Part shown: positions 1 through 64,000 of the stretch, piece after piece
How positions within the stretch are numbered: the first letter of the stretch is position 1
How the letters are laid out: every line of letters begins with the position of its first letter
Assembly: GCA_016190145.1 (NCBI GenBank)
Contig: JACPRD010000130.1
Span: forward strand, 6,528-70,527
Origin: Planctomycetota bacterium
Lineage (GTDB): Bacteria > Planctomycetota > MHYJ01 > WSZJ01
Length of the DNA: 64,000 nucleotides
Reading direction: 5' to 3'
Notes under the pieces: model-generated
Seen by the model: the letters and a program-made list of their open reading frames with translations, nothing else
What the model was told of the DNA's origin: nothing
Databases searched by the model: none
Translations under genes and position numbers: made by a program

Positions 1-164
1 GTCAGTTCCCGCTGCACGGCGCCGTGCGCGGATCCTGTTCGGCGGACGATTTCGCGGAAGTGGAAGTCCCCGTCGGGATGACTAAGGAGCCATCCGAGGA
101 CACGTCGGCGCGTGAGGCCGAACAAGACTGCGGCGGGATCCGCGACACCCCGATGTGGAAAATG

Positions 165-207
165 AGTTGTACTCATTTCGAGTACGAATGTACTCAGTTT
201 AGTACAT
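165..207. promoter_or_regulatory. AT-rich GTAC-repeat region upstream of the DUF433 gene (possible operator/promoter)
   Basis: Local GC drop. TGTACTCA occurs twice (168-175, 189-196). Inverted GTACTC/GAGTAC at 169-174 and 180-185, and GTAC at 202-205. Lies about 75 nt upstream of ATG 281. Confidence 0.25.
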
Positions 208-280
208 GCTGTCAAGTTCGCCTCAGCCTAAGCGGACCTGGTCGGGACGATCCTGTAACCGATGTAGAATCGCCAATTCG

Positions 281-541
281 ATGGCGACCATCGGCGAAGA
301 CAAACTGATCGAGCGCATCACATGGGACCCGAGAATCTTCCGGGGAAAACCCACTATCCGCGGACACAGGCTCGCGGTCGAACACGTGCTCGGGATGCTC
401 GCCGCGGGAGACGACTTCGCAACGCTGCTCGAGGGCTACCCCTGGCTGGAGCGGGAGGACGTTCTCGCCTGTCTGGCATATGCGCGCCGGGTCGTCGGGC
501 ATGAGCGCGTCGAGTCGAGGTCTGCCACGGGCAGCCCCTGA
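281..541 (+). CDS. DUF433 domain protein (antitoxin-like small DNA-binding protein)
   Basis: ORF 206..541 trimmed to internal ATG 281 (MATIGEDKLIERITWDPRIFRGKPTIRGHRLAVEHVLGML...). Sequence pattern is typical of DUF433. No PIN/DUF5615-type partner gene is adjacent. Confidence 0.65.
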   Translation: MATIGEDKLIERITWDPRIFRGKPTIRGHRLAVEHVLGMLAAGDDFATLLEGYPWLEREDVLACLAYARRVVGHERVESRSATGSP

Positions 542-549
542 CCTTCCGC

Positions 550-1947
550 TCAGGCCTCGACCGCCGCGCCGATGACCCGCCCATGCAGGTCGTACCCCTC
601 CGCGCGCGTCACGCGGACCGTGACGATCTCGCCGATCGGGATGTCCTTCCCCGTGAGGTAGATGACGCCGTCGATGTCGGGCGCGTCGCCGGCCGTGCGG
701 CCGACGGTGCGGCGGCCCTGGTGCGACTCGACGAGGACCTCGATCTCCTTGCCCAGCCACTTCTTCTGATGCTCGAACGCCACGGCCTGCTGGGCGCGCA
801 TGAGACGGTCGTAGCGGTCTTCCTTGACCGCGTCGCTCAACTGACCCTCGAACCGACCCGCGGGGGTGCCGCGCTCGGGCGAGTACTTGAACGCGCCGGC
901 GCGGTCGAACTTCGCTTCCTTCACGAACGCCAGCATCTCCTCGAAGTCCTCCTCGGTTTCGCCGGGGAAGCCGACGATGAAGGTCGTGCGCAGGACGAGG
1001 CCCGGAACGCGCTCGCGCAGGCGCCGGAGGAGATCCAGCGTCTCGGCCTTCGTGATGTTGCGTTTCATCGCTTTCAGCATGGGGTCGCTGATGTGCTGAA
1101 GCGGCATGTCCACGTAGCGGAGGACGTTCGGGGTGGCGGCGAGGGCGTCGATCATCTCGTCGGTGAAGAACGACGGGTACGCGTACATGAGGCGGACCCA
1201 GCGCACGCCGGGGACCGCGGCGACTTCGCGCAGGAGCCGCGGCAGCTCGAACGACTCGTAGAGGTCTTTGCCGTAGCTCGTCGTGTCCTGCGCGATGAGA
1301 TTGATCTCCTTCGCGCCGTCCGTCGCGAGCTCTCGCACCTCCTGCACGACCATCTCCACGGGCTTCGATCGGTGGCGCCCGCGGATTTTCGGGATGATGC
1401 AGAACGTGCAGACGTTGTCGCAGCCCTCGCTGATCTTCACGTAGGCCGTATGCCGCGGCGTCAGGCGCAGGCGGCCGACGTCTGCCTGGCACTTGCGGTC
1501 GTTGCGCTCGACCTGGTACTTCGACGGCGACTTGCGCCGCTTCGACTTGACTTTCGCCGTGAGGTCCGCGCAGAGCGCCGCGATCTTCTCCTCGCCCATG
1601 ATGCCCAGGAACCCGTCGACCTCCGGCAGGAGCTGAATCAGCGATTCCTTGTCCCGCTGCGCGAGGCACCCCGCCACCACCACGCCCGAAGCCTCGCCCT
1701 TCCGCTTGTGCTCGCACGCCTCCCGGATCACCGCGATCGACTCCTGCCGCGACGCCTCCAGAAAGCCGCACGTGTTGACGACGATGATGTCGGCGTCTTC
1801 GGCCTTCTCGCAGACCGCGAAATCCTCGAGCACGAGCCGGCCGAGCAGCACCTCGCTGTCGACGAGGTTCTTGGGACAGCCGAGCGAAATGAAGTGGATG
1901 GTGCCTGCGGGCAAGGGGGGCTCTCTGAAAAGCGGGGGAAAGATCAT
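550..1947 (-). CDS. rimO: ribosomal protein S12 methylthiotransferase RimO (radical SAM, TRAM C-terminus)
   Basis: ORF 550..2013 trimmed to ATG 1947. N-terminus IHFISLGCPKNLVDSEVLLGRL, radical SAM motif CDNVCTFC, C-terminal TRAM-like segment IEVLVES...VTVRVTRAEGYDLHG. Confidence 0.85.
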   Translation of the reverse strand: MIFPPLFREPPLPAGTIHFISLGCPKNLVDSEVLLGRLVLEDFAVCEKAEDADIIVVNTCGFLEASRQESIAVIREACEHKRKGEASGVVVAGCLAQRDKESLIQLLPEVDGFLGIMGEEKIAALCADLTAKVKSKRRKSPSKYQVERNDRKCQADVGRLRLTPRHTAYVKISEGCDNVCTFCIIPKIRGRHRSKPVEMVVQEVRELATDGAKEINLIAQDTTSYGKDLYESFELPRLLREVAAVPGVRWVRLMYAYPSFFTDEMIDALAATPNVLRYVDMPLQHISDPMLKAMKRNITKAETLDLLRRLRERVPGLVLRTTFIVGFPGETEEDFEEMLAFVKEAKFDRAGAFKYSPERGTPAGRFEGQLSDAVKEDRYDRLMRAQQAVAFEHQKKWLGKEIEVLVESHQGRRTVGRTAGDAPDIDGVIYLTGKDIPIGEIVTVRVTRAEGYDLHGRVIGAAVEA

Positions 1948-1967
1948 ACCGGTTGCCGGGGCGGGAC

Positions 1968-4900
1968 TCAAGACAGGACCGGATTGTCCGATTCCCCGGC
2001 CTGACCGCCGCACCGGGCCAGGAAAGCGCGCAGACGCGTCTCGGATACCGGGAGACCCCGCGCCCGCGCGAATTCCAGCGCCTCCCCCGCCGCGAGGCGC
2101 GCCCGAACGCGATCGCCCAGCTCCAACCAGGCGACGGCCTCCTGCTCACGGAACTGCGCGAGCGCCAGGGGTCCGGCGCTCGAGGGATAGGCGCCCGCCA
2201 TCGCGGCGAGATCCGCGGCGGCAGCGGCCGAGGGCTCGGCGCGCGCCACGGCCACCGCGGCGACCGCTGTGAACAGCGCCGAACCGCACTCGCGGGCCGC
2301 GCACAGCGCCTCCCGCGCGCGCCGTGCCGACTCGGGAAGCCCCGCGTCCACGCAGACCCTCGCCCTCACCGTCATCGCTTCAAGCCGCTCCGACATCCAT
2401 CCCTCCTTCTCCGCCCGGTCGCAGATTCCCCCGAGCCGGACTACCGCCTCCTGCGCTCGCCCCCTGGCCGCAAGATTCGAGGCCACCAGGATGGCGGCAA
2501 AGGCGGCCGCGGGAGCGTCGCGCACGTCCGCCATCGCAACATCCGCTTCGTCGTAAAGCCCTGCCGCCGTTGCGTCGTCGTCCATGTCCCCGCAGATCGT
2601 GCCGAGCTCCTGCAGCCGGAACGCCAGCACCGTCCGGTCGTTCTGCTCCCGCGTCAGCGCGAGCGATTCCTCGGACGCCGCCCGGGCCTCCCGGAGACGC
2701 CCGACGGCCCGGAGACACCATGCGAGCGAGGAAAGGGCCGGCTGCAGGCCGGATCGGTTGCCGACTTCGCGCTGAATCGCCGTCGCCTCCGCGAAAGCCT
2801 CGAGCGCCTCGTCGAACCGCCCCATGCCGCGCAGGACGATTCCTCTTCCCTGAATCGGATCGGCGAGAAGCGCGCGGCTCCCGACACGCCGGGCGGTGTC
2901 CGCCGATTCCTGGTAGAGCTTGAGCGAGGCCTCGTGCTCCCCCCGCCTCGAGTGCACCAGCGCGAGATTAGACGCCGTGGAGATCGACCCCGCCAGGTCT
3001 CCGAGCTCCCCCCGGATGCGGTGCGACTCGCTCCACGACCGCCACGCCGCATCGAGATCGCGCAGGAAGAACTGCGAGTTTCCGATGTTGTTCAGGATCG
3101 CGCCCTCCTGCTGCCGGTCGCCGGCGTAGAGGGCGAGGGGAAGAGCTTCCCCGTAAGCACGAAGCGCTCCCTCGTAGTCTCCGAGGCGGTTCCGGATGAT
3201 GCCGATGTTCGAGAGGGTGACCATGACGCCGCGGCGCGAGCCGAGCTCGCGCTGGAGGCGAAGGGCGTTCTCGAGGTGCGCCTGGGCTTCCGGGTAGCGA
3301 CCGTCGTAGAGCCGGATGAGCCCGAGGGCGTTTTCCAGGCGCGCGGGGAAGTCGCGCTCCGGGGCCGGTTCGCCGGGGGCGCGGGGCAGAGCGGCCGCGG
3401 CGCCCGCCGCCTCGTACGCCTTGAGCGCGTCGGCGAGGCGGCCCAGCCGGAACAGCGCGCTGCCGCGGCACCACGCGGCCTCCGCGCGCAAGCCGCCTCC
3501 CGCACCCAGCGCGAGCGCGACGTCCGCTTCCGAGAGGGCTTCCTCGAACGCGCCCCTGCGTTCGTGGACGACGCTGAGGAGGATGCGTGCGCGGGCCGCG
3601 TCCACGGTGACAAGTCCGGGGATACCCGCGGCGGCGCGCCCCTCCTCCAGCGCTTCCGCGTGCCGGCACAGCCCGGTGAGCGCACGCGCGGCGATGAGGC
3701 GCGGCTCGACGCCCGGGGCGGAGCGGCTGGCCTCGCGTGCGTACTCGAGCGCCTCGAGGCCGGAGGCGTCCTGGAGGGCTTCGCGCGCCGAGGCGAGCCA
3801 GAGGGCCGCGGCGGCGGGGGCGTCCCCGGCCTGCGCGCGTTGCCCGGCGGCAAGCGCGCGGACGCGCCGGCCGCCGCGCGGGACCAGGTCCTCGAGACGC
3901 CCGGCGATGGCGCCGTGCAGGCGGAGGCGGTCCTTGCGGGGGAGAAGGGCGTAGGCGGCGTCGCGGAGGAGGGCGTGGCTCCAGGCGTATTCTTCGTCGC
4001 CTGGAACGAGCGAGGTTCCCCGGAGTACGAGCAGACTGCGCCGCCGGCACGACTCGAGGTCCGCGCGGACGTCGCGCCCGGTCGCCGCGGAGAGGAGCTC
4101 CGCCCAGACCGCGCCGCCGGCCGCGCTCGCGGATTTCAGCGTTTCCTTTTCGGCGGGGGGAAGGGCGTCGAGCCGGGCGACGAGCAGGCCGTGCAGCCCG
4201 TCAGGGAGGCGCGTGGGCGGCGCGGCAAGCGCGGCGGGATCGCCGGCGAGCAGACCCTGCTCGTCGAGCCAGCGCGCGAGTTCGAGGACGTAGAACGGAT
4301 GGCCGCCGGCCTGGCTGAAGAGAAACTCGCCGAGGGCGGGCGCGGCTGGCCGGCGGAGGGCGCGCTCGGCGAGCAGGGCGGCGTCTTCGCGGGCGAGCGG
4401 CGAAAGGAAGATCCGCTCGAATCCCGCGGGCGCCGGCCCGCCGGGCCGCGAGGTTGCCAGCAGCACGACCGGCGCTTCCGCGAGCGCCGGCGCCAGGTCC
4501 TCCATCAGGGCGGGCGTGCCGGCGTCGGCCCACTGCAGGTCCTCCAGGCAGAGCACCGCCGGGCCCTCCGCGGCCCGCCGGTGGAGCAGCCGCGCCCACG
4601 CCCGCGCCGTCTCGCGCTGCCGCGCGTCGGGTGGCAGGTCCCGGGCCCGGTCGTCGGGCGCCTCCTCCCCGATGGACGACAGCACGAGGTGCGGCGCGAG
4701 CGACCCCGCCTCCTCGCCCAAGCCGTCGGCGACCCAGGCGCGAAGCGCGGATCCTGCGGGGGCGGCGGAGCGAAGCGCCTCCCCGAACGCGCCGAGCGGC
4801 AGGTGGGCGCCCTCGAGGGCGCGGCCCGCGGTGACCCAGGCGCGGGCGTGCCGCTCGCGCGCGCGCCGCCTGAATTCGGCGAGCAGGCGCGTCTTGCCGG

Positions 4901-5567
4901 AGCCCGCCTCGCCCTCGACCACGAAGAATCCGCCGCGGCCGCCCTCGAGCGCGCCCAGGAGCCGGTCGAGCTCCGCGGCGCGGCCGACCATCGGGAGCCC
5001 TTTCGCCGCTTCGCGCACGACCGTGCCGCCCTCGCGCTCCCGCTCGACGCGGTGCACCTCGATCGGCCGCTCGCGCCCGCGGAGCCGGAGAGTCTCGGGC
5101 TCGCCGAAGACGATGTCGGCGCCCGCGGCGCGCGCGATCTCGCCTGACGCCAGGATCTCCCCCGGCGCGGCCTCTTCCTGCAGCCGCCGCGCGACGTTCA
5201 CCGGGTCGCCCATCACGGTCGGCCGGTCGCCGCCCACGCTTCCGTACAGAACCTCCCCCCGGTTCACCCCCGCGCGCATGTCCATCGCCGCCCCGCGCGC
5301 CGCCGCGAACGCGCGAGTTTCGGCGACGAGAGCGAGCGCCGCCCGGATCGCACGCGCCGGGTCGTCCGCGTGCGCGACGGGCGCGCCGAAGACGGCCATC
5401 ACGACGTCGCCGATGAACTTGTCGACCACCCCGCCGTGGCGCTCGACGACGGCGCGGAGGCGCGTGAAGAGCTCGTTGGCGGCCGCGGCGTCGTCGGCAA
5501 GTCCCGTGGCCTGCGCGAAGACGACGCAGACGACGCGGCGTTCTTCGGGAACCGAGGCGGCGTGCAT
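1968..5567 (-). CDS. class III adenylate/guanylate cyclase domain fused to AAA ATPase and TPR repeats
   Basis: 1199-aa ORF. N-terminus VVCVVFAQ...GGVVDKFIGDVVMAVFGAP...GDPVNVARRL (cyclase), Walker A GEAGSGKTRL, long C-terminal TPR-like repeats. Paralog of the CDS at 61338. Confidence 0.8.
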   Translation of the reverse strand: MHAASVPEERRVVCVVFAQATGLADDAAAANELFTRLRAVVERHGGVVDKFIGDVVMAVFGAPVAHADDPARAIRAALALVAETRAFAAARGAAMDMRAGVNRGEVLYGSVGGDRPTVMGDPVNVARRLQEEAAPGEILASGEIARAAGADIVFGEPETLRLRGRERPIEVHRVEREREGGTVVREAAKGLPMVGRAAELDRLLGALEGGRGGFFVVEGEAGSGKTRLLAEFRRRARERHARAWVTAGRALEGAHLPLGAFGEALRSAAPAGSALRAWVADGLGEEAGSLAPHLVLSSIGEEAPDDRARDLPPDARQRETARAWARLLHRRAAEGPAVLCLEDLQWADAGTPALMEDLAPALAEAPVVLLATSRPGGPAPAGFERIFLSPLAREDAALLAERALRRPAAPALGEFLFSQAGGHPFYVLELARWLDEQGLLAGDPAALAAPPTRLPDGLHGLLVARLDALPPAEKETLKSASAAGGAVWAELLSAATGRDVRADLESCRRRSLLVLRGTSLVPGDEEYAWSHALLRDAAYALLPRKDRLRLHGAIAGRLEDLVPRGGRRVRALAAGQRAQAGDAPAAAALWLASAREALQDASGLEALEYAREASRSAPGVEPRLIAARALTGLCRHAEALEEGRAAAGIPGLVTVDAARARILLSVVHERRGAFEEALSEADVALALGAGGGLRAEAAWCRGSALFRLGRLADALKAYEAAGAAAALPRAPGEPAPERDFPARLENALGLIRLYDGRYPEAQAHLENALRLQRELGSRRGVMVTLSNIGIIRNRLGDYEGALRAYGEALPLALYAGDRQQEGAILNNIGNSQFFLRDLDAAWRSWSESHRIRGELGDLAGSISTASNLALVHSRRGEHEASLKLYQESADTARRVGSRALLADPIQGRGIVLRGMGRFDEALEAFAEATAIQREVGNRSGLQPALSSLAWCLRAVGRLREARAASEESLALTREQNDRTVLAFRLQELGTICGDMDDDATAAGLYDEADVAMADVRDAPAAAFAAILVASNLAARGRAQEAVVRLGGICDRAEKEGWMSERLEAMTVRARVCVDAGLPESARRAREALCAARECGSALFTAVAAVAVARAEPSAAAAADLAAMAGAYPSSAGPLALAQFREQEAVAWLELGDRVRARLAAGEALEFARARGLPVSETRLRAFLARCGGQAGESDNPVLS

Positions 5568-5710
5568 CGCGCGATGGTAACGAGGAACGGCAGGACTTAG
5601 GAGTGAGTGATGAGGGGTGAGGATCGTCTGGGGGTGGGGAGAGCGGCAGGCGGAGGCTCTCGCCTTTCCTCACCCCTCACCGCTAACTCCCAATTCCTGC
5701 AGGTCCGGAC

Positions 5711-7018
5711 CTACGGATACCGGAATTTCAGCGTGGTCCGGTACGAACCGCCTTCGCTCGGCTCCCACGTCACGATCACCAGGCCCCACGCCGCGCCGCC
5801 GACGGTCGGAAACGTTTCGTTGTCGACGCGGATCTTCCGGCCGGACTTGACCTCGGTCCACTCGAGCAGGGTGACCTCGTTCACGGAGCGGTCCTTGTGG
5901 CGGTCCTCGGATGCCCCGGTCACGCGGATCCGGCCGTCCCACGGCGCGCGGTAGTGGACGAGCCCCACGAACCGGACGCCCTCGTAGCGGACGCCGGAAG
6001 CGGGATCCGTGAGCGGGATTCCCTTGTCCATGCGGCCGTTCGCGTCCGGGAGAATCGTGCCGTTGATCTCCCCGATGCTCAGGCCCTGTTTCTTCGGGTG
6101 CTCCGGATTCTCGAACAGGTTCTCGAGATGCTTGTCCCAGCCCGCCTGCATCTTGTCCGCGCCGCCCAGCACGCCGGTCACGAGCAGATCCCCGTACCGG
6201 TAGAGATCGTTGATGACGCCGGGCAGCTTGTCCACCGCGTCCCCCTCGAGCTGCGCCAGCGCCGCCACGATGTTGTTCAGCGTCAGGTTCGAGTGCGTGA
6301 TCATCATGTGCACCAGCACCCACGCGGCGTCCGCATGCGCGCGCTTGAACGATTCCTTCCGGACGCGCAGGAGATCGCGGGGCGCGGGCAGCGTCTTCGC
6401 GTCGCGCGCCGCCTTCAGCCGCTCGAGCCGCTCCCCGAACCCCTTCGTCTCCGCCACCTTCACCCGCTTGTTCCCGTACGCGAAATACTCCGCGAGCCCC
6501 TCGTTCAGCCACGCGGGCGCCCCCGTGAACAGCACGAGATGGAAGAACTGGTGCGTGAAATCGTGCCAGAGCCCCGACCAGCCCTCCGGCGAAATTTTCC
6601 CGGCGTCCAGCCAGACGCCGATCGTGTTCCGGAACTCCGCGGCGTAATGCTTCTCCCCGTCGATCCCCGCCTTCGCCGCCCACGCGTCGTGGTGCGCCTT
6701 GTCGTCGAACACCACGAGGTGCATCGCCCCCCGCTTCGTGTTCTTGAACAACCCCGTGCGCCCTACCCCCGCGACCAGCGCTTCCCCACCCAGCCCGAAC
6801 TGCTTCTGCAGAACCTCGTACAGTTCCTTGAGCCCGGCCTTGAGGTCGGTGCGGAGCGGCGGAACCCACGCCTTGCGGTCGCGCAGGTAGATCGTGACGG
6901 TCTCGACCCGGTCCACCGCGATCCAGCCCTCGGGAATGTCGGGCTTCGCTTCGGCGACGGGCGCCTGCGCGCGGGCGGCGAGCGCCAGGAGCGGAAGCAG
7001 TGCCAGCGAGCGGAGCAT
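5711..7018 (-). CDS. secreted DUF1570-like putative metallopeptidase
   Basis: ORF 5711..7420 trimmed to ATG 7018, which gives signal peptide MLRSLALLPLLALAARAQA. Contains WHDFTHQFFH and NEGLAEYF motifs resembling the DUF1570/MA-clan pattern. The upstream ORF extension is Arg/Gly-rich junk. Confidence 0.6.
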   Translation of the reverse strand: MLRSLALLPLLALAARAQAPVAEAKPDIPEGWIAVDRVETVTIYLRDRKAWVPPLRTDLKAGLKELYEVLQKQFGLGGEALVAGVGRTGLFKNTKRGAMHLVVFDDKAHHDAWAAKAGIDGEKHYAAEFRNTIGVWLDAGKISPEGWSGLWHDFTHQFFHLVLFTGAPAWLNEGLAEYFAYGNKRVKVAETKGFGERLERLKAARDAKTLPAPRDLLRVRKESFKRAHADAAWVLVHMMITHSNLTLNNIVAALAQLEGDAVDKLPGVINDLYRYGDLLVTGVLGGADKMQAGWDKHLENLFENPEHPKKQGLSIGEINGTILPDANGRMDKGIPLTDPASGVRYEGVRFVGLVHYRAPWDGRIRVTGASEDRHKDRSVNEVTLLEWTEVKSGRKIRVDNETFPTVGGAAWGLVIVTWEPSEGGSYRTTLKFRYP

Positions 7019-7068
7019 CGGACCTCCCTCGATCGAGCCCCCCCGGGCTTCGCGCCCCAGTATATCTC

Positions 7069-7515
7069 CTACCGGTTCAACTCCCCCGCGCGATGATCCA
7101 GCCCGTCGAACACCCGCTTCATCAGCCGCGACACCCTCGCCGAGAAGTCCTTCGCGCTCAGGAAATGCTCTCCGATCAGCACCGGGTGCACCGTCACGTC
7201 GAGCGCGAACTTCACCCGCACGTGGTCCTCCACCGGCTCGAGCGACCATTTCGCGCGCCCGCGCCACGCGCCTTCCCGGAGCGCCCAGTGATACCCCCGC
7301 AGCAATTCGACCCTCTCGAGCTCCGCAGAAAACGACAGCCCCCCCAGCAGCACCTCGAACTTCGACCCCACCCCCTGCGACGAAAGCTGCACGATCCGGA
7401 AACGGACTTCGCGCGGCCACCAGAGGTTCCAGCCCTCGAGATCCGCGAGCACCGCCGCGACCTGCGCGGCGCGGCGCTCGAGAACACGGCTGTCGTCGGT
7501 GGCGTAACGGTACAT
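7069..7515 (-). CDS. SRPBCC (START/polyketide cyclase-like) family protein
   Basis: 148-aa ORF with high GC3 and a SRPBCC-like pattern (family call from memory of the fold family; not searched). Confidence 0.55.
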   Translation of the reverse strand: MYRYATDDSRVLERRAAQVAAVLADLEGWNLWWPREVRFRIVQLSSQGVGSKFEVLLGGLSFSAELERVELLRGYHWALREGAWRGRAKWSLEPVEDHVRVKFALDVTVHPVLIGEHFLSAKDFSARVSRLMKRVFDGLDHRAGELNR

Positions 7516-7611
7516 GGTTCAGCCGAGGAAGCGGGTGGAATTCGAGGAGACCATGCGTCCCGCGATTGTACCGGCCTATAATCCCGGAAACATCATCGAG
7601 GGAGGCGGGCC

Positions 7612-8166
7612 ATGGCGCTGGAAGAACTGTTCTTCTCCGTCGACGTCGAAGCGAGCGGCCCGATCCCGGCGGAGTACAGCCTGCTCTCCATCGGCTGCGC
7701 CCTCGTGGGCCGCCCCGAGGCGACCTTCTACGCGGAACTCAAACCGGTCAACGGCAACGCCGTCCCCGAGGCGCTCAAGGTCGCCGGCCTCGACATGGAG
7801 AAACTCCGCGAGAAGGGCGAAGAGCCCGCGGCCGCCATGAAACGCTTCGCCGCCTGGATCAGGGAAACCTGCGGCGCCACCCACCGCCCCGTCTTCGCCG
7901 CGTTCAACGCGACGTTTGACTGGATGTTCGTGCACTGGTACTTCGTCAAGTTCACCGGCGCAAGCCCCTTCTCCATCAGCGGACTCGACATGAAGGCCTA
8001 CTACATGGGGATGATGGGCACCGGCTGGGGCGGCACGAAGAAGGAGCACGTGACGAAGAAGTTCCCGACGAAGGCGCAGCACACGCACAATGCGCTCGAC
8101 GACGCGAAGGAGCAGGCGGAGCTGTTCGGGCAGATGCTCGAGTATCAGAAGTTGCGCAAGGGGTGA
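7612..8166 (+). CDS. DEDDh-type 3'-5' exonuclease
   Basis: 184-aa ORF. Exo I FSVDVEASGP, Exo II FNATFDWMF, Exo III HNALDDAKEQA. Confidence 0.7.
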   Translation: MALEELFFSVDVEASGPIPAEYSLLSIGCALVGRPEATFYAELKPVNGNAVPEALKVAGLDMEKLREKGEEPAAAMKRFAAWIRETCGATHRPVFAAFNATFDWMFVHWYFVKFTGASPFSISGLDMKAYYMGMMGTGWGGTKKEHVTKKFPTKAQHTHNALDDAKEQAELFGQMLEYQKLRKG

Positions 8167-8217
8167 CGGTCGGGCGGTTCGGAGTTCGGAGTTCGGCGTT
8201 CGGCGTTGACGGTCGGG
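8164..8217. repeat. GTTCGGN heptamer tandem repeat flanked by direct repeat TGACGGTCGGG
   Basis: Four full GTTCGG(A/C) units at 8177-8204, plus a partial one. TGACGGTCGGG occurs at 8164-8174 and 8207-8217. Fills the gap between convergent genes. Confidence 0.7.
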
Positions 8218-8218
8218 C

Positions 8219-8539
8219 TCAGGATTTCCGCAATTGGCGGACGGCGTCGGCCAGGTTGCGGCGCGCGGGCGCTTCGAGCCTGGCGTGGAAGTGGTCGGTC
8301 AGATAGAGGCGCGGCCGGGCGAGGAAACCTTCGAGCAGCTCGGCGCGCTTGCGGCGGAAGAGCAGGCCTGGGACCAGTCGGTACTCTCGCCGGATCGCGG
8401 TTTCGTAGCGGCGGTACGCCTCCGGATCCGCCCCCAGGATCCCCAGGTCGATGTCCACCAACCACCGCGCGTCCGGGTCGGACGGCGCCTCCGCATGCCG
8501 CGTCGCCAGGATGAGCGCGACCACGCGCCCGACCGTCAC
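8219..8539 (-). CDS. C-terminal fragment of an HD-superfamily (COG4339-like) protein; possibly a truncated remnant
   Basis: Only the last 107 codons of ORF 8219..9244 look protein-like (VVALILATRHAE...WLVDIDLGILGADPEAYRRYETAIRREYRLVP...). The H..HD catalytic N-terminal half is absent. GTG 8539 overlaps the upstream TGA (GTGA). Confidence 0.4.
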   Translation of the reverse strand: MTVGRVVALILATRHAEAPSDPDARWLVDIDLGILGADPEAYRRYETAIRREYRLVPGLLFRRKRAELLEGFLARPRLYLTDHFHARLEAPARRNLADAVRQLRKS

Positions 8540-10632
8540 TCCTGGAATTCTCTCGCCCGATCCGCGCTCCCGCAGAACTCCTCCGCTCCGCACACCTTCG
8601 CGCATCCCTCCGACGCCACGCCGTCCAGGAACTCCACGAAGTCCAGCTCGCGGTCCTCGCGCCCCCGCTCGCGCGCGAACTTGCGGACGATCTCGATCGC
8701 GGGAAGGGTGTCGCGGCCCATGACGTGCTGGAGCTGGAAGTGGAGGACGCCTTCGTAGGAGCGGTAGACGACCTCGGTGCAGACGAGCTTGTCGGCGCTG
8801 AAGAAATCGAACTCGTAGTCGTACGGCTTCCCGTGGTGCCCGAAGGCCTTGAGGATCGCCTGCGCCTTCTTCTCCTTCGACACGCGCGGGCGCAGGACGG
8901 CGACGTGGTCGGCGTGCATCGAGTGTTCGAGCGAGTTGAAGATGACTCCCTCGCTCACCGCCTCGATCACGTTGCACCGCTTTCCGTCCGGCGCCGGCCG
9001 CCGGAACTCCTCGAGCTTGGACTTGATGGCGGGATCGTCGGCAATCCCGAGCGCACGCAGGTCCTCTTCGGTGCCGACGTAAAGCGCGGCGTGCGGCCAG
9101 AAACCCGGGAGGAAGGCGTTCGAGAGGAAGAAACTCCGGCGCTCGAGCAGGATGTCGCCGGGTTCGAGCTTCGTCTTCAGCATGCCGATCTGCTCGTGGG
9201 AGATGAACGGCTTTCGCGTCACGATGCGCGTGTCGCCGATCCACTCCGACAGCTGCGACTGGATCGCGTAGACCGGCGAGTACGCGTCGTCCTTCACCCG
9301 GTCCACCATCCGCCGCAGCCAGTTGCGGTGCGTCTGGATGTCCAGCCCGCGCGCCGTCGCGATCCCCCGCTTCAGCCTCTCCTCGAACCAGTCCAGCTCC
9401 TCACGCGGCCACACCTCCTCCGCGCGCCACCCACCCAGGCGCTCCTCGAAGTAGGCGGCCATCTCTTCGAAGCGCTCGACGTTCCGGTCAGCGGAAATGC
9501 CGGCGGCGATCCGGTCGAACATCCCGGCCGCGATGCCGAACGTCGGGTCGGGCTCGTTGAGCTTCCGCCGCCCCTCGCTCCAGTCCTGCCACGCCACCAC
9601 GACGCGCCCGCTCGACTCGCAGACGAGCGTCGCGGCGCCGAACGCCAGGAGGAAGCAGCGCGCGCGCAGGAGCGGGTCCTTGACCGCATCGAACCCGGCG
9701 TAGATCGCCAGGATGCGCAGGAGCGCCGACCGGCACGACAGGTACGTCATGTACGTCGCCTTGAGCTCGTCGTCCTCCTCGGGCAGCAGGACCTTCCGCT
9801 CGCGGCCGTTCACGGCGGCCTCGAGGCGGGTGCGAAGCGGCTGCATCCGCGCCGCGGAAGCCTCCGCGCCGTCCGCCGCCGCGCGCAGCCGCTTGTAGTC
9901 GGTCTCGACCTGCGCCCGGATCTCTTCGTCCGTCAGCCCGGCCAGCGCGGAAGGAAACGCCTCGTAGATCGCGTCCCCGAAACCCGTGATGCGGCCGACG
10001 TAGAGGCCGCCGAGGAACAGGAGCGCCTGCGAAGCGCCGAACGCGGAGTACCGGAGCCACGCGGGGAGTTTCGGGGGAAGGGCGTAGTTCGCGACGCGCC
10101 AGCGATGGAAGACGATGACGGTGCATCCGACCACGACGGCGGCCGCCACGGCGATCATCGCGACATACCACGTCGGCGGGTCGGAGAGGATGTCTTTTCG
10201 CGCCACGAGCGCGATCCACAGGAGCCCGTGCACCACGATCGAAACCGCCGTGACGCGCCCCAGCCGCGTCTTCCACTCGATCCCCAGCAGCCTGAGCGCC
10301 CGCAGGTGCGCGGCCGCGAGCGACGGCACCGCCGCCGCCCACCAGAGCCGCCAAAGGTCGGCCTCCTGCTTCGCGTCCGTCCAGACCAGCAGCACGAACG
10401 CGAACTGCGATGCCGCGACGAAGACCAGCCCCGCGGCGCCCATCCCGGGCCGCGGCGGCGGCGGCCGCAGATAAATGGTCGTGATCCACGCCCCGATCGC
10501 CAGCGCGACCGCCGTAAGCATCGACTGCGCGAGCCCCGCCGTGAACGCCTTGCCGAGCACGCCGTACGCGAACATCACCGCCGCGACGGACGTGAGGAGC
10601 CAGGCCACGCGCGAGACGAGCTTGAGCGCCAT
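8536..10632 (-). CDS. polytopic membrane protein with C-terminal YiiX-like permuted papain-fold (NlpC/P60 superfamily) domain
   Basis: 698-aa ORF. N-terminal hydrophobic helices. C-terminus GDILLERRSFFLSNAFLPGFWPHAALYVG ... KLVCTEVVYRSYEG has His before Cys, as in permuted papain-like enzymes. Confidence 0.6.
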   Translation of the reverse strand: MALKLVSRVAWLLTSVAAVMFAYGVLGKAFTAGLAQSMLTAVALAIGAWITTIYLRPPPPRPGMGAAGLVFVAASQFAFVLLVWTDAKQEADLWRLWWAAAVPSLAAAHLRALRLLGIEWKTRLGRVTAVSIVVHGLLWIALVARKDILSDPPTWYVAMIAVAAAVVVGCTVIVFHRWRVANYALPPKLPAWLRYSAFGASQALLFLGGLYVGRITGFGDAIYEAFPSALAGLTDEEIRAQVETDYKRLRAAADGAEASAARMQPLRTRLEAAVNGRERKVLLPEEDDELKATYMTYLSCRSALLRILAIYAGFDAVKDPLLRARCFLLAFGAATLVCESSGRVVVAWQDWSEGRRKLNEPDPTFGIAAGMFDRIAAGISADRNVERFEEMAAYFEERLGGWRAEEVWPREELDWFEERLKRGIATARGLDIQTHRNWLRRMVDRVKDDAYSPVYAIQSQLSEWIGDTRIVTRKPFISHEQIGMLKTKLEPGDILLERRSFFLSNAFLPGFWPHAALYVGTEEDLRALGIADDPAIKSKLEEFRRPAPDGKRCNVIEAVSEGVIFNSLEHSMHADHVAVLRPRVSKEKKAQAILKAFGHHGKPYDYEFDFFSADKLVCTEVVYRSYEGVLHFQLQHVMGRDTLPAIEIVRKFARERGREDRELDFVEFLDGVASEGCAKVCGAEEFCGSADRAREFQE

Positions 10633-10641
10633 GGGCGCCGA

Positions 10642-11058
10642 TCATAGCAGGTGGTGTACGACGAGGCTCCCGTAGACCGCCGTCTGGAAACTGAACAACG
10701 CGACCAAGAGCACGTGCCCGACCGCGACCGCGCGCCCCGGTGGCCAGTCCGCATGGCTGAAATAGAAGACGTCGACCCCGAGCCGCGCCGCCCAGAAGAC
10801 GGCGATGAACGCCGCGATCGCCACCGCCGCGCGGTCGCCCCGCAGCATCTCCTCCCGCAGCCCCAGCGTCATCACACCGAACGCCACGATCGTGAGCACC
10901 GTAAACGCCCCGTACACCCACATCAGCTTGCGGTTCAGCGGACGCAGCCGCGGCAACTCCTCCGCCCACCCCAGCCGCGACGGCACCTGGAAGGAAGCGG
11001 CAAGCACGAGAAAATGGCCGAGCCCGGCGAGGAGCAGAAGGGTGCGGAAGGTGAGCAT
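10642..11058 (-). CDS. small integral membrane protein, unknown function
   Basis: 138-aa ORF with four hydrophobic segments and high GC3. Confidence 0.5.
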   Translation of the reverse strand: MLTFRTLLLLAGLGHFLVLAASFQVPSRLGWAEELPRLRPLNRKLMWVYGAFTVLTIVAFGVMTLGLREEMLRGDRAAVAIAAFIAVFWAARLGVDVFYFSHADWPPGRAVAVGHVLLVALFSFQTAVYGSLVVHHLL

Positions 11059-11207
11059 GGCTCCCTCCTAAGCGGGTCCGGGGAAGTCCATGCGGATCCG
11101 CGAAAACGTCTTGTGGACCCGCTTACCCCGAGCGAGCGAAGCGAGTCGAGGGGTAGGCCGGCCCGGCGACAAGCCCCACTCCGAAGGAATTTCCCCGATC
11201 CGTTTGG

Positions 11208-12473
11208 CTAAAGCGCCCCCAGGACCCTCAGCATCGGTGTGACCACGTTCTCCACGAACGGCGGATGGAACAGGATCGGCGCGGGAAGCGCGACGAGCGC
11301 CCACGCGAACGCCCGCCCCGAAAGCCCGCGGTCCAGCCCGAGCCGCTTCCCCACCGCGGACTTCTCCAGCGCCACGCCGAGCCCCTGCGCGACGAAGTAC
11401 AGCGTGGGCAGCCCCCAGCCCGCGCGGGCGGGAAGCGAGACGACGAGTTCATGGATGAGGCCGGACGCCAGGAACACGAGGAGCATCGGTGCCGCCGGCC
11501 CGAGGCGCCTCAGAGGCCGCACCACGAGATCGCGCGCAAGGTCGCTGAACGCGAGGTTCCACCGGCCGCGCCAGAAATCGGCGGGCGACGCGGCGAGGAG
11601 CGGCGCGTTCATGAGCGGGCGTGCGTCGGCGCCGCGCGCGCGCCAGCCGCACGAGAGAGCGTGGAAGAGGCCGCAATGAAGGGCGAGAATGATCCCGGCC
11701 ATCGCGGTCCACGGCGCAGCCGGGCCGGGAAGATGCCGTGCGACGCCCCAGAGGAGCGCGGCGCCGAGCATGATCTTGAGCGCCGCCGCGCCCCACTCGC
11801 CCGCGCCGGGCCGCGCGGGCGCGGGCGCGCGCAGGAATCGCGCGGCGTCCATCCCGGGCCAGAGGAAGAGGTACGCCAGCGACCGCCCGAGCGGCGCGCG
11901 CGGCACGCGCCACCACGTGAGCCACTTGAACCCCGCGAAGAACGCGCCCGCCACCGCTGCCATCACGATCCACCCGGGGGCGCGCAGCGTCGCCGCCACC
12001 GCCGCGGCCGGAAGCACGGCCAGCGGGATCCAGCCCGGCGCCGCGGGCGGCGCATGTTCGACCCCGCATTCGCCTCCAAGACAGTGCCGCCGGGCCGAGA
12101 ACCACCCATACGCCGCGCCCAGCATCCGCGCGACGACCGGCACCCGCGACGCGAGCCACAGCGGCCACGCCCACCAGATCCCGCGCGCAATCTCCGACAC
12201 GGCCTCCGCCCCGCCGAACGCGCGCCCGCCGCCGGCCAGGAAGGCCATTTCGGAAGGGGGTTCGCCGGGGCGCAGGCCGAGCCGGCGCCGGACCCAGGGG
12301 ACCTGGATCGGCTCGAACAGGTAGCCGTAGTTGCACAGAAGGGGCGCGAAGCGGCCCGCGATGCCCCGGCAGGCGCGGCAATCCGCGTCGTAGCAGATCC
12401 AGCCGGCGAACGGCCGGGGATCGGCCTCGGGGTCGCTGTAGAACCAGGCGCTTCGGGCTCTCGTTGCGTTCAT
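11208..12473 (-). CDS. DCC1-like thiol-disulfide oxidoreductase (DUF393) fused to MBOAT_2/wax-synthase-like membrane acyltransferase
   Basis: ORF 11208..13508 trimmed to ATG 12473 (MNATRARSAWFYSD...). N-terminus WICYDADCRACRG (CxxC). C-terminal multi-TM region with FWRGRWNLAFSD and GLIHE motifs. Confidence 0.6.
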   Translation of the reverse strand: MNATRARSAWFYSDPEADPRPFAGWICYDADCRACRGIAGRFAPLLCNYGYLFEPIQVPWVRRRLGLRPGEPPSEMAFLAGGGRAFGGAEAVSEIARGIWWAWPLWLASRVPVVARMLGAAYGWFSARRHCLGGECGVEHAPPAAPGWIPLAVLPAAAVAATLRAPGWIVMAAVAGAFFAGFKWLTWWRVPRAPLGRSLAYLFLWPGMDAARFLRAPAPARPGAGEWGAAALKIMLGAALLWGVARHLPGPAAPWTAMAGIILALHCGLFHALSCGWRARGADARPLMNAPLLAASPADFWRGRWNLAFSDLARDLVVRPLRRLGPAAPMLLVFLASGLIHELVVSLPARAGWGLPTLYFVAQGLGVALEKSAVGKRLGLDRGLSGRAFAWALVALPAPILFHPPFVENVVTPMLRVLGAL

Positions 12474-12523
12474 GACCGTTCTTTCTGTAAAAGAAGAAAT
12501 CCCCTTCGAAAAAAAGGGGCGAC

Positions 12524-13045
12524 CTACGCCCCCCCCAGCAGCTTCTGCAGCTTTCCCCCGTACTTCACCACCCGCTTCATCGCCGCCGGCGACATCCTCA
12601 TGTACTCCTCGTGCGCCAGCGTCGCCGTCTCGAAGAATTCCAGCATGTCCCCCAGCCGCTTCTGCACCTCGAGCTCCGATCCCTTCCCCGCCTGCGCCAC
12701 CGCTTCCCGCAAGAGCTCCACCGTCGGGTCGATCTCGCGCCGCTTGCGCTCGTTCAGGACGACTTTGAACATGGCCCAGACGTCGCGGAAAGTCTCGAAA
12801 TGATCGCGGCGGTCGCCGAGGACGTGGACGACCTTCGCGAGGCCCCAGGCCTGGAGTTCGCGGAGAGACGTGGAGACGTTGGAGCGGGCGACGGAGAGGG
12901 TCGCGGCGATTTCCTCGGCGGCGAGGGGTTTGGAGGAGATGAAGAGGAGGGCGTGGATCTGGGCGACGGTGCGGTTGATGCCCCAGCGGGTGCCCATTTC
13001 GCCCCAGTGGAGGACGAACTTCTGCGTGGTGGGTGTGAGGTTCAT
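12524..13045 (-). CDS. GbsR/MarR-family winged-helix transcriptional regulator
   Basis: 173-aa ORF: FVLHWGEMGTRWGINRTVAQIHALLFISSKPLAAEEIAATLSVARSNVSTSLRELQAWGL. Divergent from the tRNA array. Confidence 0.75.
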   Translation of the reverse strand: MNLTPTTQKFVLHWGEMGTRWGINRTVAQIHALLFISSKPLAAEEIAATLSVARSNVSTSLRELQAWGLAKVVHVLGDRRDHFETFRDVWAMFKVVLNERKRREIDPTVELLREAVAQAGKGSELEVQKRLGDMLEFFETATLAHEEYMRMSPAAMKRVVKYGGKLQKLLGGA

Positions 13046-13061
13046 GATCCGCCTTCTGTTG

Positions 13062-13079
13062 TTTCTGTCTGTACAGAAA
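13062..13079. promoter_or_regulatory. palindrome TTTCTGT-N4-ACAGAAA next to an AT-rich patch (candidate GbsR operator / divergent promoter)
   Basis: 7-bp inverted arms at 13062-13068 and 13073-13079, 17 nt upstream of the regulator ATG. Direct TTCTGT copy at 13054-13059. ATATATGACA follows. Confidence 0.3.
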
Positions 13080-13469
13080 TATATGACACAATCCCGCCCC
13101 TGTCAAGCTCCCGCCTGGTCCCACGGATTCCCCCGAACCTTTCCACCCCCGCCCGCGATGAACTCTCTGTCGCCCGGCGCCACGGGACCGTAGGTCAACA
13201 GGAGATCGCCCGGCTGTGGCCCAGGAGACGTCGGTGCAACCCCGACCGGTCCCTTGAAAGGACGGCGCATGCCAGACGACGGAAGTGCGAATCGCCCCGA
13301 AGCGATCCCGCACCAACGATTGTCCAGACGCAGGTCCCGAAACCCGCTCGTTTGCGGGTCGAGAGGCTCTTTGACATCCGGCGGACTTTCCCAGGGCCGG
13401 CCCCCGGCCCCCATTCTCTCCCCTTCTCTCGGGGCCGGGGACCGGTCCGATTCTCTCTCTTCCCTCGCC

Positions 13470-13542
13470 TGGGGTGTCGTCTAACGGCTGAGGACGGCGG
13501 CCTCTCACGCTGCAGATGCAGGTTCAACTCCTGTCACCCCGA
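13470..13542 (+). tRNA. tRNA-Glu(CUC)
   Basis: Manual cloverleaf. Acceptor TGGGGTG/CACCCCG; D GTCT/GGAC; AC GCGGC-CTCTCAC-GCTGC (anticodon 13504-13506); T GCAGG-TTCAACT-CCTGT. No CCA. Confidence 0.8.
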
Positions 13543-13652
13543 TTCGGGAAGCGGAACGGAGGCCCGCGCTGCGGCGCCGGAGCGATGTCCCGGTATTCCC
13601 GAGGCAGTCCACCGGCGCCTCCGCGCGGGCCCCACGTTCCGCTTCCCGAATC
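13541..13652 (+). repeat. inter-tRNA GC-rich extended hairpin element H1
   Basis: 18-bp basal stem GATTCGGGAAGCGGAACG / CGTTCCGCTTCCCGAATC. Inner stems GGCCCGCGC/GCGCGGGCC and GGCGCCGG/CCGGCGCC. First nt is nt 72 of tRNA-Glu. Confidence 0.75.
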
Positions 13653-13671
13653 GGCGTAAAAAGAAAAGCAC

Positions 13672-13744
13672 GTCCTGGTAGCTCAACCAGAAGAGCGCCA
13701 GTCTCCGAAGCTGGAGGGTGCAGGCGCGAATCCTGCCCAGGACA
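13672..13744 (+). tRNA. tRNA-Arg(CCG), atypical T and D loops
   Basis: Acceptor GTCCTGG/CCAGGAC; AC CCAGT-CTCCGAA-GCTGG (anticodon 13705-13707); T GCAGG-CGCGAAT-CCTGC (C54 G55). D loop AACCAGAA lacks GG. Confidence 0.65.
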
Positions 13745-13748
13745 TCTC

Positions 13749-13819
13749 TGCGGGATGGATCAGGAGTTGATCGGCGGTCTCATAAGCCGCAAAGGAGGGT
13801 GCAAGTCCCTCTCCCGCTA
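13749..13819 (+). tRNA. tRNA-Met(CAU), initiator-like
   Basis: Acceptor TGCGGGA/TCCCGCT with a 1:72 U.U mismatch; D stem GATC/GATC (A11:U24); AC GCGGT-CTCATAA-GCCGC (anticodon 13781-13783); T GAGGG-TGCAAGT-CCCTC (G55); A73. Confidence 0.65.
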
Positions 13820-13822
13820 TCT

Positions 13823-13919
13823 TCAATTCGGGAGTCGTGAGACGCGCGCTGGACGCGAGAGGCGCGCGCAAGGTGCGCGCCTCGAGCGGCCGGCGCACGG
13901 CTCGCGACTCCCGAATTGA
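13823..13919 (+). repeat. inter-tRNA GC-rich extended hairpin element H2
   Basis: Basal stem TCAATTCGGGAGTCG / CGACTCCCGAATTGA. Inner hairpin GAGGCGCGC-GCAAGGT-GCGCGCCTC. Ends 1 nt before tRNA-Cys. Confidence 0.75.
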
Positions 13920-13920
13920 G

Positions 13921-13994
13921 GCGCGTGTGCCCGAGTGGTCGAAGGGTCCGGTTTGCAAAATCGGAATCCGCTGGTTCGAATCCAGCCGCGCGCT
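13921..13994 (+). tRNA. tRNA-Cys(GCA)
   Basis: Acceptor GCGCGTG/CGCGCGC; AC CCGGT-TTGCAAA-ATCGG (anticodon 13955-13957); T GCTGG-TTCGAAT-CCAGC. Confidence 0.85.
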
Positions 13995-14002
13995 TTCTCG
14001 CA

Positions 14003-14074
14003 CGGGCTGTAGCGCAGGGGAAGCGCGCTTCGTTGGGGTCGAAGAGGTCGGAAGTTCGAACCTTCCCAGCCCGA
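14003..14074 (+). tRNA. tRNA-Pro(GGG)
   Basis: Acceptor CGGGCTG/CAGCCCG (C1:G72); D GCGC/GCGC; AC CTTCG-TTGGGGT-CGAAG (anticodon 14035-14037); T GGAAG-TTCGAAC-CTTCC. Confidence 0.85.
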
Positions 14075-14080
14075 TATTTC

Positions 14081-14154
14081 GGGGGCGTCGTCTAGGGGCT
14101 CAGGACACCGCCCTGTCACGGCGGAGACCACGGGTTCAAATCCCGTCGCCCTCG
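14081..14154 (+). tRNA. tRNA-Asp(GUC)
   Basis: Acceptor GGGGGCG/CGCCCTC; D GTCT/GGAC; AC CCGCC-CTGTCAC-GGCGG (anticodon 14115-14117); T ACGGG-TTCAAAT-CCCGT. Confidence 0.85.
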
Positions 14155-14156
14155 TT

Positions 14157-14257
14157 TCGATGCGCGCAGCGCTCCGCAGAGGCGGCGGTCGCACGTCGGC
14201 CCGGCTGCGCCGGGCCTCGCGCGACCGCTCGCCCCTGCTACGCGCCGCGCGCATCGA
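14157..14257 (+). repeat. inter-tRNA GC-rich extended hairpin element H3 (same subfamily as H8)
   Basis: Basal stem TCGATGCGCGC / GCGCGCATCGA. Apical hairpin GGCCCGGC-TGC-GCCGGGCC. Shares the CGCTCGCCCCTGCT segment with H8. Starts 3 nt after tRNA-Asp. Confidence 0.75.
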
Positions 14258-14278
14258 CGGAACGGCAAGGAAATGCAA

Positions 14279-14351
14279 AGGGGTGTGGGCTAACCGGTAA
14301 GTCACCTCCCTGTTAAGGAGGTTGATCCAGGTTCGAATCCTGGTGCCCCTG
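14279..14351 (+). tRNA. tRNA-Asn(GUU)
   Basis: Acceptor AGGGGTG/TGCCCCT; AC CCTCC-CTGTTAA-GGAGG (anticodon 14312-14314); T CCAGG-TTCGAAT-CCTGG. Confidence 0.8.
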
Positions 14352-14363
14352 TTCGTTTTCGAA

Positions 14364-14453
14364 GGGATTCGCGCGGGTCCAGGACTGCCTGTGCCTTCGT
14401 TGAGCCAAGTTGGACCGTGACCCTGACGGGCGACGCACGGCCCGCCGAATCCC
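14364..14453 (+). repeat. degenerate inter-tRNA hairpin element H3b
   Basis: Basal stem GGGATTCG(C)GCGGG / CCCGC(C)GAATCCC with one bulge on each strand. Interior pairs only partially (GGTCC...GGACC). Confidence 0.45.
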
Positions 14454-14465
14454 CACGCAAACCAC

Positions 14466-14556
14466 GGATGGTTGGCAGAGCCCGGCTTAATGCGCCTGTC
14501 TCGAAAACAGGAGCTCCTGAAACACGGAGCCGGAGGTTCGAATCCTCCACCATCCT
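14466..14556 (+). tRNA. tRNA-Ser(CGA), class II
   Basis: Acceptor GGATGGT/ACCATCC; AC CCTGT-CTCGAAA-ACAGG (anticodon 14502-14504); long variable arm GCTCC...GGAGC; T GGAGG-TTCGAAT-CCTCC. Confidence 0.85.
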
Positions 14557-14560
14557 TCCA

Positions 14561-14649
14561 GGGGAGATGGCCGAGCGGTTGAAGGCACCGCGGTGCTAAC
14601 GCGGCGGGCCCCCTCGGGGGCCCCGAAGGTTCGAATCCTTCTCTTCCCG
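14561..14649 (+). tRNA. tRNA-Ser(GCU), class II
   Basis: Acceptor GGGGAGA/TCTTCCC; AC CCGCG-GTGCTAA-CGCGG (anticodon 14595-14597); long variable arm GGGCCCCC-TC-GGGGGCCC; T GAAGG-TTCGAAT-CCTTC. Confidence 0.85.
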
Positions 14650-14660
14650 TCCAATCTCCC

Positions 14661-14732
14661 GGGGGCGTGGCCGACCGGCAAGGCACCTGCCCGGCAGGCA
14701 GGACCACGAGGGTTCAAGTCCCTCCGCTTCCA
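14661..14732 (+). tRNA. tRNA-Ala(GGC) with C33
   Basis: Acceptor GGGGGCG/CGCTTCC including G3:U70; AC CCTGC-CCGGCAG-GCAGG (anticodon 14693-14695, position 33 = C); T GAGGG-TTCAAGT-CCCTC. Confidence 0.7.
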
Positions 14733-14744
14733 TCCGCTCGACAA

Positions 14745-14816
14745 GGGGGTGTGGCCTAACGGCAAGGCACCTGCGTCGCAAGCAGGAGTATGAGGGTTCA
14801 AATCCCTCCACTTCCA
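14745..14816 (+). tRNA. tRNA-Ala(CGC)
   Basis: Acceptor GGGGGTG/CACTTCC including G3:U70; AC CCTGC-GTCGCAA-GCAGG (anticodon 14777-14779); T GAGGG-TTCAAAT-CCCTC. Confidence 0.8.
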
Positions 14817-14821
14817 TCCGA

Positions 14822-14892
14822 AGGGGCGTCGTTCAGCAGGAGGACCCCGGTTTCCAAGTCCGGTGACGAGGGTGCAATTCCTTCCGCCCCTG
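14822..14892 (+). tRNA. tRNA-Trp(CCA), atypical T loop
   Basis: Acceptor AGGGGCG/CGCCCCT; AC CCGGT-TTCCAAG-TCCGG (31:39 U.U; anticodon 14854-14856); T GAGGG-TGCAATT-CCTTC (G55). Confidence 0.65.
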
Positions 14893-14911
14893 TTGTCAGC
14901 CCGCCGTTCCT

Positions 14912-15013
14912 CCAATTCGAGGCTTGCGGAGAGGGACGGCACGAGCGCGCCCCCGAGCGCGCAGCACGAGGGGCGTGCGCGAGCGCCGGGCCTCGCAGCG
15001 AGTTTCGAATTGG
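14912..15013 (+). repeat. inter-tRNA GC-rich extended hairpin element H4 (same subfamily as H5)
   Basis: Basal stem CCAATTCGA / TCGAATTGG, extended by G.U-rich pairing. 50-nt core at 14938-14987 is 49/50 identical to 15446-15495. Last nt is nt 1 of tRNA-Glu(UUC). Confidence 0.75.
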
Positions 15014-15083
15014 GGCGCGTCGGCTAGTGGAAGGCCCCCAGGCTTTCATCCTGACAGCGCGGGTTCGATTCCCGCCGCGCCTA
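15013..15083 (+). tRNA. tRNA-Glu(UUC)
   Basis: Acceptor GGGCGCG/CGCGCCT; AC CCAGG-CTTTCAT-CCTGA (27:43 C.A; anticodon 15045-15047); T GCGGG-TTCGATT-CCCGC. Confidence 0.8.
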
Positions 15084-15090
15084 TCTGTGA

Positions 15091-15163
15091 AGGAGCGTCG
15101 CTTAGTGGTTGAGCACCGGTTTCTTAAACCGGACGAGGAAGGGTTCGAATCCCTCCGCTCCTA
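15091..15163 (+). tRNA. tRNA-Lys(CUU)
   Basis: Acceptor AGGAGCG/CGCTCCT; AC CCGGT-TTCTTAA-ACCGG (anticodon 15123-15125); T AAGGG-TTCGAAT-CCCTC with a 49:65 A.C mismatch or a bulged A. Confidence 0.75.
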
Positions 15164-15167
15164 TCCC

Positions 15168-15239
15168 GGGGTTGTAGCTCAAAGGCCGAGCACCTGTTTT
15201 TTAAGCAGAGAGATGTGGGTTCGATCCCCACCGGCCCCA
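15168..15239 (+). tRNA. tRNA-Lys(UUU)
   Basis: Acceptor GGGGTTG/CGGCCCC; D GCTC/GAGC; AC CCTGT-TTTTTAA-GCAGA (anticodon 15200-15202); T GTGGG-TTCGATC-CCCAC. Confidence 0.8.
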
Positions 15240-15250
15240 TTCGGTCCAAG

Positions 15251-15322
15251 AGGGGAGTCAGGTAACTGGTAACCACCGAGTCCCTGAAACTCGCCATGCT
15301 GGTTCGAATCCAGCCTCCCCTA
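15251..15322 (+). tRNA. tRNA-Gln(CUG) with C33
   Basis: Acceptor AGGGGAG/CTCCCCT; AC CGAGT-CCCTGAA-ACTCG (anticodon 15284-15286, position 33 = C); T GCTGG-TTCGAAT-CCAGC. Confidence 0.7.
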
Positions 15323-15332
15323 TGAAAAACGC

Positions 15333-15403
15333 GGGCACGTAGGCTAACGGCAGGCCACCAGGTTCTCAGCCTGACAGCGAGGGTTCGATTCCCTCCGTGC
15401 CTA
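15333..15403 (+). tRNA. tRNA-Glu(CUC), paralog of the tRNA at 15013
   Basis: Acceptor GGGCACG/CGTGCCT; AC CCAGG-TTCTCAG-CCTGA (anticodon 15365-15367); T GAGGG-TTCGATT-CCCTC. Confidence 0.8.
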
Positions 15404-15419
15404 TCTGAAAGCCCTTCCT

Positions 15420-15521
15420 CTCGATTCGAGGAGCGGGAGGTGAAGGGCACGAGCGCGCCCCCGAGCGCGCAGCGCGAGGGGCGTGCGCGAGCGCCCTTCA
15501 CCGGACGCTCCTCGAATCGAG
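15420..15521 (+). repeat. inter-tRNA GC-rich extended hairpin element H5 (same subfamily as H4)
   Basis: 16-bp basal stem CTCGATTCGAGGAGCG / CGCTCCTCGAATCGAG. Inner stem GGTGAAGG/CCTTCACC encloses the conserved 50-nt core at 15446-15495. Last nt is nt 1 of tRNA-Phe. Confidence 0.8.
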
Positions 15522-15593
15522 GTGAAGTAGCTTAGACGGTCTGAGCGCCTGGTTGAAAACCAGGAGGCGGAGGTTCGATACCTCCCTTCACCA
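15521..15593 (+). tRNA. tRNA-Phe(GAA)
   Basis: Acceptor GGTGAAG/CTTCACC; AC CCTGG-TTGAAAA-CCAGG (anticodon 15555-15557); T GGAGG-TTCGATA-CCTCC. Confidence 0.85.
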
Positions 15594-15597
15594 TTGC

Positions 15598-15670
15598 GCG
15601 GGCGTCGTCCAACGGACCAGGACCCGAGACTACGAATCTCGAGATGAGGGTTCGATTCCTTCCGCCCGTA
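15598..15670 (+). tRNA. tRNA-Arg(ACG)
   Basis: Acceptor GCGGGCG/CGCCCGT; D GTCC/GGAC; AC CGAGA-CTACGAA-TCTCG (anticodon 15632-15634); T GAGGG-TTCGATT-CCTTC. Confidence 0.85.
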
Positions 15671-15673
15671 TCG

Positions 15674-15745
15674 CGGGGCGTGGCCGAGAAGAGAGGCTCC
15701 CGTTTCCTAAACGGGACCACGCAGGTGCGACTCCTGCCGTCCCGA
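15674..15745 (+). tRNA. tRNA-Arg(CCU), atypical T and D loops
   Basis: Acceptor CGGGGCG/CGTCCCG; AC CCCGT-TTCCTAA-ACGGG (anticodon 15706-15708); T GCAGG-TGCGACT-CCTGC (G55). D loop GAGAAGAGA has no GG. Confidence 0.65.
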
Positions 15746-15749
15746 CTTG

Positions 15750-15820
15750 GCTCCCGTCGTCCAGCGGAAGGGCCCCCGTCCTCTAAACGGGCGACGCAGG
15801 TTCGACCCCTGCCGGGAGCG
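15750..15820 (+). tRNA. tRNA-Arg(UCU) with C33
   Basis: Acceptor GCTCCCG/CGGGAGC; AC CCCGT-CCTCTAA-ACGGG (anticodon 15782-15784, position 33 = C); T GCAGG-TTCGACC-CCTGC. Confidence 0.7.
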
Positions 15821-15828
15821 TCATCCAA

Positions 15829-15909
15829 GGGCGTGTACGGAATGGGATAACCGCGCCGGCCGTAACCCGGCAGCCTCGCGCTTAGAAGGTTCGAGTCCTT
15901 CCGCGCCCA
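15829..15909 (+). tRNA. tRNA-Tyr(GUA), class II, with C33
   Basis: Acceptor GGGCGTG/CGCGCCC; AC GCCGG-CCGTAAC-CCGGC (anticodon 15862-15864, position 33 = C); 13-nt variable arm; T GAAGG-TTCGAGT-CCTTC. Confidence 0.75.
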
Positions 15910-15947
15910 TTGATCACGAGAGACTTCCAGGAAATGCTTTGCCTCCC

Positions 15948-16066
15948 AGAGTTTGAGAGAAAACCGGGATGGGGGGCGGAGTCGGCCGGCTCGTCCAGTC
16001 CCGGCCGCATCGTGGGCCTTCCTGCCGGCCGACGGAGCATCCCAGCCCGGTTTTCTCTCAAACTCT
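15948..16066 (+). repeat. inter-tRNA extended hairpin element H6
   Basis: Perfect 21-bp basal stem AGAGTTTGAGAGAAAACCGGG / CCCGGTTTTCTCTCAAACTCT. Inner stem GTCGGCCGG/CCGGCCGAC. Ends 1 nt before tRNA-Gly(GCC). Confidence 0.8.
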
Positions 16067-16067
16067 T

Positions 16068-16139
16068 GCGGCTGTAGCTCAACGGCAGAGCGCCACGTTG
16101 CCAACGTGGATACTGCGGGTTCAAGCCCCGCCAGTCGCT
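16068..16139 (+). tRNA. tRNA-Gly(GCC)
   Basis: Acceptor GCGGCTG/CAGTCGC; D GCTC/GAGC; AC CCACG-TTGCCAA-CGTGG (anticodon 16100-16102); T GCGGG-TTCAAGC-CCCGC. Confidence 0.85.
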
Positions 16140-16145
16140 TTCTTT

Positions 16146-16219
16146 CAGGACGTAGCGGAGCCTGGTAACGCGCTTCGTTCGGGGCGAAGAGACCGGTGGT
16201 TCGAATCCACCCGTCCTGA
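16146..16219 (+). tRNA. tRNA-Pro(CGG)
   Basis: Acceptor CAGGACG/CGTCCTG (C1:G72); AC CTTCG-TTCGGGG-CGAAG (anticodon 16180-16182, G37); T GGTGG-TTCGAAT-CCACC. Confidence 0.85.
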
Positions 16220-16235
16220 TTTTCTCGGCAGACGC

Positions 16236-16308
16236 GCTTCTGTAGCCCAACGGAAGAGGCACCAAGCTCAGAACTTGGCGAGTGGAGGTTCGAATCCTCC
16301 CGGAAGCA
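16236..16308 (+). tRNA. class I (short variable arm) tRNA with Leu anticodon CAG
   Basis: Acceptor GCTTCTG/CGGAAGC; D arm TAGCCCAACGGAAGAGGC; AC CCAAG-CTCAGAA-CTTGG (anticodon 16269-16271); variable region only 5 nt (CGAGT); T GGAGG-TTCGAAT-CCTCC; A73. Confidence 0.7.
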
Positions 16309-16324
16309 TTTTGAATCTCAGAAC

Positions 16325-16395
16325 GGTCTCGTAGCTCAAAGGCAGAGCGCCGGTCTCACATACCGGTGACGGAGGTTCGAGTCCTTCCGGGACCA
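16325..16395 (+). tRNA. tRNA-Val(CAC)
   Basis: Acceptor GGTCTCG/CGGGACC; D GCTC/GAGC; AC CCGGT-CTCACAT-ACCGG (anticodon 16357-16359); T GGAGG-TTCGAGT-CCTTC. Confidence 0.85.
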
Positions 16396-16405
16396 TGGAC
16401 ACACG

Positions 16406-16477
16406 GCTCCTGTGGTCTAGCGGCCGGGCACCAGCGCGACATGCTGGGCAAGGCAGGTTCGACTCCTGCCGGGAGCA
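16406..16477 (+). tRNA. tRNA-Val(GAC) with G32 C33
   Basis: Acceptor GCTCCTG/CGGGAGC; AC CCAGC-GCGACAT-GCTGG (anticodon 16438-16440, position 33 = C); T GCAGG-TTCGACT-CCTGC. Confidence 0.7.
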
Positions 16478-16483
16478 CTTCAT

Positions 16484-16554
16484 GCCTCTCTAGTTCAATG
16501 GGAGAACCCCTGCTTCCCACGCAGGTGACGAGGGATCGATACCCTCGAGAGGCT
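16484..16554 (+). tRNA. tRNA-Gly(CCC), A54 T loop
   Basis: Acceptor GCCTCTC/GAGAGGC; D GTTC/GAAC; AC CCTGC-TTCCCAC-GCAGG (anticodon 16516-16518); T GAGGG-ATCGATA-CCCTC. Confidence 0.75.
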
Positions 16555-16558
16555 CTTG

Positions 16559-16629
16559 GCGCCTGTAGCTCAAGGGGAGAGCCCCCGCCCGATAAGCGGG
16601 AGATGCAGGTTCAAGTCCTGACTGGCGCA
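16559..16629 (+). tRNA. tRNA-Ile(GAU) with C33; two stem mismatches
   Basis: Acceptor GCGCCTG/CTGGCGC (6:67 U.U); AC CCCGC-CCGATAA-GCGGG (anticodon 16591-16593, position 33 = C); T GCAGG-TTCAAGT-CCTGA (49:65 G.A). Confidence 0.6.
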
Positions 16630-16673
16630 TTGAGACCCGGGAGGAGTTCCCGGACCGACTGCCTCGGCATCCC

Positions 16674-16775
16674 AGAGCGCGTGAACGATTCGATTGGAGG
16701 CGCGCGGCCGGGGCGAGCGACGCGAAGCGGCGCCAGGTCCGGCCCCCGCCGGAGATCGAGTCGTTCACGCGCTCT
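16674..16775 (+). repeat. inter-tRNA GC-rich extended hairpin element H7
   Basis: 15-bp basal stem AGAGCGCGTGAACGA / TCGTTCACGCGCTCT, continued by TTCGAT/ATCGAG pairing. The 3' arm overlaps the first 5 nt of tRNA-Thr (16771-16775). Confidence 0.75.
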
Positions 16776-16841
16776 TGTAGCTCAACGGTGAGCACCTGCC
16801 TCGTAAGCAGGGGGATGTGGGTTCGATTCCCACCAGGAGCT
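16771..16841 (+). tRNA. tRNA-Thr(CGU)
   Basis: Acceptor GCTCTTG/CAGGAGC; D GCTC/GAGC; AC CCTGC-CTCGTAA-GCAGG (anticodon 16802-16804); T GTGGG-TTCGATT-CCCAC. Confidence 0.85.
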
Positions 16842-16843
16842 TC

Positions 16844-16938
16844 GGAATCGCGCGCGCTTCGCAGGGGCGGCTCGCGCACGGCGGCCGGGCTTCGCCCGGC
16901 CTGGCGCGCTCGCTCGCCCCTGCTGCGCGCGCGATTTC
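16844..16938 (+). repeat. inter-tRNA GC-rich extended hairpin element H8 (same subfamily as H3)
   Basis: Basal stem GGAATCGCGCGCGC / GCGCGCGCGATTTC. Also GCAGGGGCG/CGCCCCTGC. Apical hairpin GGCCGGGC-TTC-GCCCGGCC. Starts 3 nt after tRNA-Thr. Confidence 0.8.
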
Positions 16939-16967
16939 GAAAAGGGAAAGGCGCCGGGAAGGAGAAG

Positions 16968-17040
16968 GCTCTCGTAGCCCAACGGCAGAGGCGGCGGTCT
17001 CAAGAACCGCGCGGTGCAGGTTCGAATCCTGCCGGGAGCA
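16968..17040 (+). tRNA. class I (short variable arm) tRNA with Leu anticodon CAA
   Basis: Acceptor GCTCTCG/CGGGAGC; D arm TAGCCCAACGGCAGAGGC; AC GCGGT-CTCAAGA-ACCGC (anticodon 17001-17003); 5-nt variable region (GCGGT); T GCAGG-TTCGAAT-CCTGC; A73. Confidence 0.7.
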
Positions 17041-17050
17041 TCGAAGAAAC

Positions 17051-17125
17051 GCCCTCGTAGCCCAATCTGGCAGAGGCCCATGGTTGAGGGCCATGGTGGT
17101 GATGGTTCGATTCCATCCGAGGGCA
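17051..17125 (+). tRNA. class I (short variable arm) tRNA with Leu anticodon GAG
   Basis: Acceptor GCCCTCG/CGAGGGC; D arm TAGCCCAATCTGGCAGAGGC; AC CATGG-TTGAGGG-CCATG (anticodon 17086-17088); 5-nt variable region (GTGGT); T GATGG-TTCGATT-CCATC; A73. Confidence 0.7.
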
Positions 17126-17248
17126 TCAGCCTGAGCAGTCTGAATTCGAACAAGACATCTGGCACTTCCTGAGGGGAAACCGTCGGAGAGTTCGGAAGTA
17201 GCCTGAGGTGCTCTCTGCAGGGAACGAACTATCCGCTTCGGCGAAGCC

Positions 17249-19810
17249 CTAAAGCCGCGGATCGACCGGCTCGCTTTCCAGTGCCAGGACGCCGAAAACA
17301 CATTCGTGGACGCGGCGAAGCGGCTCGTTGCGGACGAAACGCTCGAGCCCCTCGACTCCGAGGGCGAACTCCCTCATCGCAAGAGAACGCTTCGCGCCGA
17401 GGCCGCGGGAGCGGAGCCGACTCAGGTTCGCGGGGATCGAGTAGTCCGGGCCATAGATGATGCGGAGGTACTCGGGTCCGCGGCACTTGACGGCTGGTTG
17501 AGCGACTCCCCTCCGCCCCCGCGCGACGAAGTCCAGCGGCTTTACGACCATTCCCTCTCCACCGCGCGAAGTCAGTTCCTCCCACCAGCGGATCCCCGCC
17601 TGTTCGCTGGCCTCATCTGTGACATTGACCTCGATGAAACCGGTCTCGATGAGGATCTTGCTTCCCTTGCAGAATCGGGAGATGGCGCTCATGTGCCACA
17701 GGTGGTTCTTGTCGAAATACGTTTTCCCCTCGGTGGCCAGCACGTGGAACGGCGCCAGCTTGATGTCCGCCAGCGTCTTGACCGGCCAGCAGTACCCGCG
17801 ATAGGCGGTCACGTATTTCTCGGCGAGAGAAGCGCGTTCGACCGAGCGTTCCAGCAGCGAGGCGACGTCAGCTCCCCGCGCTGCTGCCGTTTTCAGTGTT
17901 TCGACCGAGTCCCTCAGCGCTGCCCCTGACGCCGCCCCGACGGCCGCGTACTGCCGCTTCACCAGCTCCTGGGCCTTCGCCGACCATGGCATCAGTTCGC
18001 AATCGAGGCAGACCCAATCCGTGTCGAATTCCTTCCAGGATTCTGAGCGGTCCAGCGCTTCCCGCAGATGCGCCAGCAGCTCTGTCTCAAACGCGAGATC
18101 TTCGAAGAAGCGGCGCCCGGTGCGAGTCACGCAGATGCCGCTTTCACTGACGATTCCGAATCTGCGACGGGCTGCGTCTTCATTGCGACAAAGCACCACG
18201 ACGACCCGTGATCCCATGTGCTTCTCTTCGCACAGCACCTGCGGAATTCCCTCGTGCCGGAAGTACGCGAAGGCCTGCGCCGGATGCTCCAGCAGACTCC
18301 CCTCCTGCGAGGTCTCCGGCGGCGACATGGTCGGCGGAAGGTAGATCAGCCACTTCGGGTTGGCTGCAAAGCGGCTCATGACCTCGAGCGCGGCGATCGC
18401 GTTCTCTTCGCGGATCGTCACGTTGTGATGGAGGCGCGTCGTCACGATCCTCTTCCCGATCACGTCCGCGAGGTCGAGCAGGTCGTCGTGGGCCTGCTGC
18501 GGGGAGAGCGCCTGAGTCTGGAATTCCGCCGGATGGAAGGGCTTCGCCGGTTTCGCGTACATGGCGCCCGCGGGGACTGAAACAAGCTCCTTCTCCGGGT
18601 AGCGAAGCGCCGTGAGCTTGCCGCCGAAAACGCAGCCGGTATCGATGTTGATCGTGTTGTTGAGCCACTCGGGCGCCGGCACGGGCGTGTGTCCGTAGAC
18701 GACCATGGACGGCCCGCGATACTCCGCGGCCCAGTTGTTGCGGACCGGCAGGCCGAATTCGTCGGTCTCCCCCGTCGTCTCGCCGTAGAGTGCGAACTCC
18801 CGCACCTTGCCGGAGCCTCGACCCTGCATGGTCTCTTTCATCCCGGCGTGCGCCACGACGAGCCCGTTGTCGTCGAGCACGTAGTGGGAGACCAGGTCGT
18901 CAATGAAGGCGGCCGTCTTCTCGCGAAATGCCGCCGGTTCGCGGTCCAGCTGCGCGAGGGATTCGGCAAGACCGTGGGTGATCTGCACGTCCTTGCCGCG
19001 GAGTTTCCGGAGCAGCTTGACGTCGTGGTTTCCCGGGACGCAAAGCGCGGTCCCGGCCTCCACCATGCCCATCACGAGCCGCAGCACGTCCGGAGTGTTC
19101 GGTCCACGATCGACGAGATCGCCCACGAAGACTGCTTTGCGATTCCCGGGCGGCTTCGCGGCAATTGTGCGCTCCCCAGTCGTCGTCACGTCGACGACAT
19201 ACCCGAGACGCTCAAGAAGCGCCTTCGTCTCGTCGAAGCAGCCGTGAATGTCCCCGATGATGTCGAACGGGCCATGATCGCTCTTCCGGTTGTTCCACAA
19301 CGGCTCTCGCTCGATGGTTGCCGCATCGATCTCTTCCGGGCTTGCCAGAACGTGGACGTGCCGGAAGCCTTCAACCTGAAGGTTCCGGAGCGATTTGCGA
19401 AGCTGCTGCGACTGCTGCCGGATGACATGTGGACCGAACGTGCGCTCACTACGCCCGCGGTTGCGGTCCTGGCACAGCCGTTCCGGAAGGTCCAGCACGA
19501 TCGCGACGGGCAGGCAATGGTAGTCCCGGGCCAGCGCGACGAGGGGTTTGCGCGCTTCGGCCTGGACGTTCGTCGCATCGATGACGGTGAGCTTGCCCGC
19601 CGCCAGGCGTTTTCCGGCGATGTAGTGCAGCACCTCAAAGGCCGCGTTCGTGGCAGCTTGATTGTTCTCGTCGTCCGACACGAGGCCGCGGCAGAAGTCT
19701 GAGGACAGGATCTCCGTCGGGAGAAAGTGCTTCCGCCCGAACGTGGACTTCCCGCTGCCCGAGGGGCCGATCAGGACAACGAGGGACAGCTCAGGTATTT
19801 TCAGTTTCAC
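17249..19810 (-). CDS. pnkp: polynucleotide kinase-phosphatase/ligase Pnkp (RNA repair)
   Basis: ORF 17249..19918 trimmed to GTG 19810, which overlaps the hen1 TGA (GTGA). Kinase P-loop GPSGSGKST. Metallophosphoesterase motifs GDIHGC, GDLVDRGP, GNHD. Nucleotidyltransferase-type Lys motif EEKHMGSR in the C-terminal ligase-like domain. 853 aa. Confidence 0.85.
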   Translation of the reverse strand: MKLKIPELSLVVLIGPSGSGKSTFGRKHFLPTEILSSDFCRGLVSDDENNQAATNAAFEVLHYIAGKRLAAGKLTVIDATNVQAEARKPLVALARDYHCLPVAIVLDLPERLCQDRNRGRSERTFGPHVIRQQSQQLRKSLRNLQVEGFRHVHVLASPEEIDAATIEREPLWNNRKSDHGPFDIIGDIHGCFDETKALLERLGYVVDVTTTGERTIAAKPPGNRKAVFVGDLVDRGPNTPDVLRLVMGMVEAGTALCVPGNHDVKLLRKLRGKDVQITHGLAESLAQLDREPAAFREKTAAFIDDLVSHYVLDDNGLVVAHAGMKETMQGRGSGKVREFALYGETTGETDEFGLPVRNNWAAEYRGPSMVVYGHTPVPAPEWLNNTINIDTGCVFGGKLTALRYPEKELVSVPAGAMYAKPAKPFHPAEFQTQALSPQQAHDDLLDLADVIGKRIVTTRLHHNVTIREENAIAALEVMSRFAANPKWLIYLPPTMSPPETSQEGSLLEHPAQAFAYFRHEGIPQVLCEEKHMGSRVVVVLCRNEDAARRRFGIVSESGICVTRTGRRFFEDLAFETELLAHLREALDRSESWKEFDTDWVCLDCELMPWSAKAQELVKRQYAAVGAASGAALRDSVETLKTAAARGADVASLLERSVERASLAEKYVTAYRGYCWPVKTLADIKLAPFHVLATEGKTYFDKNHLWHMSAISRFCKGSKILIETGFIEVNVTDEASEQAGIRWWEELTSRGGEGMVVKPLDFVARGRRGVAQPAVKCRGPEYLRIIYGPDYSIPANLSRLRSRGLGAKRSLAMREFALGVEGLERFVRNEPLRRVHECVFGVLALESEPVDPRL

Positions 19811-21204
19811 CGCGAGAACACCGCCATCTGGGTAGGCGCGCCGACGACGGCGTCCTCGGGGCCGACCGGAAGAATCCGAACTTGATACCCGGCACGGCTG
19901 GCGACACGTTCCGCCCACGCTCTGAAATCAACGCGCGACCATTCGAACCGGTGGTCCTTGTGACGAAACTGGCCGGCAGGAAGCGTCTCGAACTTCACGT
20001 TGTAGTCCGAGTTCGGCGTCGTGAGGACTACGAACCTGGGCTTCGCGTGCTCGAACAGCACGCGCTCGAACGCGTCGAGGCGACCCGGGTCCAGATGTTC
20101 CACGACCTCGATCAGTGCCGCGGCGTCGAACCCCTCGAGACGCTTGTCGCGATAGGTCAGCGATCCCTGGATGAGCTGCAGGCGCGCCTTCTGGATGTCC
20201 GGCATCCGCTCGAGCTTGAGCTTGTCACTCGCGAACTCGAGCGCGCGATGCGAGACGTCCATCCCCAGCACGCGCTCGAAGGTCTTGTCGGCCAGCAGGT
20301 CTCTGAGAAGACGGCCCTCGCCGCATCCGAGGTCCATGACGCTTTTCGCGCCCACTTCTCGAAGCACGGCGACGACTGCCCCCATCCGATGATCGTGAAG
20401 CCGGATCTTCTCTTCCAGCCCAGCTTCCTGCCTTGCCTGATTCTCCCGTGTCGATTCCAGTTCTTCGAGATCGTCGTCCACCAGCCGGGACAACGCGTCG
20501 CGACACAGGTCCCGCCGGTGCTTGAGGTAGCGACGGGCAATCGCGTCCTTCTCCGGATGCCCCGCCAGCCAGCCCTCGCCATGACGAAGCAGTTTCTCGA
20601 CCTCGTCCTCACCGACCCAGTAGTGCTTTGAGTTGTCCAGCACCGGAACCAGCACGTAGAGGTGGCTCAGCAGCTCTTGGAGCATGCGCGTGCCCTGGAG
20701 GTGGAGCGTGAAGTACACACTGTCGCCCCATTCCGGAAAGGTCGGGTCGAGGGAGTGCGGTTCGACGCTGACACGATAGCCGAGCGGCTCGAAGAGAGAC
20801 CGCAGGAACGCCTCGCCGCCGCGGCAGGGGATGACCGAGAGCGTGGCTTCAAGTTTCAGGGGCTTTGACGCCAGCTCCGGCCTCTCCTTGCTTCGCCCGG
20901 CGAGCGCGGAGCCGAAGATCTGCGCGATCGCGACGCTCAGGAACGAAGAAGCAACGTAGGGCCGATCATTCACGTACTGGTCGAGCGAGTGGCCTTCGCC
21001 GCTGCCGGGCTTCCCCCGCACGAGGCCGATCGGGTCGATCTCGAGCAGGAGCGCTGCCGTGCAGCGCTGCTCCGCCGCTTCGGGGTAGAAGACGTGCGCT
21101 TTGCCGAATGAAAGGTCGAAGGACTGCGCGCGAGCAGGATTCTTGTGAAGGAGAAACCCCAGATCCGTGGCTGGAAACGTGGAAGTGGTGATGGTGAGCA
21201 ACAT
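19807..21204 (-). CDS. hen1: RNA 3'-terminal ribose 2'-O-methyltransferase Hen1
   Basis: 465-aa ORF. N-terminus MLLTITTSTFPATDLGFLLHKNPAR is typical of bacterial Hen1. C-terminal SAM motif VMDLGCGEGRLL. Immediately upstream of, and coupled to, pnkp. Confidence 0.85.
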   Translation of the reverse strand: MLLTITTSTFPATDLGFLLHKNPARAQSFDLSFGKAHVFYPEAAEQRCTAALLLEIDPIGLVRGKPGSGEGHSLDQYVNDRPYVASSFLSVAIAQIFGSALAGRSKERPELASKPLKLEATLSVIPCRGGEAFLRSLFEPLGYRVSVEPHSLDPTFPEWGDSVYFTLHLQGTRMLQELLSHLYVLVPVLDNSKHYWVGEDEVEKLLRHGEGWLAGHPEKDAIARRYLKHRRDLCRDALSRLVDDDLEELESTRENQARQEAGLEEKIRLHDHRMGAVVAVLREVGAKSVMDLGCGEGRLLRDLLADKTFERVLGMDVSHRALEFASDKLKLERMPDIQKARLQLIQGSLTYRDKRLEGFDAAALIEVVEHLDPGRLDAFERVLFEHAKPRFVVLTTPNSDYNVKFETLPAGQFRHKDHRFEWSRVDFRAWAERVASRAGYQVRILPVGPEDAVVGAPTQMAVFSR

Positions 21205-21450
21205 GGGGGCAGAGTGTAATCGAGCGAGACTGTATTACGGTTCAGACCTTCCGGGTCGAGCAACGTCGAATGCGTGTCTGGCCTGTTCGATCGGAAGCTC
21301 TGGCGGAGGCGGGCGCGCGGGGATTCGAGTCCGTCCCACACTCGGCCAGAGTCGCGGCGAGGAGCGTCGCGAAGACACAGGAAGACCGGGGAATCATGTC
21401 GGGGATGAACGATGCGGCTATTTGGAAGTTCTCGACGAACTGCGGGGGAA

Positions 21451-21963
21451 TCAGGCCTTGCCCCGCGCTTTGCCAGCGCGCGCCTTCTTCGCCGCCGGCT
21501 TCCCCTTCTTTCTGCCCGCCAGCATCCCCTCGACCGCCGCGACGTACTTCTTCGCGGGCACCCGCCGGATCGCCTTCCCGATGACGTCGAGCGGAATGTC
21601 CTCGACGCTCGTGAACCGGATGCAGGCCTTGCCCATGTCGAGCTTCTTGCCCGATTTCGCCCAGGCCTCGCGGAACCACGCGGCCTCGCCGGCGTTGCCG
21701 TAGACGGACATGAGGTAGAGAGACAGGTAGTTTTTCTGGGAAGCGAGCATGGCGAACCCGAGGGGCTGCTTCGGGTCGCAGTGGTATCCGGCGGGATAGA
21801 CGCGGTGCGGCACGTAGTAGCAGATCATGCCGTACTGCATTCCCTCCTCGTAGTCCTTGTCGAGGTTGGCGAGGATCAGCTTGCGGACGGCCTCGAGCGC
21901 CTTGCGCCGGTCGGCAGGAAGCGCGGCGAGGTAGGCGGCGACGGTCTTCGCGGACGAAGGCAT
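21451..21963 (-). CDS. DUF1801 (YdhG-like) domain protein with Lys-rich tail
   Basis: C-terminal part of ORF 21451..24723 from ATG 21963 (MPSSAKTVAAYLAALPADRRKALEAVRKLI...). The upstream part of that ORF is an out-of-frame shadow of the molybdoenzyme gene. Confidence 0.65.
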   Translation of the reverse strand: MPSSAKTVAAYLAALPADRRKALEAVRKLILANLDKDYEEGMQYGMICYYVPHRVYPAGYHCDPKQPLGFAMLASQKNYLSLYLMSVYGNAGEAAWFREAWAKSGKKLDMGKACIRFTSVEDIPLDVIGKAIRRVPAKKYVAAVEGMLAGRKKGKPAAKKARAGKARGKA

Positions 21964-21974
21964 GGGCAGGGCTC

Positions 21975-24803
21975 CTATTCGGGGGGCCTCTTCTCGATAA
22001 CGAAGGCCTCCTTCGCGGGAGAATACGGCCGCGGCAGCCAGAGCGGCCGACGGAGCCCGCCGGGGCCGGGCGCGGGGCGGACCTTCTCCATCCACTTCCG
22101 GTAGACCTCCATCGACTTCGCAGTGTCGACGAAGACGTCGCCGTAGCGGTCGCCGGCGGCCGGCTTCTCCACGCGCACTTTCTGGTGCCAGCAGTGCTGG
22201 CCGGAGATCGGGTCGGGCTGGACGGGGAAGGTGAGGTTCTGGTGGACGCCGGCGTCCTCCCAGTTGATGCGTTCGGAGTCGGGGTCGGAGGACTTGAAGG
22301 GGCGGATGCCGTGGAGCGTGCGCATCAGCCATTTGCCGGGGGAGGTCTGCCGGAGGTCGACGAGGGCGGTGGACCAGCGCTCGCCGCCGGTGTCTTCGAA
22401 GAGGCGCCAGCGGCCGAGGTGGTGGGAGCAGGCGAGGATGCCGGGGCGGATGGACTCGGTGGCCCAGACTTTGTCGATGAACCAGCCGATCTCGGTGTGG
22501 ACCTTGAGGAGGTCGCCGGTCGTGACGCCGAAGCGGGCGGCGTCCTTCGGGTGGAGCCAGAGCGGGTTGTTGTGGGAGATTTCGTAGAGCCATTTCGCGT
22601 TGCCCGAGCGGGTGTGGATGAGCGTGGGGAGGCGGAAGGTGGGGAGGAGGAGCATCTCGCCTCTGGCGATGTCGAAATTCGAGGGGTGGACGTGGCTCCG
22701 GATGTAGCCGGGGGTCGCGTGCTCGGGCCATTTCCAGTCCTTGAGCGTGCGCGACCAGAATTCGAGGCGGCGGGTCGGCGTGGGGAATCCGGCCACAGGG
22801 ACGCCGTCGATCTCGACGCCGAGCGGCGCGCCGTTTTTGGTGACGACCTTCGTCGCGGGGTCGGTCGCCGCGCCCTCGAGCTGCGCCGGCGTCAGCGGCT
22901 TCTCGTGCGAACGGTGCACCGCGCCTTCGACCTGGAACGCGCCGTGGCGGCGCATGTACTCGAGCGGCGTGAGGTTTTCTTTCTTCGCCGCCTCCGGCAG
23001 CCCCGGCACGCTGTTCTCGAAGATCCAGCGGTAGAACTCCTCGATCCGCAGCTTCTCGCCCGGCCGGTACGGCGACTCGAAATACTTCCGGATCCCCAGC
23101 GACCCGTCGGGGTCGATCCGCCACGACAGCTCGATCCAGAATTCGTCCTCTTCCCAGATCTCGCCCAGGCCCGCCTCGCGGTGCGCTTCCCACGTCGTCT
23201 CGAACTTCTTCCCCTGCCGCTCGAGCACGACGCGCAGGACGGGCTGGCGGAATCCGATCCAGCGCGCGTTGTGGGTCTCCTGGCTCATGAGGTCGTGGCG
23301 TTCGGAAGCATGGCCCATCGGGAGGATCCAGTCGGCGTACCAGGCGGTTTCGCTCCAGGTGGGGGTGAGGCAGGCGTGGCACTCGACCTTCGACTCGTCG
23401 GTGAGCATTTCGAGCCACGAGAGGCCGTCGGGGTTGGTCCAGACGGGGTTGTAGACGCGGGTGAAGTACGCGGCGAGCTTGCCGCGGCCTTCCTTGAGGA
23501 AATGCGGCAGCAGGAACGACATCTCGAAAAACGCGAGCGGGAACTCGCGCGGGTAGAGCAGCTCGCTCCAGACTTTCGACGGCGGAGGCATCGACGGCGG
23601 CTTCGGGATGAACTTGTTCCACGCGTTGGGCGTCGTGCCCCCCGGCGTGCCGACCGCGCCCGCGAGCACGACCAGGAACTCGAGGCAGCGCGCGATCTGC
23701 CACCCGCCCAGGTTCCCCGCGGCGCCGTTCCGCCAGACGTGCGTCGCGAATCCCGAGCCCGCGCGGCCGATCTCGCGCGCGACCTGCCGCACCATGTCCG
23801 CCGCGACCCCCGACTCCTTCTCCGCGAACTCCGGCGTGAACGAGGCGTACATCTCGCGGAGCGCCGCCTCGAACTCCTCGAACGTCCCCGGCCGCCCCGG
23901 CCGCTCCTCCCGCAGGTACTCCTCCCAGTTCACCCACCGACGCACGAACTCCCGGTCGTACAGATTCTCCTCCAGCATCACGTGCGCCATCGCGAGAAGC
24001 AGCGCCGACTCCGTCCCCGGCCAGGTCGAGAGCCACCAGTCGGCCATGGAAGCGGTGTTCGAGAGCCGCGTGTCGATCACGCACAGCTTCGCGCCCTTCT
24101 CCTTCGCTTCCATGATCCGCTGCGCGTGCGGATTGAAGTAGTGCCCCGTCTCGAGGTGCGACGACATGAGCAGCATGAACCGGGAGTTCGCATGGTCCGG
24201 CGACGGCCGGTCGATCCCCATCCAGAACGCGTACCCCGCCCGCGCCCCCGCGCTGCAGACGTTCGTGTGCGAATTGTGCGCGTCCACACCCCACGCGTGC
24301 ATCACCCGCTGGTGATAAACCAGCTCGTGCCCCGGCCGCCCCACGTGGTACATCACCTCGTTCTGCCGCCCCTCCACCAGCGCCTTCCGGATCCGCCCCG
24401 CCAGGTCGTCCAGCGCCTCGCCCCAGCTCGCCCGCACCCACTTCCCTTCCCCGCGCTTCCCCGCCCGCTTCAGCGGATGCCGGATCCGCTCCGGGTCGTA
24501 CACCTGGTTCAGCGTCGCCGGCCCCTTTGCACAGTTCCGCCCGCGACTCCCCGGATGCTCCGGATTCCCCTCGAACTTCCTGATCTGAAGCGTCTTCGGG
24601 TCCACATACGAAATCAGCCCGCACGCCGCCTCGCAGTTGAAACAGATCGTCGGCACGATCGTGTACCGCCGCTCGACCTTCTTCGGCCACGCCTCCGCGT
24701 CGAACTCCACCCAGTCGTCCCACTTCGCGAACGGCGGAAAGCTGGCGAGCCCCCCGGGCGGGGGATCGAGGTCGCGTGCGGCGGGGTGAAGGGGTTCGTT
24801 CAT
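21975..24803 (-). CDS. molybdopterin-dependent oxidoreductase catalytic subunit (Psr/Phs/Ttr-like complex iron-sulfur molybdoenzyme family)
   Basis: ORF 21975..25454 trimmed to ATG 24803 (MNEPLHPAARD...). N-terminal FeS motif CFNCEAACG. Long MopB-like body. No twin-arginine motif visible in the N-terminus. Confidence 0.8.
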   Translation of the reverse strand: MNEPLHPAARDLDPPPGGLASFPPFAKWDDWVEFDAEAWPKKVERRYTIVPTICFNCEAACGLISYVDPKTLQIRKFEGNPEHPGSRGRNCAKGPATLNQVYDPERIRHPLKRAGKRGEGKWVRASWGEALDDLAGRIRKALVEGRQNEVMYHVGRPGHELVYHQRVMHAWGVDAHNSHTNVCSAGARAGYAFWMGIDRPSPDHANSRFMLLMSSHLETGHYFNPHAQRIMEAKEKGAKLCVIDTRLSNTASMADWWLSTWPGTESALLLAMAHVMLEENLYDREFVRRWVNWEEYLREERPGRPGTFEEFEAALREMYASFTPEFAEKESGVAADMVRQVAREIGRAGSGFATHVWRNGAAGNLGGWQIARCLEFLVVLAGAVGTPGGTTPNAWNKFIPKPPSMPPPSKVWSELLYPREFPLAFFEMSFLLPHFLKEGRGKLAAYFTRVYNPVWTNPDGLSWLEMLTDESKVECHACLTPTWSETAWYADWILPMGHASERHDLMSQETHNARWIGFRQPVLRVVLERQGKKFETTWEAHREAGLGEIWEEDEFWIELSWRIDPDGSLGIRKYFESPYRPGEKLRIEEFYRWIFENSVPGLPEAAKKENLTPLEYMRRHGAFQVEGAVHRSHEKPLTPAQLEGAATDPATKVVTKNGAPLGVEIDGVPVAGFPTPTRRLEFWSRTLKDWKWPEHATPGYIRSHVHPSNFDIARGEMLLLPTFRLPTLIHTRSGNAKWLYEISHNNPLWLHPKDAARFGVTTGDLLKVHTEIGWFIDKVWATESIRPGILACSHHLGRWRLFEDTGGERWSTALVDLRQTSPGKWLMRTLHGIRPFKSSDPDSERINWEDAGVHQNLTFPVQPDPISGQHCWHQKVRVEKPAAGDRYGDVFVDTAKSMEVYRKWMEKVRPAPGPGGLRRPLWLPRPYSPAKEAFVIEKRPPE

Positions 24804-24805
24804 GG

Positions 24806-26377
24806 TCAGCTCAACGGGGGCGCCTGGCCGGCCTTGATCCAGAGGTGCTCGTAGATGTAGAGGCCGGCGAGGGCGAGGAGGGAAGCGGCCGCTTCGACGA
24901 TCGTGTCTTGACGGAATGTGGCGATCAAGAAGATCGGACCCAGGTGCCCGGCGAGGACGACGCCCAACCAGAAGGGAATCCTCCAGCGACCGCGGGTCAG
25001 CATGCAGGCCGCCCGGTGTGAGTCCGTCGAACCGTGAGGGACGAGAAATTCGCCGGCGAGGACGACAAGGCCGGCCATGAGGAACAGCACGAGCATCCCA
25101 CGAACGGATTGTCCGATAACCCGCTCCATCGAGACGTAGATGCAGCGCGTCATGGCGACCGATTCTCCGGAATCCACAATGAGTGCGAAGGCCATGAGTG
25201 ATGCTGTCCCCGCGATCCCTGCCGCGACGACAAGCTGGCCGAGGAGAAGAGGGCTCCGCCAGAAGGCCCGGCCATTCGCCTGACCGAACAGGAAGGCCGA
25301 GTAACCGGCGGCGCCGACGGAGGCAATGAAGGTGGGCCACGCGAGCATCCTGATCCAGTCTGGCTGGCCGAAAGCGCCCGCCGCGAGCCACGCGAGCGTC
25401 AACGCACCAAAAACCATCAGGACGATCGTCCCCCAGACGAGCCACGATCGCCAATTCGGCCTAAGCAGGATCAGGTAGAAACGTTCCGGTCTCTTGAGAT
25501 CGGCGATGAGTAGGAGTGCCGTGATCGCTGTGAATGCGAGCGCGATCGCCGGAGCCACTAGTGTGCTCACGAAACTCAGGCCATCGGGATTGAGGATGGC
25601 CTCTCCGGCCACAATCATCATCACCCCCGCCGCGATCGACTTCGTCCACAGGTAGGCCGCGACTTTCCAGCCCCACGGCGCGCGGTTTTTCGGCGTGTCG
25701 TAGACGGTGCGCGCCATGGCGTCGACGGGGTTGTGGTCGCGGGCCTGCGAGCGGGCGAACTCGGCTTCGGAGGCCGTCGGCGTCGACCACATCTGCTGGC
25801 TTTCGGCCTGCGTCATCGAGGGCGTGAGCGTCGCGGCGTCGGCGCCGAGGTAGAAGACCTTGGGCTGGGTGCCCTGCTCGGGCTTGCGGACCTGGACTTC
25901 CTTTTTCGCGACGAGCTTCGCGATCCGGCTCGCGGGGTCGTCGAGGTCGCCCGTGATGATCGCCTGCTCGGGACACACGATCACGCACGCGGGCTCGAGG
26001 CCGACCTCGACGCGGTGCGCGCAGAAGTTGCACTTGGCCGCGGTGTCGGTCGCGGGGTCGATGTAGAGCGCGTCGTACGGGCACGCCTGCATGCACGCCT
26101 TGCAGCCGATGCAGGCGTCGCGGTCGAAGTCGACGATGCCGTTATTGCGGCGGAATAGCGCCGAGGTGGGGCAGATCTCGATGCAGGGCGCGTTGTCGCA
26201 GTGGTTGCAGCGCAGAACCGCAAAATGCCGGGACGTGTCGGGGAAATGGCCCTTCTCCACGTACTTCACCCACGTCCGAAACGTCCCGAGCGGGACGTTG
26301 TTCTCTTCCTTGCAGGCGACGGTGCAGGCGTGGCAGCCGATGCAGCGGTTCTGATCGAGAACGAAACCGTAGCGCAT
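24806..26377 (-). CDS. 4Fe-4S ferredoxin subunit (NrfC/DmsB-like) fused to NrfD/PsrC-like membrane subunit
   Basis: ORF 24806..26512 trimmed to ATG 26377, preceded by GGAGGGG. Contains CIGCHACTVAC, CNHCDNAPC, CIGCKACMQACP and CNFC...CVIVCP clusters. About 8 hydrophobic helices follow. Confidence 0.75.
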   Translation of the reverse strand: MRYGFVLDQNRCIGCHACTVACKEENNVPLGTFRTWVKYVEKGHFPDTSRHFAVLRCNHCDNAPCIEICPTSALFRRNNGIVDFDRDACIGCKACMQACPYDALYIDPATDTAAKCNFCAHRVEVGLEPACVIVCPEQAIITGDLDDPASRIAKLVAKKEVQVRKPEQGTQPKVFYLGADAATLTPSMTQAESQQMWSTPTASEAEFARSQARDHNPVDAMARTVYDTPKNRAPWGWKVAAYLWTKSIAAGVMMIVAGEAILNPDGLSFVSTLVAPAIALAFTAITALLLIADLKRPERFYLILLRPNWRSWLVWGTIVLMVFGALTLAWLAAGAFGQPDWIRMLAWPTFIASVGAAGYSAFLFGQANGRAFWRSPLLLGQLVVAAGIAGTASLMAFALIVDSGESVAMTRCIYVSMERVIGQSVRGMLVLFLMAGLVVLAGEFLVPHGSTDSHRAACMLTRGRWRIPFWLGVVLAGHLGPIFLIATFRQDTIVEAAASLLALAGLYIYEHLWIKAGQAPPLS

Positions 26378-26594
26378 CGCTCCGCCGCCCCCCTCCGTGG
26401 ATTCGCTCCAGAGGGTGCCAGCGCGTCGGGCCGGCGTCCACGATTTCGTACCCGGAGAGTCCTGTTTCCGGCCCACATCCCGAACAAAAATCGGCGGGCG
26501 GGGGAACCGCATCGCGGGCGCGTCGGCACTGTCGCATAGCGCGCGCGCCCCTTCACCTGCTTCACGAATCGTGCGGTTCCCCGCCGGCCGGGAA

Positions 26595-27704
26595 TTACCG
26601 GATCTCCCACTCGAAGCCCAGGTCGTCCTTCAATGCGTTCAGCCACGCGAGCCGGTTCTCGGCCGACGGCTCGATGCCTTCCTTTCCGAACTTCGCCTCC
26701 GCGAGGTTTTCGGCGATCGTGCGCTCGTAGCCCTGGCGCAGTTCGGCGAACCGCCGGAGCTCGCCCGCCAGGTGGTCGCGGCGGCGCCGCTGGTCCTTCG
26801 TGAGCCCTTCGCCCAGCGCGCGAAGCTCTTCGATCTCCGCCGCCCACGCGGCGGCGTCGCCGAAGGCCTGCGAGTGGACGGCGTCCTGCAGAAGGAGCAT
26901 GTTGAGAAGCGCGGAGTTCAGGCACTCGTGGACGCGGGGGAGGCTGACCCAGACGAGGGAAGCGCTGCGGCGGCGCAGGGGTCCCTCGACGCCGGTCCAG
27001 TCGTCGCGCCAGCGGTTGTACCAGGCGCGGGGGTCGGAGGCGTCGAACGTGCCCGCGCCCGGCGCGGGGGGGCGGACTTTCATGAGGCCGCTGAAGAGTT
27101 CGGCGGCGGCGTCGGCGCCGTCGCGGAGCAGGGCGGCCTCCTCGGCGCGGTCGCGCTCGGCGTCTTCGGGGGAGCCGACTTCGAGGAAGCAGCTGCCGGA
27201 CTGTTTCTTTCCGATGCAGCGGCCGCCGTTGGCCTTGATTTCCTTCATGAACTGCTCGTACTTCTCGGGGTTGTCCTTCTTGTACTTCGCCTGGAATTCC
27301 GGGTTGTTGACCAGGCACTGCGCGATGTCCTCGTGAGACTGAAGCGTATCCTGCATTCCCTTCGACTGGTCCTCGAACTCGAACTCAACGATGACGGGGT
27401 AGCGGCCGGGGGGGAAGTGCTGTTCCCAGGGGCCGATTTCGGCCATGAAGAGCCGTTTGGAGACGCGGACCTGGACGGACTTGAGGTAGGTTTCGACGTT
27501 GGGGTGGCGGATGCCGACGCGAAGGAGGGTCCCGTCGGGGTAGTGGGCGTGTCCCTCGACGTAGACCATGGCGAACTCGCCCTTGCCGCGCTGGACCTTC
27601 TTCAGGCCGGCCTTGAGCTCGAACTTGTACCCGTCATGGGCGCGCGCGGCCTGTGAAAACAAAAACACCATGGCCGCGGCGGCCGCCGGAATGAGGCGCC
27701 GCAT
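26595..27704 (-). CDS. secreted protein, unknown function
   Basis: 369-aa ORF with signal peptide MRRLIPAAAAAMVFLFSQAARA and high GC3. Confidence 0.55.
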   Translation of the reverse strand: MRRLIPAAAAAMVFLFSQAARAHDGYKFELKAGLKKVQRGKGEFAMVYVEGHAHYPDGTLLRVGIRHPNVETYLKSVQVRVSKRLFMAEIGPWEQHFPPGRYPVIVEFEFEDQSKGMQDTLQSHEDIAQCLVNNPEFQAKYKKDNPEKYEQFMKEIKANGGRCIGKKQSGSCFLEVGSPEDAERDRAEEAALLRDGADAAAELFSGLMKVRPPAPGAGTFDASDPRAWYNRWRDDWTGVEGPLRRRSASLVWVSLPRVHECLNSALLNMLLLQDAVHSQAFGDAAAWAAEIEELRALGEGLTKDQRRRRDHLAGELRRFAELRQGYERTIAENLAEAKFGKEGIEPSAENRLAWLNALKDDLGFEWEIR

Positions 27705-27900
27705 GGTTATCCGTCCTTGCGTGCGTGTTGCGCGACAGTTCGCGTGGACACGGATGCAAGAAGGGTGCCGCGCGCGGCGCCGCGGCGCGATCGACGCAAG
27801 TCGAGACGGGAAAGGAGGCTCCGCGATCCGTCACCGGCGGGTGACGCGGCGTGGAGCGTTTCCCCCGGCGCTCATGTGCAGTCCCGGTAACGGACGCGCC

Positions 27901-27932
27901 AAAAAAAGAGGCCGCGCCCCGAAAGCGCGGCC
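27901..27932 (-). terminator. rho-independent terminator
   Basis: On the minus strand: GGCCGCGC-TTTCGGG-GCGCGGCC followed by TC and TTTTTTT. Lies 24 nt downstream of the stop at 27956. Confidence 0.65.
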
Positions 27933-27955
27933 CCTGTATCGCAACGGCAATCCGA

Positions 27956-28750
27956 CTAGTCGTCGTCGTCCCCCGTCGAAGGCGTGCTCTCCGACGGCAG
28001 CGACGACCTCGTCCGGAACGGCTTGGCATACCCGCACTCCGCCGCCACCTTCGCCTCCGCGGTCACGAGCGCCTGCCACAGCCGCCGGTCGGACGACACC
28101 AGCCGCAGCAGTTCCTCCGTCTTCACGGAGCCCGGAAACATCCCGGAACCCCGGTTTTTCTTCTTCAGCTCCTGCCACTCCCCCTTCACGGACCTCCACA
28201 GCTCCTGCTCCCTCGCGCTCCGACCCGCAATGCCGGTGTCGATCTCAGTCTCGAGCGCCGAGTACTGCCTGCCCTCCATCTCGACGCGGATCGCCTCCAT
28301 CTCCTTGATGTCCTTGGCCGCCGCGGCGCCGGCCACTCCGACCACGCCGGCCGCGAACACGAAGAAGAGGACGAAGGCCACGCAGGCGAGAAGTCCCAGC
28401 AGCACGTTGATCGCCGCGATCCAGAACGCGAGCTGCGACTGCGACAGCCCGTTCGGGTTGTAGCGACCTTCGCGGCACCCCCGGATGTCCGAACGCGCGA
28501 TGAACATCGCCGGAAGGCTGAGAAGCGGCCCGCCGAGCACCCACGCGGCCGCTGCGAGGATGATCGCCAGCGGCGAAACGTCGGGAAGCACCATTCCCCC
28601 CTGGAAAGGAGGAGGCGAGTAGCTCGCCGGGCTCGGCATCGACACCACGGGCGGCGGCGGCGCGGAGGATGCCCCGCCCGACGCCCCGCACTTCGGACAC
28701 GACGCCGACCCCGCCGCCAGCGCGGAGCCGCAACTCGGACAGAAAGCCAT
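27956..28750 (-). CDS. zinc-ribbon membrane protein (DUF4190-like) with C-terminal coiled region
   Basis: 264-aa ORF. N-terminus CPSCG...CPKCG, Pro-rich linker, two or three TM helices, acidic tail. Confidence 0.55.
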   Translation of the reverse strand: MAFCPSCGSALAAGSASCPKCGASGGASSAPPPPVVSMPSPASYSPPPFQGGMVLPDVSPLAIILAAAAWVLGGPLLSLPAMFIARSDIRGCREGRYNPNGLSQSQLAFWIAAINVLLGLLACVAFVLFFVFAAGVVGVAGAAAAKDIKEMEAIRVEMEGRQYSALETEIDTGIAGRSAREQELWRSVKGEWQELKKKNRGSGMFPGSVKTEELLRLVSSDRRLWQALVTAEAKVAAECGYAKPFRTRSSLPSESTPSTGDDDD

Positions 28751-28762
28751 GGTCCCTCCCCC

Positions 28763-29644
28763 TTATTTCGCGCGCTCGATCGTCAGCGTCCCGCCCATGT
28801 CCATGTCGATGTCCAGCTCGAACTCCTGCCCGTTCGCCTCCGCCGTCCGCTTGCCCTTCATCCCGGCGTCGATCTTCATCGTCCCGGTCGGCTCCGTCGC
28901 GTCGATGCAGACGTCGAGCGTCAGCTTGAACTTCAGCTTGAGCGGCTTGTTCAGCTGAACCGGACCCATCTTCTCCGCCACCAGCTCGATCTCGCCCTCG
29001 ATCTTCCCGAACTGCGCCCCGCCGCGCTTCTCGACGGAGATCAGCGTCATCGAACCCTTCGATTTCTCCAGATCGAACGACTCCTCGTCGTCCATCATCC
29101 CGGAGGCGAATTTCTTCGGATCCAGGTCCCAGGACTCTCCGACCTTCACGGGCTTGCCGGGAGAAAGAGCCTCCTCGACCCCGGGCTCCCCCTCCTTCTT
29201 GTTCTTCTTTTTGCTCAGCGCGTCCTTCACGCCGGCCACGTCCTCTTCCGCGAGCTCCGACCCGTCCTCGTACGTGAATTCCCAGCCGTCTTCGCCTTTC
29301 TTCCCGAGGACGGTCTTGCCCTTGAAGGCGTAGTCCGTATCTTCGCCTTCGACTTCGTGCGTGGCTTCCTGGAACGTGTACTTGCCTTCCGAGACGTCGT
29401 CCCCGGCGACCTTGACGACCTCTTCCGTGTACTGGAACGACTTCTTCTCCTTCTGATCCTGTTCCTGGACGACGGCGCCGCCGGAGGAGACCGTCATCTT
29501 CATCGCCATCTTTTCCTTACTTGTATGGTTCGTCTTGTCGCCAACCTTTGGAGTGTATTTCAATTTCAGGTCGTAGGTTTCGTCGGCGCGGACGGCGGTC
29601 GCGAGCACGAACGCGAAGGCGAGCGAAGTCACGAGCGTCTTCAT
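28763..29644 (-). CDS. secreted Lys/Glu-rich protein, unknown function
   Basis: 293-aa ORF with signal peptide MKTLVTSLAFAFVLATAVRA. Confidence 0.55.
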   Translation of the reverse strand: MKTLVTSLAFAFVLATAVRADETYDLKLKYTPKVGDKTNHTSKEKMAMKMTVSSGGAVVQEQDQKEKKSFQYTEEVVKVAGDDVSEGKYTFQEATHEVEGEDTDYAFKGKTVLGKKGEDGWEFTYEDGSELAEEDVAGVKDALSKKKNKKEGEPGVEEALSPGKPVKVGESWDLDPKKFASGMMDDEESFDLEKSKGSMTLISVEKRGGAQFGKIEGEIELVAEKMGPVQLNKPLKLKFKLTLDVCIDATEPTGTMKIDAGMKGKRTAEANGQEFELDIDMDMGGTLTIERAK

Positions 29645-29713
29645 AGAACTCCTCTGTCAAAGGGTTTATGGGCGCTGTGTGGAAGCCGCGGATTGTAGCA
29701 GAACCCGAAGAAT

Positions 29714-31339
29714 CTACTTCGGACGGGTGATTTTCCAGCGCAGGAGCCCGTCGCCGGGTGCGCCGAAGGCGCCGACGACCATGCGGCCGGTCACCAGCTC
29801 ATCGGCGCCGTCCCCGTCGAGGTCCGCGGCGTCGAGCGTGATGAGGTGGGAAGGGGAAGCGGGGACGTCGTGGCGGGCAAAATTCTGCGCGCCGTCGTTC
29901 TCGTACCAGAGGAGACCGGCGGCGCCGGGATCGGACCAGGGGCCGAACAGCACCGCGACCGCCACGTCCAGGTCGCCGTCGCCGTCGAGATCGCTCGCCA
30001 CCGCGCGGTACGGGCCGTAGCACCGCCCGATCTCGCGCCACTCGAACGCCAGCTTCCCCTTGTTCTCCAGCCACTGCACCCCGTGGTAGGGCCGCGGCGG
30101 CGCCTGGGGGTCGTCGAGGGAGTCGCCGTTGGTGAAGAGAACGTCCAGGTCGCCGTCGCGGTCGAGGTCGACGAGTTCGAGGCCGGAGGATCCGTAGAGA
30201 GGATTGCGGGCTTCGAAGAGCGTGACCGGCTCGAAGGTGCTGCCGCGGTTTAGCCAGGCGGTGATCGTCTCGGACTCCTGCGCGACGAGCGCGACGAAGT
30301 CGGGGCGCCCGTCGGCATCGAGGTCCGCGACCGGCACGTGGATCGCTCCGGGCCGCTCGGAGACCGTCAGGCGCGTCCAGGTCGCGCCGTCGTTGCGCCA
30401 TACGGCGATGAATCCCGTCTTCCGCCACCCGAACGCCGCCACGACGTAGTCCATGTCGCCGTCGCCGTCGAAGTCCGCGGGCTCCACGTCCGCGACGCGG
30501 GGCAGGCCCTGGGCCAGGTCGCGGCGGGTCCAGCGCCCTCCGCCCTCGTTGACGAGAATCGACACGTATCCGGTGGGGTCGTCGGAGGGCGCGTAGTTCC
30601 CGAGCCCGGCGACGGCCACATCGAGGTCGCCGTCGCGGTCCGCGTCGACGACGGCCGTATGCCCCGCCGCCGGGCACTCCGCGAGCACGTCTTCCGCCCA
30701 CGCCTCGCCCGTCCGGCGGAACCGCAGCACCGCGTTGGCCCCGCCGTCGCAGACGAGCAGCTCCGGCGCCCCGTCGCCGTCGAGATCCGCGACGTTCACG
30801 TTCGCGACGCGGGCTTCCAGCGGCCGCTTCCCCACGGCCTGTCGCGCGAACGCGGGTGCCCCGGGCGACTCCGCGGCGGGAAGCGGCGCGAACTGTTCCG
30901 GCGCATTCTCCACGTAAAACGCCCGGATTCTGCGGAACAGAATTTCGTCCGGCGACTTGCCGGCGGTCTTGAGAATGTCGGTCATCTCGCCCATCACCCG
31001 GTCCCATTCGCGCGCCCGAAGGCTGTGGGGGGCGGGGACCGCGTGGCACTCGCCGCACGCAGCCTTGAGCTCGACGGGTCCGGCGCTGAAGACGTGGTAC
31101 CAGTTGTCGCCGAAACGCCAGCCGCGGGCGGGGTCGTAGTCCGGGCGCGGCCCGTTGGGGTGCAGAATAGAAGGGTCCTCCGTGGGGGGCGGCTGGCGGC
31201 TGACGGCCCGGTCGAAAGGAATCGGCGCCGGAAGGCCCGTCCCTCGCCGCACCCGCGCGGGAGTCACCGCCTGGTAGAGCAGGAACCCGATGCCGAGCAG
31301 CGCCAGGATTCCCCCCGCCACCGCCGTGCGCGTCCGCAT
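29714..31339 (-). CDS. membrane-anchored FG-GAP/VCBS repeat protein with N-terminal CxxCH motif
   Basis: ORF 29714..31402; likely start ATG 31339 (MRTRTAVAGGILALLGIGFLL). CGECH heme-binding-type motif. Repeated DxDGDGxxD FG-GAP calcium-loop motifs. Confidence 0.7.
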   Translation of the reverse strand: MRTRTAVAGGILALLGIGFLLYQAVTPARVRRGTGLPAPIPFDRAVSRQPPPTEDPSILHPNGPRPDYDPARGWRFGDNWYHVFSAGPVELKAACGECHAVPAPHSLRAREWDRVMGEMTDILKTAGKSPDEILFRRIRAFYVENAPEQFAPLPAAESPGAPAFARQAVGKRPLEARVANVNVADLDGDGAPELLVCDGGANAVLRFRRTGEAWAEDVLAECPAAGHTAVVDADRDGDLDVAVAGLGNYAPSDDPTGYVSILVNEGGGRWTRRDLAQGLPRVADVEPADFDGDGDMDYVVAAFGWRKTGFIAVWRNDGATWTRLTVSERPGAIHVPVADLDADGRPDFVALVAQESETITAWLNRGSTFEPVTLFEARNPLYGSSGLELVDLDRDGDLDVLFTNGDSLDDPQAPPRPYHGVQWLENKGKLAFEWREIGRCYGPYRAVASDLDGDGDLDVAVAVLFGPWSDPGAAGLLWYENDGAQNFARHDVPASPSHLITLDAADLDGDGADELVTGRMVVGAFGAPGDGLLRWKITRPK

Positions 31340-31420
31340 CGGCGAAGTGTACCGCCCTTCATGAAACAGGGGAGGGCCGGTTTGGCCCTCCCCTGGAGAC
31401 ATTCCCCATCGTCCCGACAG

Positions 31421-33757
31421 CTACCCCGCGTGAACCTGCTCCGCCTCCGGCACGTGCCTCGCCTGCCACGCCTGGATCGACATCCGCACCTCGCGCGGCT
31501 TCGATCCCACCTGCGGACCTACGATCCCCGCCTTCTCGAGCGCGTCCATCAGCTTGCCCGCGCGGCTGAACCCGATCTCCAGCTTCCGCTGAAGCAGGCT
31601 GACCGACCCGCGCTGCTCGCCGATCGTGATCTCGGCGGCCTTCTCGAACAACGGGTCGTCGCAGGGACCGCCATCGCCGTCCTCGCCGCCCGACGGCGCC
31701 TCGTTGATCTGGATCAGCTCGGCATCGAAGGTCGCCGCGCCGCCCTTCTCCTTGAGCCAGCTGATGACGTTCTTCGCCTCGTCGTCCGTCACCCACGTGC
31801 ACTGCCCGCGCTGAAGCTGCATGCACCCGTTGATCATGAGCAGCATGTCGCCCTTGCCCAGAAGCTTCTCCGCGCCCTGCTGGTCGAGAATCGTCCGGCT
31901 GTCCACCATCGCCGATACCTTGAAGGAAATCCGGCTCGGCATGTTCGACTTGATGAGCCCCGTGATCACGTCCACCGACGGCCGCTGAGTCGCCAGCACC
32001 ATGTGGATCCCCACCGCCCGCGACTTCTGCGACAGCCTCGTGATCGCCGCCTCCACTTCCTTCGCCGAAACCATCATCAGATCCGCCAGCTCGTCGATGA
32101 TCACCACGATGTACGGAAGATGCGTCGGCACATCCGGCGGCTCCTCCCCGTCCACCTGCAGCTTCTCCATGATCTTCTTCTCGCCCAGCCCGTTGAACTG
32201 CTCGATCTTCTTCACCCCGACCGAGGCGAACAGCGAGTACCGTTCCTCCATCTGCCGCACCACCCAGTCGAGCACGATCGGCGCACGCTTCATGTCCACC
32301 ACCACCGGCGACATCAGGTGCGGGATGTCCTTGAACGCCGAGAGTTCGACCATCTTCGGGTCAACCAGGATCAGCTTCAGATCCTCGCTCGTCCGCGTGA
32401 GCAGCATCGACAGGATCATCGTCGTCAGACACACGCTCTTCCCGGACCCCGTCGTCCCCGCCACCAGCAGGTGCGGCATCTCCTGCATGTCGCAGACGAT
32501 CGGCTTGCCCGTCGCGCCCTCGCCGAAGAAAAGCGGCAGGTGCATCTTCCGCCACGAGTCCTCGTGGCTCGTGATCAGGTTCCGCAGGCGGACCTGCGTG
32601 GCGCGGGGGTTCGGGACCTCGATGCCGATCGTGGTTTTGTTGGGAAGGGGATACACGATGCGGATCGTCGGGACGGCGAGGTGGATGGCGAGGTCGGAGG
32701 CCAGCCCGATGATCTTGGCGACCCGCGTGCCGGGCGCGAGCTCGAGTTCGTAGCAGGTGACGACCGGGCCGGCCTCGTAGGCGAGGACCTTGGCCTGGAC
32801 TTCGAAGGCGAGGAGGGCGTTCTGAAGTGCGACCATGCGGGCGTCGTGGTTGATCTCAGCGGGTTCGACGACGACCTCGTCGAGAAGGGTGAGCGGAGGA
32901 AGCTCGGGATTCGGCTTGTGGATGACCTTTTTCGGCTCGGGGCGCGGCTCGGCCTTCTGGACGGGCGCGAGGGCGAAGGCCGCGGCCGGCGCCGCCGGCT
33001 TCGGAGCCGCAAACGCCGGTTCCCCTTCGATATCGTCGGCGACGACCTCCCCCAGGATCGGCTTCGCCTCGCGCCGCGGCGCCGCGGCCTCCGCCGCCTT
33101 CGCGACCGCCGCTTCGCGCCGGAACATCCCGCGCAGGCGCTCCGCCAGGCCGCTCCACGAAACGCGTCCCCAGGTCTGGTCGAACGACCCCTCGAGGGCC
33201 TTCGTTCCGCGGAGGAGGAAGGTGAGGAGCAGCCAGTCCGTGGCGATGAGCGCGCTGGTGCAGAGCGCGAAGATCACGGCCATCACGGCGCCGGCCGTGC
33301 CGAGGTTGCTCCTGAGGGCGCGGGCGCCGGCCTCGCCGTAGAGCCCGCCGAGCGACGTCATGGTGTTGTGCCAGCGCGAGTCGGCGGCGACCACCGGCAT
33401 CGCGAGCGAGGCGAGGATCGCGGTCGAAAGCACCACGACCGCCGCCCCGAAGAACTTGAAGAACGGGTCGCTCGTGCGTTTCCGCACGAACATCACGCCG
33501 CCCCACGTGCCCGCGAGCGCGGCGATGAGCCAGGAGACGACGCCGAAATGCAGGTAGAGGAACCACGACAGCGCGGCCCCGGCTTTAGACCCGCGGTTGA
33601 CGATTTCGGCGTTCGGCGGCCACACCATGCCGCCCCAGTCGCCGGGGTCGTGCGAGGCGAGCGCGACGAGCGTGAAGGCGGAGCCGAAGAGGGCGGCGAT
33701 GCCGGCCCATTCGCAGATCTGTTCGGTTTTCGTGGACGGCGTGTCGGTCTTGGCCAT
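31421..33757 (-). CDS. ftsK: DNA translocase FtsK/SpoIIIE
   Basis: ORF 31421..33874 trimmed to ATG 33757, preceded by GGAGG. N-terminal TM helices. Walker A GTTGSGKS. C-terminal winged-helix gamma domain (...GSVSLLQRKLEIGFSRAGKLMDALE...). Confidence 0.85.
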   Translation of the reverse strand: MAKTDTPSTKTEQICEWAGIAALFGSAFTLVALASHDPGDWGGMVWPPNAEIVNRGSKAGAALSWFLYLHFGVVSWLIAALAGTWGGVMFVRKRTSDPFFKFFGAAVVVLSTAILASLAMPVVAADSRWHNTMTSLGGLYGEAGARALRSNLGTAGAVMAVIFALCTSALIATDWLLLTFLLRGTKALEGSFDQTWGRVSWSGLAERLRGMFRREAAVAKAAEAAAPRREAKPILGEVVADDIEGEPAFAAPKPAAPAAAFALAPVQKAEPRPEPKKVIHKPNPELPPLTLLDEVVVEPAEINHDARMVALQNALLAFEVQAKVLAYEAGPVVTCYELELAPGTRVAKIIGLASDLAIHLAVPTIRIVYPLPNKTTIGIEVPNPRATQVRLRNLITSHEDSWRKMHLPLFFGEGATGKPIVCDMQEMPHLLVAGTTGSGKSVCLTTMILSMLLTRTSEDLKLILVDPKMVELSAFKDIPHLMSPVVVDMKRAPIVLDWVVRQMEERYSLFASVGVKKIEQFNGLGEKKIMEKLQVDGEEPPDVPTHLPYIVVIIDELADLMMVSAKEVEAAITRLSQKSRAVGIHMVLATQRPSVDVITGLIKSNMPSRISFKVSAMVDSRTILDQQGAEKLLGKGDMLLMINGCMQLQRGQCTWVTDDEAKNVISWLKEKGGAATFDAELIQINEAPSGGEDGDGGPCDDPLFEKAAEITIGEQRGSVSLLQRKLEIGFSRAGKLMDALEKAGIVGPQVGSKPREVRMSIQAWQARHVPEAEQVHAG

Positions 33758-33894
33758 GGAGCCTCCGGAGGCACGGGACACAGAGAGTCTTCCGCCTTCT
33801 TTTTCGGCTGGAGAAGGGGCCGGGGCTGAGGAGAATTGGAACCCGGGGCGGCGGGGAGCGTCCAACAGGGGCACATATAAGGAAGGAGCGTCGC

Positions 33895-34605
33895 ATGAAC
33901 CGGGTGCTGTGTGTCGTGGTCGCGGCGGCCGTGGCGGCGGCCTGGGCCGGGGCGGAAGACGAGCCGGAGGGGAAGCCGATGCGCGAGCCGGCGCCCGTCT
34001 GCACGTGCGGCGGATGCCGCGGCATGGCGGAAACGACCGACACCCGCCAGTGCGAGCGCTGCGACGGGTGGACCTCGACCGGAGCCCACCCGATCTGCTC
34101 CGCCTGCGCGCACGCGCTCGACCTGTGCCAGCACTGCGGGAAAACCCTTCCCGTGACGGGCCCCATGATGATCCTGCGCGGACGGATCTCGCTGGTGGAC
34201 AAGCAGCCGGAAAAGGACCTGCGCTACTACGTGATCGAGACGGAAGGGGGCGGGAACCAGGGAGTCTACCTGGACCCGAACCGCCCGATCGGGTGCGAGG
34301 CGTCGGGAAGGGTCCTCGTGCGGGCGATGGACGACGGCGGAAAGGGCGCGCGCGTGCTCGTCAGGGAGATGTTCGCGCTGGGGCCGCTGGGTGACGATAA
34401 GGAGGTGAAGGTCAAGAGCGACGTCGAGGTGTGCTGGCGCGCCGGCGGGATCGTCGGGCCCGCAATCGCCCCGAAGGACGGCGAGTGCGCTCTGACGCTG
34501 CCCGCGGTGAAGATCGGGAAGATCTACGTCATGGCGGGTCGGAAGATCCTGAAGACGTACGTCTACGACCTCGGAACGTGGACGGAGGAGGCCTCAGGAA
34601 AGTAG
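33895..34605 (+). CDS. secreted multi-CxxC protein, unknown function
   Basis: 236-aa ORF. Signal peptide MNRVLCVVVAAAVAAAWAGA, then CTCGGC, CERC, CSAC and CQHC motifs. Confidence 0.5.
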   Translation: MNRVLCVVVAAAVAAAWAGAEDEPEGKPMREPAPVCTCGGCRGMAETTDTRQCERCDGWTSTGAHPICSACAHALDLCQHCGKTLPVTGPMMILRGRISLVDKQPEKDLRYYVIETEGGGNQGVYLDPNRPIGCEASGRVLVRAMDDGGKGARVLVREMFALGPLGDDKEVKVKSDVEVCWRAGGIVGPAIAPKDGECALTLPAVKIGKIYVMAGRKILKTYVYDLGTWTEEASGK

Positions 34606-34637
34606 GCGCCGCGCCGGTCCTTCCATAGAATTCCGGC

Positions 34638-35129
34638 ATGTCCCGCCTCCTCGGGTATCTCCGCAGCCTCAAACGCCCGCCGGCCCCCGGCCGCGTCGCC
34701 GCGACCGCCGAGGCGGTCGAGGGATTCGAGGGCGCCGAGCGCGTGTGGTCGATCCCCTGGACCGGCATCCGCCGCGTCGGCTACGTCCGCGAAGAATCCG
34801 GGCTCGAAAACGACGAGGACCGCTTCCTGGCCCTGCACGCCGCCGAAATGCTCACGCTGATCTCCCTCGCAGCCGAGGGCGCGGCCTCGCTCTCGCGCCG
34901 AATCCCCCTGAAATTCTCCTGCGTTTTCGGCGAGAAAGGGGATCTCGGGCACGTCACGGCGGACGACTCGGTCATCGTCTGGCCGCCGGAGGAGGCGGGG
35001 AAGGACCTGTTCGCCACGATCGGCGCGGTTCCGCTTCGGTTCCTGGTCCGGACCGAGTGGGGATTCAAGGCGCAGGGGCCGAAGAAGATCGAGGGGACGG
35101 AGCTGATCGACCCGAAGGACAAACTCTGA
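34638..35129 (+). CDS. hypothetical protein
   Basis: 163-aa ORF with high GC3 and no recognisable motif. Confidence 0.4.
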   Translation: MSRLLGYLRSLKRPPAPGRVAATAEAVEGFEGAERVWSIPWTGIRRVGYVREESGLENDEDRFLALHAAEMLTLISLAAEGAASLSRRIPLKFSCVFGEKGDLGHVTADDSVIVWPPEEAGKDLFATIGAVPLRFLVRTEWGFKAQGPKKIEGTELIDPKDKL

Positions 35130-35130
35130 T

Positions 35131-35814
35131 TTAGTCGTCGAGCACGTCCTCCCCGCGCCAGTAGGCCGCTCCGGGGCCTCCCGCCCCCCCGGGATCGAGC
35201 GCGAGGAACGCGTCCATCAGCGCGGGATCGTCGAAGATTGCCAGGTCATGCTCCATCGCGAACGCCGCCCCCTCGAGAAGCTTCGCAAATCCCGAAAAGA
35301 CCACCGGCGAGACCTGCTCCTCGTCCGCGTCCCAGAAAACCACCGGCGGCTCGGGGTGCCGTTCCCTCAGGTCGAGGCAGAGCGGTCCCGCATCTCGCAG
35401 CCCCTCGTCCCCGATCGGGAAAAGCTGCCGGGTGCGGATCATCGGCACTTCCCATTCGAGCAGCTCCTCCAGGTCCGCGAACGGCTTGTTCGACGGCGAG
35501 ACCGCAAGCCGGAGAAGACCGCAATCCAGCGACAGCGTGTGACGCGCGAGAAACCAGGTCCGGAACGAATCGGGAAGCCGCACGCCGTGCGCGTCCTCCC
35601 ACTGCCGGAAGGCGGGAAGCGAGACGCCCCCCGGGATCAGCTTCCACGACGTCCAGGGCGGCGTGACGGGGGCGTCCCCGAGCATGGCCGAAGGAAAATC
35701 CTGCGCCCGGGGAATGCGAAGCCGGTCCGGGTCGCGCTCGAAAGCGGCGTAGAACCGATCGATGAGTTCCTGCACGCGGGCAGGATATCGCGGGAGCCCC
35801 GCGGCGGCGACCAT
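35131..35814 (-). CDS. SMI1/KNR4 (SUKH-1) family protein
   Basis: ORF 35131..35880 trimmed to ATG 35814. The pattern ...LPAFRQWEDAHGVRLPDSFRTWF... ...FPIGDEG... resembles SUKH immunity-type domains (from memory; not searched). Confidence 0.5.
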   Translation of the reverse strand: MVAAAGLPRYPARVQELIDRFYAAFERDPDRLRIPRAQDFPSAMLGDAPVTPPWTSWKLIPGGVSLPAFRQWEDAHGVRLPDSFRTWFLARHTLSLDCGLLRLAVSPSNKPFADLEELLEWEVPMIRTRQLFPIGDEGLRDAGPLCLDLRERHPEPPVVFWDADEEQVSPVVFSGFAKLLEGAAFAMEHDLAIFDDPALMDAFLALDPGGAGGPGAAYWRGEDVLDD

Positions 35815-35845
35815 TCGAAGGGCCACGCCCCCCCTAGCGAGGCTG

Positions 35846-36487
35846 TCAGCAGGCCGGCTTCGCCGCCCCGCGCCGCGCACCCTCGATGAACTTCACGATC
35901 CGGTCCGAAAGACGCGCCTTGGTCATGCGGGGAAGCGGCTCTTCGCGTCCGTCCGGCGTGAGGAACGTCGGCCCGATCTCGCGCGACCCGAACGACTCCG
36001 GCGAATTCAGAACCACGAGGTCGAGGTTCTTGCGGCGGAGCTTCTCCGCCGCGTTCTCGAGACCGCAGCGGACCTCGAGCGCGAACCCGACGAGCACCCG
36101 CCGGCCCTTCGACTTCCCGCAGGTCGCGAGGATGTCGGGGTTCCGGACGAGTTTGAGGGCCATCCGCTTCGGCCCCTTCTTGATCTTGTCGTCCACCACC
36201 CGCTCGGGCCTGTAGTCGCTCACCGCGGCGCTGCCGATCATCGCGTCGCAGGCTCCGTACGCGCGCTTAACCGCCCCGGCCATTTCGACCGCGCACACGA
36301 CGCGCACGACGCGGACGCCGGGGGGGTCGGGAAGCACCGTCGGCCCGGTGACGAGGGTGACCTGGTGGCCGCGCCGGCGCGCGGCGCGGGCGAGTTCCAT
36401 GCCCATGCGTCCCGTGGAGGGGTTGGTCAGGCAGCGGACGCGGTCGAGGTACTCGTGGGTGGGGCCTCCCGTGATCAGCACCCTCAT
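35846..36487 (-). CDS. coaB: phosphopantothenate-cysteine ligase (CoaB)
   Basis: C-terminal part of ORF 35846..37003 from ATG 36487 (MRVLITGGPTHEYLDRVRCLTNPSTGRMG...AVSDYRP...). ATGA overlap with the coaC stop. Confidence 0.75.
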   Translation of the reverse strand: MRVLITGGPTHEYLDRVRCLTNPSTGRMGMELARAARRRGHQVTLVTGPTVLPDPPGVRVVRVVCAVEMAGAVKRAYGACDAMIGSAAVSDYRPERVVDDKIKKGPKRMALKLVRNPDILATCGKSKGRRVLVGFALEVRCGLENAAEKLRRKNLDLVVLNSPESFGSREIGPTFLTPDGREEPLPRMTKARLSDRIVKFIEGARRGAAKPAC

Positions 36488-37059
36488 CCCTTCTGCCCCT
36501 CCGCAAACTTCCGCCCCTCGCCCGGTCCGAGAAACTTTTCCACGGCCGCGACGATCACCTCGGGCGCCGGCAGCCGCCCGGCCCCGACGCGGTCGCAGGC
36601 GAGGTACCCGACGTCCGGCGCCACGCACATCGCCCCCCGCGAGCCGAGCGCCGCGAGATTCGTGCGGACCGTCGGATGGTTCCACATGTTGTCGTTCATC
36701 GAGGGCGCGATCATGACCGGCGCCTTGAGCGCCAGCACGCACGTGGTGAGCAGGTCGTCGGCGATCCCCACGGCCATCTTCGCGATCACGTCCGCCGTCG
36801 CCGGCGCGATCAGCAGCAGGTCCGCATGGTCCGCCAGGTAGATGTGCGACGGATCGTACGACCCCTCGTCGAACAGGTCCGTGTACACCTTCCGGTGCGA
36901 CAGCGTCTGGAACGTGAACGGCGTCACGAACTTCTGCGCCGCCCGCGTCATGATCACCGTGACGTCGAATCCCCGCTGGTACAGCAGGGAAACCACGTCG
37001 CACACCTTGTAAGCCGCGATGCCTCCGGTGACGCCGATCACGACGCGCTTCATGCTCAC
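36484..37059 (-). CDS. coaC: phosphopantothenoylcysteine decarboxylase flavoprotein (CoaC)
   Basis: 191-aa ORF: VVIGVTGGIAAYK...LLIAPATADVIAKMAVGIADDLL...PSMNDNMW. Confidence 0.8.
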   Translation of the reverse strand: MSMKRVVIGVTGGIAAYKVCDVVSLLYQRGFDVTVIMTRAAQKFVTPFTFQTLSHRKVYTDLFDEGSYDPSHIYLADHADLLLIAPATADVIAKMAVGIADDLLTTCVLALKAPVMIAPSMNDNMWNHPTVRTNLAALGSRGAMCVAPDVGYLACDRVGAGRLPAPEVIVAAVEKFLGPGEGRKFAEGQKG

Positions 37060-37268
37060 CCCTGCAGCAACTGCTGCTTCAGCTCCTCCTCCGTCACCAG
37101 CGCGATCTTGTCCTGGAGAATCTCCTCCAGCACGACCTCGATCATCGGCCGGCCCGGAAGCTCCACCAGCGCCGGAGCCCCCTTGTTCAGCTCCTGAAGA
37201 CGCTTCTGGATCAGCGTCGTCAACTTGAAGCGACCCCCGGCCTTCCGGATCGCGTCCTCGATCTTCAT
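37056..37268 (-). CDS. rpoZ: DNA-directed RNA polymerase subunit omega
   Basis: ORF 37056..37319 trimmed to ATG 37268 to avoid overlapping gmk. Small acidic protein in the conserved gmk-rpoZ-coaBC context (...GGRFKLTTLIQKRLQEL...). Confidence 0.6.
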   Translation of the reverse strand: MKIEDAIRKAGGRFKLTTLIQKRLQELNKGAPALVELPGRPMIEVVLEEILQDKIALVTEEELKQQLLQG

Positions 37269-37275
37269 CTTGTGC

Positions 37276-37863
37276 TCAATCACGTCGGCCTCCTTGAAGT
37301 TCACGGTCGAGGATGGCAAGGACCTCGGCGAGCGCGCGTTCCACGACGTCGTTGACCACCACGTGGTCGTAGAGGTCCTTCCGGTTCATTTCCTGCTCCG
37401 CCACCTTCATCCGCCGCTCGATGACCTCGGGGGCCATCGCGCCGCGTTTCTCCAGCCTCCTGCGCAGATCGTCGAGCGAGGGCGGCGCGAGAAAGACGTA
37501 AATCCCGTCCCACCCCAGCTTCCGGAGCTGCTCCACCCCCTGCACCTCGATCTCGAGCAGCGGGCAGTACCCTCTCTCCGTCTCGGCCTTCACGAACTCC
37601 TTCGGCGTGCCGTACAGGTTCCCCGCGTATTCCGCCCACTCCAGGAAACCGCCCCTCTCCCGCCTCGCGACGAAATCCTCCCTCGACAGGAAAAAGTAAT
37701 CGCGTCCGTGCACCTCGCCCGGCCGCGGAACGCGCGTCGTCGCCGACACCGACCGCACGATCCGCCCCCTCCCCCGCAGGGCGTGGCAGATCGTCGTCTT
37801 CCCGACCCCGCTGGGCCCGGAGATCACGATCAGCCGCCCCTTCGCTTCCCCGTTGCCCGTCAT
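37276..37863 (-). CDS. gmk: guanylate kinase
   Basis: 195-aa ORF: GRLIVISGPSGVGKTTI, TTRVPRPGEVHGRDYFF, EIEVQG. Confidence 0.85.
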   Translation of the reverse strand: MTGNGEAKGRLIVISGPSGVGKTTICHALRGRGRIVRSVSATTRVPRPGEVHGRDYFFLSREDFVARRERGGFLEWAEYAGNLYGTPKEFVKAETERGYCPLLEIEVQGVEQLRKLGWDGIYVFLAPPSLDDLRRRLEKRGAMAPEVIERRMKVAEQEMNRKDLYDHVVVNDVVERALAEVLAILDRELQGGRRD

Positions 37864-38741
37864 TCGATGTTCTGAATCTGCTCCTTCAACTTCTCGATCT
37901 CCGCCTTCATCGCCACGATCCTCTGCGTGAGCCGCGCGTCGTTCGCCTTCGCGCCCATCGTGTTGGCCTCGCGGAGCATCTCCTGCGAAGTGAAATCCAG
38001 GCGGCGGCCGACGTCTCCGCCGGCGGTCATCACGCTGTCGAATTCCTTGAGGTGGGACTCCTGCCGCGCGATTTCCTCGCTGATGTCGCAGCGGTCGGCG
38101 AAGAGGGCGAGCTCGCGGCCGAGGTCGGCGGGGGGCACCGGGGCCTCCGATCCGTCGAGCAGCCGCGCGATGCGCTCCTTCAGGCGGTCGCGGTAGTGCT
38201 CCACGACCGTGGGCGCGAACGCCCGGACTTCCTTCAGCTGCTTCGCGATCTCCTTCAGGATCTCCTTGAGCGGCTTTCGCAGCCTTTCGCCCTCGCGCTT
38301 GCGGGACGCCTCCAGGTCCTCCAGCGCCTTCCGGATCGCTTTCTCCACCTTGGGCCAGATCCGTTCGGCGCCGTTCCTCTCACCGTCGGGACTGCGGACG
38401 ACGCCGGGAAGGGACAGGAGCGCGTCCATGGAGATCGGCGCCTGGATGCCCAGGTCCTTCTGAAGCTGCGACAGTCCCCGGTGGTACTGCTTCATGAGCT
38501 CCCGGTCGAACGGCTCCTCTCGCGCCTCCACGCGCGTCACCACGCGCACGTCGACGTCCACGGTGCCGCGTTTCACGAGCTCCCGCACGCACTCCTCGAC
38601 CGCCGCTTCACGCGCGGCCAGCCGCTCCGGAAGGTGCGTGTGCACCTTGAGATAGCGGTGATTGACGCTGCGGACTTCGACCTCGATCGCGTCCTGCGCG
38701 TCCCGGGCGCGGGCCTGGCCGTAGCCGGTCATGCTTCTCAA
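37860..38741 (-). CDS. yicC: YicC-family stress-induced protein
   Basis: 293-aa ORF. N-terminus MRSMTGYGQA. C-terminus EMLREANTMGAKAND...EIEKLKEQIQNIE. Confidence 0.8.
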   Translation of the reverse strand: MRSMTGYGQARARDAQDAIEVEVRSVNHRYLKVHTHLPERLAAREAAVEECVRELVKRGTVDVDVRVVTRVEAREEPFDRELMKQYHRGLSQLQKDLGIQAPISMDALLSLPGVVRSPDGERNGAERIWPKVEKAIRKALEDLEASRKREGERLRKPLKEILKEIAKQLKEVRAFAPTVVEHYRDRLKERIARLLDGSEAPVPPADLGRELALFADRCDISEEIARQESHLKEFDSVMTAGGDVGRRLDFTSQEMLREANTMGAKANDARLTQRIVAMKAEIEKLKEQIQNIE

Positions 38742-38745
38742 GCGG

Positions 38746-39045
38746 CTATTTCTCCGCCGGCTGGCTGGAGCCCTGGCCTTCCATGATCGAGCGCGTCTTC
38801 TTGGCGGGCCCGATCTTGTTGATGGTGATGGCGAGGGAGACGATGAGCACGGCCAGGACGATCGTGACCTTGCCGGCCATGGTCATCGCCTTGGTGCCGA
38901 AGAACGAGTCGCCGCCCGCGCCGATGAAGGCTCCCGCGAGCCCCGTCCCGCCGTCGGAGTGCGGCGGCTGGATGAGAACGAGGAACGTGATCAGGATGCA
39001 GGCGATGACGAAGACGAGGGTCAGGATCACGACGAGCGCGCCCAT
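38746..39045 (-). CDS. secG: preprotein translocase subunit SecG
   Basis: 99-aa ORF with two TM helices flanking a Gly-rich loop (GGTGLAGAFIGAGGDSFFG). Lies downstream of tpiA. Confidence 0.7.
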   Translation of the reverse strand: MGALVVILTLVFVIACILITFLVLIQPPHSDGGTGLAGAFIGAGGDSFFGTKAMTMAGKVTIVLAVLIVSLAITINKIGPAKKTRSIMEGQGSSQPAEK

Positions 39046-39058
39046 CGAATGTCTCCTC

Positions 39059-39808
39059 TCAATGCCTCACGATCTTGACGAAGCTCTCCGCCTTCAGGCT
39101 CGCGCCCCCTACGAGCGCGCCGTTCACGTCGGCCTGGTCCATCAGGCCCCGGATGTTCTCGGGGTTCACGGACCCGCCGTACAGGATCCGCACCTCCCGC
39201 GCCGCCGCGTCGCCCGCCAGCTTCGCGAGGCGCGCGCGGATGAACGCGTGCACCTCCTGGGCCTGCGCCGGCGTCGCGACCTTGCCCGTCCCGATCGCCC
39301 ACACCGGCTCGTAGGCGAGCGTCAGTTTCAGCACATCCTCCTTCGACAGCCCGCCGAGCGCACCGTCGAGCTGGCGCCCCACCGTCTCCTGCGTCACGCC
39401 GCGCTCGCGCTCCTCCAGCCGCTCCCCCACGCACACCACGGGTTCGAGCCCCGCCTTCTGCGCGGCCCGCAGCTTCTTCCCCACCGACTCGTCCGTCTCG
39501 CCGAAGAACTGCCGGCGCTCGCTGTGCCCCACCAGCACGTACCGGCACCCCGCGTCCGCCAGCATCGACGGCGCCACCTCTCCGGTGAACGCCCCCGACT
39601 CCGCCCAGTAACAGTCCTGCCCGCCGACCGCGATCTCCGATCCCTTCAGCGCCTCCGCCACCGCCCCCAGCGCCGTGAACGGCGGACACACCAGCACCTC
39701 GCACCGCTTCTCGCCGGCCAGCCCCGACCGAAGCGCCGCGACCAGGTCGACGGCGCCCGCGCGAAGCAGGTTCAGCTTCCAGTTCCCGGCGATCAGAGGT
39801 CTGCGCAT
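39059..39808 (-). CDS. tpiA: triose-phosphate isomerase
   Basis: 249-aa ORF: PLIAGNWKLN, VLVGHSERR, AYEPVWAIGTG, ILYGGSV. Confidence 0.9.
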   Translation of the reverse strand: MRRPLIAGNWKLNLLRAGAVDLVAALRSGLAGEKRCEVLVCPPFTALGAVAEALKGSEIAVGGQDCYWAESGAFTGEVAPSMLADAGCRYVLVGHSERRQFFGETDESVGKKLRAAQKAGLEPVVCVGERLEERERGVTQETVGRQLDGALGGLSKEDVLKLTLAYEPVWAIGTGKVATPAQAQEVHAFIRARLAKLAGDAAAREVRILYGGSVNPENIRGLMDQADVNGALVGGASLKAESFVKIVRH

Positions 39809-39966
39809 GTTTCGTGCCTCGTGCTTCGTGCCTCGTTCCGAGACCCCGACTCCAAGGAATGGGGGAGCTCCGTAGTTTAGGGTGGTGCGCCGGAAAGATC
39901 AACCAATACCGGACTTAGGGGCGTCGCGATCCGGACGGATCAACGCCCCGGACTCCCCGGCCCCGC

Positions 39967-41001
39967 CTACTTCGCGGCAGCCTCTTCCTGCTTCTTCAGA
40001 TCCTCCGGATCCGGCGCGAACCTCAGATCGTCCTCCCAGAGGATCAGCTTCGTCGTCGCGTTGATCCTCTGTACGATCGCGCTTCCCCAGCGCTGCACCG
40101 AACCCGTGCGCGCCAGCATCTTCAGCCGGAACCAGCTCGACCGGACCGCGATCCGGCCGGAAATCGTGTCGTACGTCTCCTCCGTCATGCCGCTTCGGCT
40201 CAGCTCCTCGTAGGAAGTGTTCTGGAAGACCTCCGGGTTGTCCTCCTCGTCCGTCTCTTCCCGCGCGTTCACGATCCCGTCGACGTCCGATTCCTTCATC
40301 GCCGTGGAGAGCGACCGCAGGACCGCGCGGGGCGCCGTGTTGACGTTGACCCTGCCGGAACCGTACAGCGTCAGCAGGTCCGTCAGCCCCGGCTGCTTCT
40401 CGTCGTCCACCGTCTTCCCGTAGAAGTCCTCGTCCGTGATCCCCGGCACCGAAAGCAGCTCCTTGATCGTGTAGAACTTCCGGTTCGGCACACCCTCGTC
40501 GAACGCCCCCGCCTCCTCGGCGTCCATCGCGCCGGAAATCCGCCGCGCCGTGTCCGCGTCCCCGATCGCCGCGAACTCCAGCATCTCCGTCAGCCGCTCG
40601 AGCTGCTCGTCCACTACCACACCGTTCTGGTCGACCAGCGCCGGCAGGTAGAACTTCCCTTCCTCGTCCTCGATCTTCATGTACAGCTTCGTCGGCTCTT
40701 CCAGGTCCTCGTTGAAGTCGAACGGATCCAGGTCCACCAGCATCGACTCCCCCAGGTGGTCGAGCGGCGGCGTCGGCGCCTCCGCGAGGTCGCCCTCGAT
40801 GTCCGCCTTGATGTAGAGGCGGCCGATGGAGAGGCCGGCGCGAAGCGCCGACTGGTTGGAGAGGTCGCGCGAGAGGTTTCCCGCCGCCCTGTGGGCCACC
40901 TGGGCCGAAAAGGACAGCTGGAGCACGACGATGGCCAGCACCATCAGGACCAGCATGGTGAGCAGCAGCACGACCCCCCGGTCCCGGCGGTTCTTTCGCA
41001 T
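39967..41001 (-). CDS. gspK: type II secretion system minor pseudopilin GspK-like protein
   Basis: ORF 39967..41079 trimmed to ATG 41001 (MRKNRRDRGVVLLLTMLVLMVLAIVV...). VNVNTAPRAVLRSL helix-hairpin-helix-like motif is typical of GspK. Confidence 0.6.
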   Translation of the reverse strand: MRKNRRDRGVVLLLTMLVLMVLAIVVLQLSFSAQVAHRAAGNLSRDLSNQSALRAGLSIGRLYIKADIEGDLAEAPTPPLDHLGESMLVDLDPFDFNEDLEEPTKLYMKIEDEEGKFYLPALVDQNGVVVDEQLERLTEMLEFAAIGDADTARRISGAMDAEEAGAFDEGVPNRKFYTIKELLSVPGITDEDFYGKTVDDEKQPGLTDLLTLYGSGRVNVNTAPRAVLRSLSTAMKESDVDGIVNAREETDEEDNPEVFQNTSYEELSRSGMTEETYDTISGRIAVRSSWFRLKMLARTGSVQRWGSAIVQRINATTKLILWEDDLRFAPDPEDLKKQEEAAAK

Positions 41002-41136
41002 ATCGCTTAAACGACCCACTCTCCCGGACGTTGAGGCCTTCCCGAACCCCCGATTGGCCTTGACTTTCCTGCAATCCAATCTAAATTGAAACCCCGCATA
41101 CGGGGTCTTTATTTCTCACTCGGGGGATACCGCGCG

Positions 41137-42117
41137 ATGATCATGCCGCGACTGTCCGTTGCCCTTATCCTCGGCCTTGCCCTCTCCGGCACCAGCCGGG
41201 CCGACGACGACGAGTACGCTCACGTCTCACTGCGTGAAATCCGGCACAACGCCACGTCGTTCAAGGCGACCAAGGTGGCCTTCAAGTGCCGCCTGAACAA
41301 GACCGAAAACCTCTATGCCCCGTTCTACACTCCGTTCACCCCCGACCGCTACGCCCAGGTCTCCGCCTGGGGCCCCGAGTCGCAGGTTTTCCGCGAGAAA
41401 GACCGCCTCGATCTGTTCCCCAACCTGTTCGCACGCCGGGACGCCAAGTGGCTCCCCGAACTCCTCGAGACGCCGCGCTACTCCTGGATCTATGTCTGGG
41501 GCGAAGTCGTGAACGACTTCAACGACCAGCCCTGGATCGAGATGTTCGACATCGAAGTCCTCAGCGACAAGCACTACACCGATCACTCCCTCGGAGCCGC
41601 CATCCGCGGATACGAGGCGTTCGAGACGGGCGACATGGAAGGGACGCTCGCGGAGCTCTCGCGGGTCTCCGACTACGGCCTTCCGAAGACGGACCGGTTC
41701 CACGTCGTCAAGATGAAGGCCAAGGCCGCCTGGGCGCTCGGGCGGGACGAGGAGGCGAAGCGGTCGGCGGTGCGCGGGTTGCGGATCCGGCCGCGCGACT
41801 CCGAGTTGAACGCGATCCTCGAGGGCGTCGCGCCGCGCGCGCTGCCCGAAGAGGGCGAAAAGACCGAGGGCGAAGGCGGGACGAAGGAAGGCGAAGGCGT
41901 CAAGAAGGAAGGGGAAGGTGAAGGCGAGAAGAAGGAAGGCGAGGGCGAGGGCGAGAAAAAGGACGGCGGCAGCCTGAACGAGCTGCGCGAGCGCGTCGCC
42001 CGCCTGGAACGGGAGAACGAGAAGCTCCGCCTCGAGCTCGACGCCGCGAACGAGGAACTCTCGATCTCGAAGGAAATGCCGCTTCGCGTCGCCGGCGAGG
42101 GCAAGGAAGGCCGCTAG
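41137..42117 (+). CDS. secreted protein with KKEGEGEGE low-complexity repeats and C-terminal coiled coil
   Basis: ORF 41086..42117 trimmed to ATG 41137, which gives signal peptide MIMPRLSVALILGLALSGTSRA. Confidence 0.5.
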   Translation: MIMPRLSVALILGLALSGTSRADDDEYAHVSLREIRHNATSFKATKVAFKCRLNKTENLYAPFYTPFTPDRYAQVSAWGPESQVFREKDRLDLFPNLFARRDAKWLPELLETPRYSWIYVWGEVVNDFNDQPWIEMFDIEVLSDKHYTDHSLGAAIRGYEAFETGDMEGTLAELSRVSDYGLPKTDRFHVVKMKAKAAWALGRDEEAKRSAVRGLRIRPRDSELNAILEGVAPRALPEEGEKTEGEGGTKEGEGVKKEGEGEGEKKEGEGEGEKKDGGSLNELRERVARLERENEKLRLELDAANEELSISKEMPLRVAGEGKEGR

Positions 42118-42139
42118 TTCACAGGATTAAAATCATCAA

Positions 42140-42171
42140 CCGCCGGCCCCACGGGCCGGCGGTTTTGTTTT
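42140..42171 (+). terminator. rho-independent terminator
   Basis: CCGCCGGCCC-CAC-GGGCCGGCGG followed by TTTTGTTTT, 23 nt after the stop at 42117. Confidence 0.7.
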
Positions 42172-42214
42172 GGGCGCAAGTGTCCCTTGATCCACGCGGC
42201 CTCCGCTTCGCATC

Positions 42215-43510
42215 ATGTTACCCATGAGCGACGATAACCTAGTTCACTGCCCGGGCTGCCAGGCCGAGTACGACGCCACGGGGTACGACCCCGGCGACCG
42301 CTTCCAGTGCCCCTCCTGCCAGGAAATCGTGACGGTCGGCGGGGAGGCCCCTGCCGCAGCGGCGGCGGGCGGGCCGAAGGTGGCGAAGATGCCTTCGCGC
42401 GGGACGACGCGCCGGTCGCGCCCGATGGCGCCTCCGCGCGAGCGGTCGACGGCGAAGATGCGGGTGGTGAGCGACGCCGTGGGGATGGGGGCGCTCAATC
42501 CGAACCTGGACCCGAAGGCGGGCCGGCGCGGGGTGGGGACGCCGCCGGCGGCGAATCAGGGCCCGGACAAGACGATGATGATCGTCGCGGCGGTCCTGGG
42601 CGGGATCATGATCCTGGGCGCGGTGATCTACCTGGCGAAGCAGCCGAGCAAGGAGGACAAGAAGAAGGCCGCGGTCGAAGCCGCGCGGAAGGAACAGGAG
42701 AAGAAGAACAAGGCGGAGGCGGACAAACCCAACGCGGGTACGACCGGCGAAACGTCGAAGCCGCCGCCGACCAAGACCGGGTGGGACCTGGACTCGAAGA
42801 TCGAGGCCCACGTCAGCCAGATCCTCACGCTTCTGAAGTCGCATCCCGTCGACTCCGTGTTCTGGAAGACGGCGGCGCCTCTGCTCCAGTACGGGCGCGA
42901 AGCGATCCCGCCGCTCGTCGAGCGGTGGACCGACACGGATGCGGAGATCGCGATGGCGTCGCGGACGATCGTGGAGAGGGCGACGAAGAAGTCCCTGCCG
43001 GAGGAGCTTTTTGCGACGGTGACGCATCGGGCCGCGATGCTGGCGGAATTCCGGACGTGGTGGCTGACGACCGGCGTGAATGCGCAGCTGGTGAGCGAGG
43101 CTGAGTTCCTCGGGGGCGCTTCCGAATCCCCCGGTCCAGGCCCGGGTCCCGGCCCCGGGCCCGGGCCCAGGCCCGACGGCGTCGGCGGACCTCCCAAGCC
43201 GGTCGGCGGGGGAACGTCGGAGGCCGCGATGCGGCGCGATCTGCCGCAGCACCTGGCCAACTACGCGACCGGGACGGGCGAGCAGCGGGACCAGGTGATC
43301 GTCGAGGTACGGAAGTACGGAAAGGCGGTGATTCCGGCGCTGATCGGCTACCTGAAGAGCGAAGACTACGGCTGGGGGAAGGCGGCGAACTCGCTGCTGG
43401 AGCAGTTCACGAAGCAGCAGATGGGGACCCTGCCGTCCGAGGGGCGCGAGGCGTTCATCAAGAAGTGGGAAGACTGGTGGACGGCGAACCAGGCGACGTT
43501 TTCGATGTGA
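42215..43510 (+). CDS. zinc-ribbon / single-TM protein with HEAT-like C-terminal region
   Basis: 431-aa ORF. N-terminus CPGC...CPSC, TM segment MMIVAAVLGGIMILGAVIYL, Lys-rich linker. Confidence 0.5.
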   Translation: MLPMSDDNLVHCPGCQAEYDATGYDPGDRFQCPSCQEIVTVGGEAPAAAAAGGPKVAKMPSRGTTRRSRPMAPPRERSTAKMRVVSDAVGMGALNPNLDPKAGRRGVGTPPAANQGPDKTMMIVAAVLGGIMILGAVIYLAKQPSKEDKKKAAVEAARKEQEKKNKAEADKPNAGTTGETSKPPPTKTGWDLDSKIEAHVSQILTLLKSHPVDSVFWKTAAPLLQYGREAIPPLVERWTDTDAEIAMASRTIVERATKKSLPEELFATVTHRAAMLAEFRTWWLTTGVNAQLVSEAEFLGGASESPGPGPGPGPGPGPRPDGVGGPPKPVGGGTSEAAMRRDLPQHLANYATGTGEQRDQVIVEVRKYGKAVIPALIGYLKSEDYGWGKAANSLLEQFTKQQMGTLPSEGREAFIKKWEDWWTANQATFSM

Positions 43511-43610
43511 GTGGCCTGTGACCAGTTGCCTGTGACCAGTTGCCTGTGACCAGTTGCCAGTGACCAGTTGCCAGTGACCAGTTGCCAGTGACCAGTTGCC
43601 AGTGACCAGC
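43511..43610. repeat. tandem 14-nt repeat (T/A)GTGACCAGTTGCC, about 6.7 copies (reverse-complement heptamer pairs)
   Basis: Units start at 43517, 43531, 43545, 43559, 43573 and 43587, with a partial at 43601. Begins immediately after the stop codon at 43510. Confidence 0.9.
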
Positions 43611-43670
43611 ATGCAGTGAACAGGGCAGGACCAGGACTTACCCGCAGCTTCCGGCTGGTCAATTTTCCTT

Positions 43671-43775
43671 GTCACTGGCCACTGGCCACTGGCAACTGGC
43701 CACTGGCCACTGGCCACTGGTCACTGGCCACTGGTCACTGGCCACTGGCCACTGGTAACTGGTAACTGGTAACTG
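43671..43775. repeat. tandem heptamer repeat (C/A)ACTGG(C/T), 15 copies, inverted relative to 43511-43610
   Basis: GTCACTGGCCACTGGCCACTGGCAACTGG...TAACTGGTAACTG. Ends 1 nt before the stop codon of the ABC permease (43777). Confidence 0.9.
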
Positions 43776-43776
43776 T

Positions 43777-45216
43777 CTACAGGCTCCGGAGGGCTTCTAC
43801 AGGGTCGAGCCTCGCCGCCCGGAACGCAGGGTAGAGGCCCGCGATGACGGCGACGACCACGGCGAAGGCGAGCGTCGCGCCCGCCAGCGCGGGGGAGACG
43901 AGGAAAAGGCTGACGTCCTCGGGGCCGCCGCGCTGCTTCACGAACCACTGCGCGAGTTCGTTCAGGCCCTGGCCGAACGCCCAGCCGATCGCAATGCCCA
44001 GGACGGCGCCGAGGAAGCCGATCGCGGCCGCCTCGAGGAGAAACAGCCGCCGGATTTCGCGGTTGCGCGCGCCGAGGGCCTTCATGATGCCGATTTCGCG
44101 CGTCCGCTCGAGAATCGCCATCACCATCGTGTTGGCGATGCCGAAGAACGAGACGATGAGCCCGATCGAGGCGACGGCGCCGAGCACCGCCTGGAGGGTC
44201 ACGAAAACGTAGCCGATGACTTCGACGATGTCGTTGATCGTGAGCGTCCCGTACCCCATCGACTCGAGATCGCGGCGGACGGCGTCCGTCTGCGAGGCGT
44301 CGGCGACCTTGACGATCAGTGCCTGGTAACCGGCATCGGCCCCCGCGGCGCGCGCGCCCCGATATTTCGCCAGTTCCTTGCCGTGCGAGAGCGGGATGAA
44401 TACCGCGGGCGCCCAGGGCATGCCGATGTTCCGACTGTCGTAGACGCCCACGATGCGGTAGCGGCGCGTGACCTTCTTCGTCCGGACTTCCTCGTCCTTC
44501 TCCTCTTCCGGATCCGGCTCCTCCCCCTCCTTCGGCGGGTCCTTCGCTTCCTCCGTCGTCACCGGCATGTTGAACGTCAGCTTCACCGACTTCCCGATCA
44601 CCGCGTTCCACACCGGGTCGCCCTTCGCAGGGTCCAGCTCCCCCCCGTCGGCGGTCGTGAAACGCTTCACAAGCCCCATGTCCAGCACCGCGTCCGCCGG
44701 AACGACGGCGAGTCGCTCTTCCGTCGCGTCCCCGGTCCAGAAGCCGCCGGCGACGAGAGAGGCGCGGTAGAGGGGGGTCATTCCGGACTCGGGAAGCCCG
44801 ACGAATTCCACGTTCTGGCCCAGGACGTCCTTCTTCTTGCCGTCGACCTCCGACTCGATCATGAGGCGCGAGAACACGTTGATGGCGGGGTATACGGTCG
44901 CGATCCCGGGCCGGACGCGCAGTTCCTCGATGACCGCGTCGTCGAGTTTTTTAGAAGGGCCGCCGAGGGGGCGGCCGAAGTTCATGAAGTTGCGGCTGCG
45001 TTTCTGGGGGAAGACGCGGATGGTGGTGAGGTAATCGACCTGGTTGAAGAACTCGACGGTCTGGGCCTGGAGGCCGATGCCGAGGGAGACCATGAGGACG
45101 ATGGCGCCGGTGCCGACGACGACGCCGAAGACGGTAAGGAGGGTGCGGACTTTCTGGCGGCCGAGGCTGCCGAAGGAATAGCGGAACAGGTCGGCCGCGC
45201 GCATGGTGCCGCTCAT
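43777..45216 (-). CDS. ABC transporter permease, FtsX/MacB-like
   Basis: 479-aa ORF. N-terminal TM helix, large periplasmic domain, C-terminal three-TM FtsX-like module (...REIGIMKALGARNREI...). Confidence 0.8.
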   Translation of the reverse strand: MSGTMRAADLFRYSFGSLGRQKVRTLLTVFGVVVGTGAIVLMVSLGIGLQAQTVEFFNQVDYLTTIRVFPQKRSRNFMNFGRPLGGPSKKLDDAVIEELRVRPGIATVYPAINVFSRLMIESEVDGKKKDVLGQNVEFVGLPESGMTPLYRASLVAGGFWTGDATEERLAVVPADAVLDMGLVKRFTTADGGELDPAKGDPVWNAVIGKSVKLTFNMPVTTEEAKDPPKEGEEPDPEEEKDEEVRTKKVTRRYRIVGVYDSRNIGMPWAPAVFIPLSHGKELAKYRGARAAGADAGYQALIVKVADASQTDAVRRDLESMGYGTLTINDIVEVIGYVFVTLQAVLGAVASIGLIVSFFGIANTMVMAILERTREIGIMKALGARNREIRRLFLLEAAAIGFLGAVLGIAIGWAFGQGLNELAQWFVKQRGGPEDVSLFLVSPALAGATLAFAVVVAVIAGLYPAFRAARLDPVEALRSL

Positions 45217-45941
45217 CGCGGGGTCTCCGGAAGGGCCGCGACGGCGGCCGAGTCGAAGACGATCCGGCCGTCCCTGAGCTCGACGACGCGCCGGCAGCAG
45301 GAGTCGGCCAGCGGGCGCTCGTGCGTCACGAGGAGAATGGTCTGGCCCTCCTCGTTCGTGCGGCGCAGGAGATCCATCACGCTTCCCGCGGTCGCCGAGT
45401 CGAGATTCCCCGTCGGTTCGTCGGCCAGGAGGATCGCAGGGCGGTTCGCCATCGCGCGCGCGATCGCGACGCGCTGCTGCTCGCCGCCGGAAAGCTCCGT
45501 CGGGCGGTGGCCGCTTCGCGGACCCAGCGCGACCTTCTCCAGCAGTTCCTCCGCGCGGCGGCGGCGGACGGCCGGCGCGACGCCCGCGAAGACGAGGGGG
45601 AGTTCGACGTTCTGAAGGGCCGTCATGGAGGGGATGAGGTTGAACTGCTGGAAGATGAAGCCGACTTTCTCGCGGCGGTAGCGGGCGAGGGTGTCGGTAT
45701 CCGCGTCGGTGATGAGGGTGCCGCCGATTTCGACCGAGCCGGAGGAAGGGGTATCCAGGCCGCCGAGGAGGTTCAGGAGGGTCGATTTCCCGGAGCCGGA
45801 GCGGCCGACGATGCCGAAGAACGCGCCTTCTTCGACCTCAAGGTTCAGCCGGTCGAGCGCCGTGACGATTCCCCCGCCCATGCGGTAGACGCGCGTGAGG
45901 TCGCGGGTGCGGACGATGGGCGATCGGGGAGACGTATCCAA
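45213..45941 (-). CDS. ABC transporter ATP-binding protein (MacB/LolD-like)
   Basis: 242-aa ORF with apparent TTG start at 45941. Walker A GRSGSGKST, signature LSGGEQQR, Walker B ILLADEPT. 4-nt overlap with the permease gene. Confidence 0.85.
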   Translation of the reverse strand: MDTSPRSPIVRTRDLTRVYRMGGGIVTALDRLNLEVEEGAFFGIVGRSGSGKSTLLNLLGGLDTPSSGSVEIGGTLITDADTDTLARYRREKVGFIFQQFNLIPSMTALQNVELPLVFAGVAPAVRRRRAEELLEKVALGPRSGHRPTELSGGEQQRVAIARAMANRPAILLADEPTGNLDSATAGSVMDLLRRTNEEGQTILLVTHERPLADSCCRRVVELRDGRIVFDSAAVAALPETPR

Positions 45942-45963
45942 GTCATTGGAATTCTAACAGCGG

Positions 45964-45997
45964 GTGGCCAGTTGCCGGTTGCCTGTTGCCAGTGACC
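45964..45997. repeat. degenerate CCAGTTGCC/GTGACC heptamer block (left arm of second inverted pair)
   Basis: GTGGCCAGTTGCCGGTTGCCTGTTGCCAGTGACC. Related to the 43511-43610 units. Confidence 0.7.
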
Positions 45998-46047
45998 GGC
46001 AGGCGGTTGCATCCCGGAGCGGCGAGTGGGCGGAAGCTGCAGTTCCT

Positions 46048-46079
46048 GGCCACTGGCCACTGGCAACAGGCCACTGGCC
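46048..46079. repeat. CACTGGC heptamer block (right arm of second inverted pair)
   Basis: GGCCACTGGCCACTGGCAACAGGCCACTGGCC. Ends 4 nt before the stop of the GT2 gene (46084). Confidence 0.75.
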
Positions 46080-46083
46080 CTTC

Positions 46084-47601
46084 CTACGCGGAAGCCTTCT
46101 CCAGCGCCTTCGCCGCAGGAACCGGCACCGCCTTCTTCCCCGCCCCGAACGCCTGCGCGAACGAGAGGCCTGACACGTAGAAGAAGCCGATCGGGAAGAG
46201 CGCGAGGAACGGCAGCGCCCCGTACATTTCGAACTGGTACGCGAAGCCGCAGACGAAGGTGAAGTACACGCCGAACAGCAGCTCGATGACCGCGAGGACG
46301 TTCGAGCGGCCGCGGTACTTCATGCCCTTGAGCGATCCCTTGTTCCCGATGCCGTGCTTCGGCGTCCGCACGAAGCCGGTCCGGTGTCCGACGAGCGCCT
46401 CGAGCACGGCCTTGGCGTTGTTCAGGCACATCCCGACGCCCACCGCCAGCATCAGCGGGAACATCAGGAACCGGCGCATCCAGCCCTTCCCCAGCTGCTG
46501 CTCCGTGTACCCGTAGAACACGAACACGGAGAGAAACGCCGCGATGAAGACCGCGGAGTCGAGGTAGCGGAGAGTGCCGTACCAGCCCATGTCGTGCCGG
46601 ACCATCATCGAGGGCAGGATCAGGAGGCAGAGGAGCACCATGCCGAGGAACGACACGTAGTTCCCCAGGTGCTGCGTCGCCTCTAGCTTGACTTTGAGCG
46701 GCGCTTTCGATCCCCAGATCGTCGGGAGCAGCTTGAAGGCCGTCTGCACGCCGCCCTTGGCCCAGCGGTGCTGCTGCGTTTTGAACGCGTTGATGTCGCC
46801 CGGCAGCTCCGAAGGCGAAGCGAGGTCCACGAGGTACACGAACCTCCAGCCCTTGAGCTGCGAGCGGTACGACAGGTCGAGGTCCTCCGTCAGCGTGTCG
46901 TGCTCCCAGCCGCCGCCGTCCTCGATCGCCTTGCGGCGCCAGATGCCGGCGGTGCCGTTGAAATTGAAGAAGCGGCCGCTGCGGTTCCGGGCGGTGTGCT
47001 CGAGGACGAAATGCGCGTCGAGCATGATCGCCTGGATTCTCGTGAGCCAGGACCAGTCGCGGTTGATGTGCTCCCAGCGGGCCTGCACCATGCCGATGCC
47101 GGGGTCGGTGAAGAAATGGACCGTGCGATTGAGGAACTCCTTCGCGGGAAGGAAGTCCGCGTCGAAGACCGCGACGTAGTCCGCCGTCGCTTTCCGGAGT
47201 CCGTTCTCCAGCGCTCCTGCCTTGTAACCCGTGCGGTCGGTCCGGTGGATGAAATGGATGTCGAACCCCTGGGCCCGCTTCTCGGCGACCTTGCGCCGCG
47301 AGATCTCCACCGTTTCGTCCGTCGAGTCGTCGAGCACCTGGATCTCGAGCTTCTCGCGCGGATAATCCAGCTGGCAGACCGCGTCGATCAGCCGCTCGGT
47401 GACGTACATCTCGTTGTAGATGGGCAACTGGACGGTCACCCGCGGCAGATCTTCGAAGCGCGCCCTGGGCTTGGGCGCATCGTTCCGGTGGCGCCAGTAC
47501 AGCAGCACCATCAGGTACCGGTGCGCGCCGCAGAGGGCCAGCACGCCCAGGACCGAGAAGTAAAGCGCGACGACCACGATGTCGATAATGCCGACGCTCA
47601 T
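46084..47601 (-). CDS. family 2 glycosyltransferase, processive membrane-embedded (CslA/cellulose-synthase-like)
   Basis: ORF 46084..47793 trimmed to ATG 47601 (MSVGIIDIVVV...). Motifs QLPIYNE, VLDDSTD, FDADF, TEDLDLS, QQHRWAKG. C-terminal TM helices. Confidence 0.8.
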   Translation of the reverse strand: MSVGIIDIVVVALYFSVLGVLALCGAHRYLMVLLYWRHRNDAPKPRARFEDLPRVTVQLPIYNEMYVTERLIDAVCQLDYPREKLEIQVLDDSTDETVEISRRKVAEKRAQGFDIHFIHRTDRTGYKAGALENGLRKATADYVAVFDADFLPAKEFLNRTVHFFTDPGIGMVQARWEHINRDWSWLTRIQAIMLDAHFVLEHTARNRSGRFFNFNGTAGIWRRKAIEDGGGWEHDTLTEDLDLSYRSQLKGWRFVYLVDLASPSELPGDINAFKTQQHRWAKGGVQTAFKLLPTIWGSKAPLKVKLEATQHLGNYVSFLGMVLLCLLILPSMMVRHDMGWYGTLRYLDSAVFIAAFLSVFVFYGYTEQQLGKGWMRRFLMFPLMLAVGVGMCLNNAKAVLEALVGHRTGFVRTPKHGIGNKGSLKGMKYRGRSNVLAVIELLFGVYFTFVCGFAYQFEMYGALPFLALFPIGFFYVSGLSFAQAFGAGKKAVPVPAAKALEKASA

Positions 47602-47726
47602 GCGTCCCCTGATTAACCCCGTTGAAGGAGCGACGATTATAGGAGCGGAAGGGCCGCCTTCAAGAGGTAAAGATGAACCGGGGCCTTTGCGGCCGGAGCG
47701 TGCGACAATCCGCAAGTCCCGCCTCC

Positions 47727-49328
47727 ATGCCTGTTTCCGAGGAGAACCGTCTGGCGAACCCGCGCGGCCCGACCCTGGCCTGCCTGCTGGCACTCCTGGC
47801 GGCGGCCGGAATCCTCTTCTGGCGCTCCCCGTTCCAGGCCTCCCACCTCGGCATCACGCCGGACTCCGTCGAGTACGCGACCGCCGGCTACCGACTGGCT
47901 CACGGGCAGGGTTGCGGACTCGAGATTGAAGGGAAGGGGCTTCCATCGCGCTATCCGCCCTGGTTTTCGGTGTTCGCGGCCGCGCCGGCGTACCGGCTGC
48001 TGGGCGACGAGCCGGGGAACCCGGTGGTCTCCGTGCTCCTCCTCTCCCTGCTCGGCGTCGCCGCCGCCTGGGGGGTCGGCCTGCGCGCTGCCGGAATGCC
48101 CGGAGCGGTCGTCAGCGCGGGCATGGTCATGGCGCTTCCTCTTTATCGCCTTTACGCCGGCGAGATCATGACCGATGCGCCGGGCGCCGCGCTCATGCTG
48201 GCCTGCCTGTTCCTGTACCTGCGGGCGCGCGCGCAGCCCGGCGACCGGACGGGCTGGGAGTGGCCCGCTGCAGGACTCGCCCTCGCCCTGGCCACGGCTT
48301 TCCGCGCGCCGCTCGCCGCGCTCGCCGTACCTTTCGCCATTTTCGGTCTTCGCAGTCCGGGGGCGGCGCGCTGGAAGCGGCTCTCGTGCCTCGCGATCCC
48401 GCTCGCCGCGCTTTTCGTCGCGAACGCGTTTTACAACCGGGCGGTCTTCGGTTCCGCGTCGCGGACCGGCTACAACTTCTGGTGCGGCGTCCCGTTCGAC
48501 TACCCGCATCTCGCGTTCTCCGCCGCGTTCGTGCCCGCGAACCTCCGCGCGGCGCAGGCCGCGTGGCTGCTGTTTCCGGGGCTCGTCGCCGTCGCAGCCC
48601 TCGTCTTCCTCGTTCGCCGCGAGCGCGCGGCGGCGCCGGATCGCGAGCGCCCTCTCGCCGGAATCGGCGCGTTCGGCCTGCTCAGCCTCCTGCCGCTCTT
48701 CGCCCTCCACCTCTTTTACTTCTTTCCGGATCCGCGGCTCTTTCTACCCATCCAGGTCTGGGTCGCCGTCGCCGCGGCCGCCTGCCTTTCCGTCCCCCTG
48801 CGGATTGTCCGCCCCTCCGCCGCGGTGGCCGCCGCGGCCGCCGTCCTCCTCGCCGCCGGCCTCTTCCGCATGCACGAATCCCGCGAAGTCCCCTGGCGCC
48901 GCCTGGGCGCCGACCGGATCCGGCTCCGCACGCCGGCGGACGCCGTGGTGCTTTCGGGGCTGGACCCCGTCTATCTGAATCTTGTCCTGGGTCCCGACAA
49001 TCGTCGCCGGGTCGTGCCACTCTCGCGCGAAGTGGAATTCGCCTCGAAGGTGATCACGCCCATGAAAGTCGTGGCGCCGGATCCGTACCCCGTGAGCGCC
49101 TGGGATCACCGGTGCCGTGGCCTGCTGGCCGGAGGGGCGCAGGAGGCGGTGGCCGTGGTCGTGGCGGAGCAATCCGACCTGGTCCGGCGCTGGCTAAAGG
49201 AGGGCAAGGCCGTCTACCTGGACCTGACGTCCCTGCAACCCGCCGACCGCGAAGTCATCCACCGACTCGAGACCGAATTCACCCTCCAGGAAGTCGAGCC
49301 CGGCCTCCACCTCATCCGCCCCCGCTGA
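47727..49328 (+). CDS. ArnT/PMT_2-like membrane glycosyltransferase (GT-C fold)
   Basis: ORF 47673..49328; likely start ATG 47727. Many TM helices with an N-terminal ...DSVEYATAGYRLAHG... loop. Divergent from the GT2 gene. Confidence 0.55.
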   Translation: MPVSEENRLANPRGPTLACLLALLAAAGILFWRSPFQASHLGITPDSVEYATAGYRLAHGQGCGLEIEGKGLPSRYPPWFSVFAAAPAYRLLGDEPGNPVVSVLLLSLLGVAAAWGVGLRAAGMPGAVVSAGMVMALPLYRLYAGEIMTDAPGAALMLACLFLYLRARAQPGDRTGWEWPAAGLALALATAFRAPLAALAVPFAIFGLRSPGAARWKRLSCLAIPLAALFVANAFYNRAVFGSASRTGYNFWCGVPFDYPHLAFSAAFVPANLRAAQAAWLLFPGLVAVAALVFLVRRERAAAPDRERPLAGIGAFGLLSLLPLFALHLFYFFPDPRLFLPIQVWVAVAAAACLSVPLRIVRPSAAVAAAAAVLLAAGLFRMHESREVPWRRLGADRIRLRTPADAVVLSGLDPVYLNLVLGPDNRRRVVPLSREVEFASKVITPMKVVAPDPYPVSAWDHRCRGLLAGGAQEAVAVVVAEQSDLVRRWLKEGKAVYLDLTSLQPADREVIHRLETEFTLQEVEPGLHLIRPR

Positions 49329-49376
49329 TCCGAAGGCCCCCGCTGGCGATCGCTTATGGCTTATGGCTCCCCTCCC

Positions 49377-50885
49377 CTATCCGTCCACCTTCCGATTATC
49401 TATCTGCGCCCTTTGCAGTTTCCCGCTGTAGTCCACGTACACGGTCCGCGTCTCGCTGTAGATGTCGTACGCCGTCCAGCCGCCTTCGCGGTGGCCGTTT
49501 CCCGTGTCTTTCATCCCGCCGAACGGGAGGTGGTTCTCCGCGCCGATCGTCGAGCTGTTCACGTAGAGGATGCCGGTCTCGACGTCGCGCATCGCGCGGA
49601 AGGCGCGGTTCACGTCGCGGGTATAGATGGAAGCGGAGAGGCCGTAGCGCGAGTTGTTGAGTGCGTCGATCGCCTCGTCAAAGGACCTGACCGTGATGAC
49701 GGAGAGAACCGGCCCGAAGATCTCCTCCTGCGCGAGCACGTCGCCGGCCTTCACGTTGTCGAAGATCGTCGGCTCGTAATACCAGCCCTTCTTCAGCACC
49801 CCGTTCGTCGCAGGCTTCCCTCCGCAGAGAAGCTTCGCCCCCGACGCGAGACCCTTCTCCACCCAGCCGTGCACTTCCTTCACGCGCCCCGCGTTCACGA
49901 GCGGCCCGACCTTGACCGTTTCGTCGAGCCCGGGCCCGAGCTTGAGCTTCTTCACGCGATCCAGCATCCGCGACAGGTACTCCGCTTTCACTTTCTCGTG
50001 CACGATGATCCGGCTCGTCGCGGTGCACCGCTGCCCTGTGGTCCCGAACGCGCCCCAGATCGAGCCGTCCACCGCGAGATCGAGGTCCGCGTCGTCCATC
50101 ACGATCGAACCGTTCTTGCCGCCGAGCTCGAGCGAGCAGCGCTTCAGGTTCTTCCCGCACGACTCCGCGATCGCCCTTCCCACCTCGCTCGACCCGGTGA
50201 ACGAAATCAGCGCGACGCCGGGATGGTTCACGATTCCCATGCCGACCTCGCCGCCGCCGCCGTGCACGAGATTCACCACCCCGCCCGGCACCCCCGCCTC
50301 TTCCAGGATCTTCACCATCTCCGTCGCCACGATCGGCGTGTCGCTGGCCGGCTTGAACACCACGGTGTTGCCGCACGTGAGCGCGGGGAACAGTTTCCAG
50401 CTCGGGATCGCGGTCGGGAAGTTCCACGGGCTGATGAGCCCGCACACGCCCAGGGGCGCGCGCACCGTCATCGCGAACTTGTCCGGCAGCTCCGAGGGCA
50501 CCGTCTCGCCCATGAGCCGCGTGCCCGCGCCGAGCGCGTACACCGCCGTGTCGATCGACTCCTGCACGTCCCCGCGCCCCTCCTCCAGCACCTTGCCCAT
50601 CTCGCGCGTCAGGAGCTTCGACATCTCCTCCTTCCGTTCCCGCAGGATCGCCGCAGCCCGCCCCATGATCTCCCCGCGCTTCGGCGCCGGCACCAGCCGC
50701 CACGATTTGAACGCCTTCTGCGCCGCCTTCACCGCCGCGTCCACGTCCCCCGCGTCGCTCCTGGGGACTTCGCCCAGGACGTCGCCGTCGTCCGCCGGAT
50801 TGCGGTCCTCGGACCACTTGCCGGTCCGCGATTCGACCCATTTTCCGGCGATGAAGTTGAGGTAGCGGGAAGTCGTTTTCGGCAT
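49377..50885 (-). CDS. NAD(P)-dependent aldehyde dehydrogenase
   Basis: ORF 49377..51389 trimmed to ATG 50885. Motifs ISPWNFP, FTGSSEVG, LELGGKN, catalytic Cys in GQRCTA, EEIFGPV. Confidence 0.85.
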   Translation of the reverse strand: MPKTTSRYLNFIAGKWVESRTGKWSEDRNPADDGDVLGEVPRSDAGDVDAAVKAAQKAFKSWRLVPAPKRGEIMGRAAAILRERKEEMSKLLTREMGKVLEEGRGDVQESIDTAVYALGAGTRLMGETVPSELPDKFAMTVRAPLGVCGLISPWNFPTAIPSWKLFPALTCGNTVVFKPASDTPIVATEMVKILEEAGVPGGVVNLVHGGGGEVGMGIVNHPGVALISFTGSSEVGRAIAESCGKNLKRCSLELGGKNGSIVMDDADLDLAVDGSIWGAFGTTGQRCTATSRIIVHEKVKAEYLSRMLDRVKKLKLGPGLDETVKVGPLVNAGRVKEVHGWVEKGLASGAKLLCGGKPATNGVLKKGWYYEPTIFDNVKAGDVLAQEEIFGPVLSVITVRSFDEAIDALNNSRYGLSASIYTRDVNRAFRAMRDVETGILYVNSSTIGAENHLPFGGMKDTGNGHREGGWTAYDIYSETRTVYVDYSGKLQRAQIDNRKVDG

Positions 50886-51035
50886 CGGGGGACTCCTTGA
50901 GGGAAAGCGGGCGTTCGGGGGCGCCATCGTGCCGGGCTTGCGAAGATGTGTCAATGCGTCCGGACGGCTGCGGATTATTTCTGCGGACTTTTCGCGGCTC
51001 CGCCGTCGTATAGGCATCAACCCGGGAGGAACGAG

Positions 51036-54000
51036 ATGACGGAATATGAACGCCTGGTTCGGGACCATCACGGGCTCGTGTACCGGCTCGCGCTGGGTGT
51101 CCTGAGGGACGGTCCGGCGGCCGAGGACGTCGCCCAGGAGGTCTTCCTGGACATCCTGCGGCGGCCCGCGGCGTGGAAGGACGTCCGGGATCCGAAGGCT
51201 TTCCTCGGGCGCGCGGCGATCAACCGCGCGATTCAGGCGATCCGGGAGCGGAGCCGCCGGGCGCGCCGCGAGCGGGAGGCCGGGGAGAGGAGGGCGGAGA
51301 TGGCAAACTCGGAGAGTCCTTTCCGCAGCGAGGTGCGCACGCAGGTGGCGGGCCTCCCCGCGGAGGAGCGGATGGTCGTCGAGCTGCACTTCATGGAAGG
51401 ATTCACTCTTCGCGAGACGGCCGCAACACTCGAAATCTCGGAGCGGACCGTGTCAACCCGGGTCGCGGACGCGCTCGCCCGGCTGCGGCGGCTGCTGGCG
51501 GCGGGGGCTTTCGCGGGAATGCTGGCGATGCTGGAGTCGGAGCTCGCGAACTGCGCCGCAGCGCCGCCGGCCGGGCTTTCGGAAAGGCTGCGGAAGCTGG
51601 AGTCGGGGGCGGGGCGGAGCCGCGCGCACCGCATCACGCGGGTCGCCGGTGTCGCGGTGGCCGTGTCGGTGATGGTCGCGCTGGTCTCGTGGCTGGCGAT
51701 GCGCGGAGGGACCGGCCGCGGCGGCGAAGGCCCGGCGATTTCGGACCTTGGAGGCGAAGCGGATCGGGACGCCGCCGCGCGCGCGGTGGTCGCGGGCGGT
51801 CCGGGCGCGGCGGAGCCGGGAAGCGGCGGGACCGGGGATCCGAGGGAGAGTGCGCCGGGCGTGGCCGTCCGCGTCCAGGTCGTCGACGCGGAAGGACGGC
51901 CGCTTCCAGGACGCGAAGTCGACGTGTGGCGTGACGGCGGGGCCGGCGCGAGTGGGGTGCTGGGGCGGTCGAAGACGGACGCGGCCGGCCTCTGCGAGGT
52001 GGAGGAGATTCCGCCGCTGACGCAGATCTCGGTGGAGGTGAGTCTGGGCGCCGGGACGGTTCGTGACGGCGCCCGGCGTGTGGCCACGCCGGAGAGCGGC
52101 CGGATCGAGGTTCGTATCCAGTTGCGCGTGCGCCGGATCAGGGGGCATGTGGCGGACATTCGGACGGGGGCGCCGATTCCAGGGGCCGAGGTCTGGATGG
52201 GCCTCCAGGGCGGGGGGCTGGAATTCGTGCGGGAGTCCTCGCGGGTCCTGACCGATGCGGAGGGCCGGTACGGAATCGAGACGGCGATGGACGAGAATAG
52301 CTGGTTCAAACTGTTCGCGCGGGCCGAGGGATACGCGACAAGGCCGGATAATCTCATGCACTTTCACTCGGGAGCAGACGAGGAGATCGTGGACCTCATG
52401 CTCGCGCGCGGCGCGGCGGCTCGGGGACGGATCGTCGACGGTTCGGGAACGCCGATCGCGGGGGCGCGACTGCTGTGCCAGAGAACGCCGGGCTGCCACG
52501 AGATCCCGGCGCACGTCGCGGAATCGGAGCAGGATGGAGGATTCGTGCTCGAGGGGCTGGCGGCCGGGCAGGACCACGTCGTTCACGTCCGGGGCCGAGG
52601 ATTCGCGGGCGTCTCAATTCACTTCAAGTCGCCGGAAGAGGGCGGTGACGTGGCTGACCTGGGGGATCTGGCCGTCGGGGCCGCCGGCTGGGTCGGAGGG
52701 AGGGTGCTCACGGCGTCCGGCGAGCCGATGCCGGGCATCGCGGTGACTCTCGGGGGATTTCCGCAGATCCTGTCGCGCGCGGACAAGTCCATTTCAGGCG
52801 AGGTGAGCGGAAGCGCGCGGACCCGCGACTCCGGATCGACGGACGCCTCCGGGCGGTTCAGGTTTGAAGATCTCCCGCCCGGGACCTACGTGCTGATGAC
52901 TGCCCAGCCGGGATTGCCGGCGTACCGATCCGAGTTGAGTCTGCCGCCCGGGGGACACCAGGATGGAATTGAGATCCGCATGCCTGCCGGCCGATTCGTC
53001 ACCGTCCATGTCCTCGACGACCATGGGCGCCCGCTGCCGGGAATCGTCGTCTCCTGTTCGCGGCCCTGGCTCGAGGCGCGCACGGATGTTCTCGGCGACG
53101 CCCGATTCCTGGTCTCAGGCTCCGAAGCCGAATTCGACCTCGGCCGGATCGAAATCGTCAGCGTTCTCGACGGTCGCGGGCCGGACCAGGTCCCGATGTT
53201 CACTCCTCCCGCGCAGCGGCTCCCGGCCGGCGCCCGCGAGCTCACGTTCGTCTTCCGTCGCGCCGGGATGACGGAAGGATTCGCTCTGGACCCCGACGGC
53301 AATCCCCTCGCGTTCGCGGAGCTGGACGTCTTCGCGGGAGGCCGCCGGCTCCGGACGCTCCTGACCGACGAAGCCGGCAGATTCCAGGTCCTCTCCACCG
53401 CCGGCGAAGCGGTGGACTTCATCCTCGCCGGACGGGTCGAAGGCCCCGCCAACGGGTTCCGTCTGGTCGACGGAGAAGTCCGGGGCGTCGCGTGCGGAAC
53501 CGAGAGAGTCCGCCTGCAGGCCCGCTGGGCGGCCACTCGGACGCTGCGGGTCCGGGTCCGGGACGGCAACGGCAGTGCCATCGCCGGCGCACGGGTCCAC
53601 CCCGTCCTCCCGGGCGAAAACGAGTCCGGAATGCGCCACTACGCCGTCTGGACCCGCGAATACCCGTTCATCCGGGGCCTCTCCCGCAATTCCTGGAAGT
53701 CGGCCGAAGGCACCGGTACTCTGACCGACGATGAAGGGCTGGCCGTTCTCCACGATCTCCCGGATCGTGACCTGGCGATCCACGCCGTCCTCGCGGACGC
53801 CTCATGGCTGCCGGCATCGCTGGCGGGCGTCCGGCCGGCCGGACAGGAAGTCGAACTCCGGATGAGGCCGGGGCTGGTCGTCTCCGGACAGGTCGTGAGC
53901 GGCGACGGAGCGCCACTCGAAGATCCCTGGGTGTCCGCCTGGGCCGGACAATCCAAGGTCGCCGGCGTCCGCTGCGACAAGGACGGCTTCTTCCGATTCC

Positions 54001-54146
54001 TCGTCGACCCGGCAATCGGCACGCCCCTGGCGGTTTTCGGCGAGGACTTCCGAAAGGGGGGCCGACCGGTCCAGGCGTGCCTGGAAAACGTCGAGGCCCC
54101 CGCGGGCAATCTCAGGATCGTCGTGCAGGAACTGCCCGGGAAGTAG
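51036..54146 (+). CDS. ECF sigma-70 factor fused to a TM segment and extracytoplasmic carboxypeptidase-regulatory-like (CarboxypepD_reg) repeats
   Basis: ORF 50946..54146 trimmed to ATG 51036. Sigma region 2 (VAQEVFLDILRR) and region 4 (FTLRETAATLEISERTVSTRV). TM helix VAGVAVAVSVMVALVSWLAM. More than 8 repeats of the type GRVVD..G.P..GA.V.....TD..G.F. Confidence 0.7.
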   Translation: MTEYERLVRDHHGLVYRLALGVLRDGPAAEDVAQEVFLDILRRPAAWKDVRDPKAFLGRAAINRAIQAIRERSRRARREREAGERRAEMANSESPFRSEVRTQVAGLPAEERMVVELHFMEGFTLRETAATLEISERTVSTRVADALARLRRLLAAGAFAGMLAMLESELANCAAAPPAGLSERLRKLESGAGRSRAHRITRVAGVAVAVSVMVALVSWLAMRGGTGRGGEGPAISDLGGEADRDAAARAVVAGGPGAAEPGSGGTGDPRESAPGVAVRVQVVDAEGRPLPGREVDVWRDGGAGASGVLGRSKTDAAGLCEVEEIPPLTQISVEVSLGAGTVRDGARRVATPESGRIEVRIQLRVRRIRGHVADIRTGAPIPGAEVWMGLQGGGLEFVRESSRVLTDAEGRYGIETAMDENSWFKLFARAEGYATRPDNLMHFHSGADEEIVDLMLARGAAARGRIVDGSGTPIAGARLLCQRTPGCHEIPAHVAESEQDGGFVLEGLAAGQDHVVHVRGRGFAGVSIHFKSPEEGGDVADLGDLAVGAAGWVGGRVLTASGEPMPGIAVTLGGFPQILSRADKSISGEVSGSARTRDSGSTDASGRFRFEDLPPGTYVLMTAQPGLPAYRSELSLPPGGHQDGIEIRMPAGRFVTVHVLDDHGRPLPGIVVSCSRPWLEARTDVLGDARFLVSGSEAEFDLGRIEIVSVLDGRGPDQVPMFTPPAQRLPAGARELTFVFRRAGMTEGFALDPDGNPLAFAELDVFAGGRRLRTLLTDEAGRFQVLSTAGEAVDFILAGRVEGPANGFRLVDGEVRGVACGTERVRLQARWAATRTLRVRVRDGNGSAIAGARVHPVLPGENESGMRHYAVWTREYPFIRGLSRNSWKSAEGTGTLTDDEGLAVLHDLPDRDLAIHAVLADASWLPASLAGVRPAGQEVELRMRPGLVVSGQVVSGDGAPLEDPWVSAWAGQSKVAGVRCDKDGFFRFLVDPAIGTPLAVFGEDFRKGGRPVQACLENVEAPAGNLRIVVQELPGK

Positions 54147-54173
54147 GCGGGAATTCCGGCCCGTCGCACGCGT

Positions 54174-56243
54174 ATGATGGGCCGCCTTCCGATGAAAACC
54201 GCGCTCATCTACCCGCCCACCTGCGACCCCACGGCGCCGTATCTGTCGGTGCCGGCGCTCGCCGCGTGGCTCCGGAAGCACGGGTTCGAGGTGCTCCCGG
54301 TGGACGCGAATCTCGAAGCGTGGGAGTGGCTGCTGCGCCCGGCGTCGCTGACCGCGCTCGCGAAGCGGATCGAGGAGCGGCTGGCGGTGCTCGAGAGGCA
54401 GCCGGCGCTGTCTCACGTCGAGCAGCTGGACTACGCGGCGCTCTGGGCGGCGCGCGGCGACGCCGCAGCGGCTCCGAGCGCCATCGAGGACGCGCTCGCG
54501 ACGCTTCGCGACCCGGAGCGGTTCTACGATCCGGACTCGTACGGCGCCGCAGTGGCGGTGGTGGAAGCGGCGCAGCGGGTCGTGAGCGCCGCGCACGCGC
54601 CGCTCGTCCTGGATTTCGTGTCTTACCGCACACCGTTTTCGCTGCTCAGCGCGGAGGAGATCGCGCGCGACGCCGCGCCCGGACGCGATCCCTTCCATGA
54701 GTACTTCGAGTCGCTGGCGAAGCGGCTTTGTGAAGCGGGGGTCGGCCTGGTAGGCGTCTCGGTGGCGTTCCCCGGGCAGATCCAACCGGCGTATTCGCTC
54801 GCGCACGTGCTGCGGGAGCGGCTGCCGGGGGTGCACGTGACGGTGGGCGGCCCGGCGCTGACGCAGATGCTGCTGCGGCTGACCGGCGATCGGCTGGAGC
54901 GGGCCATCGGGCCGTTTTCCAGCGCGGTCGTGTTCGAGGGTGAGGTCGCGCTGCTCGAGCTGGTGCGGGCGCTCGAACGCGGCGATGAACCGAGCCGCGA
55001 CGGCCGGCTCATCCGCGGCAGGATGACCGAGGACCTCGGAACGCTGCCGCCGCCGGACTTCGACGGCATGCCGCTCGACCGGTACCTCGCGCCGGCACTC
55101 GTGCTCCCCTACGACCCGACGCGCGGCTGCTACTGGGGAACCTGCACGTTCTGTCATTACGGGCTGGCGGAGGTCGGCACCGCGCGCTACCGGCAGCGGC
55201 CCGTCGCGACGGTGCTCGATCACCTGGCCGGGCTTTCCGCGAAACACGGCGCGAAATTCATCTACCTCTCGCAGGACGTGTTCCCGCCGAAGGTCGCCGG
55301 CGACATCGCCCGCGGGATCGCGGCGCGCGGGCTCGACCTCCAGTGGGGCACCGATATGCGCCCCGAACCCGCCCTCGACCCTGCGCTGTGCGACGTCCTC
55401 GTCCGCGGGGGCCTCCTCAACACGGCGCTCGGCGTCGAGTCCGCCGCTCCGCGCGTCCTGAAACTCATCGACAAGGGCATCGCCCCCGACGACGTCGCCC
55501 GCGTCGTCCGCAACCTCGCCGCTGCCGGCGCCGCCGTCGAGGCCATGTGCTTCACGGACTTCCCCACCGAGTCCTGCACCGAAGCCCTCGAGACCGTCCG
55601 CTTCTGCACCGACCTTCGTGACTCCCTCTCCCTCTTCATCGTCGGCCGCTTCGACCTCACCCACGGCTCCCTCGTCGCCCAGCGCCCCGGCGAGTTCGGG
55701 ATCAGGGAAGTCTGGCAGGTCGAAGGCGACGAACTCGGCACCGGCCTCTTCTTCGCTGAACGCCGCCGCGCGAAAAACGCGGCCCAGCAGGCGCGCGTCG
55801 ACCGCGCCGTTGCGAACCTCGCCTCCGGCTGGCGCCTCCGCCGCTACCCCTGGGCCGGCGCCCTCTCCACCGCACACACGATGCTCTGGTACGCGCGCCA
55901 CGGCGCCGACGTCTTCCGCACTCTCGGTCCCGCCGCAGCGCCCGGCGTCCCCCGCGCCCGCCCGCGCACGCGAAACGCCCGCTTCAATGTGGCACGCCTC
56001 GCCCGAACGAGCGCCGCCCGCGAAGCCGCGATCTGGGAGCGCCTCGTCCACACCGACCGGCGCGTCGGCCGCGAGGCCTATGTGGCGCTGTCGGAAGCGG
56101 CGCCGCGCGCGAAGCCGGCGCCCGGAATGTACCGGGTGGTTTCGGGAAGCGAGCCCGAGCCGGCCGCCGATTCGCAGACCGGCGCGCGACGAGCCCACTC
56201 CGGGCGCCGCCCTTCGCACGCCGCGAACGCGACGCGGCCTTGA
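54174..56243 (+). CDS. B12-binding-domain radical SAM protein (non-canonical CX4CX2C cluster motif)
   Basis: 689-aa ORF; alternative start ATG 54192. N-terminal Rossmann-like region (ALIYPP...) and the cluster motif RGCYWGTCTFCHYG. Confidence 0.65.
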   Translation: MMGRLPMKTALIYPPTCDPTAPYLSVPALAAWLRKHGFEVLPVDANLEAWEWLLRPASLTALAKRIEERLAVLERQPALSHVEQLDYAALWAARGDAAAAPSAIEDALATLRDPERFYDPDSYGAAVAVVEAAQRVVSAAHAPLVLDFVSYRTPFSLLSAEEIARDAAPGRDPFHEYFESLAKRLCEAGVGLVGVSVAFPGQIQPAYSLAHVLRERLPGVHVTVGGPALTQMLLRLTGDRLERAIGPFSSAVVFEGEVALLELVRALERGDEPSRDGRLIRGRMTEDLGTLPPPDFDGMPLDRYLAPALVLPYDPTRGCYWGTCTFCHYGLAEVGTARYRQRPVATVLDHLAGLSAKHGAKFIYLSQDVFPPKVAGDIARGIAARGLDLQWGTDMRPEPALDPALCDVLVRGGLLNTALGVESAAPRVLKLIDKGIAPDDVARVVRNLAAAGAAVEAMCFTDFPTESCTEALETVRFCTDLRDSLSLFIVGRFDLTHGSLVAQRPGEFGIREVWQVEGDELGTGLFFAERRRAKNAAQQARVDRAVANLASGWRLRRYPWAGALSTAHTMLWYARHGADVFRTLGPAAAPGVPRARPRTRNARFNVARLARTSAAREAAIWERLVHTDRRVGREAYVALSEAAPRAKPAPGMYRVVSGSEPEPAADSQTGARRAHSGRRPSHAANATRP

Positions 56244-56315
56244 TTCAGAGTTTGAAACGAATCGGTCCGGGGTGCTCCGTCGGCTGGCAATAAGGCGCCC
56301 GAAGTCGCCGCGGAC

Positions 56316-56531
56316 GTGAAGTGCGATTTCAAGTCGAAGGGCAAGCCGGTTTCCGGGACGACGCACGTCGTCGAGGCAGGCCGCGGAAACCCGAAGTCCT
56401 CGGAGTGCCGGAAAATGAAGCTGATGCTGGCGGGGACGATGAAGCTGGTCCTCGCGAACGGCCAGGAAGTGACTTTCGAACTCGAGGTGACGACGAGGGC
56501 ATCGTCGAAGATCACGTGGAAGCGGGAGTAG
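56316..56531 (+). CDS. small Lys-rich protein (71 aa from GTG; 38 aa if from the internal ATG)
   Basis: Third-codon positions are almost all G/C in this frame. The overlapping minus-strand ORF 56078..56515 lacks that bias. No recognisable motif. Confidence 0.4.
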   Translation: MKCDFKSKGKPVSGTTHVVEAGRGNPKSSECRKMKLMLAGTMKLVLANGQEVTFELEVTTRASSKITWKRE

Positions 56532-56600
56532 CGGGAGATCGGGCGGTCGGCGCTGAACTCGGATCACCGGCCACTGGTTTTCGGCGTAGAATCGTCGTCC

Positions 56601-59234
56601 ATGTCGCGACGCCTCCTCCTGGTCACATGCGGTCTCGCGATTTTCGCGGTGGCGGTGATCGCATGGCGCCTGCGCGCGGCGAAGTCGCTCCCCGATCATG
56701 GCACCGGCTCGCACAGGGCGACGGCTGCGGATGCCGCGGCGGAGGTTTCCCCCGATGCCGCGGCACAACCCGGCGACATCCCGACTCCGGACCGCGAGCG
56801 CGATCTTCACGGAATCGTCGTCGCGCCCCCTGGGCGGCCCCTCGCGGGAGCACGGGTGCGGGCGCTGGAGTCGCCGCTCCGGCGGGTGTACGCGAAGGAC
56901 TACCGCGAGTGGCCGTCGCGGGAAGTCGCCGCCGGCGTCACGGACGCGGAGGGCGCCTTCCGGCTCCGGCTGCGACCCGGCCAGGTGGTGACGCTGCGCG
57001 CGGAAGCCGACGGATTCGCTTCGAGAGAATTCCCGGGCTGCCTCGCAGGACGGCGCGTCCGGATCGAGATGTCGGCTGGGGCGCGGGTGATCGCGGTCGT
57101 GACTTCCAACGCGGGGAAGCCGGTCGATGGCGCGATCGTGGAGCTGGAGTCCGAAGAAGAAGGCCGGTTTGAGCGGCGATTTCAGCGGAAGCGGACGGAC
57201 GCGGAGGGGAAGGCGGCGTTCGAGGGGGTGCCGTCTTCCGGGGACGCGAGACTCGACGTGTGGCATCACGTCGCGGGCGCCGGATTCAGGAGGGTCGATC
57301 TGAAGGCGGACGGAGACGTGCGGGTGGAGATCGAACTCGAGCCGACGATGACCGTGCGCGGGCGCGTCACGGAAGCGAAGTCGGGGGCGCCGATCGCGGG
57401 CGCGCGCGTGCGGCAGGACCGCTTTCCCCGCGAGTCGACGCTGACCGATGCGGACGGCCGCTATTCGCTCTCCGGCGTCCATCCGCCGCGGAAGCAGGAT
57501 CCGGACTCGGAGGAAACGGTCTGCCTGAGCGGCGAGGGCGGGCTCGTCGCGGAAGCCAGGGGCCTCCGGCCCGAGCACCATTACCCGGACGAGGACGGCA
57601 TCACCGACTTCGCTCTCGAGCCGGCCGCGCGCGTCGAGGGGCGCGTCGTCGATCCGGGCGGGAACCCGGTGGGCGGGGCCTCCGTCGCGGCCGCGCGGGA
57701 CCAGTTGTCCCCGGACGACTACCGGACAACGGGCGCCGACGGCCGCTTCTCGATCGACGGACTCTACGCCGCCACGGTCTACCTCCTCCTCGTGAACGCC
57801 GACGGGTTCGGCCTCGTGGCGCTGGAATTCGACGCGCCCGCCGAGGGGGAATCGCGGGACCTGGGGGACCTCCGCCTCGCGCTCCCGTGCACCCTGGCGG
57901 GACGCGTCGTGAGCGCGACCGGCGAGCCCGTCGCGGACGTTCGGGTCGAACTCGAGGGATCGCCCGACGACCGCTGCCGCCTGCGTCCCGGCGAACCGAG
58001 CGAATCGGAGCCCGAAGAGGGCGCGGTCACCGACAACTCAGGCAGATTCAGCTTCCCCGGCCTCGCTCCCGGCGAATTCACGGTCCGCGCCGACGGCGAC
58101 TGCGACAGCGCCAAGGCGACCATCCGCGTCGCCGAGGGCACCCGCGCGGACATCGAGCTCCGCCTGCCCGCCGTCATCCGCTTCCGCGCCGTCGTCGTGG
58201 ACGAAACCGGCGCCCCGCAGGCGGGCGTGACCGTCGAAGCTGAGTACGGCGGGACCGCGCGCGGTTACGGGGGAAGCGGCCGGCGGGGGCTGACGGACGC
58301 CGCCGGGGGCGTCTCCTTCACGGTCGGCACGAAGCGCCCGAACGTGCGGGTCCACTCGGGCCCGGCGGGGTGGGAGTTCGTGGCGCCGGGAGCGGTGCCG
58401 GTCCCGGTTGACGCGACCGAAGTGCGGATCGTCGTCAAGCCCGGGCTCCGCACGGGGGGCATCGTGGTCGACGAGGCGGGCAAACCTGTGGGCCACGCGC
58501 AGGTCGAAGCCTGGCGCGACGAGGAGTCGGTCGCGAGCGTGTTCTGCAACGAGGCGGGCGAGTTCTCGTTCCTGGCGACCGACGGGCCGCCGGTCGACCT
58601 GTTCCTCACGGGCGAAGTCTACCTGCCGGACGAATACCGGCGCGAAACGCAGCTCCTCCAGGGCGAACTTCGCGGCGCGCGCCCCGGCGACACCCGCCTC
58701 CGGATCCCCGCCGTCCGCCCGCCGCGCGACACGACGCTGGACCTCCGGATCGTCGGCCCGGGCAAAGTCCCCGCGGGCGGCTGCACGGTGCGGCTCCGCG
58801 GCCCGCAGGTCGACGAGGACCGCGAACTCGGCGCCGACGGGTGCGCGCGCTTCACGGAGATGCCGCGCGTCGAACTGCACCTCACGGTTTTCCCGGCCGA
58901 CGACAGCGGGCTCTGCTGGTGGGCCGGCCGCGTGACCCCGGCGGGCCGGGAATTCCTCGTGGAGCTGGCGCGCGAACTGCGCTTCACGGGCAAGGTAGTC
59001 GAGAACGGCGGCCCGCCGTCGGACACCTTCAAAGTCGAGATCCGCTCGGGAGACTGCGTTCTGGACTGGACGCGTACTGAGGATGAAGGGAGTTTCGTGC
59101 TGTCGATCCCGGAGGGATCCGCAGGCCCGTTCACGCTCGTGGCCTGGGACGACAACAGCGACCTCACCGGGCGCGTCGAGAACGTGAAGGCCGGCGACTC
59201 TCCCGTGACGGTGCCTCTCGCGCCGACGGAATAG
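56601..59234 (+). CDS. membrane-anchored protein with multiple CarboxypepD_reg-like repeats
   Basis: 877-aa ORF. N-terminal anchor LLLVTCGLAIFAVAVIAW. Repeats of the same type as the C-terminus of the sigma fusion (e.g. VEGRVVDPGGNPVGGASV...TGADGRFSIDGL). Confidence 0.6.
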   Translation: MSRRLLLVTCGLAIFAVAVIAWRLRAAKSLPDHGTGSHRATAADAAAEVSPDAAAQPGDIPTPDRERDLHGIVVAPPGRPLAGARVRALESPLRRVYAKDYREWPSREVAAGVTDAEGAFRLRLRPGQVVTLRAEADGFASREFPGCLAGRRVRIEMSAGARVIAVVTSNAGKPVDGAIVELESEEEGRFERRFQRKRTDAEGKAAFEGVPSSGDARLDVWHHVAGAGFRRVDLKADGDVRVEIELEPTMTVRGRVTEAKSGAPIAGARVRQDRFPRESTLTDADGRYSLSGVHPPRKQDPDSEETVCLSGEGGLVAEARGLRPEHHYPDEDGITDFALEPAARVEGRVVDPGGNPVGGASVAAARDQLSPDDYRTTGADGRFSIDGLYAATVYLLLVNADGFGLVALEFDAPAEGESRDLGDLRLALPCTLAGRVVSATGEPVADVRVELEGSPDDRCRLRPGEPSESEPEEGAVTDNSGRFSFPGLAPGEFTVRADGDCDSAKATIRVAEGTRADIELRLPAVIRFRAVVVDETGAPQAGVTVEAEYGGTARGYGGSGRRGLTDAAGGVSFTVGTKRPNVRVHSGPAGWEFVAPGAVPVPVDATEVRIVVKPGLRTGGIVVDEAGKPVGHAQVEAWRDEESVASVFCNEAGEFSFLATDGPPVDLFLTGEVYLPDEYRRETQLLQGELRGARPGDTRLRIPAVRPPRDTTLDLRIVGPGKVPAGGCTVRLRGPQVDEDRELGADGCARFTEMPRVELHLTVFPADDSGLCWWAGRVTPAGREFLVELARELRFTGKVVENGGPPSDTFKVEIRSGDCVLDWTRTEDEGSFVLSIPEGSAGPFTLVAWDDNSDLTGRVENVKAGDSPVTVPLAPTE

Positions 59235-59326
59235 GAATCCGTGGCCGGCTGGAATCACTTCTGGATGCTGGAAATCCGGTTAATGTGCTTCAGTAAGTGC
59301 GGCGCGCAGATTCGGAAGGAGGCCAG

Positions 59327-61273
<1,947 letters not shown>

Positions 61274-61337
61274 AGCGGAGCTCCGCACCGGCCCCGCGCG
61301 GGCCGGCCGGCGACGGTTTCGTGCTAGCATCCGGTGC

Positions 61338-64000
61338 ATGCCGGTCGACGCCAGCGAGCGCCGCCACGTCGTCGTCCTCTTTGCGGGCCTTTCGGACTTC
61401 GCCGCTGCCGCGGCGGGACGCTCGCCCGAGGATGCCCGGGACCTCCTGGACGAGCTGTTCGCGCGATTCCGCGCCGAGGTCGAGGCGGAAGGCGGAGCGG
61501 TGGACAAGTTCGTGGACGATACCGTGATGGCGCTGTTCGGGGCGCCGGTGGCGCACGCGGACGACGGCGCGCGGGCCGTGCGGGCGGCATTCCGTCTGCA
61601 GCAGGCGGCGCGCGAAGTCGGCGCGGAACGCGGCGCGACGCTCGCGCTCAGCACGGGAATCAACTCCGGCGAGGTGCTCTGGGGCTCGGTGGGCGGCGAT
61701 CGACCGACCGCGATGGGCGACCCGGTCAACGTCGCGCAACGGCTCAAGGCGGCGTCGGCGCCGGGAACCGTTCTGGTGTCGGCCGCAGTCGCGCGCGACG
61801 CCCCGCGCGCCGCCCGGTTCCGCCCCGTCCCGCCCCTTCACGTCAGGGGCCGCCAGGAGCCCGTCGACGCCTTCGAGGCCGCCGAATTGCCCTCCGCCGT
61901 GACGGAATTCCACGCGATTGGCGGGCGCGAAGCCCGGTTGATCGGGCGCGACGGCGAACTGGCGCGGCTCCTCGCGCGCGCCGTCGAGCCGGGCGGGACT
62001 GTGATGGTGGTGGAGGGGGAAGCGGGGATCGGAAAGAGCCGGCTCGTGACGGAGCTGCGGCGGGCGTTTCGCGGGCGGAATCCTGAGACCTGGGTTGCCG
62101 CGGGGCGGGCGCTCGAAGGCGCGCACATGCCGCTGGGCCCTTTCGGCGACCTGCTCCGGCAGGGCGCGGAGTCGCAGGAAGCCAGGTGCGTCCTGGCGGC
62201 GGCGCGCAGGGTGCTCCAGGCGGCGGGCGCGGCGCCGCGCGATGCCGAGAACATGGCGCACCTCGTCGGATCGTCCGCGGGATTCGCGGAGCCTGGAGCG
62301 CGCGTCGCGCAGCTGGACCCCGCGCGCCGCGCTGCGGAAACCGTCCACGCCTGGCAGCGCTGGATCGAGGGCCGCGCGGCCGGGCGGCCCGCGCTGATCT
62401 GCCTGGAGGACCTCCACTGGGCCGACGACGAAACGTGGCGGCTCCTCGCGGCGCTCAAGCCGCTTCTCGCCGGCCGCCCCGTTGCGCTCGTCGGTACGCG
62501 CCGCCCCGGAGCGGCACTTCCCGCGAACCTCGAAGTCCAGCGGTTGGGCGAGCTGGCCGGCGCCGCGGCAGCGGAGCTGGCGGAGGACGTGCTCGGCGGG
62601 CGCGTTACGGAAGAGCTGGGCGCGTTCCTGGCGGAGCAGACCGGCGGCAACCCGTGCTTCGTGCAGGAGCTGGCCGCGTACCTGCGGGAACAGGGCCTCG
62701 TCGAGGGCGTCCCGATCCGGTTGCGCGTGCGCCCCGACCGGATTCCTTCGGGACTGAACGGACTCCTCGTCGCGCGGCTCGATGCGCTTCAGCCAGAGGA
62801 CAAGGAAGCCGTGAAGGGCGCGAGCGTGGCGGGCCGCGAGTTCTGGGAACGGTTGCTCTCGGCGATGATCGAACGTGAAGCGGGCGGCTCGCTGCGGGCC
62901 GCCGAGGGGCGCGATCTGGTGCGGAGGCAGGCCGAGTCGCTTCTCCCCGGCGACACGCAGTTCTCGTTCCGGCACGCGCTCCTCCGCGACGCCGCCTACT
63001 CGATCGTCACGCGGCGCGAGCGGACGCGACTTCACGGACGCGCGGCCGCCGAGCTGGAGAGGAGCGGCGGGCGGCGGGTGCGGGCGCTCGCGGCAGGGCA
63101 CCACCTGGCCGCGGGTCGCGGCGGGCCGGCCGAGGAACTCTGGCTGTCGGGCGCTGCTGAGGCTCTGGCGGCTTCCGCGCCGGGCGAGGCGCTCGGGTAC
63201 GCGCTGAGCGCGCGGTCGGTGCGCGGCAGCGCCGCCTCCGCGCTCGCCGCGTCGCGCGCGATGGGGCAGCTCGCGCGCTACGAAGAGGCGCTCGCGACCG
63301 CCCGCGAGGCGGCGGCGGCGCCGGACGCGAGTCCCGCGGACCGGCTCGCGGCCTCGCTCGAGGCCGGTTTCGCCCTGCGCGGCCTCAGTCGGTTCGCCGA
63401 AGCGCTGGAAGCCGCCGCGCCGGCGCTCGACCCCGCCGCCCCGGACTCGATCCGCGGCCCGGCGACCGTCCTGAAGACACAACTCCTCACGAGGCTCGCG
63501 CGCTATCCCGAGGCGGCGGAGGCGGCGCGCGAGGCGCGCAGGGTGGCTGCGCGCTGCGGAGAGGAGAAGCACGGGGATCTCGACCTCGCCGACGGCGTGC
63601 TCCACGAAATGGCCGGCCACATCGACGCCGCCGTCGCCTCCTACGAGTCCGCCCTCGCGCAGTTCCGCGCACGCGGCATTCGCTCGGGTGAGGCCTCCGC
63701 CCTCATCAATCTGGGGTCGCTTCACACGCTCCGCGTAAACCCCGCCGCCGCACGGGCCGCCCTCGAGGAGGCCCTCGAGCTCAAGCGGGCGATGGGCGAC
63801 CGCCTGGGCGTCGCCGCCGCGCTCAACAACCTCGGACTCGCGCATGCGCGGCGAAACGATCCGAGGGCGGCGCTCGCCTGTCAGGAGGAAGGACTCTCGC
63901 TTGCGCGCGCGGTGGGCGACCGGCACCTGGCGGCCTACTGCCTCTCGGCGGCGGGGAACGTCCACCTGATGGAAGGGCGGATCGAGAGAGCGCGGGCCTC
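61338..64000 (+). CDS. adenylate/guanylate cyclase domain - AAA ATPase - TPR protein (3' end outside window)
   Basis: Open frame from ATG 61338 to the window edge, so absent from the ORF track. HVVVLFAGLSDF...GGAVDKFVDDTVMALFGAP...GDPVNVAQRL, Walker A GEAGIGKSRL. Paralog of 1968..5567. Confidence 0.75.
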   Translation, partial: MPVDASERRHVVVLFAGLSDFAAAAAGRSPEDARDLLDELFARFRAEVEAEGGAVDKFVDDTVMALFGAPVAHADDGARAVRAAFRLQQAAREVGAERGATLALSTGINSGEVLWGSVGGDRPTAMGDPVNVAQRLKAASAPGTVLVSAAVARDAPRAARFRPVPPLHVRGRQEPVDAFEAAELPSAVTEFHAIGGREARLIGRDGELARLLARAVEPGGTVMVVEGEAGIGKSRLVTELRRAFRGRNPETWVAAGRALEGAHMPLGPFGDLLRQGAESQEARCVLAAARRVLQAAGAAPRDAENMAHLVGSSAGFAEPGARVAQLDPARRAAETVHAWQRWIEGRAAGRPALICLEDLHWADDETWRLLAALKPLLAGRPVALVGTRRPGAALPANLEVQRLGELAGAAAAELAEDVLGGRVTEELGAFLAEQTGGNPCFVQELAAYLREQGLVEGVPIRLRVRPDRIPSGLNGLLVARLDALQPEDKEAVKGASVAGREFWERLLSAMIEREAGGSLRAAEGRDLVRRQAESLLPGDTQFSFRHALLRDAAYSIVTRRERTRLHGRAAAELERSGGRRVRALAAGHHLAAGRGGPAEELWLSGAAEALAASAPGEALGYALSARSVRGSAASALAASRAMGQLARYEEALATAREAAAAPDASPADRLAASLEAGFALRGLSRFAEALEAAAPALDPAAPDSIRGPATVLKTQLLTRLARYPEAAEAAREARRVAARCGEEKHGDLDLADGVLHEMAGHIDAAVASYESALAQFRARGIRSGEASALINLGSLHTLRVNPAAARAALEEALELKRAMGDRLGVAAALNNLGLAHARRNDPRAALACQEEGLSLARAVGDRHLAAYCLSAAGNVHLMEGRIERARA

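Follow-up and report, generated by a model that had tools for sequence, protein, structure and literature searches.

Three short-arm tRNA genes with leucine anticodons in a long tRNA array of a Planctomycetota bacterium are probably type I tRNALeu

RESULTS

Leucine tRNA genes in a long tRNA array

We examined three tRNA genes with leucine anticodons that lie in a tRNA array within a 64,000-nt stretch of bacterial DNA, referred to here as the window. We conclude, with a probability of about 85%, that they are genuine type I (class I) tRNALeu, carried by an accessory long tRNA array (L-array) that a high-GC Gram-negative bacterium probably acquired horizontally. The three genes are most likely ordinary leucine adaptors rather than signs of a changed genetic code. 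They join a short-arm Leu family that is widespread and already documented in actinobacteria, phages and mobile tRNA clusters. The features discussed below are as follows; scores are given for the Rfam tRNA model RF00005 (gathering score 29) and for a covariance model, R1, built from 90 family members with the window sequences left out.

13184..17125, all on the + strand: long tRNA array, 33 genes (31 by ARAGORN, two added by Rfam)
14466-14556, + strand: class II tRNA-Ser, 91 nt
14561-14649, + strand: class II tRNA-Ser, 89 nt
15829-15909, + strand: class II tRNA-Tyr, 81 nt
16236..16308, + strand: type I tRNA-Leu(CAG), found by ARAGORN; Rfam 60.2 bits, R1 82.3 bits
16968..17040, + strand: type I tRNA-Leu(CAA), found by ARAGORN; Rfam 55.4 bits, R1 85.0 bits
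17051..17125, + strand: type I tRNA-Leu(GAG), found by ARAGORN; Rfam 49.7 bits, R1 75.2 bits

The coordinates returned by ARAGORN for the three genes are identical to those of the original prediction, which had put the size of the array at 31. This number is corrected to 33 by Rfam, which adds a His-anticodon tRNA (13184-13254) and a Trp tRNA (14822-14892), so that all 20 isotypes are represented. With 33 co-oriented tRNAs in 3.94 kb (8.4 per kb), the array has the size, density and uniform orientation of a long array (at least 20 tRNA genes, at least 2 per kb, same orientation). CCA is not encoded in any of the 33 tRNAs. Inverted-repeat analysis showed that long, GC-rich palindromic spacers split the array into blocks, and its anticodon set is skewed to G34/C34, in keeping with a high-GC host. 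Other tRNAs of the array carry canonical identity elements, namely G3:U70 in Ala, A1-U72 and G73 in Trp and C1-G72 in Pro. The long arms of the Ser and Tyr tRNAs, which had been described as kept, are likewise canonical. Neither ARAGORN nor Rfam found a further tRNA-Leu in the array, class II included, in agreement with the original prediction.

A Pnkp-Hen1 RNA-repair operon adjoins the array. A conserved linkage between the two was considered and rejected, since none of 80 related metagenomic Pnkp loci (64-72% identity) has a tRNA array beside it; we regard the adjacency as chance at this locus or as particular to the lineage. The array was probably acquired horizontally; indirect signs are its GC content of 0.646, compared with 0.65-0.75 in the flanking DNA, and the lack of an array at the 80 Pnkp loci. 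No homing or HNH endonuclease was identified beside the array among the ORFs outside ∼5.6-13 kb.

Structure of the three tRNAs

The shared D arm, A73, anticodon loops and 5-nt variable regions originally reported for these genes were borne out by both the structure parse and the alignment to the model. The CAG, CAA and GAG tRNA genes are 73, 73 and 75 nt long, respectively, and have 7-bp acceptor stems. Their anticodon loops (CUCAGAA, CUCAAGA and UUGAGGG) are 7 nt long with U33 present, and their T loops are UUCGAAU, UUCGAAU and UUCGAUU. The CAG tRNA has the variable loop CGAGU and the D arm GCCCAACGGAAGAGGC, the CAA tRNA has GCGGU and GCCCAACGGCAGAGGC, and the GAG tRNA has GUGGU and GCCCAAUCUGGCAGAGGC. 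Common to the three is the D arm GCC-C-AA..GG.AG-A-GGC. All of them show the Leu-type arrangement of U8 and A9, the pairs G10-C25, C11-G24 and C12-G23, C13.A22, A14 and A15, G18G19 and an AGA loop end, together with U48 (the partner of A15) and A73. The canonical cloverleaf and the conserved tertiary nucleotides are thus intact in each.

No refolding gives a long variable arm that might have been missed: at 73-75 nt the genes are too short to hold one, and three independent tools fit them to a class I cloverleaf. A canonical class II tRNALeu has an arm stem-loop of at least 10 nt and a gene of ∼83-90 nt, and none of the three is of this kind. We also considered A15-U48 together with A73 as a Leu-specific mark within the array and dropped it, because the Arg(CCG) and Ala(CGC) tRNAs have both. 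The assignment to leucine rests instead on the D-arm architecture and on the whole-body model, to which the other 30 tRNAs of the array score no higher than 57.4 bits.

At position 37 the CAG tRNA has A37, where CUN readers usually have G37 (m1G37). The CAA and GAG tRNAs have G37, and both variants recur elsewhere in the family. The CAA tRNA matches, in blastn searches, tRNA-Leu genes of 71-77 nt from Streptomyces and Corynebacterium phages. Matches at 85% to tRNA-Trp(CCA) genes of some Corynebacterium phages raised the possibility of a tRNA-Trp origin for it. This was rejected: that tRNA-Trp has an ordinary GCUC/GAGC D stem, and its likeness to the CAA tRNA is limited to the anticodon stem and T arm. 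The array's own Trp tRNA is a different, canonical one.

The three genes had been called clear paralogs. They are paralogs in the sense of belonging to one family but not recent duplicates, since their mutual identity (71-81%) is no higher than their identity to family members in other genomes (77-84%).

A family of type I tRNALeu

We scanned viral contigs and bacterial genomes with an anticodon-independent D-arm motif, TAGCCCAA-N(1-5)-GGNAGAGGC, which all three tRNAs of the array match. Among the matches listed, viral and bacterial together, 222 of 228 motif-bearing tRNAs have Leu anticodons, with all six types present, so that the similar tRNAs whose search had been proposed at the outset do exist in phage and bacterial collections. 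The proportion was 114/118 in viral contigs (TAA 46, TAG 33, CAA 23, GAG 6, AAG 5 and CAG 1 among the matches listed) and 108/110 among the matches listed from bacterial genomes. Every motif-bearing tRNA among the matches listed is 72-79 nt long. The bacterial matches listed are mostly solitary chromosomal genes of Actinomycetota, with ∼90 actinobacterial species carrying the D-arm family; the remaining matches listed belong either to tRNA clusters of phages or to long arrays in several further phyla. At least three Planctomycetota MAGs carry class I tRNA-Leu(UAA) as a solitary gene, and a CAG/UAA/GAG class I Leu trio is present at another locus. No class I tRNA-Leu was matched in the chromosomes or prophages of 5,426 complete E. 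coli genomes.

Of the 222 family members listed, 215 have A73 and 216 have U48; variable loops of 5 nt (158 members) outnumber those of 4 nt (50) and 6 nt (14). In an alignment of 90 family sequences, A35 and A73 never vary, pairing holds in 99% of stem cells and compensatory changes occur at 17 of 20 pairs. Class II tRNA-Leu genes of the same phage loci (80-91 nt) have the same D-arm architecture as the class I genes (GUGGCGGAAuuGGCAGACGC versus GUAGCCCAAuuGGCAGAGGC), and a class II-type D arm persists in some class I members. These features are consistent with descent of the type I family from class II tRNALeu with the D-arm architecture kept.

The premise that all known bacterial tRNA-Leu are class II is contradicted by the leucylated type I tRNALeu(CAA) of Streptomyces coelicolor (PMC6614811), by phage records and by these scans. 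GenBank phage records already annotate many tRNA-Leu genes of 73-78 nt. In the open-access literature searched, type I tRNALeu figures as a peculiarity of Streptomyces, and apart from Fan et al. (2019) we found no paper there that explicitly describes class I tRNA-Leu of phages or arrays. The scans show a broader spread: in many Actinomycetota, type I is the standard form for one or more Leu isoacceptors. It is also the prevailing form of tRNA-Leu in the phage clusters and bacterial L-arrays of several phyla retrieved here, a sample selected by the motif.

Leucine codons and alternative explanations

The missing long arm was the sole prompt for a different explanation, in which the three tRNAs are charged with another amino acid and CUG, UUG and CUY are recoded or ambiguously decoded; the odd position 37 of the CAG and CAA tRNAs adds weakly to it. 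CUG-Ser in yeasts and the mistranslating tRNAPro variants of Streptomyces would be parallels. We compared the adjacent Pnkp and Hen1 genes with 80 homologs and found that their CTG, CTC and TTG codons align with Leu at 76-95% of residues, and not with a non-standard amino acid. Leu codons therefore have their standard meaning in this genome. They make up 10.3% of all codons in 20 window genes, and the GAG, CAG and CAA anticodons read 98.8% of them; with such a share, reassignment would rewrite the proteome. Moreover, one tRNA body bears UAA, CAA, UAG, CAG, GAG and AAG anticodons across hundreds of genomes. Since leucine is the sole amino acid that unites the UUR and CUN boxes, this body points to leucine. 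A recoding tRNA would combine a non-Leu body with a Leu anticodon, and here the body itself scores as the Leu family. None of the three tRNAs has the G3:U70 of Ala or the long arm and G73 of Ser. Other synthetases generally read the anticodon for identity and should reject NAG and CAA (PMC9976931), and a type I tRNALeu is leucylated in vitro (PMC6614811). We consider recoding very improbable.

It is also conceivable, though in our view quite unlikely, that the genes are not used in translation at all, being cryptic or silent cargo of a transferred array, decaying pseudogenes, or uncharged tRNAs that act as decoys or sponges for nucleases attacking tRNA, with a host leucyl-tRNA synthetase (LeuRS) that is not competent to charge them. 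The L-arrays of Acidithiobacillus, and that of Anabaena before induction, are reported to be cryptic and poorly expressed (PMC8421152). There are LeuRS enzymes that do not charge a type I tRNALeu (PMC6614811), and tRNA arrays are discussed as putative anti-defence elements (PMC12803027). The Pnkp-Hen1 operon that abuts the array could be read in the same way, but that adjacency is not kept at the 80 related loci. Nothing in the sequence favours the decoys of the original prediction: stems and tertiary nucleotides are intact, the R1 scores of 75-85 bits give no hint of decay, and the anticodons fit the Leu codon usage of the host. The solitary class I tRNA-Leu genes occur in probable relatives of the host phylum, where they imply a competent LeuRS; a TIM protein encoded in the window shares 76% identity with that of a MAG labelled Planctomycetia. 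The L-array tRNAs of Anabaena are usable when induced: in Anabaena PCC 7120, 23 of 26 tRNAs of the L-array were aminoacylated in vivo and present on polysomes (PMC8421152). This array (the trn operon) holds four class I-length Leu genes, so at least one class I Leu tRNA must be charged in Anabaena. Of the possibilities originally raised, the one favoured by the coupling of tRNA body to Leu anticodons across the family, by the model and by the precedents is therefore that of Leu tRNAs recognized without a long arm.

DISCUSSION

As type I tRNALeu, the three tRNAs would be transcribed with the array and processed, and CCA would be added by a host enzyme. Host LeuRS may then charge them with leucine, leaving the anticodon unread and the long arm unneeded. 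It would contact the acceptor end and the D-arm/elbow architecture kept from class II tRNALeu, that is, U8-A14, A15-U48, G18G19, a 3-bp D stem with N13.A22 and the AGA tail of the D loop. The codons CUG, UUG and CUC/CUU would thereby be decoded as leucine. E. coli LeuRS can dispense with both the long arm and the anticodon, but A73, A15-U48, G18G19 and A20a are important to it (PMC9976931). The LeuRS of S. coelicolor leucylates its own type I tRNALeu(CAA) with a kcat/Km of 6.25 s-1 uM-1, compared with 14.2 for the type II tRNA (PMC6614811). Charging of the type I tRNA requires a feature of the leucine-specific domain of LeuRS, and E. coli LeuRS and one Streptomyces LeuRS fail to charge it (Fan et al. 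2019, PMC6614811); competence of the host LeuRS, which is not among the genes of the window, is therefore not guaranteed.

A Leu anticodon on a short-arm tRNA is no ground for proposing codon reassignment, and an isotype mismatch flagged at such genes by annotation pipelines would mislead. Two questions arise from the family, namely the range of LeuRS enzymes able to accept type I tRNALeu and the reason why mobile tRNA sets favour the arm-less form. A speculative answer to the latter, which we regard as unlikely, is that loss of the arm in phage and mobile-array tRNALeu is an anti-defence adaptation, evading nucleases that recognize or cut the class II variable arm or loop. Only Leu would shed its arm, because LeuRS alone tolerates the loss and Ser and Tyr must keep theirs. 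SerRS relies on the long variable arm, as bacterial TyrRS reportedly does. If this were true, the neighbouring Pnkp-Hen1 repair operon would share a counter-ribotoxin logic with the array.

The closest single tRNA is the type I tRNALeu(CAA) of S. coelicolor (PMC6614811), which also has a Leu anticodon, a 5-nt variable loop, A73, U8-A14 and G18G19. To judge by its ACAGC variable loop only, it would belong to the same D-arm family, although its position 48 is C, compared with U in the Leu tRNAs of the array. In S. coelicolor, as would be the case here, one cell contains a type I tRNALeu alongside class II tRNAs, and a bacterial LeuRS leucylates the type I tRNA. There it is the product of a single chromosomal housekeeping-type gene reading UUG, and the actinomycete has class II tRNALeu as well. 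In the present array, unlike in S. coelicolor, there are three isoacceptors, two of which (CAG and GAG) are CUN readers, and they are clustered in a non-actinobacterial genome. Animal mitochondrial tRNALeu is also type I and lacks the long arm, and LeuRS recognition there is via A73 and A14 (PMC9976931); it is nevertheless an independent lineage with degenerate elbows and no sequence relationship to the bacterial and phage family. Human mt-tRNALeu(UUR) is not a substrate of S. coelicolor LeuRS (PMC6614811).

Phage class I tRNA-Leu share with the three tRNAs the D-arm signature, A73 and Leu anticodons, have variable loops of 4-6 nt and are often accompanied by class II Ser and Tyr. Carriers are mycobacteriophages, Streptomyces phage WRightOn, Corynebacterium phage Lederberg, E. 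coli phage vB_EcoM_I14.1, Pseudomonas phage ZC08, Prochlorococcus phage P-SSM7 and Lactobacillus phage LP65. Many phage copies encode the 3′ CCA and many of the loci add a class II tRNA-Leu. In contrast, the genes in the window lie in a bacterial chromosome region and leave CCA unencoded.

As a whole, the locus resembles the L-arrays (PMC8421152; Tran et al. 2016, PMC4758250), with dozens of dense, co-oriented tRNA genes in which Ser and Tyr are class II. L-array genes are supernumerary to the core set (PMC8421152, PMC4758250), and a housekeeping set of class II tRNALeu is presumably encoded elsewhere in this genome. All Leu genes are class I in the arrays that we examined, which come from Anabaena, Nostoc, Elusimicrobia, Acidobacteriota, Polyangiaceae and Hyphomicrobiaceae and were themselves retrieved by the class I Leu motif. 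The array described here is set apart from other L-arrays by its Pnkp-Hen1 neighbour, its long GC-rich palindromic spacers and its G34/C34 bias.

Three short-arm leucine tRNAs in a tRNA gene array

ARAGORN identified 31 tRNA genes at 13470-17125, all on the + strand, and the general tRNA model of Rfam added two more, giving 33 genes in 3.9 kb. ARAGORN, Rfam and a cloverleaf parse all confirmed, at the same coordinates, the three short-arm tRNAs with leucine anticodons that had been proposed from the sequence. As the original prediction had also stated, no class II (long variable arm) tRNA-Leu was found in the array by any of these approaches, while its Ser tRNAs (91 and 89 nt) and Tyr tRNA (81 nt) keep long arms.

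Leucine tRNAs and the two genes added by Rfam
16236-16308, +, tRNA-Leu(CAG); ARAGORN; Rfam 60.2 bits; variable loop CGAGU
16968-17040, +, tRNA-Leu(CAA); ARAGORN; Rfam 55.4 bits; variable loop GCGGU
17051-17125, +, tRNA-Leu(GAG); ARAGORN; Rfam 49.7 bits; variable loop GUGGU
13184-13254, +, tRNA with His GUG anticodon; Rfam only, anticodon by hand parse
14822-14892, +, tRNA-Trp, CCA, A1-U72, G73; Rfam only, canonical-looking

The three leucine tRNAs are canonical cloverleafs with 5-nt variable loops, A73, no encoded CCA and a common D arm, GCC-C-AA..GG.AG-A-GGC. Their earlier description as clear paralogs needs one nuance: their pairwise identity of 71-81% is no higher than that to relatives elsewhere. 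The tRNA at 13184-13254 has C at position -1 (no G-1), U73 and an odd T loop, UGCAACC, which makes its histidine identity doubtful. When both Rfam-added genes are counted, this doubtful one included, each of the 20 amino acids is represented in the array.

Nine long GC-rich imperfect palindromes (~55-140 nt, arms 72-95% complementary) split the array into blocks: 13394-13448, 13529-13664, 13823-13919, 14157-14257, 14912-15013, 15414-15527, 15948-16066, 16674-16775 and 16841-16941. TTCGAAT/ATTCGA-like words are frequent in the outer arms, and two palindromes have a near-identical core in common, around 14938-14990 and 15445-15500. Possible roles are as processing signals or attenuators; they could also form a mobile palindromic element.

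Membership in a type I tRNALeu family

A blastn comparison of the array with GenBank phages matched the CAA tRNA to genes of 71-77 nt annotated as tRNA-Leu in Streptomyces and Corynebacterium phages, which share its D arm and A73. Larger collections were scanned by the D-arm motif alone, TAGCCCAA-N(1-5)-GGNAGAGGC, which contains no anticodon information; the counts that follow are samples of the matches listed, not totals. Among the matches listed in IMG/VR contigs, the motif occurs in at least 118 tRNAs, 114 of the 118 with Leu anticodons (UAA 46, UAG 33, CAA 23, GAG 6, AAG 5, CAG 1). Among those listed in bacteria, with one genome per species, it occurs in at least 110 tRNAs, 108 of the 110 with Leu anticodons; the other two share a CCCCCUAAAAGGG loop, which ARAGORN calls UAA in sister genes. 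Every motif-bearing tRNA listed in either scan is 72-79 nt long. Since one tRNA body bears both UUR- and CUN-box anticodons, leucine identity fits and other amino acids are hard to reconcile.

In a sample of 222 family members from the matches listed, 215 have A73 and 216 have U48. An alignment of 90 sequences, from which the window tRNAs were excluded, has A14, A15, G18, G19, A35, T54, T55, C56, A58 and A73 invariant; its stem cells are 99% paired, with compensatory changes in 17 of 20 pairs, the three invariant pairs being the D stem that served for retrieval. As the nearest substitute for isotype-specific scoring, a covariance model from this alignment gave the three window tRNAs 85.0, 82.3 and 75.2 bits, compared with 57.4 bits at best for the other 30 tRNAs of the array. 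Judged by these scores, the three belong firmly to the type I tRNALeu family.

Compared with textbook E. coli tRNALeu, two of the three tRNAs have position 37 swapped: the CUG reader (16236-16308) carries A37 and consequently has no G36-G37 context for m1G37, and the UUG reader (16968-17040) carries G37 and consequently has no A37 for isopentenylation. Because both variants recur in the family (e.g. loops CUCAGAA/CUCAGAC and CUCAAGA), the swap characterises the family and does not indicate a defect.

Class II tRNA-Leu genes that share phage loci with class I genes have the D arm GUGGCGGAAuuGGCAGACGC, the class I form being GUAGCCCAAuuGGCAGAGGC. Both have a 3-bp stem, an N13.A22 mismatch, A14 A15, G18G19 and an AGA tail, and some class I genes still have the class II type of D arm. 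On these grounds the family looks like tRNALeu whose arm has been lost and not like a different isotype whose anticodon has mutated.

Distribution of the family

About 90 of 120 bacterial loci among the matches listed are solitary chromosomal genes of Actinomycetota, including Gordonia, Nocardia, Mycobacterium, Rhodococcus, Corynebacterium, Arthrobacter, Microbacterium, Nocardioides, Amycolatopsis and Acidimicrobiales. The family also occurs in tRNA arrays of other phyla; in the bacterial arrays found via the motif, a motif-selected and hence biased census, all Leu genes are class I and Ser and Tyr are class II.

Bacterial tRNA arrays with class I tRNA-Leu
Polyangiaceae, 20 tRNAs in the locus
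Nostoc, 25 tRNAs in the locus
Elusimicrobia, 27 tRNAs in the locus
Acidobacteriota, 34 tRNAs in the locus
Hyphomicrobiaceae, 21 tRNAs in the locus
Planctomycetota

Class I tRNA-Leu(UAA) also occurs as a solitary gene in Planctomycetota MAGs, one of which has a CAG/UAA/GAG trio. Genes of this type, with existing tRNA-Leu annotations, are present in cultured phages of E. coli, Pseudomonas, Prochlorococcus, Lactobacillus, Mycobacterium, Streptomyces, Rhodococcus and Gordonia. No class I tRNA-Leu was found in E. coli chromosomes (5,426 complete genomes). We found no account of the family's breadth in phages and arrays in the open-access literature.

In closely related Corynebacterium phages of the genus Samwavirus, one slot between an RtcB-like ligase and an HNH endonuclease holds either class I tRNA-Leu(CAA), as in Lederberg (598-674 of locus L002), StAB and Adelaide, or tRNA-Trp(CCA) with a different D arm, as in Dina (596-670 of locus L003), Stiles and SamW. 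This looks like cassette-like tRNA replacement. Four loci from Streptomyces, Nocardia and a Polyangiales MAG (L141, - strand, ~1537; L229, - strand, ~7073; L243, - strand, ~6700; L126, 4110) have only the first third of a class I tRNA-Leu, the acceptor 5' strand and D arm, followed by a conserved stretch ..CAATCTCAGACTCTCGCTCCAG..CAGCATCGCCGCCGATCGCCGG.. that replaces the remainder. They may represent what remains of the attachment sites of integrated elements; alternatively, they may be an unrecognised element whose 5' end resembles a tRNA.

Genomic surroundings

The window comes from a bacterial chromosome and contains ordinary genes, among them those for MiaB, FtsK, a molybdopterin oxidoreductase with an NrfD-type subunit, triosephosphate isomerase, YicC and an aldehyde dehydrogenase. 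Among named relatives of the triosephosphate isomerase, the best (76% identity) is from a MAG labelled Planctomycetia, the remaining named matches being near 60%. An ORF of 1066 aa at 50946-54146 (+) starts with an ECF-type sigma factor (regions 2 and 4) and continues with CarboxypepD_reg and Big_1 repeats over ~850 residues. For a sigma factor, such a C-terminal extension is unusually long.

The array is followed directly, on the opposite strand, by a bacterial RNA-repair pair:
17249-19918, -, Pnkp (kinase-phosphatase-ligase, 889 aa); PNKP_ligase 594 bits
19807-21204, -, Hen1 (465 aa); Hen1_L 385 bits

The end of this operon (17249-21204) is 124 bases from the last tRNA, in convergent orientation, and the GC content of array and operon is somewhat below that of the surroundings. 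An array lay beside Pnkp in 0 of 80 metagenomic Pnkp loci at 64-72% identity; the adjacency is not conserved. As anecdotal parallels, the class I tRNA-Leu of phage Lederberg adjoins the RtcB-like ligase, and that of Prochlorococcus phage P-SSM7 adjoins a gene annotated as tRNA ligase.

Probable decoding by the three tRNAs

If the three tRNAs were charged with another amino acid, CUG, UUG and CUY would be recoded, as the original prediction had considered. Among the aligned residues of 80 homologs of the adjacent Pnkp and Hen1, Leu accounts for 76-77% at CTG, 81% at CTC and 90-95% at TTG codons, and the other residues are mainly Ile, Val, Met and Phe. Across 20 window genes called with confidence, 10.3% of codons are Leu codons (CTC 48%, CTG 38.5%, CTT 10%, TTG 2.3%, CTA 0.9%, TTA 0.3%). 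Because anticodons GAG, CAG and CAA together cover 98.8% of these Leu codons, a translational role fits and reassignment is untenable. By parse, the three tRNAs lack G3:U70 and have neither the long arm nor the G73 required by SerRS; the tie of their body to UUR and CUN anticodons is what leucine identity predicts. This genome uses the standard code, and we consider charging with another amino acid extremely improbable. The suggestion that the tRNAs are decoys likewise found no support, and it is unlikely that they go unused in this host.

We favor, with a probability of roughly 85%, the reading that the three are ordinary leucine adaptors of a type I lineage, located in an accessory, probably horizontally acquired long tRNA gene array. 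The first option of the original prediction, Leu tRNAs recognised without a long arm, was essentially right. The tRNAs are probably expressed, and the host LeuRS would charge them by way of the acceptor end together with the D arm and elbow, which keep the Leu type; housekeeping class II tRNALeu presumably exists elsewhere in the genome. More speculatively, and with rather low odds, mobile tRNA sets might favor arm-less tRNALeu to escape nucleases aimed at the class II variable arm or loop. We know of no such nuclease for tRNALeu. For other tRNAs such nucleases are reported: Septu, which acts on tRNATyr (PMC13096335), and VapC52 (PMC13273310).

Comparison with known type I tRNALeu

The premise that every known bacterial tRNA-Leu belongs to class II proved incorrect. 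Streptomyces coelicolor has a tRNALeu(CAA) of type I, whose variable loop is 5 nt long as in the window tRNAs (Fan et al. 2019, PMC6614811). The organism's single LeuRS leucylates this tRNA with a kcat/Km of 6.25 s-1 uM-1, versus 14.2 for type II. With this enzyme, A14/U8 and a variable loop of 5 nt or more are important, and A73 is not. E. coli LeuRS and one other Streptomyces LeuRS do not charge it (PMC6614811). E. coli LeuRS requires A73, A15-U48, G18G19 and A20a, the anticodon and long arm being dispensable (PMC9976931). In the best-studied long tRNA array, the trn operon of Anabaena PCC 7120, four Leu genes have class I length, and one of them has the exact motif. In vivo, 23 of the 26 tRNAs of this operon are aminoacylated and present in polysomes (PMC8421152), so a cyanobacterium must charge at least one class I Leu tRNA.

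Follow-up and report, generated by a model that had tools for sequence, protein, structure and literature searches.

An inverted pair of long heptamer arrays between two convergent genes of a Planctomycetota bacterium, a putative gene-less relative of PF05635 cassettes

Structure of the element

The window, i.e., the whole stretch of 64,000 nucleotides that was analysed, contains a convergent gene pair whose gap is spanned from stop to stop by two inverted arrays of tandem heptamers (43511-43776). The upstream gene (42215..43510, + strand) encodes a protein of 431 aa without a Pfam family and ends with a TGA at 43508-43510. The opposite gene (43777..45216, - strand) encodes a MacB/FtsX-type ABC permease (PF02687, PF12704), and its stop codon is the complement of 43777-43779. 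In the assembly, a short-read MAG of 217 contigs from which all arm copy numbers are taken, the left arm (43511-43609) consists of 14 CCAGTKR heptamers, equal to 7.1 copies of a 14-mer. TRF reports this array at 43510-43609 with period 14, 7.1 copies and 97% matches. It is followed by a spacer of 63 nt (43610-43672), which is single-copy in the genome, and by a right arm (43673-43776) of about 15 YMACTGG heptamers, mostly CACTGGC with AACTGGT toward the outer end. The right array was detected by TRF at 43673-43755 (period 7, 11.9 copies) and at 43674-43769 with period 21; by eye it extends to 43776 and comprises about 14.9 units, the terminal one being degenerate (AACTGTC). An earlier sequence-only reading had given 6.7 copies of the 14-mer, a spacer of 60 nt and 15 right-hand heptamers ending 1 nt before the permease stop. 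This description was confirmed, with a spacer of 63 instead of 60 nt and with both arrays abutting stop codons.

The 14-mer is the reverse complement of AACTGGT plus CACTGGC, as the same reading had noticed. The inverted arms of 100-114 nt are 78-83% complementary, and the proposed hairpin or cruciform, with a paired length of about 100 bp, is supported by this complementarity and by the predicted folds. As RNA, the region folds with -182.7 kcal/mol on the + strand and -184.5 kcal/mol on the - strand (z = -12.0 for both), and as DNA with -100 (z = -11.4). With at most one mismatch, CACTGGYCACTGG occurs 21 times in the window vs. 0.06 expected occurrences. Five of the seven heptamer positions are conserved and two are variable in the CCAGTKR and YMACTGG units. 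Since GGG runs are absent from either arm, a G-quadruplex is not expected. At one position, the first three 14-mers of the left arm carry a T and the last four an A, a split that points to block duplication, and the order of units in the right arm is not the mirror image of the left arm. ORFs extending across the arrays are spurious, in agreement with the earlier reading. Its suggestion of a phase-variation hotspot was not upheld: the arrays are bounded by a stop codon on either side, and a change in their length alters neither a reading frame nor a promoter spacing.

The spacer contains a small hairpin at about 43630-43659 (inner stem 43645-43657), which is followed by AATTTTCCTT. Together they form a weak terminator-like site with a 5-bp stem that could serve the + strand gene only.

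Further heptamer arrays were found in the window. A second element, which is small but agrees in heptamer family and polarity with the first, occupies 45963..46079, with a spacer of 48 nt separating its left (45963-45997) and right (46046-46079) arms. Its neighbours are an ABC ATPase gene, whose start is at 45941, and a GT2 glycosyltransferase gene, whose stop is at 46084. A solo GTTCGGM array of standard size with 4.4 units (8177..8207) lies directly 3′ of a stop codon and is framed at 8164-8219 (C89:14691-14746 in the genome) by a perfect 12-nt direct repeat, TGACGGTCGGGC, which includes the stop codon. This repeat looks like a duplication made by an insertion; a comparable one, of 10 nt, was found at just one other locus (C195:3316). 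A third family is represented by a solo TCGTGCC array of 3.6 units in a co-directional gap (39812..39836), and the syntenic gap of the congener G005 contains a 150-nt CCAGCGG/CGAGTGG array. Apart from the heptamers, an imperfect GAAGGCGAGAAGAAG-type repeat with periods of 15-27 lies at 41854-41968 within the ORF 41086-42117 and would encode a low-complexity stretch rich in Glu, Lys and Gly.

Heptamer arrays in the genome

The genome represents an uncultured genus (Planctomycetota/Planctomycetia) and is a draft of 5.35 Mb with a G + C content of 68% in 217 contigs and about 85% complete. In total, 628 true period-7 arrays at 486 loci were detected with TRF. They belong to at least five families: GTTCGGM (family A, ~150 arrays), AAGCCAT (family B, ~104), CTCGTTY/CGTGCTT (~170), AATTTTG/AATTATG (family D, ~74), which is AT-rich inside a GC-rich genome, and CCAGTKR (family E, ~50). 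About 33 further loci of the CCAGTKR family show the same architecture as the element at 43511-43776.

Arrays less than 300-400 nt apart nearly always belong to one family and are inverted. For roughly half of the arrays, an inverted partner lies no more than 300 nt away, vs. 6-8% of the occurrences of a control motif. The arm order is constant within each family, without exception in 289 arms (16 of 16 in the CCAGTKR family). A rule that the G/T-rich arm comes first was considered and rejected, as it is a tendency only (92 of 130 left arms) and is violated by the AAGCCAT family. Of 100 spacers between paired arms, 75 have no second copy in the genome, those of the CCAGT family included.

The median array length is 32 nt, and the copy at 43511-43776 belongs to the 99th percentile. 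The GTTCGGM and AATTTTG families have a sharp mode of four full cores plus a partial fifth, and the unit number of the CCAGT family ranges broadly from 2 to 21. In family B, nested palindromes are combined around a conserved interior (22 copies), and in family D both the inner stems and the outer GAAGGGC/GCCCTTC flanks are conserved. AAGCCAT elements include a longer inner stem as well as two small GGCGCGCTTCGCGCGCC hairpins, and AATTTTG elements are nested within degenerate GAAGGGC/GCCCTTC arrays. The resulting layered palindromes (e.g., C104:22537-22639 and C2:18351-18460 elsewhere in the genome) combine several repeat families, the order of which is constant.

Of the 486 heptamer loci, 38 are found no more than 150 nt from the end of a contig, and the heptamer repeats are probably a main cause of assembly breaks in this MAG.

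Position relative to genes

The positions of the loci refer to a gene set of 3935 genes (85% coding) that was predicted with a home-made caller. The sequence-only reading had suggested a genome search for the relation of the arrays to gene ends: 94% of the 486 loci are intergenic, and the outer sides of the arrays lie against gene ends, mostly at stops. The loci are distributed over 240 co-directional, 93 convergent and 76 divergent gaps, with a mild enrichment in convergent gaps (23% vs. 16-19% background). In co-directional gaps, the elements have a median distance of 20 nt to the upstream stop and 75 nt to the next start codon. In 147 of 196 solo arrays, it is the "outer" side that is turned toward the nearest gene. 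For solo arrays whose nearest gene end is a stop codon, the number is 91 of 104, at a median distance of 9.5-21 nt. The stop-to-stop filling at 43511-43776 is therefore an extreme case of a general rule.

It was also considered whether whole genes are bracketed by arrays as a unit. Loci that are 300-3000 nt apart share their family at a rate of 0.30-0.35 vs. 0.24 by chance, a slight excess, and this idea was dropped. The genes located between same-family left and right arrays at this distance are ordinary housekeeping genes, with the exception of PF05635 genes.

PF05635 genes enclosed by inverted arrays

The genome contains seven genes of the family PF05635 (23S rRNA intervening-sequence protein, S23p), and all seven lie between inverted short-unit tandem arrays in cassettes of lower G + C content. 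These are found at C16:34021-34874, C195:9381-10247, C176:4587-5060, C51:7560-8130, C115:9759-10390, C172:30180-30640 and C106:1560-1990. In the C16 cassette, CGAGTGG/CCAGTGG arms of 146 and 89 nt surround 620 nt of lower-GC DNA with a consensus-like promoter and a PF05635 ORF of 156 aa, whose product matches PDB entry 2GSC at E = 1e-25. The seven cassettes have seven different arm units, namely heptamers, one octamer (GGCGGAAG) and one unit of about 13 nt. The arm families of three cassettes are the large gene-less families CCAGTGG, GTTCGGM and AATTTTG. Alignment of the two flanks gave scores of 30-84 for the PF05635 genes vs. a 95th percentile of 28 and a 99th percentile of 31 for 276 other short genes.

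In seven congeners, 23 of the 25 testable PF05635 genes are flanked by inverted arrays. In a tree of the PF05635 proteins, clades tend to share arm types, a correspondence that may reflect co-inheritance and not recognition. The C176 gene (AATTTTG arms) and a gene of the congener G004 (AATATCA arms) belong to one starred clade together with the C106 gene, and the C176 and G004 genes are located in neighbouring syntenic gaps. The congener G002 has a PF05635 cassette with GGGCGAGC arms near the orthologous permease gene.

The element at 43511-43776 carries no PF05635 ORF in the 63-nt spacer between its arms, and it lies between protein-coding genes and not in a 23S rRNA helix. A six-frame profile search of the spacers and flanks of all loci revealed no PF05635 remnant beyond the known genes. 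Together with the unique spacers (75 of 100), this argues that the gene-less pairs are not simply decayed cassettes. A plain copy-and-paste MITE model likewise does not account for arms that flank native intergenic DNA.

A sigma-70-like AT-rich stretch (TTGAC..N17..TATAGT/TATGAT) was observed just inside the left arm of PF05635 cassettes, in the C16 cassette (L054:300-411), the C195 cassette (L055:230-326) and a cassette of G002 (L076, C270:29793-29882). Such a stretch, which resembles a strong sigma-70 promoter, is unusual for a Planctomycete with 68% G + C.

Comparison with related genomes

The CCAGTKR pattern has 170 matches in the genome studied here, 11 in one congener and two in one other relative, and it is absent from the remaining 28 relatives. 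The congeners have a similar array density with other heptamers. The heptamer families turn over fast between congeners. With protein identities of about 62-68%, the congeners are too distant for insertion polymorphisms to be read, and a metagenome scan with the upstream-gene protein found no closer strain. Among 48 syntenic gaps, arrays are present in both this genome and the congener in two, only in this genome in 11 and only in the congener in three, where the co-occurrence is a lower bound since short or degenerate arrays were missed by the detector.

Orthologues of the upstream gene adjoin the permease gene in congeners, and a clear hairpin with a T-run is found 3′ of them. The orthologous convergent gap contains CCAGTGG/CGAGCGG arms of the same polarity as in our genome in G006, GTACGCG arms around a terminator in G001 and gene-less GGGCGGGC arms around a bidirectional terminator in G004. 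In G003 and G005, a two-gene module without arrays is inserted. This module beside the permease gene was seen in three congeners (G003, L009:2928-3744; G005, L010:2946-3783; G002, C270:29020-29705) and by eye has the look of a VapBC-type toxin-antitoxin system; in G002 the PF05635 cassette adjoins it. The gap on the permease side seems to be an insertion hot spot.

No match to a Y1/RAYT transposase (PF01797) of the IS200 type was found in the 85%-complete assembly, and no transposase is located between arms or linked to the arrays. Flanking direct repeats are barely above control; apart from the two cases of 10-12 nt, no consistent target-site duplication was found.

Origin and effect of the element

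Inverted heptamer-array hairpins at gene ends are a known but unexplained kind of element. The arms at 43511-43776 are of the same CCAGTGG-type family as those around the C16 PF05635 gene. The element is best explained, with a probability of roughly 0.6, as an exceptionally long, gene-less and slippage-expanded relative of the IVS-like PF05635 cassettes within a dispersed palindromic class. Its arms would have been seeded by the spread of IVS-like cassette arms via a transposase-free mechanism. Each arm would then have been lengthened independently by replication slippage until both stop codons were reached, beyond which selection on the coding sequences would block further growth. Independent slippage in each arm is indicated by the T/A blocks of the 14-mers and by the differing unit order of the two arms.

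The central hairpin and T-run would represent the upstream gene's own terminator. A convergent transcript that reads into the element would fold into a stem of about 100 bp, and RNase III, whose gene is present in the genome, could cut this stem and set the 3′ ends of both mRNAs, by analogy with the stems of S23p-bearing IVS. From this analogy, RNase III cutting of read-through transcripts is the likely molecular effect of the element. On this reading, it would be chiefly selfish or structural DNA that affects mRNA ends as a by-product, and not a purpose-built terminator.

Among the alternatives, local microsatellite growth fares best, though we consider it unlikely. Here, a heptamer would have been duplicated beside a terminator hairpin, expanded by slippage and mirrored by intrastrand template switching (quasipalindrome correction), with neither mobility nor a link to a protein. 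The independent higher-order patterns of the two arms, the broad length range of the CCAGT family and the mostly unique spacers would fit such an origin, and so would the orthologous gaps of G001, G004 and G006 with their other heptamer arms around a hairpin. In addition, no class of long SSRs is more frequent in bacteria than heptamers according to Mrazek (2007), as cited in PMC4679880. Local growth does not account, however, for a few families that recur at hundreds of loci with a polarity of 289:0, for an arm size that families A and D keep sharply at 4.5 units, for the conserved inner stems and outer flanks of families B and D, or for the enclosure of every PF05635 gene in the genome by such arms.

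Slightly less probable still are arrays of binding sites on DNA or RNA, with the pentameric PF05635 protein as candidate reader, that would act as a boundary or insulator or as the ends of a protein-mobilised cassette. This explanation overlaps with the cassette-relative reading and would supply its missing mechanism. The cores of a standard arm number five (AATT x5 for family D, NGTT x5 for family A), and the related structure 2GSC has five chains and is described as a homopentamer. The conservation of only five of the seven unit positions, the strict polarity, the different arm family at each of the seven PF05635 genes and the arm types common to protein clades point in the same direction. 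On the other hand, the two largest gene-less families, B and C, have no arm-matched PF05635 gene in the assembled 85% of the genome, a spacing of 7 bp is out of helical phase on duplex DNA, and the copy at 43511-43776 has 14-15 units per arm instead of five.

That the element is a purpose-built bidirectional terminator, or an RNA structure selected for the convergent gene pair, is improbable. The former had been put forward in the sequence-only reading, and the convergent position, the very stable hairpin on both strands, the mild enrichment in convergent gaps and the spacer hairpin with its T-run would agree with it. In 74 paired elements of co-directional gaps, however, neither strand has a T-run 3′ of the outer arm, and the adjoining 10 nt contain 2.0 T on each side. 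The sense strand was the more stable one in 37 elements and the antisense strand in 37, with mean folds of -82.5 vs. -82.8 kcal/mol and 205 vs. 196 G-U pairs. Because of the missing U-tract and the missing sense/antisense asymmetry, the elements are not canonical bidirectional terminators, and strand-specific selection on RNA is not indicated. In the AT-rich AATTTTG family the U-rich arm is located 5′ of the hairpin, the opposite of a terminator, and 76 loci lie in divergent gaps. A search against Rfam gave no family, only sub-threshold matches to miRNA precursors as expected for generic long hairpins.

An assembly artefact, to which the short-read MAG with its 217 contigs, the 38 loci at contig ends and the arm length of about one read might point, is very improbable, since a single 70-kb contig runs through the unique spacer and the unique flanks, the same architecture recurs at about 33 further loci of this family and hundreds from other families, and independent MAGs of congeners show the same design.

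A farther-reaching version of the cassette-relative reading is tentative and has a rather low probability. In this version, the heptamer hairpins and PF05635 genes would together form a widespread class of transposase-free mobile elements, in which the toroidal pentamer reads the five cores of a standard arm of its own family and directs copying or insertion next to gene ends, and the gene-less pairs would be non-autonomous offspring.

To our knowledge, intervening sequences of the 23S rRNA and their S23p gene have remained for more than 30 years without a known function or means of spread. Many bacterial phyla also have an unexplained excess of tandem heptamers. The present genome ties the two together by the polarity of 289:0, the location of arrays at gene ends and the enclosed PF05635 genes (7 of 7 here and 23 of 25 in congeners). 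Published data agree, as the Xanthomonas S23p gene whose product has been crystallised lies beside a GGGAATC array and the stem of the Coxiella IVS contains heptamers whose number varies between strains. No paper joining heptamer arrays, IVS and PF05635 genes was found in the literature. If the pentamer does read the arms, this would be the first function for S23p proteins and would provide an origin for the intervening sequences of 23S rRNA and for the bacterial excess of heptamer repeats. For annotation, it is relevant that the arrays yield long spurious ORFs and break short-read assemblies.

Relation to known systems

REP, BIME and REPIN sequences are extragenic palindromes that occur in hundreds of copies, mostly after the 3′ ends of genes, together with RAYT transposases. 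The elements described here resemble them in copy number, in their hairpin-forming palindromes and in their extragenic position, which is mostly 3′ of genes. They differ in that their arms are tandem arrays and not a single palindrome of 20-40 nt, no RAYT was found and their centres are mostly unique. Heptameric STRR sequences were reportedly described in cyanobacteria by Mazel in 1990.

Direct repeats of TAACTGA are known from Beggiatoaceae, cyanobacteria and Bacteroidetes (MacGregor, 2015; PMC4679880). Like the arrays in this genome, they are abundant intergenic heptamers of two to six or more units with a patchy phylogeny, and their unit is similar to the TAACTGG units found outermost in the right arm. 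Among 170 TAACTGA sets, one is an indirect repeat, and they are mostly located just upstream of start codons (PMC4679880), whereas about half of the arrays found here form inverted pairs and mostly lie after stop codons.

In Geobacter metallireducens, paired arrays of four octamers or five heptamers were described (Aklujkar et al., 2009; PMC2700814). They share with the present arrays the presence of several families, 4-5 units of 7-8 nt, the arrangement on opposite strands at variable distance, the intergenic position and the species-specific distribution. Their units are different, they were read by the authors as sites for the global regulators IHF/HU, and no link to hairpins or cassettes was described.

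The GGGAATC arrays of Xanthomonas campestris and X. citri have a modal number of four units and form 70-75 inverted pairs per genome in one orientation (Rehm et al., 2015; PMC4692102). They are intergenic in 89-93% of cases, with mean distances of 28 nt to the upstream and 160 nt to the downstream ORF, and their lengths vary between close species (PMC4692102). Common to both systems are tandem heptamers in a fixed inverted orientation and an intergenic position near the upstream 3′ end. In contrast to Xanthomonas, the arrays of this genome have another unit, no G-tracts in the arms of the element at 43511-43776, at least five families instead of one and, in this element, 14-15 units per arm. 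According to the supplement of PMC4692102, repeat 15 (X. campestris 622956-622983) adjoins XCC0516, with an overlap of 17 nt at the annotated start of this gene; the authors did not comment on an array beside this gene or on any link to PF05635. The product of this gene, the Xanthomonas S23p (Xcc0516), is a toroidal homopentamer (PMC4990558), and the corresponding PDB entry 2GSC was deposited with five chains.

The S23p-bearing IVS of Coxiella burnetii has a terminal stem of 28 bp (Warrier et al., 2016; PMC4990558). The number of its tandem GACAGAT heptamers varies between strains, and RNase III cuts at the first repeat (PMC4990558). The element at 43511-43776 shares with the IVS of Coxiella and Leptospira the inverted repeats that form a long stem and the tandem heptamers in the arm. 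These IVS encode the four-helix-bundle PF05635 protein in their interior and are regarded as selfish (PMC4990558), whereas the copy at 43511-43776 has no ORF, lies outside 23S rRNA and has arms of 100 nt instead of 28 bp. The PF05635 cassettes of the genome, such as the one at C16:34021-34874, are likewise located outside rRNA genes, unlike the IVS of 23S rRNA.
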